Assembly (NCBI GenBank): GCA_003535955.1
Contig: DPZM01000024.1
Location: 1 to 38,908 of the forward strand
Length of the DNA: 38,908 nt
Reading direction: 5' to 3'
DNA from: Lachnospiraceae bacterium
Lineage (GTDB): Bacteria > Bacillota > Clostridia > Lachnospirales > Lachnospiraceae
The translations under genes were made by a program, and so were the position numbers. Shown piece after piece: positions 1 through 38,908 of the stretch (position 1 is its first letter; each line of letters opens with the position of its first letter). The notes below the pieces were generated by a model that did not search any database, had not been told where the DNA came from, and was given only the letters and a program-made list of their open reading frames with translations.

Positions 1-1116
<1,116 letters not shown>

Positions 1117-1118
1117 AT

Positions 1119-1592
1119 ATGTTTGAGAAGGCATCGGACAGGGCTGAGAATTACAGATCAGGAGCTTATTCCCTTCTGATCATCGGTATAGCAGGGCTTG
1201 TTTTCATTATCCTGTGTTTAATGGGGGTAATACCCATTAATCTGCCGGGATCATCGAAGATAGTATCCGGTATAGTTATGACTCTCGTCTTTCTTATCTT
1301 TCTTGCGGTCGGCGTAAAGTCACTTGATGATGCGAAGAAGTATGAGGAACAGGCTGACAGGGAAGAGAGGATGACCAGGGAGATCCATGACTGGTTTAGA
1401 GAGAACTATACAAAGGATACGATAGATCGGGCTGTTTTCTGGGAAGGTGATGATGACCGTGGTATCGAAGCGGACTATTTCAAACGTTATCAGTACATCA
1501 GACAGGTCATTGAGGACAAGTACGAATACCTTGCCCCGGATTATGCCGAGAAGATGATAGAAGATCTGTATAATGAGATCTATGAAGCTTAA
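1119..1592 (+). CDS. hypothetical membrane protein (two N-terminal TM helices, acidic C-terminal region)
   Basis: 157-aa ORF starting 2 nt after the upstream stop. Hydrophobic stretches LLIIGIAGLVFIILCLMGVI and IVSGIVMTLVFLIFLAVGV. No family recognised. Confidence 0.6.
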   Translation: MFEKASDRAENYRSGAYSLLIIGIAGLVFIILCLMGVIPINLPGSSKIVSGIVMTLVFLIFLAVGVKSLDDAKKYEEQADREERMTREIHDWFRENYTKDTIDRAVFWEGDDDRGIEADYFKRYQYIRQVIEDKYEYLAPDYAEKMIEDLYNEIYEA

Positions 1593-1597
1593 AAAAG

Positions 1598-1633
1598 TGA
1601 CACATTAGCTCTGAACTAATGTGTCATTTTATT
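1598..1633 (+). terminator. intrinsic terminator after the 157-aa membrane protein gene
   Basis: 11-bp perfect stem TGACACATTAG (1598-1608) / CTAATGTGTCA (1616-1626), 7-nt loop, then TTTTATT. Confidence 0.75.
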
Positions 1634-1645
1634 GTAGGGGACAGG

Positions 1646-2575
1646 ATGATGAATGAAAAAATAAGCATACTGAAGGAAAATATCGAAAAGCGTATAGTGG
1701 GTAAGGGTGAGCTTACAGACAGGCTTATAATAGCATTGCTGGCAGAAGGCCATGTGCTTATTGAAGATGTACCTGGTATGGGTAAGACAAGCCTGGCAAG
1801 AGCTCTTGCCGATTCTCTTGATCTGTCTTTTTCGAGGATCCAGTGTACGCCCGATACAATGCCGGGTGATATTACAGGTGTGTCAATATACAATTCGGCG
1901 ACAGGTTCATTTGAAGTAATGACCGGACCCATAATGAACAATATTGTACTGGCTGATGAGCTTAACAGGACATCGCCGAAAACACAGGCGGCCCTGCTTG
2001 AAGCCATGGAGGAAGGTAAAGTCACAATAGACGGAAAGGATATGGAACTTCCCGGACCATTTATGGTCATTGGGACCCAGAATCCCCAGGAGCAGGCCGG
2101 GACTTATCCGCTTCCCGAATCCCAGCTTGACAGGTTTATGATGAGACTTTCGGTCGGATACCCTAAGAGGGACGATGCGGTAAAAATGGCAGAACTGTAT
2201 CTTTCCGGTGATCTTCATGAAGAAACAAAAGCTGTTCTTACGGGAGAGGACATTTTGAAAATGCGTGATGAGGTCAGGAAAGTAAAGGTTAATGAGCACC
2301 TTGTAAACTACGCGGTCATGATAGTTGAAGAGACAAGGAATGATCCCGAAGTCTCATGCGGCGCATCTCCCAGGGCTCTTTTGTCACTTTTAAGGTGTGC
2401 TCAGGCTCATGCCATGTATGCCGGCAGGGATTACTGCATACCTGAGGATATACTGAGCGCGGCATCCCTTACCCTGCCGCACAGGATCATACTTACGGCA
2501 CAGGCCCGGATGAACCGTATGTCCCAGGATAAGGTGCTGAAGAACATTATCGGTCATATTAAGGTTCCCGCATGA
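1646..2575 (+). CDS. MoxR-family AAA+ ATPase
   Basis: Walker A VPGMGKTS, Walker B VLADELNR, typical MoxR C-terminus (ASPRALLSL). Listed start 1619 lies inside the upstream terminator stem. ATG 1646 follows GGGGA (1637-1641). Confidence 0.9.
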   Translation: MMNEKISILKENIEKRIVGKGELTDRLIIALLAEGHVLIEDVPGMGKTSLARALADSLDLSFSRIQCTPDTMPGDITGVSIYNSATGSFEVMTGPIMNNIVLADELNRTSPKTQAALLEAMEEGKVTIDGKDMELPGPFMVIGTQNPQEQAGTYPLPESQLDRFMMRLSVGYPKRDDAVKMAELYLSGDLHEETKAVLTGEDILKMRDEVRKVKVNEHLVNYAVMIVEETRNDPEVSCGASPRALLSLLRCAQAHAMYAGRDYCIPEDILSAASLTLPHRIILTAQARMNRMSQDKVLKNIIGHIKVPA

Positions 2576-3654
2576 ATATAATTGATAAGATCCATATAAA
2601 GCCGGCAGGCTTTATCATATATGTCCTGCTGCTTATAGCAGGTATTGTTTTTGCCAGCTTTTACGGCGGCATGCTTCCGTTTGTGATCCTCTACGGCCTG
2701 CTGCTTTTTTTCCCGGTTTCGTTTTTATATCTTATACTTAATTATCATTTTCTGTATGTTTATCAGGCACTTGAAGTCCACAGGCTCATAAAGGGAGACC
2801 GCCATAAGTTAAATGTTTCTTTTGAGAACACGGGCTTTCTTCCCATACATGACATGGAAGCGGTTTTGTATCTTGACAGATGTGATTTTTCCGGGAAAGA
2901 CATCAATGACAGGATAAGACTTGAAGCAAGAGAAAAAAAGAAGATAAGCGCTAATGTCACATGTCTCTATGCCGGAACATACGAAATAGGAATAAAAGGG
3001 CTTAAGTTTTCGGATGCATTCGGGATATTATCCGTTACCTTTGTTGTTCCCTATTCATTCAGGGCAATAGTAAGTCCCAGGATAACCGATCTTGCAAATT
3101 CATATCTTGATATAGAGAATGTTTTAAACAGTACCGGTCTTAAGAGTGAGACAAGAAGGGAAGAGATACCGGGCAATGATATAAGGCCTTACAATCCGGG
3201 TGATCCTATAACAAGCATAAACTGGAAGGTGTCGGCCCGCCTTGACAAGCTCGCTGTACGCGTGCCGGACAGGATGGACACAAGGGTCATCTCGCTGTAT
3301 CTTGAAGCCTCAAATGTGCCGGAAAAGTTTAAGGATACGGAGTATATCAAGAGAAGGGACCACTTCCTTGAATTTGCAGTATCCGCCGCTTACTATTTTG
3401 CAAGCAGGGGAATACCTGTGATGATCATATATCCGGCAGGTAAGATAACAGAAAAGAACATAGACTCTTATGAGGGATTTCTCGAGTTTTATAATGACGC
3501 ATCCTCCGGAATATCCTACAGGTCGGATGATGAATATGACAGGATGCGCAGGCTCATACGGGAGAGGAGGATGGTGGATGCTTTACATGAAACAAGGGTT
3601 TTCATTTCTGAAGAAGCATCAGGCAGCGAAGATTTCTGTATTGTTACAGGCTGA
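2572..3654 (+). CDS. DUF58 domain-containing protein (MoxR-associated, vWA-like)
   Basis: ATGA start/stop overlap with the MoxR gene. Two N-terminal TM helices. DUF58 signature IRPYNPGDPITSINWKVSAR. Confidence 0.85.
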   Translation: MNIIDKIHIKPAGFIIYVLLLIAGIVFASFYGGMLPFVILYGLLLFFPVSFLYLILNYHFLYVYQALEVHRLIKGDRHKLNVSFENTGFLPIHDMEAVLYLDRCDFSGKDINDRIRLEAREKKKISANVTCLYAGTYEIGIKGLKFSDAFGILSVTFVVPYSFRAIVSPRITDLANSYLDIENVLNSTGLKSETRREEIPGNDIRPYNPGDPITSINWKVSARLDKLAVRVPDRMDTRVISLYLEASNVPEKFKDTEYIKRRDHFLEFAVSAAYYFASRGIPVMIIYPAGKITEKNIDSYEGFLEFYNDASSGISYRSDDEYDRMRRLIRERRMVDALHETRVFISEEASGSEDFCIVTG

Positions 3655-5947
3655 GATCAAGCATATCCTTACACTCTTTGTTCTTACTGCTGCAGTTACA
3701 GAGTCGTACGGTTTGGTTCAACGGGATATATCGCAGACTTTTTCCGTGGCATGTCTTGTTTCGGCTGTACTTTTCGCGGCTCTCTATTCGATCCTGTTTT
3801 CCGCCTTTTTACTCTTTGCGGATAAAAGACCGGCTTCTTATGCCATGGCCATACCGGCCCTGCTTCTTACATTGCTGCTTTTAAACCGTATTCCTTATGC
3901 GGGAGAGGGGTATGAGTATTATATTTCTTACGGGATGATCGCGGGTGTCGTTTATGCCGTCTGGCTTCTGCTTCATCTGTCTGAGACGATCCCATATGCT
4001 GAATACCTGATATGGCTCACAGGGGATGTGATCATGGTATATCTGTATTTTACCGGCAGCGGTATCCTTACCCTTACATGGGCCGGTAAGGTCATATATA
4101 CGGTCCTGCTTGTTTTGAGTATATCAGTTCTTAACAGAAAATATCCATTTGCATTTTTTGCTTTTTTTATGATCTTTATCCTGCTGACTCCGGTGCGCAA
4201 AGACCCGATAAACTGGGACCCGGTTGTTGACACCGGCCGGAAGGTCATTTTAAAGACAAGGGAAATGGCCAGTTCATTTTCCTATTATCTTTCGGAGATC
4301 GGCAGAGGATCCGCTTATTATACCGGTTATTCTTCATACGCGGTAACAGGCGATGCGATAGCCCTGTCCGGCAGAACGGAATTGGAATTAAGGACGATAG
4401 ATAACCCGACAGTAACCTATACGGATGAAGAAAGCGGAAAAAAGATAAAAAGAAGAAGGACTGTATATCTTACCGGAGGAAGAGAACCCGACCCGGGAGC
4501 CTTTCTTGATATAATGTTCTCTTTTTATATCCATGGGGTTGACGGTAAAAAAGCGTATCTTTTTTCGCATATATCAGATATGGATATTTCTTATGTTTAT
4601 CTTAAAACACATGATGAGATCATGCCGGAGTATACACTTAAGGCAACGGATAATGAAGGGGTTATTAAGAACGGAAGAGCTGAAAACAGGCTCAAAAAAG
4701 GATACCGTCTGAAGAGCCGGTTTATGGAGCTTGATCTTGGAAGCCCCTATCTTGCGGGTATAATCGCAAACCCCGTTGATCATATAAAGAAAAAGGATTT
4801 AAGTTATAAAAAAATGTCGTCATATGCTTTTGACCTCTATGGCATAAGGCTTCAGGAAATTGTTTCGGAGGATGATTATGCCATATGGCAGGAAGATTCA
4901 GGTGTGGATCCCGGATATCTTGATACGGAAGGTGTAAGCGGCAGGATGTATGAACTCGCGGAGACGATCACGGGAAGTTATTTGAGCGAATATGAAAAAT
5001 GCAGGGCGGTTGAGAGCTATTTAAGACAGTATAAATATAATACACTCGTTTCCGGAACGGAAGGCGGAAATACGAAAGATGCGAACGGTTTAAGTAAGAT
5101 TGCGGATGATTTTCTGTTTGATAAAGGTGAAGGATACTGCGTACATTTTTCATCCGCCATGGTAACACTGCTTCGTGCTGCCGGGATCCCTTCAAGGCTT
5201 GTATCAGGTTACAGGTACGTATTTCCCTTTGAAAAACAGGAGACATATGAGGTTTCGGGAAGACTTGCCCATGTATGGCCGGAAGCGTATATAAGCGGTT
5301 TCGGCTGGGTGACATTTGAGCCCACCCCGGCGATGTCTACAGCACAGGAAAGGACCTGGCACAGGCATCCCGCATTATCGGAAGGCGGTGAAAAAGAAGA
5401 AGGTTTTTATCCGGCGGCTCCTGTTTTTTCGTATGATGAAGCCGGAAGGGGGCCGGCGCCTCAGGTAAGTGAAGAACTTATAGCAAAAAGAGAAGAAGCG
5501 GACAGACATTTAAAGATCAGGGAAGCTTTAAGGCTTCTGCTCATAGTGCTGTCAGCGGCTGTTATTACGGCTGCCCTTATAATTATTACGGGAATCTTAG
5601 TAAAAAAGATACGATATTTTCGTTCTTCTCCGGTAAAGAGACTTATCATGGATGTTAAAGATATAAAGGCAATGGTGGGCGATAATGCAGCTGAAGGATT
5701 TTATGACAGAGGGGTATTATCGGATTACAGCCCTTATATACCTGACAGATACAGGGAGGAAGTACAGGAAATATTCGCAGTATATTACAGGATATTGTAC
5801 AGGTGCGAAAGTGATGCCCTGAATTCCGAAGGTGTTAATGAAACCGAGGAGACTCTGGCCCGCGAATTAAGGAAGAGAATGAGAAATGAGCTTAAGGGAA
5901 GGTGGGGCCCACGGATTGACATGAGGCTTCCTTCTTGGCATAATTAA
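3578..5947 (+). CDS. membrane transglutaminase-like protein (multi-TM N-terminus, TGase core, C-terminal TM plus cytoplasmic tail)
   Basis: TGase Cys-His-acid core: GEGYCVHFSSAMVTLLRAAGIPSRLVSGY, AHVWPEAY, GWVTFEPTP. ATG 3578 preferred over listed 3470 because GGAGG (3566-3570) sits 7 nt upstream and 3470 overlaps the DUF58 gene deeply. Confidence 0.85.
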   Translation: MLYMKQGFSFLKKHQAAKISVLLQAEIKHILTLFVLTAAVTESYGLVQRDISQTFSVACLVSAVLFAALYSILFSAFLLFADKRPASYAMAIPALLLTLLLLNRIPYAGEGYEYYISYGMIAGVVYAVWLLLHLSETIPYAEYLIWLTGDVIMVYLYFTGSGILTLTWAGKVIYTVLLVLSISVLNRKYPFAFFAFFMIFILLTPVRKDPINWDPVVDTGRKVILKTREMASSFSYYLSEIGRGSAYYTGYSSYAVTGDAIALSGRTELELRTIDNPTVTYTDEESGKKIKRRRTVYLTGGREPDPGAFLDIMFSFYIHGVDGKKAYLFSHISDMDISYVYLKTHDEIMPEYTLKATDNEGVIKNGRAENRLKKGYRLKSRFMELDLGSPYLAGIIANPVDHIKKKDLSYKKMSSYAFDLYGIRLQEIVSEDDYAIWQEDSGVDPGYLDTEGVSGRMYELAETITGSYLSEYEKCRAVESYLRQYKYNTLVSGTEGGNTKDANGLSKIADDFLFDKGEGYCVHFSSAMVTLLRAAGIPSRLVSGYRYVFPFEKQETYEVSGRLAHVWPEAYISGFGWVTFEPTPAMSTAQERTWHRHPALSEGGEKEEGFYPAAPVFSYDEAGRGPAPQVSEELIAKREEADRHLKIREALRLLLIVLSAAVITAALIIITGILVKKIRYFRSSPVKRLIMDVKDIKAMVGDNAAEGFYDRGVLSDYSPYIPDRYREEVQEIFAVYYRILYRCESDALNSEGVNETEETLARELRKRMRNELKGRWGPRIDMRLPSWHN

Positions 5948-5952
5948 AACTT

Positions 5953-6432
5953 ATGAATATAGATATATTATGTGTGGGTAAGATAAAAGAGAAATATCTT
6001 CGTGATGCGGTAGACGAATATACCAAACGTCTGAGTAAATACTGCAGGATAAACATAATTGAAGTACAGGATGAAAAGACCGTCGAAGGCCAGGGAGCTG
6101 CCCTTGACGGGAGGGTAAAAAAGCTTGAGGGGGAAAGGCTCATTAAATATCTTAGGGATGATGCCTTTAAGGTGACCCTTGAAATAGAAGGCAGGCAGCT
6201 TGACTCCCCGGAACTTGCTGACAGGATAAACAAGCTGGGCATAGATGGTATCAGCAGGATCCAGTTCATAATAGGAGGGTCGCTCGGACTTGACGAGGGC
6301 GTTACCGGGAAGTCGGATATGGCGCTTTCTTTTTCGAAGATGACTTTCCCTCACCAGCTCATGCGTGTTATACTTTTGGAGCAGATATACAGAAGCTTAA
6401 GGATAATCAACAACGAACCATATCATAAATAG
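5953..6432 (+). CDS. rlmH: 23S rRNA (pseudouridine1915-N3)-methyltransferase RlmH (SPOUT)
   Basis: 159 aa, MNIDILCVGKIKEKYL start, C-terminal IIGGSLG and SFSKMTFPHQLMRVILLEQIYRS typical of RlmH. Confidence 0.9.
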   Translation: MNIDILCVGKIKEKYLRDAVDEYTKRLSKYCRINIIEVQDEKTVEGQGAALDGRVKKLEGERLIKYLRDDAFKVTLEIEGRQLDSPELADRINKLGIDGISRIQFIIGGSLGLDEGVTGKSDMALSFSKMTFPHQLMRVILLEQIYRSLRIINNEPYHK

Positions 6433-6456
6433 CTGATATAAATTTACAGGAGAATC

Positions 6457-7482
6457 ATGCCGGAAGGATTATTTGAACAGTCAATTGTAATAGAATCATC
6501 ATATGCAGGAAACGTATTCGGGGAGCTTGACTGTTTCGCCAAGAAGATCGAGAGGTCATTTCATATAACGATCGTGGAGAGGAACGGTTCCGTCAAGCTT
6601 ATGGGGGGCAAGGAGGATGTTGAATGTGCCTCCGATGTTCTGTGTGAGCTCGTTGCCATTGCAAAAAAGGGGAGCGAGATAAACGAACAGACGGTTAATT
6701 ACTGCATATCAATGGCCATGGAGAATAAGAAGGGAGTGGCCTCCTCACTTGATGATAAGGTGATATGTCATACGATAAACGGCAAGCCCATCAAGCCTAA
6801 GACCCTGGGCCAGAAGGAATACACGGATTCCATAAGGGATAAGATGATAGTGTTCGGACTCGGGCCTGCAGGCACCGGTAAGACCTATCTTGCGATGGCA
6901 ATGGCGATCACTGCCTTTAAAAATGAAGAGGTATCCAGGATAATCCTTACAAGGCCTGCTATAGAAGCGGGAGAGAAGCTGGGATTTCTTCCGGGTGATC
7001 TTCAGAGTAAGGTGGATCCATATTTAAGACCCCTGTATGATGCCCTGTATCAGATAATGGGTGCGGAGAGTTTTCTTAAAAACATGGAGAAGGGACTTAT
7101 CGAGGTGGCACCTCTTGCATATATGAGAGGACGTACCCTTGACAACGCCTACATAATCCTTGATGAGGCGCAGAATACAACACCTGCCCAGATGAAGATG
7201 TTCTTAACAAGGATCGGTTACGGTTCCAAGGTGGTGATAACAGGTGACCTGACCCAGAAAGACCTGCCAAGGGACACGGTTTCGGGACTGGATGTGGCAA
7301 TAAAGGTTTTAAAGGATGTGGATGAAATTGCCTTCTGTCATCTTTCAAGCAAGGATGTGGTAAGGCATCCGCTTGTCCAGAGGATCGTAAATGCCTACGA
7401 AAAATATGAGAAAAGAGAAGAGGCACGCAGGGAGAAGAGGGCAGTTTCATATAAGATGAAAAGAACACACAGGCAGGGGTAA
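6457..7482 (+). CDS. phoH: PhoH family ATPase
   Basis: Walker A GPAGTGKTYLAMA, Walker B ILDEAQN, ITGDLTQKDLP. SD ACAGGAGAA precedes the ATG. Classic phoH-ybeY pairing. Confidence 0.9.
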   Translation: MPEGLFEQSIVIESSYAGNVFGELDCFAKKIERSFHITIVERNGSVKLMGGKEDVECASDVLCELVAIAKKGSEINEQTVNYCISMAMENKKGVASSLDDKVICHTINGKPIKPKTLGQKEYTDSIRDKMIVFGLGPAGTGKTYLAMAMAITAFKNEEVSRIILTRPAIEAGEKLGFLPGDLQSKVDPYLRPLYDALYQIMGAESFLKNMEKGLIEVAPLAYMRGRTLDNAYIILDEAQNTTPAQMKMFLTRIGYGSKVVITGDLTQKDLPRDTVSGLDVAIKVLKDVDEIAFCHLSSKDVVRHPLVQRIVNAYEKYEKREEARREKRAVSYKMKRTHRQG

Positions 7483-7485
7483 AGA

Positions 7486-7980
7486 GTGACTTACGGAATA
7501 GATTACGAAATCGAATTTAAACCTGATTTTGAACCCGAGGAATGGTATCACAAGACGGTTGACGCAGTTCTTGAGGCAGAAGGATGTCCCTATGAAGCCG
7601 AGGTGAATCTGCTAATAACGGATGATGAGGCAATAAGGGAAATAAACAGGGAACAAAGAGATATAGATTCTCCTACGGATGTTTTGTCTTTCCCGATGGT
7701 ACAGTATGATGTCCCGGGTGATTTCTCGAAACTTGAGGAAGCTGACGACTGTTTTAATATGGAATCCGGAGAACTACTGTTAGGTGATATAGTTATATCT
7801 GCGGACAGGATAAAGGAACAGGCCCTTGAATACGGCCACAGTGAACTTCGAGAATTCACTTTTCTTATAGCCCACAGTATGTTACACTTAATCGGATATG
7901 ATCATATTAGGGACGAAGACCGGGAGCTGATGGAAGAACGCCAGCGCAGGGTCATGGATATTCTTGGAATATTCAGATAA
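7486..7980 (+). CDS. ybeY: rRNA maturation RNase YbeY
   Basis: Zinc motif HSMLHLIGYDH. GTG start 3 nt after the phoH stop. Confidence 0.9.
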   Translation: MTYGIDYEIEFKPDFEPEEWYHKTVDAVLEAEGCPYEAEVNLLITDDEAIREINREQRDIDSPTDVLSFPMVQYDVPGDFSKLEEADDCFNMESGELLLGDIVISADRIKEQALEYGHSELREFTFLIAHSMLHLIGYDHIRDEDRELMEERQRRVMDILGIFR

Positions 7981-8041
7981 CCCGCTTCAAGGATCATAAG
8001 ATTCAGGACGGCCTGAATAGCGAAGTTACCAGAGGATATAA

Positions 8042-9691
8042 ATGAGCGATCGTGAAAGCAAAAGATCCAATTTCATCGTGCAGGGCGGGATACTGGCCAT
8101 AACCGGCATCATCTCCCGCATCATAGGCCTTGTATATCGCATCCCTCTTCAGAAGAGGATCGGCGACAGCGGTATGGGTTATTATTCAGCTGCATTTCAG
8201 ATATATTCAATAATGCTCATAATCTCATCATATTCCCTGCCAACAGCGGTGTCCAAGCTGGTTGCGGCCCGCGTTTCCAAGGGGCAGTATAAAAATGCCA
8301 GAAAGATATTCCGCGGCGCAATGTTTTTCGCCTGCATAACAGGCGGCGCCACCTGTCTTATAGTTCTGTTCGGAGCCGACTCCATGGCTTCCAACATCAT
8401 GAACCTTCCAAAGAGTGCAATAGCTTTAAGGGTTTTGGCTCCAACACTTTTGATAGTAGCCGTTATGGGTGTTATCAGGGGTTATTTCCAGGGGCTTGGC
8501 ACGATGATGCCCACTGCCTTTTCCCAGCTTTTTGAACAGGTTGTAAATGCGGTAATATCAGTTGTTGCTGCCATATATCTTTTTGAGTACGGAACAAAAG
8601 TATCGGGGCTTTTGCACGACCAGACATTTTCCGCAGCATACGGGGCTGCGGGGGGAACTCTTGGTACGTGTACCGGTTCCTTTGCAGGCCTTCTTATGCT
8701 GGCTGTGATGTTTGCCGTTCACAACAGGGAAATGAAGGTCAATATCTCGAATGACAAGACAGCCAAGAATGATGGCTTCCCCAAGATATTCAGGATCCTC
8801 ATAATCACGATCCTGCCCGTGATCTTAAGTTCCACCATTTACAATATTTCGGATATACTCGATCAGGGTATATTCGGCTCGGTAATGGCAAAAAAGGGCA
8901 TGAATGAGCATGACATCGCTTCATACTGGGGGATTTTCTCCACCAAATACAAGGTAATAATCAATGTACCGGTAGCCCTTTCGAACGCACTTTGTTCATC
9001 GATAATGCCGGCACTTACGGCCTGTGTCGAACAGGGTAAAATGAAGCTTGCAAGGCACAAGGTACGGCTGGGAATGAGGTTTGTCATGATAATAGCTTTC
9101 CCATGCGCAATGGGACTGAGCATTCTGGGGCGTCCGATCCTGTCCATGCTCTTTACCGGCGAGATCGAGATACCTGCAAGGCTCCTTCGAATGGGTTCGG
9201 TTACGGTTGTGCTTTACTCCATGTCAACACTTTCAACCGGTGTGCTTCAGGGTATAAACAAGCTGAATATTCCGGTAAGAAATGCAGCGATCGCACTGGC
9301 TGTCCATGTCGGTGTGCTCTATATGTGCTTCATCGTGTTTGACCTTAAGCTTTACGGTGTTGTTATAGCACTTGTTGTATTTGCCCTGACTGTATGTGTT
9401 CTTAACTGGATAAGCATAGGCAGATATATGTCATATAAACAGGAAATACGCAAGACATTTGTTATTCCCTTTATAGCTTCCGCAATAATGGGACTTGTCA
9501 TACTTCTTATGTATCTGCTCATAAGGAAAGGAACTTCTGACAATATAGCAACGGTGCTTTCAATACTTATTGGTATATGCGTGTATTTTGTTTCGCTTCT
9601 TAAGCTTAAGGGGGTAAACGAGTATGAGATAAGAAGCTTCCCGGGAGGGGATTTCCTGGCAAGAATCGCGCTGTTCTTAAGGCTGATATAA
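8042..9691 (+). CDS. MOP-superfamily polysaccharide/lipid II flippase (SpoVB/MurJ-like)
   Basis: 549 aa, about 14 hydrophobic segments. N-terminal GGILAITGIISRIIGLVYRIPL typical of the MurJ/SpoVB family. SD AGAGGA precedes the ATG. Confidence 0.8.
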   Translation: MSDRESKRSNFIVQGGILAITGIISRIIGLVYRIPLQKRIGDSGMGYYSAAFQIYSIMLIISSYSLPTAVSKLVAARVSKGQYKNARKIFRGAMFFACITGGATCLIVLFGADSMASNIMNLPKSAIALRVLAPTLLIVAVMGVIRGYFQGLGTMMPTAFSQLFEQVVNAVISVVAAIYLFEYGTKVSGLLHDQTFSAAYGAAGGTLGTCTGSFAGLLMLAVMFAVHNREMKVNISNDKTAKNDGFPKIFRILIITILPVILSSTIYNISDILDQGIFGSVMAKKGMNEHDIASYWGIFSTKYKVIINVPVALSNALCSSIMPALTACVEQGKMKLARHKVRLGMRFVMIIAFPCAMGLSILGRPILSMLFTGEIEIPARLLRMGSVTVVLYSMSTLSTGVLQGINKLNIPVRNAAIALAVHVGVLYMCFIVFDLKLYGVVIALVVFALTVCVLNWISIGRYMSYKQEIRKTFVIPFIASAIMGLVILLMYLLIRKGTSDNIATVLSILIGICVYFVSLLKLKGVNEYEIRSFPGGDFLARIALFLRLI

Positions 9692-9694
9692 AAT

Positions 9695-11326
9695 ATGATA
9701 AAAGTAGATAATTTAAAGCTACCGATAGGTCATACGGATGATGACCTGTCGGAAAAGCTTGAGAAAACACTGAAACTGAATAAGTACGGTAAGGACTTAA
9801 GTCACCCCGGTTGTTCCTTCAGGATTCTTAAAAGGTCATTGGACGCAAGGAAGAAGCCGGAGCTTTTTTATGTATATTCACTGCTTGTGACTCTTGAAGA
9901 CGGACTCGAAGAGAAGGTTCTGCGAAATGTAAGGGACAGGAATGTATCAGCGTATCAACCTGTTGTTTACAGGCCGCCGGAAGTTCTTGGAGACAAAGAA
10001 CTTACAGGACGTCCTCTGATAATCGGTGCGGGACCTGCAGGACTTTTCTGCGCATATGAACTGAGTAAGAGGGGATATGCGCCCATGGTCATAGAGAGGG
10101 GCGAGAGAGTTGAAAAAAGAATTGAGACCGTAAAGGAATTTTTCAGGGGCGGGCGGCTTAATACTGAGTCGAATGTCCAGTTTGGTGAGGGAGGAGCGGG
10201 AACCTTCTCGGACGGTAAACTGAATACGGGAGTCAATGACAAGATGGGGCGCAACCAATATGTCCTTAATACCCTTGTAAGCTTTGGAGCACCCGAAGAG
10301 ATCGCATATACGTCAAGGCCGCACATCGGAACCGATATTCTGGCCATCGTTGTCAGAAATATGCGGGAGGAGATAATAAAAAACGGCGGTGAATTCCTGT
10401 TTGAAACGAAAATGACCGGATTTGACACCGACGAACATGGCATAACGGGTGTCAAGGTCGTGAATGACGGAAATGAAAGTGCCATAACGAGCAACTGCAT
10501 GATACTCGCAATAGGGCACTCGTCAAGGGATACCTTTACAATGCTTAAAGATAAAAATGTGGATATGACTTTAAAAGCCTTCGCAGTAGGGTTGAGGATC
10601 CAGCATCCCCAGGAAATGATAGATATGAACCAATACGGGGTAAAGGGTAAGGAAGGTCCCGGACCGGCTGATTATAAGCTCACCAACAGGACTTCGAAGG
10701 GTCGGAATGTATATTCATTCTGCATGTGTCCGGGAGGATATGTCGTAAATGCGTCAAGTGAGGACGGAAGGCTGTGCGTAAACGGAATGAGTTATTCGGG
10801 AAGGTCCTCCTTGAACGCCAATTCCGCCATAATCGTAAGTGTGACCGGGGATGACTTCGGTTCGGATGATGTACTTGCGGGGATGGAATTCCAGAGAAGG
10901 CTTGAGGAAAAAGCTTACGAGCTTGGAGGTGGGACAATACCGGTGCAGGAATACGGGGATTTTAAGAGCAATACCCTTTCGGGGGGAGGGGGCGGCATGA
11001 CACCCCAGATAAAGGGTGATTATAAGCTGGCCAACCTAAGAGAACTGCTGCCTGATGAGATCAATGAGGCTATCATTGAATCAATTGATAAATTCGGTTA
11101 TACTATTGAAGGTTTTGACAGGAATGACGCAATACTCGCCGGAGTTGAGTCAAGGACTTCATCACCGGTCAGGATTTTAAGGAATGACAACTATGAAGGG
11201 AGTATTAAAGGTCTGTATCCCTGCGGCGAAGGAGCGGGATATGCCGGCGGTATAACCAGTGCTGCGATGGATGGCATAAAGGCGGCGGAAGCCATAATGA
11301 AAAAATACAGGCCTTTAACCGTATAA
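9695..11326 (+). CDS. NAD(FAD)-utilising dehydrogenase family protein (COG2509-like FAD-dependent protein)
   Basis: FAD-binding GAGPAGLFCAYEL, FCMCPGG and C-terminal PCGEGAGYAGGI motifs. Confidence 0.8.
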   Translation: MIKVDNLKLPIGHTDDDLSEKLEKTLKLNKYGKDLSHPGCSFRILKRSLDARKKPELFYVYSLLVTLEDGLEEKVLRNVRDRNVSAYQPVVYRPPEVLGDKELTGRPLIIGAGPAGLFCAYELSKRGYAPMVIERGERVEKRIETVKEFFRGGRLNTESNVQFGEGGAGTFSDGKLNTGVNDKMGRNQYVLNTLVSFGAPEEIAYTSRPHIGTDILAIVVRNMREEIIKNGGEFLFETKMTGFDTDEHGITGVKVVNDGNESAITSNCMILAIGHSSRDTFTMLKDKNVDMTLKAFAVGLRIQHPQEMIDMNQYGVKGKEGPGPADYKLTNRTSKGRNVYSFCMCPGGYVVNASSEDGRLCVNGMSYSGRSSLNANSAIIVSVTGDDFGSDDVLAGMEFQRRLEEKAYELGGGTIPVQEYGDFKSNTLSGGGGGMTPQIKGDYKLANLRELLPDEINEAIIESIDKFGYTIEGFDRNDAILAGVESRTSSPVRILRNDNYEGSIKGLYPCGEGAGYAGGITSAAMDGIKAAEAIMKKYRPLTV

Positions 11327-11352
11327 GATATTTGATCATAAGAGGAAATGAA

Positions 11353-12228
11353 ATGAGAAATACCGATCCAAGTGAAAGAGAGATAGAGCTTAGGGCCAGG
11401 ATCAAGGACAGAAAGAGAATAGTAGTAAAGATAGGGTCTTCATCACTGCATCACATGTCTACAGGAGAGTTAAACCTTACCAAGATGGAGAGGCTGGTCA
11501 GAGAACTGTGTGAACTTAAGAATCAGGGTAAGGACGTTATCCTGGTCTCATCGGGTGCTATAGCTGTGGGCAAGAAGGTAATGAACATTAAGCCTACGGA
11601 TAAGGATATACCGGTCAAGCAGGCATGTGCTGCAATAGGCCAGGCAAGACTTATGATGATATATCAGAAGCTGTTTGCCGAATACAACCATACGACAGCC
11701 CAGATACTTATGACCAAGCATACAATAGTTGATGATGTCAACAGGAGAAATGCCCACAACACGTTCACGGAGCTTCTTAAAATGGGAGTCATTCCCGTTG
11801 TTAATGAGAATGATACTGTTGCCGTACATGAGGTAGAGGATACTATAGGAGATAATGATTTCCTCTCGGCAATTGTAGCTTATCTTGTGGGCGCGGATAT
11901 GCTTATCCTTCTTTCCGATATAGACGGCCTGTATACCGATGATCCGAGAGAGAATAAGAATGCGAAGTTTATTTCTCTTGTGGAGAATCTTAACGATGTT
12001 ATGGATATGGGCAAGGAGTCAACCGGAAGCATGATAGGAACCGGAGGAATGAGTGCCAAGCTTCATGCGGCAACCGTTGCGGTTAATGCCGGCGCCGACA
12101 TGGTAATAGCGAACGGAAAGGACGTAAGCGTTATCCATAAGATCATGGAGGGCAGAAATTACGGGACCCTCTTTGAGTCGGACAGGGATGAGAATTTTGA
12201 TATTGCGGAATTCATAGACAGGACATGA
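11353..12228 (+). CDS. proB: glutamate 5-kinase (short form without PUA domain)
   Basis: VVKIGSSSL, LVSSGAIAVG, ENDTVAV, GDNDFLSA motifs. ATG 11353 with GAGGA 6 nt upstream is preferred over the listed TTG at 11332. Confidence 0.9.
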   Translation: MRNTDPSEREIELRARIKDRKRIVVKIGSSSLHHMSTGELNLTKMERLVRELCELKNQGKDVILVSSGAIAVGKKVMNIKPTDKDIPVKQACAAIGQARLMMIYQKLFAEYNHTTAQILMTKHTIVDDVNRRNAHNTFTELLKMGVIPVVNENDTVAVHEVEDTIGDNDFLSAIVAYLVGADMLILLSDIDGLYTDDPRENKNAKFISLVENLNDVMDMGKESTGSMIGTGGMSAKLHAATVAVNAGADMVIANGKDVSVIHKIMEGRNYGTLFESDRDENFDIAEFIDRT

Positions 12229-12250
12229 CATGTAACCGGAAGGAAACCAT

Positions 12251-12472
12251 ATGGATCTTGAAGAAAAGATAAAGAGGATAAATGAACTGTATCATAAATC
12301 GCAGGATGTCGGTCTTACCGATGAAGAGAAGGAAGAACAGAAGAGGCTCAGACAGGAGTATGTGGATTCCGTAAGGAATAACCTAAGGAACCAGCTTGAT
12401 AACATAAACATACAGGAAGTCGACGGATCCATTACAAATCTTGGCAAAAAATACGGTAAGAAAAATGACTGA
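12251..12472 (+). CDS. DUF896 (UPF0291, YnzC-like) small protein
   Basis: 73 aa, INELYHKSQDVGLTDEEKEEQKRLRQEYV pattern characteristic of DUF896. Confidence 0.8.
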   Translation: MDLEEKIKRINELYHKSQDVGLTDEEKEEQKRLRQEYVDSVRNNLRNQLDNINIQEVDGSITNLGKKYGKKND

Positions 12473-13043
12473 TCCAAGCATCCTGAAAAAGGAAATAAGG
12501 AAACGCCTTATATATGAACGGGGTCATATAGATGAAAAAGACCGAAAGCAGAATGATCTTAAGATCTTTAATAAGCTTGTGGGATTAAGAGAATACAGGG
12601 AAGCAGACCTCATACTTGTTTATGCATCATATAATGGAGAGGTTGACACTTCCCGCCTTATTGAAAGAGCTCTGGCGGATGGCAAGAGGGTTGCCTGCCC
12701 AAGCTGCAGGATAGAGGATGATGAGCCCTTGCTTGAATTTTACAGGATCACCTCTTTCGATGACCTTAGACCCGGGTTTAAAGGGATACCCGAGCCGTGC
12801 ACAGGCAGCAGAGATAAGCTTACCCTTGAAGAGACAGACGGGTGCCTTGTTATAGTCCCGCTTGTAGGTTACGATAAGGCAAACAACCGGCTAGGTTATG
12901 GGAAGGGATTTTACGACAGGTTTTTTGCTTCCCATAAGGCTCTTAAGAAGATAGGACTTGCTTACCTGTGCCAGGAGGAAGAAAAGCTTCCCACAGATGA
13001 TCATGATGTAAAACTTGATATGATAATAAATGAAAAGGATTAA
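12465..13043 (+). CDS. 5-formyltetrahydrofolate cyclo-ligase
   Basis: LRKEIRK-type N-terminus, PLVGYDKANNRLGYGKGFYDRF signature. ATG 12465 overlaps the DUF896 stop by 8 nt. Listed 12441 is a TTG. Confidence 0.85.
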   Translation: MTDPSILKKEIRKRLIYERGHIDEKDRKQNDLKIFNKLVGLREYREADLILVYASYNGEVDTSRLIERALADGKRVACPSCRIEDDEPLLEFYRITSFDDLRPGFKGIPEPCTGSRDKLTLEETDGCLVIVPLVGYDKANNRLGYGKGFYDRFFASHKALKKIGLAYLCQEEEKLPTDDHDVKLDMIINEKD

Positions 13044-13059
13044 GCTTTAAGGAGCATTT

Positions 13060-14484
13060 ATGAGGGAATCGATCTTTGACCTTGCCCCCGGGACGGAACC
13101 CGAGAGGCAGTATTATTTTATAGAGAATGCCGCAGGTCTTATAAGGAAAAAAGAGGAGGAGGCAGGTCATCCCCTTTCCTTCCATGTTACCACCTTTGGC
13201 TGTCAGATGAATGCCAAGGATTCCGAAAAGATGGAAGGAATACTTGAAAGGACTGGACTTACGCCCTGTGACAATGAGAAGGAAGCAGACTTTGTACTCT
13301 TTAACACCTGTACCATAAGGGATAATGCCAACCAGAAGTTCTACGGACATCTGGGTTCCCTTAACGGTAAGGACTGCAGGAAGGACAGGATCGTTGCCGT
13401 ATGCGGCTGTATGATGCAGGAAGAAGAATGTGTTGAAAAACTTAAGACTTCCTACAGGTTTGTGAATATCATTTTCGGAACCCATAATATATACAAGCTT
13501 GCAGAGCTTTTGTGCAGGTACCTTGAAAATGATGAGACGGTCATTGATGTCTGGGACAAACCCGGTGATATAGTTGAGGATATTCCCTCGGCAAGAAAAT
13601 ACCCCTTTAAGTCCGGAGTCAATATAATGTACGGCTGCAACAATTACTGCACCTATTGTATTGTGCCTTATGTCCGCGGAAATGAGAGAAGCAGGGATGC
13701 GAGAGAGATAATACGCGAATGCGAGAAGCTTGCGGGTGAAGGAGTTAAGGAGGTAATGCTCCTTGGACAGAATGTCAATTCCTACGGAAACGGTACGGAA
13801 GGGTCGATGAGCTTCCCCAAGCTGCTAAGAGAGGTTGAGAAGGTTGAAGGGATTGAGAGGATACGCTTTATGACATCCCATCCCAAGGACCTGTCGGATG
13901 AACTGATAGAGGTGATGAAGGATTCCGGGAAGATATGCAGGCATATACATCTTCCCCTTCAGTCAGGAAGCAGCAGGATACTTAAGGCCATGAACAGAAG
14001 GTATGATAAGGAGAGTTATCTTGAACTTGCGCTCAAGATAAGGAGGGAGCTTCCCGATACCTCAATAACGACCGATATTATCGTCGGCTTTCCGGGTGAG
14101 ACAACAGAGGATGTTGATGATACCATAGATGTAATTAAGAAGGTCGGTTTTGAAGGGGCATTCACGTTTATCTATTCGCCGCGCACGGGTACACCGGCTG
14201 CGAAGATGGAAGGAAGGCAGGATGATAAATGGATAAAGCGTGAATTTGACAGGGTCCTTAAGACCGTTCAGGAAGAAAGCAGGATCCATGCGGGCAGGTT
14301 TTTGGGAGATACACAGGAGGTTCTCGTTGAGGAAATAAACACACAGGATGCTGCCCTTGTAACCGGCAGGATGGGCAATAACCTTATGGTGCATTTCCCG
14401 GGGGATAAGAGCCTTGTCGGCAGGATAGTAAATGTAAGGCTTACGGAATACCGCGGCTTCTATTATATGGGAGAAGCCGTCTGA
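13060..14484 (+). CDS. miaB: tRNA (N6-isopentenyl adenosine(37)-C2)-methylthiotransferase
   Basis: MTTase N-domain TFGCQMN, radical-SAM YGCNNYCTYCIVPY, C-terminal TRAM domain. SD AAGGAG. Confidence 0.9.
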   Translation: MRESIFDLAPGTEPERQYYFIENAAGLIRKKEEEAGHPLSFHVTTFGCQMNAKDSEKMEGILERTGLTPCDNEKEADFVLFNTCTIRDNANQKFYGHLGSLNGKDCRKDRIVAVCGCMMQEEECVEKLKTSYRFVNIIFGTHNIYKLAELLCRYLENDETVIDVWDKPGDIVEDIPSARKYPFKSGVNIMYGCNNYCTYCIVPYVRGNERSRDAREIIRECEKLAGEGVKEVMLLGQNVNSYGNGTEGSMSFPKLLREVEKVEGIERIRFMTSHPKDLSDELIEVMKDSGKICRHIHLPLQSGSSRILKAMNRRYDKESYLELALKIRRELPDTSITTDIIVGFPGETTEDVDDTIDVIKKVGFEGAFTFIYSPRTGTPAAKMEGRQDDKWIKREFDRVLKTVQEESRIHAGRFLGDTQEVLVEEINTQDAALVTGRMGNNLMVHFPGDKSLVGRIVNVRLTEYRGFYYMGEAV

Positions 14485-14534
14485 ATAGTTACAAATTGTT
14501 ATATTTTAAGTAATAAAGATTTTGGGAGGAAATT

Positions 14535-15827
14535 ATGAGCAAACCGATGACAATGACACAGAAGATACTGGCTTCTCACGCAGGATTGCCTTACGTGGAA
14601 GCCGGACAGCTTATCGAGGCGGACCTTGATCTTGTTCTGGGTAATGATATCACGAGTCCCGTTGCCATTACGGAAATGGGTAAGATGAGCAGACAGTCTG
14701 TTTTTGACAAGGATAAGATAGCCCTCGTAATGGATCATTTTACGCCCAACAAGGATATCAAATCGGCCGAGAACTGCAAGTGCGTACGTGAATTCGCGAT
14801 AAGACATGAGATTAGCAATTTCTATGATGTGGGAGAGATGGGAATAGAGCATGCCCTTCTTCCGGAAAAAGGACTTGCCGTAGCGGGAGATGCGATAATA
14901 GGAGCTGACTCACATACCTGTACCTACGGTGCGCTGGGAGCCTTCTCAACAGGAGTGGGAAGCACCGATATGGCAGCCGGAATGGTTACCGGCAAGGCCT
15001 GGTTCAAGGTTCCTTCCGCAATAAAGTTTAATTTAACGGGTAAGCCTTCGCAGTGGGTGAGCGGCAAGGATGTGATCCTCCATATAATCGGTATGATAGG
15101 GGTTGACGGAGCCCTCTACAAGTCAATGGAATTCACAGGGGAAGGCGTTAAAAACCTTACCATGGATGACCGTTTTACTATCGCCAATATGGCTATTGAA
15201 GCAGGCGGCAAGAACGGGATATTCCCTGTGGATGAGCTTACCGAAGAATACATGAAGGCTCACGGAAGCCGTCCTTATAAAGTATATGAGGCTGATCCCG
15301 ATGCCGTATATGATGAGGAATATACCATTGATCTGTCGGCACTTAAACCTACCGTAGCCTTCCCTCATCTTCCCGAGAATACTCATACCGTTGATGAGAT
15401 AAAGGATCCGATAAAGATAGATCAGGCAGTTATAGGCTCATGTACCAACGGACGTATAGATGACTTAAGGACAGCGGCCAGGGTGCTTAAAGGCAAACAT
15501 GTAAAGAAGGGGGTACGCTGCATAGTTATTCCCGCAACTCAGGCAATATATCTTCAGGCAATAGAGGAAGGGCTTGTCAGGACCTTTATCGAGGCAGGAG
15601 CTATAGTATCAACTCCCACCTGCGGTCCCTGCCTCGGAGGCCACACAGGCATACTTGCATCGGGTGAGAAATGTGTTTCGACAACCAACAGGAACTTTGT
15701 GGGACGTATGGGAGCGGTTGATTCCGAAATATATCTTGCATCACCTGCGGTTGCTGCCGCAAGTGCGATCGAAGGATATATATGTGCACCGAATCAGGAT
15801 CAAACCATTGTGCAGGATAAAGGATGA
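14535..15827 (+). CDS. leuC: 3-isopropylmalate dehydratase large subunit (short LeuC/HacA type aconitase-family protein)
   Basis: Aconitase-family Fe-S ligand motifs GADSHTC, GSCTNGR, CGPCLGG. SD GGGAGG. No leuA/leuB nearby, so a homoaconitase- or citramalate-pathway role cannot be excluded. Confidence 0.85.
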
Positions 15828-15858
15828 AGGAAATACGAAAAGATAAGAGGAGACAACA

Positions 15859-16347
15859 ATGAAAGCAGAAGGAAAAGCATATAAATACGGTGATAATGTA
15901 GATACCGATGTCATCATACCGGCAAGGTATCTGGCCATACAGGACAGGGAAGAACTTGCGACGCACTGTATGGAGGATATAGATAAGGACTTTGTGAATA
16001 AGATAAAGAAGGGGGATATTCTTGTTGCAGGCAAGAACTTCGGCTGCGGCTCATCAAGAGAGCATGCCCCGCTTGTTATAAAGGTTTCGGGAATAAGCTG
16101 TGTCATAGCGGAGACCTTTGCAAGGATATTCTACCGGAATGCGATAAATATCGGTCTTCCCATCATAGAATGCAGGGAGGCTTCCGAAAGGATCGACGAT
16201 ACAGATGATGTTGAGATCGATTTCGACAGCGGTATCATCAGAAACATAACAAAGAACGAGGAGTACAAGGGACAGCCCTTCCCGGAATTCATGCAGAAGA
16301 TCATTAAGGCGGAAGGACTTGTTAACTACATAAACTCAAATAATTAA
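15859..16347 (+). CDS. leuD: 3-isopropylmalate dehydratase small subunit (short LeuD type)
   Basis: 162 aa, [13 protein letters not shown] swivel-domain motif. SD AGAGGAG. Confidence 0.85.
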
Positions 16348-16350
16348 GAG

Positions 16351-16381
16351 AAAACACCATCCTCGGGATGGTGTTTTTTTT
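16351..16381 (+). terminator. intrinsic terminator after leuD
   Basis: ACACCATCC (16354-16362) / GGATGGTGT (16366-16374) stem, 3-nt loop, followed by a run of 7 T. Confidence 0.85.
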
Positions 16382-16386
16382 GATGC

Positions 16387-16415
16387 TTGAAACATGTGTT
16401 CGGATGTGATAGAAT
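16387..16415 (+). promoter_or_regulatory. sigma-A-type promoter with extended -10, directly abutting the next start codon
   Basis: -35 TTGAAA (16387-16392), 17-nt spacer, TGa-TAGAAT (-10 at 16410-16415). Only 6 nt separate the -10 from ATG 16422. Confidence 0.6.
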
Positions 16416-16421
16416 GCACAT

Positions 16422-16799
16422 ATGTTTAAATATTTCGGCAGGAATGACTGTATACTTATTGCGGTTTTGATACTCGGAGCGCTCGCCGCTGCCTGCATTT
16501 ATCACATTTCCGGTAAAGACGGTAAGCTTGCAAGGGTGTATGTTGATGGTACACTGACCGGAGAATATCTTCTTTCGGAAGATGCAAGAATTGACATAAA
16601 CGGGTACGGCGGCGGGATCAATACACTTGTAATAGAGGATGGTGCTGCATTTATTGAGGAAGCTGACTGCCCTGATAAATTATGCGTTCACCAGGGCAGG
16701 GTAAGCAGGGAAGGAATGGAGCTTGTATGCCTTCCCAACAGGGTGGTCGTAAGGATAGCAGGGAAGGATGAGAATGAAACAGATGCTTACACATGGTAA
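16422..16799 (+). CDS. NusG domain II-containing membrane-anchored protein
   Basis: N-terminal TM helix, then ARVYVDG...INTLVIEDGAAFIEEADCPDKLCVHQG...LVCLPNRVVV pattern of NusG_II proteins. Usual partner of Gx transporter genes. Confidence 0.75.
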   Translation: MFKYFGRNDCILIAVLILGALAAACIYHISGKDGKLARVYVDGTLTGEYLLSEDARIDINGYGGGINTLVIEDGAAFIEEADCPDKLCVHQGRVSREGMELVCLPNRVVVRIAGKDENETDAYTW

Positions 16800-17328
16800 T
16801 GAAGGCCCTTCCGGAAGGATTGCATTAACGGCTCTTATGACATCACTTGCGGCAGTGGCCGGATATCTTGAGATGCTTTTTCCGATAGATATCTTCGGTA
16901 TCCCGGGTGTTAAGCCGGGGCTTGCAAATATAGTATCTGTTATTGTCCTGTATATGTTCGGGCCGGCATATGCATTTATGGTGATGGCTGTAAGGGTCAT
17001 TCTGATCGGATTTATGTTCGGCAATATGTACTCTGTAATATACGGGCTTACCGGCGGTGTATTCAGCGTGACGGTCATGTATCTGCTTAAAAAAACAGGA
17101 CTTTTTAAATGCACGGGTGTGAGCGCGGCCGGAGGTGCTGCCCACAATATCGGACAGCTGCTGGTTGCCCGGGTGACCCTGGGTGAGCTTAACCTTGTAT
17201 ATTATATGCCGGTCCTTGTTTTATTTGGGACTTTGTTCGGAAGCATTTCAGGTGTACTTTCGGAAATGATCTACGAAAGGATCAGTAAGGGGGATAACAA
17301 TGATAGGATTTTTGAGAGGGAAGCTTGA
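16774..17328 (+). CDS. Gx transporter family protein (heptaprenyl diphosphate synthase component I-like membrane protein)
   Basis: About 5 TM segments, PGVKPGLANIV motif. ATG 16774 sits 6 nt after GGAAGG; 16768 and 16783 are alternative starts. Overlaps neighbours on both sides. Confidence 0.75.
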   Translation: MKQMLTHGNEGPSGRIALTALMTSLAAVAGYLEMLFPIDIFGIPGVKPGLANIVSVIVLYMFGPAYAFMVMAVRVILIGFMFGNMYSVIYGLTGGVFSVTVMYLLKKTGLFKCTGVSAAGGAAHNIGQLLVARVTLGELNLVYYMPVLVLFGTLFGSISGVLSEMIYERISKGDNNDRIFEREA

Positions 17329-17908
17329 AGCCATATACGATGAACGGATCGTAATAGATGTAAACGGTATGGGCTTTAATGTCAGCATGCCGGTAAGAGA
17401 GCTTGAGCTGCTTGAGCCCATGGGGTCTGATGTAAAGGTTTATACTTATCTTGCTGTACGTGAGGATGCCATGCAGCTGTATGGATTTATCACAGCCGAT
17501 TCATTGGAGCTTTTCAAGCTCCTTATACAGGTAAACGGAATAGGCCCCAAGGGAGCGTTGGCCCTGTTATCGGCAATGAGTGTTGAGGATCTTCGGTTCG
17601 CAATAATGTCAGGGGATGTAGGGACCATATCAAAGGCGCCGGGTATTGGGGCCAAGACTGCACAACGCCTTATCATAGACCTTAAGGATAAGGTAAGCGT
17701 CCGTGACATGCTTAATACATATTCCGTTAATAATATGTCAGCTGTACCTTCCGAGATGAATTCCGCGAGGGCCGAAGCAATAGAAGCACTGACTGCTCTT
17801 GGCTACAGCTCCACGGATGCATTAAGGGCAGTACGGGAATCGGGAGCTGATGAAGCTGCCGATACCGAGACTATCATTAAGCTTGCCTTCAAGCAGCTTG
17901 CAAGGTGA
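17300..17908 (+). CDS. ruvA: Holliday junction branch migration complex subunit RuvA
   Basis: MIGFLRGKL start, HhH motifs VNGIGPKGALALL and APGIGAKTAQRLI. SD AAGGGGGA. Confidence 0.95.
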   Translation: MIGFLRGKLEAIYDERIVIDVNGMGFNVSMPVRELELLEPMGSDVKVYTYLAVREDAMQLYGFITADSLELFKLLIQVNGIGPKGALALLSAMSVEDLRFAIMSGDVGTISKAPGIGAKTAQRLIIDLKDKVSVRDMLNTYSVNNMSAVPSEMNSARAEAIEALTALGYSSTDALRAVRESGADEAADTETIIKLAFKQLAR

Positions 17909-17916
17909 GGTGAGAT

Positions 17917-18924
17917 ATGGAGAAGCGATCGATCGAAACACGACTTACTGAAGAGGATGTTAAGATAGAAGGGTCACTCAGACCTCAGTATCTTAATGAT
18001 TATATAGGGCAGGAGAAGTTAAAGAGCACGCTGAAGATCTATATAGAGGCGGCGAAGAAGAGAAATGATCCCCTGGACCATGTGCTCTTTTACGGCCCTC
18101 CCGGTCTTGGCAAGACAACATTGGCCTGCATCATAGCCAATGAGATGGGTGTAAACATCAAGACAACATCCGGGCCGGCCATAGAGAAGCCGGGTGACAT
18201 GGCAGCGATACTTAATAACCTTAAGGAGGGTGACGTCCTCTTTATCGATGAGATACACAGGCTCAACAGACAGGTCGAGGAAGTGCTCTATCCCGCAATG
18301 GAGGACTATGCCATAGATATCATGATCGGCAAGGGGGCCGGAGCCAAGTCAATCAGGATCGATCTTCCAAGGTTTACACTGGTAGGGGCTACAACAAGGG
18401 CGGGACTGTTGACGGCACCGCTGCGTGACAGGTTCGGTGTCATACACAGGCTGGAATTCTATACCAATGAAGAGCTTAAGACCATAATACAACACTCGGC
18501 CGTGATACTTGATGTTAAGGTGGATGAGGATGGTGCCATGGAGATGGCCAGAAGGAGCCGGGGAACACCGAGGCTTGCCAATCGTCTTCTGAAGCGGGTG
18601 CGTGACTTTGCCCAGGTCAGGTTTGACGGTGATATAACCGATGATGTGGCAAGGCAGGCCCTTGATCTTATGGATGTTGACAGGATGGGACTTGATCATA
18701 TTGACAGGAATTATATCATGACTATGATAAACAAGTTCGACGGCGGACCGGTGGGGCTTGATACGATAGCAGCTGCAATAGGTGAGGATTCGGGAACGAT
18801 TGAAGATGTTTACGAGCCCTACCTTATCATGAACGGCTTCATAAACAGGACACCAAGGGGAAGGGTGGCGGCCAAGGCTGCCTATGACCACTTCGGTTTG
18901 GCTTTGGATAAAGCCGAAGAATAA
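17917..18924 (+). CDS. ruvB: Holliday junction DNA helicase RuvB
   Basis: Walker [10 protein letters not shown], Walker [37 protein letters not shown]. Confidence 0.95.
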
Positions 18925-18980
18925 ATAAATGTTACATAAATATTAAAATATGATTTTTTTTAAAATTAAGAATTTTTCTG

Positions 18981-19008
18981 ATGACAAGATAAAAATATTT
19001 GCTATAAT
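18981..19008 (+). promoter_or_regulatory. sigma-A-type promoter with extended -10 in the AT-rich ruvB-downstream spacer
   Basis: -35 ATGACA (18981-18986), 16-nt spacer, TGc-TATAAT (-10 at 19003-19008). Confidence 0.55.
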
Positions 19009-19054
19009 TATATATGGGTAATTTTATTTGTCACATAAGAAAGGGGACGAGTAT

Positions 19055-19966
19055 ATGAAAGGGAAACAATTAATAGGGGTAGGCGCAGTATGTCTGGCTG
19101 CAGCCTTAACATTCGGTGTACCCACAACCGTTAGGGCTGATGCTTTGCCCTGTACGGTAGCTTATCTTAATCAGGCAAAGGCGCAGCAGTCCGCAGCAGC
19201 AGCGGAACTTAATTCGGCCAAGGCTGTACTGGCTGAGAAGCAGGCCAAGCTCAATTCATTCACATCAGCGGGTATCAATTCGGGAACTGATTACCTTAAT
19301 GCGGTAAATGAACTACAGGCAGCACAGGGACAGGTAGAGATCAAGCTAAGCAGGCTTAATGATGCCAACAGTTTTGTGAAGGATTGTGAGAGCAAGTACG
19401 CGGTTGAGGACAATGCCGACAAGTCTTATAAAGCGCTTCAGGATGTAAATGCCCTTCAGGCTGCCAAGCTGGCATATGATAATGCACAGGCTATTGCAAA
19501 TGCGGCATTGACTGCGGTTAATAATACCAAGGCAGCTATAGCGGGTTATCAGACACAGCTGGCAACAAGTCCTGCCGTACAGTCACAGATTGATGCATTG
19601 AATGTTCAGCTCAATTCGCAGACAGCTGATTATAATAACAAGCAGGCAATCGCGGATCAGAAGAAGGCAGCTTATTCGGCTTTACTTAATTCCGGCTGGG
19701 CTTCATATGACAAGAAGCCGATCGAATATATTTATAACAGGGATGATATGAGATCTTATACGGTAACTGACCTTAACAAAGACGGCAAGGTCGATGGCGA
19801 AGATTTCTTTATCGGTATAGGCTATGTACAGGGTGGAGGTAAGAACGATCCCATATACAGACAGGATCATTACCTCGAAGAGGCAAGGAATGTTCCGATT
19901 CATTGGATGGAAGCATATTTCAATGAATATAATCAGGCCAGGTATAAATATAAGTCATCGCATTAA
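19055..19966 (+). CDS. secreted Ala/Gln/Asn-rich coiled-coil protein with C-terminal Ca-binding (EF-hand/dockerin-like) loop
   Basis: ATG 19055 with SD AAAGGGGA (listed 19028 is a TTG). Signal peptide MKGKQLIGVGAVCLAAALTFGVPTTVRA/DA. Long heptad-like A/Q/N-rich region. DLNKDGKVDGED at 19769-19804. Confidence 0.7.
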   Translation: MKGKQLIGVGAVCLAAALTFGVPTTVRADALPCTVAYLNQAKAQQSAAAAELNSAKAVLAEKQAKLNSFTSAGINSGTDYLNAVNELQAAQGQVEIKLSRLNDANSFVKDCESKYAVEDNADKSYKALQDVNALQAAKLAYDNAQAIANAALTAVNNTKAAIAGYQTQLATSPAVQSQIDALNVQLNSQTADYNNKQAIADQKKAAYSALLNSGWASYDKKPIEYIYNRDDMRSYTVTDLNKDGKVDGEDFFIGIGYVQGGGKNDPIYRQDHYLEEARNVPIHWMEAYFNEYNQARYKYKSSH

Positions 19967-19981
19967 CAGAGGTGAATAATA

Positions 19982-20341
19982 ATGTCTTCAAAGAACGATA
20001 CGGAAGTTATTATCGGCGGTAAGGTCATTCGCTTGAGCGGTTACGAGAGTGAGGAATATCTCCAGAAGGTTGCTGCTTATATTAATGGTAAGATAGCTGA
20101 ATATGAGAAAGTTGACTCTTTCAGAAGACAGCCTCTTGATATGCAGAATGTATTGATACAGCTAAATGTGGCTGATGACTATTTTAAAGCGAAAAAAGAG
20201 CTTGAAGAACTGACAGAGGAGCTTGAAGCCAAGGATAAGGAGCTGTATGATATCAAGCATGAATTGATCGCTGCGCAGATAAAGATGGAAAGCAAGGATA
20301 AAATGATAAAGGATTATCAGAAAGAATTATCCAAAATATGA
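19982..20341 (+). CDS. zapA: cell division protein ZapA
   Basis: 119 aa, VIIGGKVIRLSGYESEEYLQKVAAYINGKI N-domain plus C-terminal coiled coil. SD GAGGTGA. Confidence 0.85.
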   Translation: MSSKNDTEVIIGGKVIRLSGYESEEYLQKVAAYINGKIAEYEKVDSFRRQPLDMQNVLIQLNVADDYFKAKKELEELTEELEAKDKELYDIKHELIAAQIKMESKDKMIKDYQKELSKI

Positions 20342-20347
20342 TTTTAT

Positions 20348-20376
20348 GGGGCTGTCAATGACAGCCCCTCATTTTT
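20348..20376 (+). terminator. intrinsic terminator after zapA
   Basis: GGGGCTGTCA (20348-20357) / TGACAGCCCC (20359-20368) inverted repeat followed by TCATTTTT. Confidence 0.8.
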
Positions 20377-20385
20377 GACTGAAAT

Positions 20386-22596
20386 ATGGAAAATTGCAAA
20401 GACAGTAAAAAAACTGAATTACTGGCCCCGGCAGGCGACTATGAATGCTTTCTTTCGGCTGTAAAGGCCGGAGCCGATGCTGTTTATGTGGGAGGGCCTA
20501 AGTTCGGGGCCAGGGCTTATGCAGTGAATTTTACACAGGATGAGCTTCTGAAAGCCGCAGACCATGCGCATATACATGGAAGGAAGCTCTATCTGACTGT
20601 TAATACCGTTCTGAAGAACAGGGAGATAACAGAACTTTATGATTATATAAGCCCCCTGTATGAAGGTGGAATAGACGGAGTTATCGTGCAGGATGCAGGT
20701 GTAATAAGAGCCCTTAGAGGATCATTTCCGGATCTTCACATTCACGCAAGTACCCAGATGGCGATAACAGGGAAGGAAGGAGTCCTTCTTCTTAAAGATA
20801 TGGGAATAAGAAGGGTGGTTCCTGCCAGGGAATTAAGCTTAAAGGAGATAAAGGAAATACGGAAGGAAACCGGTATGGAGCTTGAGTGCTTTATACATGG
20901 AGCGCTGTGTTACTCCTATTCCGGCAAATGCCTTTTTTCCAGTATCGCAGGAGGAAGGAGCGGGAATAGAGGGAGGTGCGCAGGTCCCTGCCGTCTGCCC
21001 TATAATGATCAATATATCCTAAGCGCAAAAGATATTTCGACAATTGATATTCTTCCCGATCTGATCGAAGCCGGAATTTCTTCATTCAAGATAGAAGGAA
21101 GGATGAAGAGCAGGGAGTATGTTGCGGGTGTTACCGGAATATACAGGAAGTATATAGACATGTACCTGACTGAGTGCAATGACGATAAAAAACAGAAATA
21201 CAGAGTAGACGAGGAAGACCTGCGTGAACTTGATGAACTGTATACAAGGAGCGGACACTGCAGGGGCTATTATTATTATCATAACGGGGCGGACATGATC
21301 ACGGTGAGCAGGCCCGGCTATGACTCGGCCGATGATGAAAGGATGAAGGTACTGTTCAACAAATATACAGGGCAGGACGATAAGCTTAAATGCACCGGTT
21401 ATATACGGGCATTTGTAGGGGAACCTCTCCTTGCAAGGGTTGAATGCAGCGGCAAGAGAGCTGAATGTATCGGAGAGGTGGTTGAGAAGGCATTGAAACA
21501 ACCGACTTCGGAGGAAAACATCAAAAAGCAGTTTTTAAAAACAGGAGATACACCCTATAAGCTTGAAGAGCTTGTCATTGATAGCGGGAATGATATCTTC
21601 ATACCGGTATCCGCGCTGAATTCATTGAGAAGACAGGTATTTGAGCTGCTTAAGGACAAAATGACTTTGCCTTATAAACGCAGGAGTGATAACAGGTCAG
21701 CATTTAATAATATGACTTCGGAAAAAACCGGAAGTGATATTAAGGACTTAAGCAAGGCATTTCCCGATGTAAATATAAGGCTTGATTCAATTAAGCTTTT
21801 TGATACGGTTTTGGACTCAGGACTTGGAGATATAATATCAATAGACGTAAAGGAATTCAACAGATACGAAAAGAATACGTATGCTGTCGATAAAGACCTG
21901 ATAATAAAAACGGCAGAGAAAATACATGCTAAAGGAAGCAGGTTTTTTCTTGCCCTGCCGCCTGTTATAAGGCATTGTTTTTTTGACAGGAACAAGGTTC
22001 TTTCGGATATACTGACCGAGGGACCGGTTGACGGTGTTATAATAGATAATTATGAAAGCCTGTACTATCTTGGGAAGCTTGGATTTAAAGGGAGAGTAAC
22101 AGGAGATGTACATCTCTATTGTACCAATGATCTTGCGGCTGAGGCTTTGCATGAACTGGGGATCGATGTTCTGACTTATCCGCTTGAATTAAATGCCGGT
22201 GAACTTAACCATCTTAAATTAAAGAAGGGAGAGTTTATCCTTTACGGACGTGCTCCCATGATGATATCGGCCCAGTGTACACAGAAGACTATTGACAAGT
22301 GTATAAAGGATAACGGAGTGTCGGATATAAGGGACCGGTTCGGCAATGAATTTCCGGTTGTAAGAAACTGTGGCGAGTGTTACAACACGGTTCTGAATTG
22401 CGTACCGACTATGTTCGCATCGAAAAAAGAGATTCCTTCAGATATCACCCCTGATTCTTACAGGATCCATTTTACCGTGGAGGATAGGGATGAAACGGAA
22501 AGGGTGCTTGACTTCTACAGGGCTTTTAAGCGGGGTGAAGAAAACGAAGTATTTAGAAAAAGGACACTTTTACATCTTAAGAGAGGAGTAGAGTGA
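20386..22596 (+). CDS. U32 family peptidase (long form with C-terminal extension)
   Basis: ELLAPAGD start region, U32 signature ECFIHGALCYSYSGKCLFSS and FKIEGRMKS. 736 aa. Confidence 0.85.
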   Translation: MENCKDSKKTELLAPAGDYECFLSAVKAGADAVYVGGPKFGARAYAVNFTQDELLKAADHAHIHGRKLYLTVNTVLKNREITELYDYISPLYEGGIDGVIVQDAGVIRALRGSFPDLHIHASTQMAITGKEGVLLLKDMGIRRVVPARELSLKEIKEIRKETGMELECFIHGALCYSYSGKCLFSSIAGGRSGNRGRCAGPCRLPYNDQYILSAKDISTIDILPDLIEAGISSFKIEGRMKSREYVAGVTGIYRKYIDMYLTECNDDKKQKYRVDEEDLRELDELYTRSGHCRGYYYYHNGADMITVSRPGYDSADDERMKVLFNKYTGQDDKLKCTGYIRAFVGEPLLARVECSGKRAECIGEVVEKALKQPTSEENIKKQFLKTGDTPYKLEELVIDSGNDIFIPVSALNSLRRQVFELLKDKMTLPYKRRSDNRSAFNNMTSEKTGSDIKDLSKAFPDVNIRLDSIKLFDTVLDSGLGDIISIDVKEFNRYEKNTYAVDKDLIIKTAEKIHAKGSRFFLALPPVIRHCFFDRNKVLSDILTEGPVDGVIIDNYESLYYLGKLGFKGRVTGDVHLYCTNDLAAEALHELGIDVLTYPLELNAGELNHLKLKKGEFILYGRAPMMISAQCTQKTIDKCIKDNGVSDIRDRFGNEFPVVRNCGECYNTVLNCVPTMFASKKEIPSDITPDSYRIHFTVEDRDETERVLDFYRAFKRGEENEVFRKRTLLHLKRGVE

Positions 22597-23913
22597 TTGG
22601 AAACGATAATACACACATTTTCCAATTACATACTGATAGCCCTTATGACGATATATGCCTTCCAGTGCTTCTATGTATTCCGCTATAAATCGGAAAAAGA
22701 CAGGGACAGCATATATTTAAGCCAGGTTCTTGCAATGTCGCTTATATACCTTATATCATTTGGTATTATCTGGCTTAAAACGGGGGATAACAATATCCCC
22801 AGCTTTTATGCTCTTACCCAGCTTATCCTGTGGTCGATCATATTTTTGTACAGGAAGCTGTATCCTGAAGCAAACAAGCTTCTCGTAAACAATATGTGCA
22901 TGCTTATGAGCATAGGCTTTATCATTCTTGTAAGGCTGAATTACAACAAGGCCAGGAAACAGTTTATGGTGGTTCTTTTTTCAGCCCTCCTTGCACTTGT
23001 TATACCGTATGTTCTCAAACGTTTTAAGAGACTTCGAAGATTTTATAAGCTGTTTGCCGCCGCAGGCATGGCTGCGCTTGCCTTTGTACTTGTTTTTTCG
23101 AGGACGATCAACGGCTCCAAGCTCAATATAAAGATCGGAGGAGTGGCATTTCAGGCTTCGGAATTTGTTAAGATAATCTTTGTTTTTTCGATAGCGGGAA
23201 TACTTACATGTTCAAAATCAGAAAAGCGGCTTATGATGGCAGCCATCGTTTCTGCCATTCATGTCCTTCTTCTCGTTGCATCAAAGGATCTTGGTACGGC
23301 CATAATATTCTTTATTGTATTTACCATTATGGTATTTGTGGCAACCGGAAGATACAGATATCTTATCGGCGGGATCGCAGGAGCAGCGCTTGGATCTGTG
23401 GCAGGATATATTATGTTCTCTCACGTAAGGGTCAGAGTTCTGGCCTGGCGTGACCCTCTTGACACGATCGAGAATTCCGGCTATCAGATAGCCCAGTCTC
23501 TTTTTGCGATAGGTACGGGAGGATTTAAGGGCATGGGCCTTTACGGAGGAACTCCTGACAGAATACCGCTTGTGGAATCCGATTTTATCTTTGCTGCCAT
23601 ATCCGAGGAGTTTGGGGTGATCTTTTCGATAGGCTTGATACTGATATGTGTCAGCTGTTTTATCATGTTCATGAACATAGCCATGCGTTTTAACGATCTT
23701 TTTTATAAACTGGTTGCAGTAGGATTTGCTGTCACATACGGCTTTCAGGTTTTTCTTACAATAGGAGGCGTAAGCAAGTTCATACCTCTTACGGGCGTGA
23801 CCTTGCCCCTTGTCAGCTACGGAAGCAATTCCATTATGGTATCGCTTATAATGTTTTCGGTGATTCAGGGCCTTTATGTATCCGTAAGAAGTTCAAACCG
23901 GGATGGGGTGTAA
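22597..23913 (+). CDS. SEDS family protein (FtsW/RodA/SpoVE)
   Basis: About 10 TM segments, SEFVKI, ESDFIFAAISEEFG and LPLVSYGSNS motifs. TTG start directly after the U32 stop with AGAGGAG upstream. Paired with the PBP2 gene. Confidence 0.9.
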   Translation: METIIHTFSNYILIALMTIYAFQCFYVFRYKSEKDRDSIYLSQVLAMSLIYLISFGIIWLKTGDNNIPSFYALTQLILWSIIFLYRKLYPEANKLLVNNMCMLMSIGFIILVRLNYNKARKQFMVVLFSALLALVIPYVLKRFKRLRRFYKLFAAAGMAALAFVLVFSRTINGSKLNIKIGGVAFQASEFVKIIFVFSIAGILTCSKSEKRLMMAAIVSAIHVLLLVASKDLGTAIIFFIVFTIMVFVATGRYRYLIGGIAGAALGSVAGYIMFSHVRVRVLAWRDPLDTIENSGYQIAQSLFAIGTGGFKGMGLYGGTPDRIPLVESDFIFAAISEEFGVIFSIGLILICVSCFIMFMNIAMRFNDLFYKLVAVGFAVTYGFQVFLTIGGVSKFIPLTGVTLPLVSYGSNSIMVSLIMFSVIQGLYVSVRSSNRDGV

Positions 23914-23919
23914 GCTTAA

Positions 23920-25362
23920 ATGTTTAAAAGCAGGATCAGGGATGACAACGAAAAAACAAATAATGAGATATTGTTTATAACCTATATTTTTGCCGCCGTT
24001 TTTGTTGCGCTGATATGTTATATAGTTTACTTTACCGCTTTTAAGAGCGACGGAGTTATAAACAATGCATATAACCTTAAGAGGGGAGAGATCCTTGAAG
24101 AGAAGACGGTGCGTGGGACGATCATTTCCGGGGACGGTCAGGTGCTTGCCAAAACCGTAACAAAGGAAGACGGAAGTGAAGTAAGGGAATACCCGTATGC
24201 CAATGTTTTCGCCCACGCGGTGGGTTTTATGGCCCGGGGCTGTATCGGTATAGAGTCGATGACCAATTATACACTTCTTAACTGCTCGGATTTTTTCGCT
24301 GAAAAGATCGGAAACGATATGCATGGAATTAAGAATAAAGGGGATAATGTTATTACAACACTTGATACTTCGCTTCAGACAACAGCTTCTCAGGCCCTTG
24401 GCGACAGGAAAGGGGCAGTGGTACTGATGGATGTAAAGACCGGATATATACTTGCCCTTGTGAGTAAGCCTGATTTTGATCCGAACAATATTGATGAAAT
24501 ATGGGACAGTGTTAATAATGATACGGAAAACAGCCCTCTTTTAAACAGGGCTACCCAGGGACTTTACCCGCCGGGTTCTACCTTTAAGATAATAACGGCA
24601 TTGGAATATATCAGGGAGAATAAAGATGCTTCCTCATATGAATTTGACTGTACGGGACATTTCGAGTATGACGGAGTTAAGATAAACTGTTATCACGGGC
24701 AGGATCACGGGCATATGGATCTTGGTTTAAGCTTTGCGAAATCATGCAACTCATCCTTTGCCAATATAAGTTCAGGCCTTGATAAAGGTAAATTCGGCAA
24801 TACCTGCAATGAACTCCTTTTTAACGGCAAGATGCCCTGTCCTTTCAGCTATAAGCAGAGTACGGTCGATCTTAACAGTGATTCCGATTCTGCCGATCTT
24901 ATCCAGACGGGAATCGGACAGGGAAAAACCCAGATAACTCCCATTCATATGGCAATGATCACTTCGGCGGTGGCAAACGGTGGAATACTGATGGAGCCAA
25001 TGGTGATCGATGAGATCAGGAATTCGGGAGGGGTTGTCGTGAAGGACATAAAGATCAGGGAATACGGACGCCTTATGAGTGAGGATGAGTCGGCAAAGGT
25101 CCGGGAGCTTATGAGAGGCGTTATACTTAACGGTACAGGGTCAAGGCTACAGGGAACTGTCGGGTATGATGCTGCAGGTAAAACGGGTTCGGCAGAATAC
25201 TCGAAAGATAAAACAAAAAGCCATGCATGGTTTGCCGGCTTTGCTCCTTATGATGATCCTCAGGTTGCAATAACAGTTATCGTAGAAGGCGGAGGATCGG
25301 GCGGCGAGACTGCCGTTCCTATAGCGAGAAAGGTATTTGATGATTATTTCAATGGGAAGTGA
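23920..25362 (+). CDS. class B penicillin-binding protein 2 (transpeptidase)
   Basis: N-terminal anchor. Active-site motifs PPGSTFK (SxxK), SCNS (SxN) and GKTGSAE (KTG). Confidence 0.9.
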   Translation: MFKSRIRDDNEKTNNEILFITYIFAAVFVALICYIVYFTAFKSDGVINNAYNLKRGEILEEKTVRGTIISGDGQVLAKTVTKEDGSEVREYPYANVFAHAVGFMARGCIGIESMTNYTLLNCSDFFAEKIGNDMHGIKNKGDNVITTLDTSLQTTASQALGDRKGAVVLMDVKTGYILALVSKPDFDPNNIDEIWDSVNNDTENSPLLNRATQGLYPPGSTFKIITALEYIRENKDASSYEFDCTGHFEYDGVKINCYHGQDHGHMDLGLSFAKSCNSSFANISSGLDKGKFGNTCNELLFNGKMPCPFSYKQSTVDLNSDSDSADLIQTGIGQGKTQITPIHMAMITSAVANGGILMEPMVIDEIRNSGGVVVKDIKIREYGRLMSEDESAKVRELMRGVILNGTGSRLQGTVGYDAAGKTGSAEYSKDKTKSHAWFAGFAPYDDPQVAITVIVEGGGSGGETAVPIARKVFDDYFNGK

Positions 25363-26421
25363 TCAGATGAGCTTCTCAATATACAGGTTCTTGTTCTGAC
25401 TCAGATCAATATAATTGTTTCCGGTACGGACCATGGGACGGGACAGGTTATTCTTGTTGATTAAAACTATTGAACATTCGGTTCCGTCGTTTAACATAAC
25501 TTCCTTACCTATGTATTCCTCGACCATCCTGCTCAAGAAGGTAAGATAAAAAGCGACATCATATCTTTCGAGTCCGTCCTTCTCGAATATATCAATGACC
25601 TTAAAAGGACATAAGGGATCGCGATAAGCCCTGTAAGATGTCATTGCCTCATATGCATCTATTATGGAGATTATCTTGGCGAACTTATTGATCCTGTCAG
25701 CGGCAAGATGCTGCGGATATCCGGTCCCATCGCAGCGCTCGTGATGCATAAGGGCAGCGAGCTTGATATTGATATCGATGTTCAGGTTCTGGATAAGGTT
25801 ATATGAGTGGACAGGATGCGTCCTCATGAGGGCACGCTCTTCATCGGTAAGCTTACCGGGCTTGAAGATAAGATCCTTGGGTAGCTTGAACTTGCCGATA
25901 TCATAGTAGAAACCACATAGGATAAGCGTCTGTAATTCCTCCTCGGATAAGGAGAACCACTTGCCGGTATAGCGGCAGATAAGGGCAACATTTAATCCGT
26001 GAGCATACAAAAGATCACTGTCCTTGATCTCAAGAACCGCAAGCATATCCAGTATTGTTGTTTTGCTGTGCTCAAAGGGGGTGAAGATATGATCGACTAT
26101 AGCAAGAAGATCACTGTTGTTGGGCGGAACCTTCTTAAGGATAAATGAATCAAGGGCCACCTTGTATGCCGTGAAGTTGGCGATGTAGACGGATTCGAAC
26201 TTCTGGAATGATTTGGAGACCTTGATCTTTTCAAAATATGTTCTGACCCTGTCTTCTTCTTCCTTGATCTGGACACACTTAATAGGGCTGACCAACAGCT
26301 TCTGAATAGTCAACTTGTCGAGTATGGTATCCTTTTTTACTAACAGGTTCCCCTTATAATCGGTTGTGTCTTCCGCAACCTCCATACCTGGCTTAAGAGC
26401 AACCGTTGCAACCAGCTCCAT
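25363..26421 (-). CDS. HD-GYP-type domain protein with unknown N-terminal domain; canonical HD dyad reads YD
   Basis: LMHHERCDGTGYPQHL GYP motif, KPGKLTDEERALMRTHP. ATG 26421 lies 5 nt after GAGGTGA (listed 26430 is a GTG). Codon at 25903-25905 is TAT where the HDIGK His is expected. Confidence 0.8.
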   Translation of the reverse strand: MELVATVALKPGMEVAEDTTDYKGNLLVKKDTILDKLTIQKLLVSPIKCVQIKEEEDRVRTYFEKIKVSKSFQKFESVYIANFTAYKVALDSFILKKVPPNNSDLLAIVDHIFTPFEHSKTTILDMLAVLEIKDSDLLYAHGLNVALICRYTGKWFSLSEEELQTLILCGFYYDIGKFKLPKDLIFKPGKLTDEERALMRTHPVHSYNLIQNLNIDINIKLAALMHHERCDGTGYPQHLAADRINKFAKIISIIDAYEAMTSYRAYRDPLCPFKVIDIFEKDGLERYDVAFYLTFLSRMVEEYIGKEVMLNDGTECSIVLINKNNLSRPMVRTGNNYIDLSQNKNLYIEKLI

Positions 26422-26441
26422 GATCGTCACCTCATGAATAA

Positions 26442-26470
26442 AGTATAAAAATATAAATAATTATTGTCAA
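26442..26470 (-). promoter_or_regulatory. sigma-A-type promoter for the HD-GYP gene
   Basis: On the minus strand: TTGACA (26470-26465), 17-nt spacer, TATACT (26447-26442). Confidence 0.55.
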
Positions 26471-26500
26471 CCAAAACATGTAAAATAGAATACATCAGAC

Positions 26501-26529
26501 TACAAAACAATATCCGATTATGCTATAAT
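26501..26529 (+). promoter_or_regulatory. candidate extended -10 promoter for the 26559 operon
   Basis: TGc-TATAAT (-10 at 26524-26529) with a weak -35 TACAAA (26501-26506). An alternative TTGTCA-16-TAGAAT lies at 26464-26491. Confidence 0.4.
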
Positions 26530-26558
26530 CCTAAATATATGCGATAAGGGCAGGTAAA

Positions 26559-26882
26559 ATGATTAGATATTACGAAAATCTGTATCTGACCGACAGTACA
26601 GAGAAGAACTTAACCAGGATCAAGAGAAGATTAAGGCTCGGAGCCGGTATGACGAGCCTTTTTGTGATAACCCTGTCAGACAATCCGGGAGATATGTTTA
26701 ACATAATCCATGCTTCCATGTTTAAGATAAGAAGGATAAGACATGCCGACCATCTGGTGATAGGGCTTGCCGAGAGCAGGCGGAAGGCTTATGATATCAT
26801 AACGGGGATCGTAACCGGGCACTATGCAAGGACCGGTGGGTATGATGGTATCAGGGATTACTTTTTGGAAGGGAAGGACTGA
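26559..26882 (+). CDS. hypothetical protein (107 aa)
   Basis: ORF with SD AAGGGCAGG. Its TGA overlaps the ATG of the next gene (TGATG). No family recognised. Confidence 0.6.
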   Translation: MIRYYENLYLTDSTEKNLTRIKRRLRLGAGMTSLFVITLSDNPGDMFNIIHASMFKIRRIRHADHLVIGLAESRRKAYDIITGIVTGHYARTGGYDGIRDYFLEGKD

Positions 26883-27901
26883 TGCTTGCAACCATTCTTT
26901 TTATATTAAAGATCATCGGTATAGTTTTACTTGCCATTCTTTCCCTGGCGCTTTTTATAATACTGATCGTACTGTTTGTGCCTGTAAGGTATACAGGATA
27001 CGGTAAAAAAGAAAAGGAAGAAGGAAGTCCGATAACAGCAGGTGCCAAAGCCACATGGTTCCTGAAGATATTAAGGGCTGATTATGAATACAGTGAAAAT
27101 GCAGGAAGATTAACGGTAAGAGTGTTTGGCATCCGTTTAAAAAACAGGGAAGAGAAGGAAGAAATAAGAAGACTCAGAGAAGAAAAGAAGGAACTTAAGA
27201 GAAGAAATAAAGAGAGATCAAAAAAGAAACCGGGAAGCTCTAAGACAAGGGTTGAGTATACAATGACCGAGTATGATGATTCGGGGAATGTATTCAGGGA
27301 GAATACCATAGATCTTAAGGGTATACTGGTGGAAGATCATCCGGATAAAAGGTCTCCTTCGGAGGATGTTATATCATACGGACAGGAAGAGGATGTCGGG
27401 GAGAAAGCTGTTAAACCGGATATCTTTGAAAGGATCAACGGGCTGTTTGCTGATCTTAAGGGTAAAATCCTAAGGATATTCGGTAAGATCAGGGATGTGA
27501 TCAAAGGTCTGTTGTCTAAAGCTAAAGAGGCTGAATACTATATCGATGCCTTATCGAATGATACGTTAAACAGGCAGGCAATAGCATTTATAATACAAAA
27601 GGGTAAGTCGCTCTTAAAGAGCATACGTCCCAGAAAACTTAAAGGATTTATTGATTACGGGGCAGATGATCCGGCTGATACGGGCATGGTGCTCGCGGCA
27701 GCAGCTATAGCATACCCGCTTTACAGTCCCGGACTTAAGCTTAATCCTGATTTTGAAAATAGTGTTTTGGCATTTGATGTATCCCTAAAGGGCAGGATAT
27801 ACATATTTGTTCCGGTAAAAACCTTTATAGCCCTGTATTTTAACAAGAAGGTTAAGAGACTGATAAGGATAATGAAGAAGGAGAACAGTAATGGCAGGTA
27901 A
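26882..27901 (+). CDS. DUF2953 (YtfI-like) sporulation-associated membrane protein
   Basis: N-terminal TM helix, Lys/Glu/Arg-rich linker. Positioned immediately upstream of, and overlapping, a GerW/YtfJ gene, as in B. subtilis ytfI-ytfJ. Confidence 0.7.
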   Translation: MLATILFILKIIGIVLLAILSLALFIILIVLFVPVRYTGYGKKEKEEGSPITAGAKATWFLKILRADYEYSENAGRLTVRVFGIRLKNREEKEEIRRLREEKKELKRRNKERSKKKPGSSKTRVEYTMTEYDDSGNVFRENTIDLKGILVEDHPDKRSPSEDVISYGQEEDVGEKAVKPDIFERINGLFADLKGKILRIFGKIRDVIKGLLSKAKEAEYYIDALSNDTLNRQAIAFIIQKGKSLLKSIRPRKLKGFIDYGADDPADTGMVLAAAAIAYPLYSPGLKLNPDFENSVLAFDVSLKGRIYIFVPVKTFIALYFNKKVKRLIRIMKKENSNGR

Positions 27902-28277
27902 TTTCAAGGAAATTGTTGATTCAATGCTTAACGGGATGGATGGTTTTCTCTCCAGTAAGACGGTTGTGGGAGAACCTACTGTGATCGGTGATACGATCTT
28001 AGTTCCCTTTGTTGACGTTTCCTTCGGCGTGGGAGCCGGGGATTTCAGAGGTGAGAAGAAGGCAAACGGTGCCGGTGGTCTTACGGGAAAGATGTCACCT
28101 TCGGCAGTTCTGGTTATCCAGAACGGAACAACAAGACTTGTAAATATCAGGAATCAGGACAGCATGACCAAGATACTTGATATGGTTCCCGATCTGGTAA
28201 ATAAGTTCGCAGGTAAAGAAAATGATAACGAACTGTCTGATACTGAAATAAAGGATGCGGCCTTTAAAGAGGAATAG
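27891..28277 (+). CDS. ytfJ: GerW family sporulation protein (YtfJ)
   Basis: VGEPTVIGDTILVPFVDVSFGVGAGDF and SPSAVLVIQNGTTRLVNI match the GerW/YtfJ pattern. SD AAGGAGAA. Confidence 0.85.
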   Translation: MAGNFKEIVDSMLNGMDGFLSSKTVVGEPTVIGDTILVPFVDVSFGVGAGDFRGEKKANGAGGLTGKMSPSAVLVIQNGTTRLVNIRNQDSMTKILDMVPDLVNKFAGKENDNELSDTEIKDAAFKEE

Positions 28278-28320
28278 AATTGGTTTCCATAAAATAATTA
28301 CATAAATTTCGAAAAACCCC

Positions 28321-28349
28321 TTGAAAAAAATAACAAGGTTATTTATAAT
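28321..28349 (+). promoter_or_regulatory. near-consensus sigma-A promoter
   Basis: TTGAAA (28321-28326), 17-nt spacer, TATAAT (28344-28349). Confidence 0.65.
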
Positions 28350-28424
28350 ACAGTATATAGTGCTTCGAAGGGGAAGATGCACTATGTGTAGTTAAACGGG
28401 ATTATAAATAATAAGGGGACAAAA

Positions 28425-28964
28425 ATGGATATTGCACAGAATATTTCTGTAGAAGACATGGCGTCTATCAAGCTGTGGCTTTTGCAAGAGAGCCAACGTC
28501 TGGAATATGCCAGAAGGTCGTTTGAAAAAGAGAAGCAGGAATTCGAAGACAAGAAGCAGAAGTTTGAAGCCGAGAGAAACATTATAATGGCAACTGTATC
28601 CGAACAGGCCAGAAGAACCGAGCTTGAATCGAAAACTCTTGCAACAGAGAAGGTTCTTTTTCAGCAGAAGCTGGAGATCCTTGAGGCCGGATTCAGGACA
28701 CTGTGTAAAGAGAGGGAGGATTTCGAGACCGAGAAGGAGAAGTACAGAAACAGGTATGCTGCAACCGGATCTTCGGGTAAGGGTTCGGTACATGTATCGG
28801 CATACAACACGGGAGTCTTCTTTAATGGTGTTGATAATGTTCTCGCACTTAAGAAAAGGTACAGGGATCTGCTGAAGATATTCCATCCGGATAATATGGA
28901 CGGAGATAATGAAACCGTACAGGTGATCAATGAAGAGTATGCGATACTGAAGGAGCAATTTTAA
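28425..28964 (+). CDS. coiled-coil protein with C-terminal J domain (HPD motif)
   Basis: E/K-rich coiled-coil N-terminal two thirds. C-terminal LKKRYRDLLKIFHPDNMDGDNETVQVINEEYAILKEQF. SD AAGGGGA. Confidence 0.75.
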   Translation: MDIAQNISVEDMASIKLWLLQESQRLEYARRSFEKEKQEFEDKKQKFEAERNIIMATVSEQARRTELESKTLATEKVLFQQKLEILEAGFRTLCKEREDFETEKEKYRNRYAATGSSGKGSVHVSAYNTGVFFNGVDNVLALKKRYRDLLKIFHPDNMDGDNETVQVINEEYAILKEQF

Positions 28965-28972
28965 TATAGAAG

Positions 28973-29005
28973 AAAAGAGACAGCAATTGTTTGCTGTCTC
29001 TTTTT
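28973..29005 (+). terminator. intrinsic (potentially bidirectional) terminator after the J-domain gene
   Basis: GAGACAGCAA (28977-28986) / TTGCTGTCTC (28991-29000), 4-nt loop, flanked by AAAA and TTTTT. Confidence 0.85.
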
Positions 29006-29018
29006 CTAAATGTAAAAA

Positions 29019-29052
29019 AAAGAAATAAAAAAGGAGACGGAGAACCGTCCCC
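29019..29052 (-). terminator. intrinsic terminator of rpmB
   Basis: Minus-strand RNA forms GGGGACGG-UUCU-CCGUCUCC (one G-U pair) at 29052-29033, followed by a T-rich tract. Confidence 0.75.
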
Positions 29053-29059
29053 TGTCTTC

Positions 29060-29245
29060 TTAAGCTCGTTCAACCTTACCTGACTTAAGGCAGTTGGTAC
29101 ATACATGAAGTCTTGTAGGGGTTCCGTTAACCTTGCACTTAACCCTCTTAACATTTGCATTGAAAATTCTGTTGGATCTTCTATGTGAATGACTTACATT
29201 GTTGCCAAAATGAACGCCTTTTCCACAAATATCACATTTTGCCAT
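29060..29245 (-). CDS. rpmB: 50S ribosomal protein L28
   Basis: MAKCDICGKGVHFGNNVSHSHRRSNRIFNANV, 61 aa. SD AAGGAGGTG. Confidence 0.95.
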   Translation of the reverse strand: MAKCDICGKGVHFGNNVSHSHRRSNRIFNANVKRVKCKVNGTPTRLHVCTNCLKSGKVERA

Positions 29246-29306
29246 CGGTTCGCACCTCCTTATACAGTCATTATCATACTCGCAGTCTATACCCGCAACA
29301 AGATGT

Positions 29307-29335
29307 ATTCTATCAGATGTTTTTTATAAATGCAA
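29307..29335 (-). promoter_or_regulatory. sigma-A-type promoter with extended -10 for rpmB
   Basis: On the minus strand: TTGCAT (29335-29330), 17-nt spacer, TGa-TAGAAT (-10 at 29312-29307). Confidence 0.6.
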
Positions 29336-29435
29336 GCATAAATCTGTAAAAGAATAAAAAATCGGCATTTTCTTTTTGACGGAAACAGTGTATACTAATT
29401 TAGTGTATGTGTACATTCCATAAAGGAGGGGTTTT

Positions 29436-29792
29436 ATGAAGGGCTATATTAAAACCAAGGTTGGAAGTGTCAGTATAGATACTGAAGTTATTGCCCAGTA
29501 TGCCGGATCCGTTGCGGTTGAATGCTTCGGTATAGTAGGCATGGCCGCAGTCAACATGACTGATGGTATTGTGAAGCTTCTTAAGAAGGAGAAGATCACG
29601 AGGGGGATAAACGTGACTCTTAAGGATAATCAGCTCACGCTTGATTTTCATGTAATAGTTGCATACGGGGTAAGTATAAAGACCGTATGTGATAACCTTA
29701 TCAGCAGCGTAAAATATAAGGTTGAGGAATTCACGGGACTGAATATTGAAAAGATAAACATCTTTGTTGAAGGTGTCAGGGTTATAGATTGA
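29436..29792 (+). CDS. Asp23/Gls24 family envelope stress protein
   Basis: 118 aa, VIAQYAGSVAVECFGIVGM and typical Asp23 fold pattern. SD AAAGGAGGGG. Standard asp23-DAK2-recG arrangement. Confidence 0.85.
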   Translation: MKGYIKTKVGSVSIDTEVIAQYAGSVAVECFGIVGMAAVNMTDGIVKLLKKEKITRGINVTLKDNQLTLDFHVIVAYGVSIKTVCDNLISSVKYKVEEFTGLNIEKINIFVEGVRVID

Positions 29793-29808
29793 CAGGAGGA
29801 TCATTAAA

Positions 29809-31566
29809 TTGAGTTCGAACAAAATTGACGCAAAAACACTTTCAAAGATGTTTTTGACAGGTGCCAAGGCTCTGGAGGCCAAGAAAGGATGGATAAACGA
29901 GCTTAACGTATTCCCCGTACCTGATGGGGATACGGGTACAAATATGACAATGACGATAATGACAGCCGCAAAGGAAGTTGCTTCCATGGGACTTATCGAG
30001 ATGGAACCCCTTTGCAAGGCGATATCTTCAGGATCTCTCCGTGGGGCAAGGGGTAATTCCGGTGTTATTCTCTCGCAGCTCCTCAGGGGATTTACTAAGG
30101 CCATAAAGGACAAAGAGGAAGTAGATATCCCGGTTCTTGCCAGCGCCTGCAACAAGGCTGTTGAGACAGCATATAAGGCAGTAATGAAGCCCAAGGAAGG
30201 TACCATACTGACTGTTGCAAGGGGAGTGTCTGAGAAGGCAACCGAAATATGCAACCAGACAGAAGATATAGGTGAATTCATAAGGATACTGGTTGACACA
30301 GCCGAGGAAGTGCTTAAGAAGACACCTGACATGCTCCCGGTTTTAAAACAGGCAGGTGTGGTTGATTCCGGAGGTCAGGGACTTGTTGAGATCCTTAAAG
30401 GTGCTTATCAGGCATATCTGGGCAATGAAGTCACCTTTACTGTTGATGAAGATGCAATGCCGGGTATTACCAGCGAAAAGAGCTTTGAGGTCCAGGCTAA
30501 TTTTGAGATAGAATTCGGTTACTGTACCGAATTCATAATCATGCTTGATAAGGTTTTCAACGCTAAGAATGAACAGGATTTCAAGAACTTTCTGGAGTCA
30601 ATAGGTGATTCGATCGTATGTGTTGCCGATGAGGATTACTGCAAAGTTCATGTTCATACAAACGATCCCGGTCTTGCCATACAGAAGGCCCTCACATTCG
30701 GATCCCTTACAAGGATCAAAATAGATAATATGAGAGAGGAACACCAGGAGAAGCTCTTCAAGATAGGCGCTAAAAAGAGCAATGGTTCCGTGGCCTATGA
30801 AGAGATAAAGGACCGGGATGTTCCCGAGGTTTCCGAAAATGCCGGAGACGAAGAGAAGGTTGATGAACCTTTGCATCAGGCCGGTGGAGTTACCGAAGAG
30901 ATACGAAAGGATATCGGCTTCATCTCGGTTTCCATGGGCGAAGGGCTTGACAAGATATTCAAGGGTCTGGGTGTTGACAAGATCATTTCCGGAGGCCAGA
31001 CAATGAACCCGTCTACCGAGGATATGCTTAAGGCCGTCAGGGAGATAAATGCTGACAATATATTTATCCTTCCCAATAACAAAAACATAATCATGGCTGC
31101 CAACCAGGTTCAATATATGGTTGATGATAAGAAGATATACGTAATACCCACAAGGACAGTACCACAGGGTATCACAGCTCTTATCAATTACACTATCGGT
31201 GACAGTGCGGAAAGCAATGATAAGGTTATGAAGGAAGCAATTGCCGATGTTAAGACCGGCCAGGTGACATATGCTGTAAGGGACACCGTGGTAAATGACA
31301 GGGAAATAAAGCAGGGCAACATCATGGGGATCGGAGACAGGGACATCCTGGCAATCGGTGATGACATCAATGAAACCTCCATAGAGATGCTTAAGAATAT
31401 GGTTGATGATAACTCCGAGCTTATAAGCATTTATTACGGCAAGGATACCGATGAGCAGTATGCGGCTGATTACTGCAAGAAGGTAGAGGGGATGTTCCCC
31501 CAGTGTGATGTAGAGATGCATTTCGGAGGCCAACCGATATATTATTATGTGGTTTCTGTTGAATAG
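29809..31566 (+). CDS. DAK2 domain-containing protein (YloV-like)
   Basis: PDGDTGTNM and RGNSGVILSQ Dak2 motifs. TTG start 7 nt after AGGAGGA. Confidence 0.85.
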   Translation: MSSNKIDAKTLSKMFLTGAKALEAKKGWINELNVFPVPDGDTGTNMTMTIMTAAKEVASMGLIEMEPLCKAISSGSLRGARGNSGVILSQLLRGFTKAIKDKEEVDIPVLASACNKAVETAYKAVMKPKEGTILTVARGVSEKATEICNQTEDIGEFIRILVDTAEEVLKKTPDMLPVLKQAGVVDSGGQGLVEILKGAYQAYLGNEVTFTVDEDAMPGITSEKSFEVQANFEIEFGYCTEFIIMLDKVFNAKNEQDFKNFLESIGDSIVCVADEDYCKVHVHTNDPGLAIQKALTFGSLTRIKIDNMREEHQEKLFKIGAKKSNGSVAYEEIKDRDVPEVSENAGDEEKVDEPLHQAGGVTEEIRKDIGFISVSMGEGLDKIFKGLGVDKIISGGQTMNPSTEDMLKAVREINADNIFILPNNKNIIMAANQVQYMVDDKKIYVIPTRTVPQGITALINYTIGDSAESNDKVMKEAIADVKTGQVTYAVRDTVVNDREIKQGNIMGIGDRDILAIGDDINETSIEMLKNMVDDNSELISIYYGKDTDEQYAADYCKKVEGMFPQCDVEMHFGGQPIYYYVVSVE

Positions 31567-31575
31567 AATATAAAA

Positions 31576-33609
31576 ATGAATAAAAATACAGACATTAAGA
31601 ATCTTAAGGGCATAGGCGAAAAGACAGAAGCTTTATATCACAAGGTCGGCATATATACATATGGCGACCTTGTATATTATTACCCAAGGGATTATATACA
31701 ATACAATTCTCCCGTTCCCGCAGGAGAAGACATGGCAGGAAAGTTCGTTTTTGCAGATGTCAGGGTAGAAAGCCGGCCACTGCTCCGAAGGGCGGGGAAA
31801 ATGGCTGTCGTAACATGCAGGGTCAGGTCGGGAAACATACTGATCAATGCAGTATGGTTCCATATGCCATATATCACCAAAACACTGCTAAAGGGCGGCA
31901 CTTATGTTTTCGCAGGCACATTAAAAGAGTCAGGCGTTTCCTATTCCATGGACCAGCCCCTTGTCTTTACCCCCGCTCAGTATGATGAGATAAAAGATAC
32001 ACTGCAGCCCATATATCCTCTGACAAAAGGCCTTTCCAACAACTCCGTAAGAAAGTCCATAAAACAGGTTCTTAGGCTTATCGATGATAAGTCTATGGCA
32101 GATGGCATGTCTGAGAAAGAGGCTTTAAATACGATACATTTTCCAAAGGATCCGGAATCTCTTAAGAAAGCAAGAGAGGCTCTTGTTTTTGAGGAATTCC
32201 TTCTGTTTATATTACGTCTTAAGCTTCTCAAAGCCGAAAACATTAAGGCTGAGAATGACTTTGAAATTCATAAAAGAGAAGAAACAGATAAGCTTATAAG
32301 CAATCTACCCTACGAACTCACACAGGCACAGCTTCGTACTTTTAAAGAAGTGGAGAACGATCTGACCCGTAAAACCTCAATGAGCAGGCTCATACAGGGG
32401 GATGTCGGGAGCGGAAAGACCATAATCGCTTTTCTCGCGTGCATAACGGTGGCCCTTAACGGGTATCAGTCTGTAATAATGGTACCTACCGAGATACTTG
32501 CCGGGCAGCATATGGATTCATTTGCAAGACTTGCGGAATCAAACGGACTCATGATCCCCGCATGCCTGCTTACGGGTTCCATGACACAGGCTCAGAAACG
32601 GAAGGCCTATGAGAGGATAGAGAGAGGAGAGGTTAAGCTTATCATCGGTACTCATGCTGTGTTTCAGGAGAAGGTCATTTATAACGATCTGGCTCTTGTG
32701 GTCACGGATGAGCAGCACAGGTTCGGTGTAAGACAGAGGGAGACATTGACGGCTAAGGGTAATAAATGCATGCCCCATGTGCTTGTAATGAGCGCGACGC
32801 CGATACCCAGGACCCTGGCTATAATGCTATACGGTGATCTTGACATATCCGTAATAGATGAGCTGCCTGCAAGAAGGCTTCCGATAAAGAACTGCGTTGT
32901 CGGGACAGGTTACAGAAAGAAGGCATACGAATTCATTGAAGGAGAAGTCAGAAAGGGTCATCAGGCATATGTTATCTGTCCGATGGTAGAAGAGAGTGAA
33001 GGTACGGACCTTAAGGATGTTGTCAATTATTCCGACGAGATAAGGGCCGGGATGAGTGAAGACATAAGGATAGAATACCTCCATGGGAAGATGAAGGCGG
33101 CTAAAAAGGACGAGATAATGAAGAAGTTTCTGAATAAGAATATTGATGTCCTTGTTTCCACGACTGTAATAGAAGTAGGTGTAAATGTTCCCAATGCAAC
33201 GGTTATGATGATAGAGAATTCCGAGAGGTTCGGTCTTGCGCAGCTTCATCAGCTCAGGGGCCGGATAGGAAGAGGGGACGCCCAGTCCTACTGCATCTTT
33301 ATAGACTGCAATGAATCCGAAAAAAGCAGGGAAAGGCTTGATATACTTAATAAGTCCAATGATGGTTTCTTTATCGCAGGTGAAGATCTTAAGCTGCGCG
33401 GGCCCGGTGATCTCTTCGGTATAAGACAGAGCGGTGAGATGCAGTTTAAGCTTGCGGATATATACAGTGATTCAGAGGTACTTATCAGGGCATCAAGGAA
33501 GGCAGATGAGATGCTCAAGGTCGATCCCCGCCTTGAGTCGGCCGGGAATCGGCAAATAAGGGAACGTCTTTGTGAACTTGCGGACACCTCATCCCTTTAT
33601 TCCTTGTGA
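31576..33609 (+). CDS. recG: ATP-dependent DNA helicase RecG
   Basis: Wedge domain N-terminus, Walker A GDVGSGKT, DEQH box VTDEQHRFGV, QLHQLRGRIGRG, TRG-like region. Confidence 0.95.
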   Translation: MNKNTDIKNLKGIGEKTEALYHKVGIYTYGDLVYYYPRDYIQYNSPVPAGEDMAGKFVFADVRVESRPLLRRAGKMAVVTCRVRSGNILINAVWFHMPYITKTLLKGGTYVFAGTLKESGVSYSMDQPLVFTPAQYDEIKDTLQPIYPLTKGLSNNSVRKSIKQVLRLIDDKSMADGMSEKEALNTIHFPKDPESLKKAREALVFEEFLLFILRLKLLKAENIKAENDFEIHKREETDKLISNLPYELTQAQLRTFKEVENDLTRKTSMSRLIQGDVGSGKTIIAFLACITVALNGYQSVIMVPTEILAGQHMDSFARLAESNGLMIPACLLTGSMTQAQKRKAYERIERGEVKLIIGTHAVFQEKVIYNDLALVVTDEQHRFGVRQRETLTAKGNKCMPHVLVMSATPIPRTLAIMLYGDLDISVIDELPARRLPIKNCVVGTGYRKKAYEFIEGEVRKGHQAYVICPMVEESEGTDLKDVVNYSDEIRAGMSEDIRIEYLHGKMKAAKKDEIMKKFLNKNIDVLVSTTVIEVGVNVPNATVMMIENSERFGLAQLHQLRGRIGRGDAQSYCIFIDCNESEKSRERLDILNKSNDGFFIAGEDLKLRGPGDLFGIRQSGEMQFKLADIYSDSEVLIRASRKADEMLKVDPRLESAGNRQIRERLCELADTSSLYSL

Positions 33610-34070
33610 AAAACAGCAGATTGTTTCGGATACATAAAACTGCGGGAAGCCTCCAACGGAGTGTTCATTTTCTTGAATAACTCCACCTGCTTTTTAAGAC
33701 AATTACATACAGTCCATTGGCCATGACGCTTATGAGCTTTGACCATACGTGCTTCAAGCAGACACGTGGTTACACTTTTTCCATCAAGCTCTGCTGCGGC
33801 TGCTTCAACTTCCTGATGTATAAGAGCTGCTACAAGCATGATGAATGCAAGCCCCTGCGTTTTGTAATAATCCTCTACATAAAGAGAATTATATCCGGCC
33901 TTGTTTTTGAAATAGTTGTAGAAGGTTTCGATAGTCCAGCGCTTCTTGTATAACTCATAAACCTCTTGAGGAGTTTTATCTTCGAGACAGGTCTGAAGCA
34001 CCGTGACACCCATATAGTACTTTGCTTTCTCGAAGCCTTCGCGTGTGTATGATTTATCACCGCGCTGCAT
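33597..34070 (-). mobile_element. IS remnant: 3' fragment of an IS4/IS1634-like DDE transposase gene (N-terminal catalytic part missing)
   Basis: 157-aa ORF with the YELYKKRWTIETFYNYFKN motif (the Y-x2-R-x3-E block that carries the last DDE Glu in IS4-type enzymes). No upstream continuation. Overlaps the recG stop convergently by 13 nt. Confidence 0.7.
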
Positions 34071-34646
34071 ATGTCGCAGGTGCCTACCGTGATCAGGCAG
34101 GGGCTGATATAGCCATCGTAAACAGCGGCGGCATCCGTGCCGGCATAGAAAAAGGTGATGTCACGTATGGAAATATCCTGAAGGTGCATCCCTATGGGAA
34201 TATGCTCTGCGTACTGGAAGTATCCTGACAGCAGATATTGGATACCCTGGAGTGGGGATGCAGATCCCTTCCGACGGAGAATGGCGCATTTCCACAGGTT
34301 TCGGGGATCAGCTTTGATATAGACGTCAGCATTGATAATCCATGCCGGGAAGACGAAAACGCGATGTTCGCAGGAATCAAGGGTAAACGCAGGGTACAGA
34401 ATGTCATGGTAGGAGATGAACCGTTGGATCCGAAGAAGGCTTATACTCTGGCGGGAAATAATTATATGCTCCAGGAGCATGGAGACGGATACACGATGTT
34501 TGATGATTCTCCGCTTCTGCAGGATAGCATCAAGCTCGACAACCAGGTGCTGATCGACTATAATAGTAGATACTCTGGGAGGCGTGATCGGGGAAAAATA
34601 CAATGATCTCTACGGACAGGGGCGGATCCGGATCATAGGTGAATGA
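34071..34646 (+). pseudogene. 5'-nucleotidase C-terminal domain remnant (5'-truncated, one in-frame TGA, one frameshift)
   Basis: ADIAIVNSGGIRAGIEKGDVTYGNILKVHPYGN, EVS*QQILDTLEWG (TGA at 34226-34228). PQVSGISF, TLAGNNYMLQEHGDGYTMF. The frame switches near 34558-34570 to TLGGVIGEKYNDLYGQGRIRIIGE* (stop 34644-34646). The 5' boundary is approximate. Confidence 0.75.
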
Positions 34647-34733
34647 TCGTCAGAACGCTCACGGATTATGCTTTGTCAATGAAGAACAGGAAGGAGTATT
34701 TCTGTTAAAGATGTTGGAGACAGATGGTGTACT

Positions 34734-37430
34734 ATGAACACGAATGAGCGCAGCCTACATTTATATGATCTTATCATAAACAGCGCACCGCTGAACTTTC
34801 TTGAGGACGAGAGCGGGGACGCGATAAAAGCAGTATTTGATAAAGAACCCGGGATATCCGGCCTTCTGTCTGACGGCTTTATCAATGATATGAAGCGGGC
34901 CTTAAGAAAACGTATGGCGGACGTATTTCTGAGATCTACGAGCGATGTCCTTGTCAGGCAGATGCGGATAATAGATCCGGTCGGTGCGGCAGATCCTTTA
35001 AAGGCTGATGACGATATAGTCTATCAGGCCATGGAGAAAACGGAAGGGATCATCGGGTGCGACGGCAGCTATTATTACGGGAAATATCCTTTTATCCGCG
35101 AATTTACGGATATCATGCGAACAAACTTTACAGACAGCCTCGTCAGGTTTCTGAATGATTTTCTTACGGCAAAGTCCTCTGTTGAGACGCAGCTTTTCGG
35201 AGGCAGTGAGATAACCCGGCTCGAAGGTCTTCTGGGGCAGGGAGGAGATTACCACCGTCACGGGAGGTCGGTTTTCGGCGTAAAGACCAATGCAGGGAAT
35301 TTCTATTACAAGCCCCATGACGGCCGGCTGGATGTGCTGTATCACACCCTGATAGATGAATTCTTTTCCGATTGTACCGTGGCGGCTGACTGCGTTACGG
35401 GGAGGGATTACGGATTTGTAAACGAGCTTGTCACCGCGCCGCTTAAGGGCAGGGAGGAGCTTCCTCTATACTATGCCAACTTCGGAAGGCTGACAGCATT
35501 ATTTCACGGCATAGGGGCAATCGATATGCACCTTGGAAATATCATTCCGAGCGGCATAAAGCCCTGTGCCGTTGATCTGGAAACCATGTTCAGGCCCGAG
35601 GCCGGAAAGCTGACGAGGAATGGAGCCGCATCGAAGGCTGTCCCCATAAGGAACAGCAGAAATGTCATTAGAACGGGGGTTTTGCCCGCTTGTAACCGCG
35701 TCATCGGAATGTTTTCCCCCTTGCACAGGTCGAAGTGGTTTCAGGAAGATCATCTGCCTGAGTGCGGCGGTGAGCTTTTTACGGTTGAGGGCTTTGAAAA
35801 GGATTTTTTATGCGGCTTTGAGGAGGGGTATGAGCGTGTCCTTAAAAACAGGGACAGGATCAGGGAATTGTTCCGTTCCTCAAACGAATGTGAACTTCGT
35901 TTTCTCCTTAGGAATACGGAGTACTATAACCGCTTGCGGCAGTATTTATGGACGCCGAAGGCATTGAGCGACAGAAAGGAGCAGCGGCGGATCTTAGACC
36001 GTCTCCGCGTTCCCTTTACCAAAGTAAATATCGATGTGAACGAGGACATAGTAAGATATGAGGAGAAATGCCTGCTGGAGGGAGATATCCCCTATTACTG
36101 CACCGCCCTTGACGGCAGAGATCTTTGTGGCTGCTCTGTTAAGGAGGTCATCGCATACGGCTTCATGGAAAAAAGCGCAAGGGAAATGACCTTTGAGAAT
36201 CTTTCAGGGCTTTGCGATGAGGAAAAGCTTTATGAATGCGATGTCATACGAAACGCGTTCAGAAACGCGCCGAAAGATACCCTTCATGAAGCCCCGGGAA
36301 CAAAGCTGCGCCTTTGTGAGGATAAAGACGGACTCTGCGGGAGTATAAGGAGCCTGATCCCTGAGATCTGCGACCATATTTTGGAGAGTCAGATCCGAAG
36401 ACCGGGAGGGAAGGTCATGTTTTTCCCCTATACACCGCACCTTGAGGGGAAGATAGCCTGCACCGACGCGATCTATCCCGCTGAAATGGCAGGGATACTG
36501 CATTTGGCGTATAGCCACGGCTTTTTGACCGATCAGGATATCCTCGCTAAAGCGTTATCCGCTGTCAGGGACCAGATAGAACGCTGGCAGACGGAGGATG
36601 AGGTTTACCTGCGCGCGGAGACAGACCTTGGTTTTTGCGAAGGGATAGCGGCGATCATCACGGCATTGGACGGTATTCCCGCGGCAGATGACATTTATGC
36701 GCAATTACTGAACCTTGTCGCAGAAAAACGGCTGTATCTGATTGAAAAAAAGGAACAGACGAGGAAGCTTTCGGAGCTTATGATCGCCATAGGCAGGGCT
36801 AAAACGGCATATTCAAAAAAAACGGACCTGCTCCGAAGCTGCGCGGACTCCCTGAACGCCTGCTTTGATGCCGGAGACAGTGACGCAATGGGACTTGCGG
36901 CGGCAGGAGCGGCTTTTGCGATCTCCTGCGGCTTGTTTAAGGAAGAAAAATATAAGGAATATGCAGAGAATTCGTTTGAGCGCGTCAATTCATTATTTAA
37001 CGAAAAAATATGCGGCTGGCCGAAGGGCGGCGAGACCTTTAAATGGATGCCGAAGCGCTCGGAGTATTCACCGTATATAGGGCTTTGCGCCTGCCTGGCG
37101 GCTGATGTGAGTGAGCATGCAGGGCAGACGGCGGAGCTTTCGGTAAAAAGTGTTTTGAACGAGAGTGAACTCAGGTATTGTGACAGCTTATACCACGGGA
37201 ATGCGCTGACGGTTAAATTCCTGGCAAGCGCGGCAGGCGTGCTTGACCGCCCGGACATAATGGAGCATGCAGGAAATATTGCTTTTACAATGATGGACCG
37301 GAAAAACGAAAACGGCGCGTTTCACACAAGCCCTGCAGGCATACGGGATTTCTTTGACGCATCCTCTGTTTTCGGAGTGCCCGGTATCGGCGCAACGCTT
37401 TTACAGAGCATTACAGCTATTGGATGCTGA
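34734..37430 (+). CDS. LanM-type class II lanthipeptide synthetase-like protein (dehydratase domain plus LanC-like domain with degenerate motifs)
   Basis: 898 aa. DUF4135-type blocks GDYHRHGRSVFGVKTNAGNFYYKPHDGRLDVLY and IDMHLGNIIPSGIKPCAVDLETMF. C-terminal alpha-toroid-like repeats (AGILHLA, GFCEGIAAI, GLAAAGAAF, GLCACLAA, LYHGNAL, GVPGIGATLL). Confidence 0.8.
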   Translation: MNTNERSLHLYDLIINSAPLNFLEDESGDAIKAVFDKEPGISGLLSDGFINDMKRALRKRMADVFLRSTSDVLVRQMRIIDPVGAADPLKADDDIVYQAMEKTEGIIGCDGSYYYGKYPFIREFTDIMRTNFTDSLVRFLNDFLTAKSSVETQLFGGSEITRLEGLLGQGGDYHRHGRSVFGVKTNAGNFYYKPHDGRLDVLYHTLIDEFFSDCTVAADCVTGRDYGFVNELVTAPLKGREELPLYYANFGRLTALFHGIGAIDMHLGNIIPSGIKPCAVDLETMFRPEAGKLTRNGAASKAVPIRNSRNVIRTGVLPACNRVIGMFSPLHRSKWFQEDHLPECGGELFTVEGFEKDFLCGFEEGYERVLKNRDRIRELFRSSNECELRFLLRNTEYYNRLRQYLWTPKALSDRKEQRRILDRLRVPFTKVNIDVNEDIVRYEEKCLLEGDIPYYCTALDGRDLCGCSVKEVIAYGFMEKSAREMTFENLSGLCDEEKLYECDVIRNAFRNAPKDTLHEAPGTKLRLCEDKDGLCGSIRSLIPEICDHILESQIRRPGGKVMFFPYTPHLEGKIACTDAIYPAEMAGILHLAYSHGFLTDQDILAKALSAVRDQIERWQTEDEVYLRAETDLGFCEGIAAIITALDGIPAADDIYAQLLNLVAEKRLYLIEKKEQTRKLSELMIAIGRAKTAYSKKTDLLRSCADSLNACFDAGDSDAMGLAAAGAAFAISCGLFKEEKYKEYAENSFERVNSLFNEKICGWPKGGETFKWMPKRSEYSPYIGLCACLAADVSEHAGQTAELSVKSVLNESELRYCDSLYHGNALTVKFLASAAGVLDRPDIMEHAGNIAFTMMDRKNENGAFHTSPAGIRDFFDASSVFGVPGIGATLLQSITAIGC

Positions 37431-37467
37431 ATACATATATAACTAAATGATGAAAGGAGAAATGAAC

Positions 37468-37578
37468 ATGAACGAGAACATAAGGAAATTTATCGAGAAG
37501 GTGGCGGCGGACGAAGAGCTGCAGGCTAAGATGAAGTCCTTCACCGATATGGATGAGGCCTATGCGTTTGCGAGCTGA
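37468..37578 (+). CDS. Nif11-like leader peptide fragment (36 aa, no double-Gly site, no core)
   Basis: MNENIRKFIEKVAADEELQAKMKSFTDMDEAYAFAS*. AGGAG 8 nt upstream. By my hand alignment 84 of 108 nt are identical to 38506-38613. Its TGA (37576-37578) is 1 nt from the methyltransferase ATG. Confidence 0.5.
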   Translation: MNENIRKFIEKVAADEELQAKMKSFTDMDEAYAFAS

Positions 37579-37579
37579 T

Positions 37580-38509
37580 ATGGCAGAAAGTAAAAAATGG
37601 TCGGTCTATTTTCAAAACCCGGAATTCCTGGAGCGGACACGGTTATTTATGATCCACCCGGATATGTTTCCCCTTGTACGCAGGTGGTGCGGGATAAAGG
37701 ACGGTGTCAGGCTCCTTGACGTCGGATGCGGCACGGGATATTTTACAAGGCTTCTGTCATCGGGAGGGGAGATGGTTACCGCTTCGGGAATTGACCTTGA
37801 GGAGCCCTTTATTGAGTATGCAAAAAAAGAGGCTGCGGAGCAGGGGCTTCCCATTGAATTTATCGTTGGCGACGCTCTTTCCCTTCCCTTTGAGGATAAT
37901 ACCTTCGATGCAGTCGTAAGCCACACCTTTTTCACAAGCATTCCCGATCCTGAAAGGGCAATGGCGGAAATGATCCGTGTAATAAAGCCCGGAGGCATCA
38001 TATCCTCCGTAACGCCCATGTCCTTTGCCCCTGAATGCACCACAGGCGGAGAGTGGGGAGCGGAAAAAGACTGGATCAAGGAATTCAATATCCTTTTTGC
38101 AAGGATTTACGGGGCTTACTTTGTCATTGATTCGCTCAGAAGCCGCCTGGGCGGCTTGAAGCCGAAGGCTGTGCCGGGATTTTTTTCAAAGCACGGGCTT
38201 AAAAATGTCAGTGCCTATTCCATAGGAAAGATATTTGCGCTTTCAAGCCGGGCAGTTTCTGATGAAGATAAGTTGCGCTACATAAGGCTTTATCAGGAAT
38301 CTGAGGATAAAAAGCTGAAGGTATATGAAGAGCTTCCCGAAATGAGGGAAAAGGTCACGGAGGAGGACAGGAAGCGTTTCAGAGAACTGTTGGACAGGAA
38401 ATGTGAATGGCTGAAGGAGCATATTCATGACAATGACACATGGGAGTGGCAGGGCGGAGCAAATCTGCTTGTCACGGGGGTGTGTGAGAAGAAAGGAGAA
38501 AAATTATGA
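37580..38509 (+). CDS. class I SAM-dependent methyltransferase
   Basis: Motif I LLDVGCGTGYFTRLL, acidic loop GIDLEE, FDAVVSHTFF, IKPGGII. ATG 37580 preferred over listed 37553, which overlaps the leader-like ORF. Confidence 0.85.
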   Translation: MAESKKWSVYFQNPEFLERTRLFMIHPDMFPLVRRWCGIKDGVRLLDVGCGTGYFTRLLSSGGEMVTASGIDLEEPFIEYAKKEAAEQGLPIEFIVGDALSLPFEDNTFDAVVSHTFFTSIPDPERAMAEMIRVIKPGGIISSVTPMSFAPECTTGGEWGAEKDWIKEFNILFARIYGAYFVIDSLRSRLGGLKPKAVPGFFSKHGLKNVSAYSIGKIFALSSRAVSDEDKLRYIRLYQESEDKKLKVYEELPEMREKVTEEDRKRFRELLDRKCEWLKEHIHDNDTWEWQGGANLLVTGVCEKKGEKL

Positions 38510-38805
38510 ACTAAAACGTTATGAAACTGATACAGAAGGTGGCTGAGGACGAAGAGCTGTAGGCTAAGATGCAGGCTTTTACCGACGCGGATGAGGCTTA
38601 TGAGTTCGCAAGGTCCATTCAGGATGGGTTTACGAAGGAGGAGTTTGTCACAACCATGGAGGAGCTTAGGGAAAAAATCTCCGACAGCGGTGAGCTCACA
38701 GATGATGATCTTGCCGCCGCCGCGGGGGGAATGTCCACAGCTAGTATTAGTGTTGTAGCTAGCGTGGCTGGTACCGTAGCTATTGGCATAGCGTTTGCTG
38801 TCTGA
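38506..38805 (+). pseudogene. Nif11-like leader / double-Gly RiPP precursor paralogue with two in-frame stops near its 5' end (open part 38569..38805, 78 aa)
   Basis: AGGAG 7 nt before ATG 38506. Translation: MN*NVMKLIQKVAEDEEL*AKMQAFTDADEAYEFARSIQDGFTKEEFVTTMEELREKISDSGELTDDDLAAAAGG-MSTASISVVASVAGTVAIGIAFAV*. TAA at 38512-38514, TAG at 38560-38562. It could still be expressed from ATG 38569, which lacks a clear SD. Confidence 0.6.
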
Positions 38806-38899
38806 TGCCGCAGGCGGATTGAGCGCCTGTCCGGTTAAGGAGGAGAGAGATGTCAAATTATTCAAAATACAAGGAGAGAACTCGGAAGGAGGCATGATC

Positions 38900-38908
38900 A
38901 TGAACGAA
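38900..38908 (+). CDS. start of a third Nif11-like leader precursor gene (cut by window end)
   Basis: AGGAGG (38887-38892) 7 nt before ATG 38900. ATGATCATGAACGAA closely mirrors ATGAACATGAACGAG at 37462-37476. Confidence 0.35.

Follow-up and report, generated by a model that had tools for sequence, protein, structure and literature searches.

A partly decayed lah-type RiPP locus with a zinc-free LanM-like protein in a rumen Lachnospiraceae bacterium

Results

Genes and features of the locus

The window, the entire 38,908-nt stretch of DNA analysed here, comes from an uncultured rumen Lachnospiraceae bacterium (a MAG; Clostridia). Its end carries a lah-type RiPP locus composed of a LanM-like protein, a class I SAM methyltransferase and three starts of Nif11-type leaders (Table 1). 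A sequence-only reading had proposed a clostridial RiPP locus with exactly these elements. All of them, including the three leader starts, are present, and both the DUF4135 (178 bits, E=3.9e-52) and the Nif11 (29.2 bits) Pfam models are matched. A candidate promoter lies ~170 nt 5' of the LanM-like gene, within the remnant of a 5'-nucleotidase gene; it is weak evidence because the total of promoter-like sites in the region does not exceed the shuffled expectation.

Table 1. Coordinates of features in and near the lah-type locus
Feature	Position	Strand	Description
Candidate sigma-70-type promoter	34536..34564	+	TCGACA-17-TATAAT, 11/12; consensus scan only
lah-type RiPP locus	34734-38908	+	window end; LanM-like protein, class I SAM methyltransferase, three Nif11-leader starts
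LanM-like dehydratase, zinc-free 'LanMbC'/LahM1 type, 898 aa	34734..37430	+	DUF4135 kinase/eliminase and LanC-like alpha/alpha-toroid
psiA1, leader-only stump, 36 aa	37468..37578	+	MNENIRKFIEKVAADEELQAKMKSFTDMDEAYAFAS, then stop; Pfam Nif11 29.2 bits, above cut-off, residues 3-35
LahSB-type SAM-dependent methyltransferase, 309 aa	37580..38509	+	phmmer, BLASTP, Pfam
psiA2, Nif11-type precursor pseudogene	38506..38805	+	in-frame TAA 38512-38514, TAG 38560-38562
61-nt direct repeat, copy 1	38823..38883	+	intergenic RBS and first 34 nt of the YcaO gene
Precursor A3 start (MNE)	38900..38908	+	RBS GGAAGGAGG at 38884-38892; gene runs past the window

A LanM-like dehydratase without zinc ligands

In addition to DUF4135, the 898-aa protein matches the Pfam LANC_like model (23.5 bits, cut-off 23.2) and falls below the cut-off of the NCBIfam LanM model TIGR03897 (233 bits vs 304). 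In its AF2 model (pLDDT 93.6) it keeps the two-domain LanM fold of CylM and LicM2; the best Foldseek matches of this model, over the full length, are LicM2 (6ST5) and CylM (5DZT), with E~1e-26. The kinase/elimination motifs are conserved relative to CylM. The cyclase domain contains no zinc ligands: it reads YIGLCA in place of WCHG, LYHG in place of LCHG and MGLAAAG in place of GxAHG, and the acid/base His is absent. WCHG occurs in none of 80 relatives and the zinc ligands are missing from all 80, whereas canonical LanMs within the same search retain them. Over its full length the protein is 44-45% identical to LahM1 (C6A11 contig JNKY01000013.1), with which it shares the LYHG/no-WCHG pattern, and it is 28% identical to LahM2. 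It deviates at 6 of 110 family-conserved positions, which is the family median and hence no excess; residue 197 is Gly where 98% of relatives have Cys. Since the LanC-like domain is devoid of a zinc site and the cores include at most one Cys, no thioether rings are expected, in line with what had been anticipated from the sequence. True LanM identity was also considered and is made very unlikely by the missing zinc site, the TIGR03897 score below cut-off and the Cys content of the cores (none in psiA2, one in A3).

Precursor genes and their cores

The first precursor locus, psiA1, has its own RBS (AAAGGAG, 37452-37458) and neither a GG site nor a core. It diverges from its paralogues directly after DEAYAFA, and it terminates with a TGA 1 nt 5' of the methyltransferase ATG, where C6A11, L011 and L013 carry a complete precursor 5' of the methyltransferase. 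The ATG of psiA2 overlaps the methyltransferase stop (ATGA). Its longest clean ORF, 78 aa from Met 38569, includes the leader end DDDLAAAAGG followed by the core MSTASISVVASVAGTVAIGIAFAV and by itself matches no Pfam family. With the stops repaired, psiA2 scores 24.7 bits with Pfam Nif11 and 31.8 bits with TIGR03798 (cut-off 32.3). TAA and TAG are ordinary stops in this genome, ending 14 and 3 of 31 long ORFs, respectively. The psiA2 sequence with both stops was found in further independent metagenome assemblies (here L001-L004 and L009), which excludes sequencing error. The two stretches that encode leaders make up a direct repeat of 107 nt with 79% identity.

The third precursor, A3, begins at the very end of the window. 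L009 (ODAI011498755.1), with 100% identity over the window's final 349 nt, contains it in full, and L001 and L003, reaching 30 nt further than the window, agree with L009. The complete A3 has 104 aa, with a leader ending in DEDLALAAGG and the core LDWDADRIASMACSSVLGSAAIAATLGGI, which contains one Cys and several Ser. It passes the cut-offs of both TIGR03798 (34.9 bits, cut-off 32.3) and Pfam Nif11 (28.4 bits). A3 is the only intact precursor of the organism, psiA1 and psiA2 being dead. The psiA2 core had been quoted earlier as one with six Ser/Thr and no Cys. Its letters are correct, but it belongs to a pseudogene with two premature stops, and the intact A3 has one Cys.

About 45 precursors of the family, including the published LahA peptides, have 0-1 Cys per core; ~85% of the cores have none and not one has more than one. 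The leader at this locus is of the Nif11 type and ~75 aa long, and cores are Ala/Gly/Ser/Thr-rich and Cys-poor. Cys-free hydrophobic cores with a Val/Ile/Met end are the rule in this family; a Cys-free core is thus no new feature of this locus but usual both for the published lah cluster and across the whole family.

Methyltransferase

The mechanical ORF call for the methyltransferase spans 37553-38509, and alignment to LahSB places the true start at ATG 37580 (MAESKKW). The protein matches PDB 6UAK, 'SAM dependent methyltransferase LahSB' (phmmer E=1.4e-135), is 64% identical to LahSB over 303 aa without gaps (BLASTP) and carries Pfam Methyltransf_11/25/31. It is predicted to be a peptide C-terminal carboxyl O-methyltransferase. 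LahSB acts on LahA peptides by methylating their C-terminal carboxylate, for which it does not depend on the leader (PMC11285071, PMC10952241, PMC10373908). The substrates of the characterised LahSB end in Met, Ile or Val.

The cluster beyond the window

The architecture downstream of the window was read from contigs that other assemblies provide for this strain, with 0-1 mismatches. In the composite of the window, L009 and L002, the order is LanM-like dehydratase, psiA1, LahSB-like methyltransferase, psiA2, YcaO stub, A3, broken YcaO, FMN-reductase-type flavoprotein, second YcaO remnant, HlyD, LahT-like peptidase/ABC exporter and second ABC protein. A transposase fragment and the 5'-nucleotidase remnant flank the cluster. 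The YcaO stub (38850-38883, MSNYSKYKERT) is an orphan within copy 1 of the 61-nt repeat. Copy 2, identical at 60 of 61 positions, lies 3' of A3 and runs into the real YcaO gene. This repeat accounts for the contig ends of the window, L001 and L003, 25-55 nt past it, and for the skipping of A3 in L002; L009 bridges the window end.

YcaO, broken here, and the flavoprotein also belong to the cluster, past the window edge. The first YcaO has lost residues ~211-273 and carries a frameshift, as two independent assemblies show (L002 and L009), while it is intact in the related strain L010. Only a frameshifted C-terminal half remains of the second. The retained parts are 56-60% identical to the lah counterpart, and the presence of these homologous remnants indicates a lah-type ancestry. 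No adjoining intact YcaO, as found in C6A11 lah, occurs on the continuing contigs, and LahM2 is absent from the composite cluster.

The flavoprotein (FMN_red PF03358, 73.9 bits) is 60% identical to that of lah and aligns at residues 1-256 of 259 with no frameshift. It also accompanies the dehydratase where YcaO is absent: in L015-type relatives the 10 kb flanking the dehydratase gene on each side contain no YcaO. LanJB reductases belong to PF03358 (PMC7268733, PMC11519912), and this family membership together with the co-occurrence suggests that the flavoprotein may have a LanJB-like role.

A transporter/protease and a further precursor had been expected past the window, and both lie just beyond its edge on the continuing contigs. 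The protease domain of the exporter matches LahT150 (6MPZ, E=4.8e-51), the PCAT model TIGR03796 is matched at positions 1-710 of 710 (983 bits, cut-off 853) and the NHLM HlyD and ABC1 models score above cut-off in the exporter region. The HlyD has 609 aa, and the HlyD/LahT-like export system appears intact.

Discussion

Relationship to known systems

The lah cluster of Lachnospiraceae bacterium C6A11 reportedly comprises LahA1-9, LahM1/LahM2, LahSB and LahT (PDB 6UAK, 6MPZ). The suspected kinship with it is borne out by the LahSB and LahM1 identities given above and by shared gene order: precursors, methyltransferase, YcaO and flavoprotein follow each other locally in both. Both also have Nif11-type double-Gly leaders, a zinc-free LanC-like domain and Cys-poor, hydrophobic cores rich in Ser/Thr/Ala with a Val/Ile/Met end. 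The near-identity that would have removed any novelty was not seen. The locus is clearly the same type of system, yet it belongs to another species, whose proteins share only 44-64% identity with those of C6A11. It has one LanM-like gene where C6A11 has two, both of its YcaO genes are disrupted, and one of its three precursor loci is intact, compared with nine precursors in C6A11. Here a precursor stump abuts the methyltransferase start and precursor units lie between methyltransferase and YcaO; the transporter genes are downstream, with a 609-aa HlyD, rather than upstream as in C6A11.

The lah cluster has been placed, as network 36, with hybrid clusters that combine LanM and YcaO and in which the LanM has no zinc ligands (PMC10676384). 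One LanMbC pathway of this kind, that of carnazolamide (cca; Pei, Zhu & Nair 2023), has been fully reconstituted, and its dehydratase acts only on Ser preceding a YcaO-made azole (PMC10676384). The window locus resembles it in the fusion of DUF4135 to a zinc-ligand-free cyclase-like domain, CcaM being set alongside by description only, and in an ancestral arrangement with YcaO alongside. In cca, however, the leader is a long NHLP-type one rather than Nif11, the core is Ser/Thr/Cys-rich rather than Cys-poor and Ala/Gly-rich, and the methyltransferase is an S-methyltransferase instead of a predicted C-terminal carboxyl methyltransferase. The cca cluster has a dehydrogenase, CcaC; the flavoprotein of the window strain is of the FMN_red type, and its YcaO is non-functional.

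The prochlorosin system of marine cyanobacteria (ProcM with Nif11-leader ProcA) similarly combines diverse cores behind a conserved Nif11-type double-Gly leader with a single promiscuous LanM-family enzyme and a PCAT-type exporter. It differs in phylum and habitat, and ProcM is a zinc-dependent cyclase forming (methyl)lanthionines on Cys-containing cores, whereas the present locus lacks a zinc site and its cores have hardly any Cys. Bicereucin and carnolysin (LanM with the flavin reductase LanJB) are comparable in that their products are largely linear and dehydrated residues can be reduced. Their LanMs, in contrast, have a working cyclase, with at least one ring in one peptide, and their clusters include neither a C-terminal methyl ester nor YcaO; a reductase role of the flavoprotein is putative here.

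Proposed pathway and alternative explanations

Our working model, which we consider probable, is that the window ends in the 5' portion of a lah-type RiPP biosynthetic cluster whose gene content and gene order are orthologous to those of C6A11, and that a product is made. A3 carries a Nif11-type double-Gly leader. Judging from its family, the LanM-like enzyme would phosphorylate core Ser/Thr and eliminate the phosphate to give Dha/Dhb; having lost the zinc site, and with so few Cys in the cores, it would form no thioether rings. In what is the weakest step, the flavoprotein may reduce dehydro residues to D-Ala/D-Abu. The LahSB orthologue, at 64% identity, would methyl-esterify the aliphatic residue at the C-terminus, which is Ile in A3, and by homology the LahT orthologue would cut after GG and export the peptide.

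The Cys-free copy might instead be just a dead paralogue in an ordinary class II lanthipeptide cluster, in which LanM forms rings on Cys-containing precursors elsewhere, such as A3. The single Cys and several Ser of A3, the overall CylM/LicM2 fold and the LANC_like score slightly over the Pfam cut-off fit such a cluster. The replaced WCHG/CHG motifs and the absent acid/base His do not: all 80 relatives are the same in this respect while canonical LanMs keep their zinc ligands. The LanM score under the NCBIfam cut-off and the predominance of Cys-free cores in the family, none with more than one Cys, also argue against it, and published relatives are called 'unusual' synthetases, or dehydratases in which the zinc ligands are missing. 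We find this explanation hardly credible. Assembly across the precursor and YcaO repeats could also have created the pseudogenes artificially, the real genome holding an intact lah-like cluster. Chimeric joins are easily made between paralogous genes, the contigs of the window, L001 and L003 break at the 61-nt repeat exactly where L002 omits A3, and the 36 nt shared past the single difference exceed a typical k-mer. Yet both psiA2 stops and the psiA1-methyltransferase junction are single-copy and identical in all covering assemblies, from different runs and pipelines. At the YcaO deletion junction, which is the same in L002 (Logan) and L009 (ENA), the microhomology of only ~5 nt is too short for a k-mer shortcut. 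Such an artefact is very unlikely.

A more serious possibility, though one we rate as rather doubtful, is that the locus is a non-functional relic: the dehydratase would need azol(in)es made by YcaO, no mature product would arise and the intact genes would merely not have been hit yet. The deletion and frameshift in the first YcaO, the remnant of the second, the missing LahM2, the two dead precursors and the transposase and 5'-nucleotidase debris beside the cluster are all consistent with decay, as is the C197G replacement at a 98%-conserved site. CcaM, moreover, dehydrates only when azoles are present (PMC10676384). Against this, ~10 kb of genes remain full length (LanM-like, 2.7 kb; methyltransferase; flavoprotein; HlyD; PCAT; ABC2). 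Because the lesions are restricted to genes with paralogues in the cluster, they look more like recombination between paralogues than like random decay. L015-type relatives, in addition, keep the dehydratase with no YcaO within 10 kb on both sides. In reviews and in the title of the lah paper, LahM reportedly figures as a dehydratase that was examined in E. coli together with LahA peptides; YcaO goes unmentioned there, which may point to azole independence.

Whether or not a product is made as in our working model, the system is already known: it is a relative of lah, partly decayed, and does not constitute a new system. If a CcaM-like azole dependence holds here, the broken YcaO would leave the dehydratase idle. 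This lineage has a copy of the system that is eroding or streamlined: the YcaO-dependent ancestral step is gone and, of the three precursor genes, two are dead.

Relationship to the lah cluster

The locus is a new, partly eroded relative of the lah cluster, the published RiPP cluster of Lachnospiraceae bacterium C6A11, and not a new kind of system. The components described in the sequence-only reading (three Nif11-leader starts, a LanM-like ORF and a methyltransferase) are all present at the positions it had assigned to them. The methyltransferase aligns without gaps to PDB entry 6UAK, annotated as 'SAM dependent methyltransferase LahSB' (64% identity, E=1.4e-135). When genomes were scanned with the two methyltransferases, the C6A11 contig itself came up (JNKY01000013.1, L006); its gene order is LahA - LahM1 - four LahA - LahSB - YcaO - flavoprotein - LahM2 - YcaO. 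The LanM-like protein of the window is 44–45% identical to LahM1 and 28% to LahM2. The earlier description, its mechanistic reading and its caveat that the locus may be a relative of the C6A11 cluster are all correct. The relative closest to the window cluster lies on contig L011 (LanM-like protein 59%, methyltransferase 72%).

On the C6A11 contig, a well-conserved leader is followed by five LahA cores (MTTTDEAGLIGSLTTVASVAALSLSLSAM, TSTSACIARAATAATAAVTMSLLAV, LTTDEETLLMDGTFLGSAIVAASSAGAV, TITEGAKGFRASAGDEVDYSLFAATAI and IISEARGLKAVNGNSDNLTNFAAGAI), which carry no or one Cys and terminate in Met, Val or Ile. A sixth, weaker ORF from the leader-HMM scan also lacks Cys. L011 encodes seven Nif11-leader precursors and one of these, ...EIGTATAAGVATATGAVAIGIAAAV, closely resembles psiA2, the second precursor copy of the window. 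Among about 45 precursors from nine loci, about 85% of the cores are Cys-free and none includes more than one Cys. A Cys-free core is therefore the norm in the lah family and was already visible in the published cluster. Its association with a LanM, the feature that lent the locus an air of novelty, is a documented trait of this family and of LanMbC enzymes (LanM-like dehydratases whose cyclase-like domain lacks the zinc ligands).

Published work describes LahSB as a leader-independent enzyme that forms methyl esters at the C-terminal carboxylate of LahA2-5, which end in Met, Ile or Val (PMC11285071, PMC10952241, PMC10373908), and LahT150 as a protease that cuts off Nif11-type leaders at GG (PMC6363468). 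No report of a mature lah product came up in our search of the literature.

Features of the studied locus, its continuation on contig L002 and regulators flanking related clusters
Feature	Contig	Position	Strand	Description
IS4/DDE_Tnp_1 transposase	window	33597-34070	-	C-terminal fragment; overlaps recG stop by 13 nt
5'-nucleotidase	window	34022-34606	+	C-domain remnant; frameshifted, two frames
LanM-like ORF	window	34734-37430	+	898 aa; Pfam DUF4135 178 bits (E=3.9e-52)
psiA1	window	37468-37578	+	36-aa leader stump MNENIRKFIEKVAADEELQAKMKSFTDMDEAYAFAS-stop; no double-Gly site, no core
Methyltransferase	window	mechanical ORF from 37553; real start ATG 37580		class I, SAM-dependent; begins MAESKKW; start by alignment with LahSB
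psiA2	window	38506-38805	+	MN-stop-NVMKLIQKVAEDEEL-stop-AKMQAFTD...DDDLAAAAGG, core MSTASISVVASVAGTVAIGIAFAV
A3 start	window	38900-38908	+	MNE, at window edge
YcaO 1	L002			two frames; lacks residues ~211-273 of C6A11 orthologue
Flavoprotein	L002			intact, FMN_red type, 259 aa; 60% identical to lah one
YcaO 2	L002			reduced to frameshifted C-terminal half
HlyD	L002			NHLM-type
Exporter	L002			full-length peptidase-C39 ABC; TIGR03796 983 bits; protease domain vs LahT150 (6MPZ) E=4.8e-51
Second ABC protein	L002			after exporter
Partner-switching regulators	L011	2217-2793		
Partner-switching regulators	L013	151-450		
Partner-switching regulators	L014	6945-9038		
Partner-switching regulators	L015	19521-22700		

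The LanM-like enzyme

The 898-aa enzyme is of the LanMbC type. This type was defined by Pei, Zhu & Nair (2023), who listed lah among the LanM-YcaO hybrids without LanM zinc ligands (PMC10676384). The protein scores 233 bits against a curated LanM model with a cut-off of 304, and 23.5 bits against Pfam LANC_like, where the cut-off is 23.2. Over the full length, its AlphaFold model (pLDDT 93.6, pTM 0.92) resembles the class II synthetases LicM2 and CylM (E~1e-26), and the C-terminal toroid of this predicted structure has further matches among LanCL proteins and class III/IV synthetases. Alignment with CylM recovers the kinase/eliminase motifs (GDxH..G, YKP(K/H), DxHxxN, D-x-E-T and R..R.T). In the cyclase-like domain, GxAHG is replaced by MGLAAAG, WCHG by YIGLCA and LCHG by LYHG. 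The loss is shared by LahM1 and LahM2, while two canonical LanMs from the same search retain all three motifs; none of 80 family matches carries WCHG and three keep CHG.

Accelerated decay of this gene was not seen: 6 of 110 conserved sites are changed, which is the family median. Residue 197 is Gly where 98% of 60 relatives carry Cys, in the motif YYKPHDC adjoining the predicted kinase Lys.

Precursor genes in the window

Two of the three precursor genes, psiA1 and psiA2, are dead. Their leader-coding stretches form a 107-nt direct repeat with 79% identity. In psiA2, in-frame TAA (38512-38514) and TAG (38560-38562) stops each lie one base from the GAA and CAG of the paralogue. Every independent assembly covering these positions (L001-L004 and L009) has the same two stops, which rules out a sequencing error. 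An alternative code or read-through was also rejected: TAA and TAG terminate 14 and 3, respectively, of the 31 long ORFs of the window, among them ordinary housekeeping ORFs, and the genetic code is therefore standard. What remains of psiA2 is a 78-aa ORF from Met 38569, with no recognisable RBS and no leader portion matching Pfam Nif11. Together with the stops, this places the Cys-free core noticed earlier in a pseudogene.

The TGA of psiA1 (37576-37578) lies 1 nt upstream of the methyltransferase ATG and the psiA2 ATG overlaps the methyltransferase stop (ATGA; 38506-38509). Upstream of the methyltransferase in C6A11, L011 and L013 lie a full-length precursor gene, which has its own stop, and a spacer. 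The methyltransferase ATG has no RBS of its own, the gene being packed between the psiA1 stop and the psiA2 ATG (37576-37582, 38506-38509). Translation of the methyltransferase may depend on translation of the psiA1 leader stump and, more speculatively, this leader-only ORF could be retained for such coupling or as a leader acting in trans. Scans of the whole window with Rfam (gathering threshold) and for tRNAs returned nothing. A promoter and terminator scan gave a single good promoter-like site and no terminator-like hairpin after the precursors.

Continuation of the cluster beyond the window edge

The exact 898-aa protein is an NCBI hypothetical protein of a Lachnospiraceae MAG and is also encoded on four other contigs. 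A scan with the first 34 nt of precursor copy 3 (A3) identified L009 (ODAI011498755.1), which matches the final 349 nt of the window at 100% identity and runs on through an intact A3 gene. The product is a 104-aa precursor scoring above threshold for both TIGR03798 and Pfam Nif11; its leader ends in ...DEDLALAAGG and its core, LDWDADRIASMACSSVLGSAAIAATLGGI, includes one Cys.

A 61-nt segment comprising an intergenic RBS and the first 34 nt of a YcaO gene follows psiA2 at 38823-38883 and is repeated after A3 (60/61 identical). Because of this repeat, the window, L001 and L003 end just past its first copy and L002 jumps from that copy to YcaO. We do not accept L002 as evidence that A3 is absent, since the skip falls exactly at the repeat and may be an assembly shortcut. 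Over 4.1 kb L002 shows no mismatch to the window, and over 1.17 kb it differs from L009 at one position; the remainder of the cluster was read from it and not from the window itself. No second LanM-like gene occurs in this part of L002. L002 and L009 share one and the same YcaO deletion junction, with only ~5 nt of microhomology. The break is therefore a genuine deletion rather than a k-mer shortcut or other assembly artefact.

In a related strain (L010, ~87% nucleotide identity) the YcaO gene is intact. There, A3 is flanked by the 3' end of one YcaO gene on one side and by a second, intact YcaO gene on the other (1-2519, JGI Ga0247608_10118936, minus strand). The two YcaO C-termini are near-duplicates, an apparently tandem arrangement unlike that of the window lineage.

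Genomic setting and distribution

The cluster follows recG, which ends at 33609, with two gene remnants in between. This strip of debris between the housekeeping block and the RiPP cluster suggests an insertion or rearrangement boundary, and the GC content (49.8% in the cluster, 44.6% in the housekeeping block) would fit an acquired island. Metagenomes of rumen and gut supplied relatives, as did MAGs named at source as Lachnospiraceae, Ruminiclostridium, Eubacteriales or Clostridia. A Synergistaceae MAG from goat rumen (RGIG3696; L008, 8144-16955) has a full complement of lah-type genes: YcaO - methyltransferase - two LanM-like - FMN_red flavoprotein. This occurrence outside the Firmicutes suggests horizontal spread within the rumen.

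The lah-type cluster of L016 (6938-8764, 12837-15556; context of P0007) includes Nif11-leader precursors with Cys-free cores of 83-116 aa, compared with 19-30 aa elsewhere in the family. These are internally repetitive, rich in Ser, Lys, Ala and Val, and all finish in ...KALAV or ...KAFSI. Partner-switching regulators (STAS anti-sigma antagonist, SpoIIE phosphatase, HATPase kinase and ECF-type sigma factor) flank many of the family's clusters; none adjoins the window cluster.

The flavoprotein

The flavoprotein belongs to Pfam PF03358, the family to which LanJB, which reduces Dha/Dhb to D-amino acids, is also assigned (PMC7268733, PMC11519912). A PDB search with its sequence returned only uncharacterised FMN-reductase-fold proteins, and its role therefore stays inferred. 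In all family loci sampled far enough to show it, the flavoprotein occurs together with the dehydratase. In L015 it is present with no YcaO within 10 kb either side of the LanM-like gene, and in the window lineage it is intact while both YcaO genes are dead. The flavoprotein seems linked to the dehydratase and not to YcaO. The L015 stretch (10001-19447; context of P0041) encodes a zinc-free LanM-like protein, a second DUF4135 protein of 618 aa, the FMN_red flavoprotein and a radical SAM/SPASM enzyme, with no methyltransferase within 10 kb either side of the LanM-like gene.

A possible minimal pathway

In this lineage both YcaO genes and LahM2 have been lost while the LahM1-type dehydratase, the LahSB-type methyltransferase, the flavoprotein and the exporter remain intact. 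It may, less probably than not, represent a natural 'minimal' lah pathway. In the most likely mechanism, judged by homology, the 898-aa enzyme would dehydrate Ser/Thr without forming rings, the LahSB-type enzyme would O-methylate the peptide C-terminus and the LahT-like transporter would cleave at GG and export the product. The flavoprotein might, like LanJB, reduce Dha/Dhb to D-amino acids, which is a weaker suggestion. As a minimal pathway, the lineage could still form from its single intact precursor a linear, dehydrated, C-terminally methyl-esterified hydrophobic peptide, possibly with D-Ala/D-Abu. A3 ends in Ile and psiA2 in Val, both of which fit the LahSB substrate range.

The main rival explanation is an inert cluster. 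CcaM, the zinc-free dehydratase of the carnazolamide pathway, acts only beside YcaO-made azoles (PMC10676384), whereas both YcaO genes of the window lineage are disrupted. However, large genes totalling about 10 kb have remained intact and every lesion lies in a gene with paralogues in the cluster, which suggests recombination between paralogues rather than pure decay. If the proposed minimal pathway is correct, the zinc-free LanM enzymes of the lah branch work without azoles, unlike CcaM, and the partner of the flavoprotein is the dehydratase and not YcaO.

The locus adds a divergent member (44–64% protein identity) to the lah family of RiPP clusters of rumen and gut Firmicutes. With its LahSB orthologue and LahT-like protease, two enzymes that already serve as tools for peptide engineering gain further variants. 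The locus also constitutes a natural experiment, YcaO and the second LanM-like gene being gone and the rest intact, which could help to assign enzyme partnerships (dehydratase with flavoprotein and methyltransferase, as opposed to YcaO) and could test whether zinc-free LanM enzymes of the lah branch need azoles. Above all, it is of value as a naturally YcaO-less variant with which to dissect the unfinished lah pathway.
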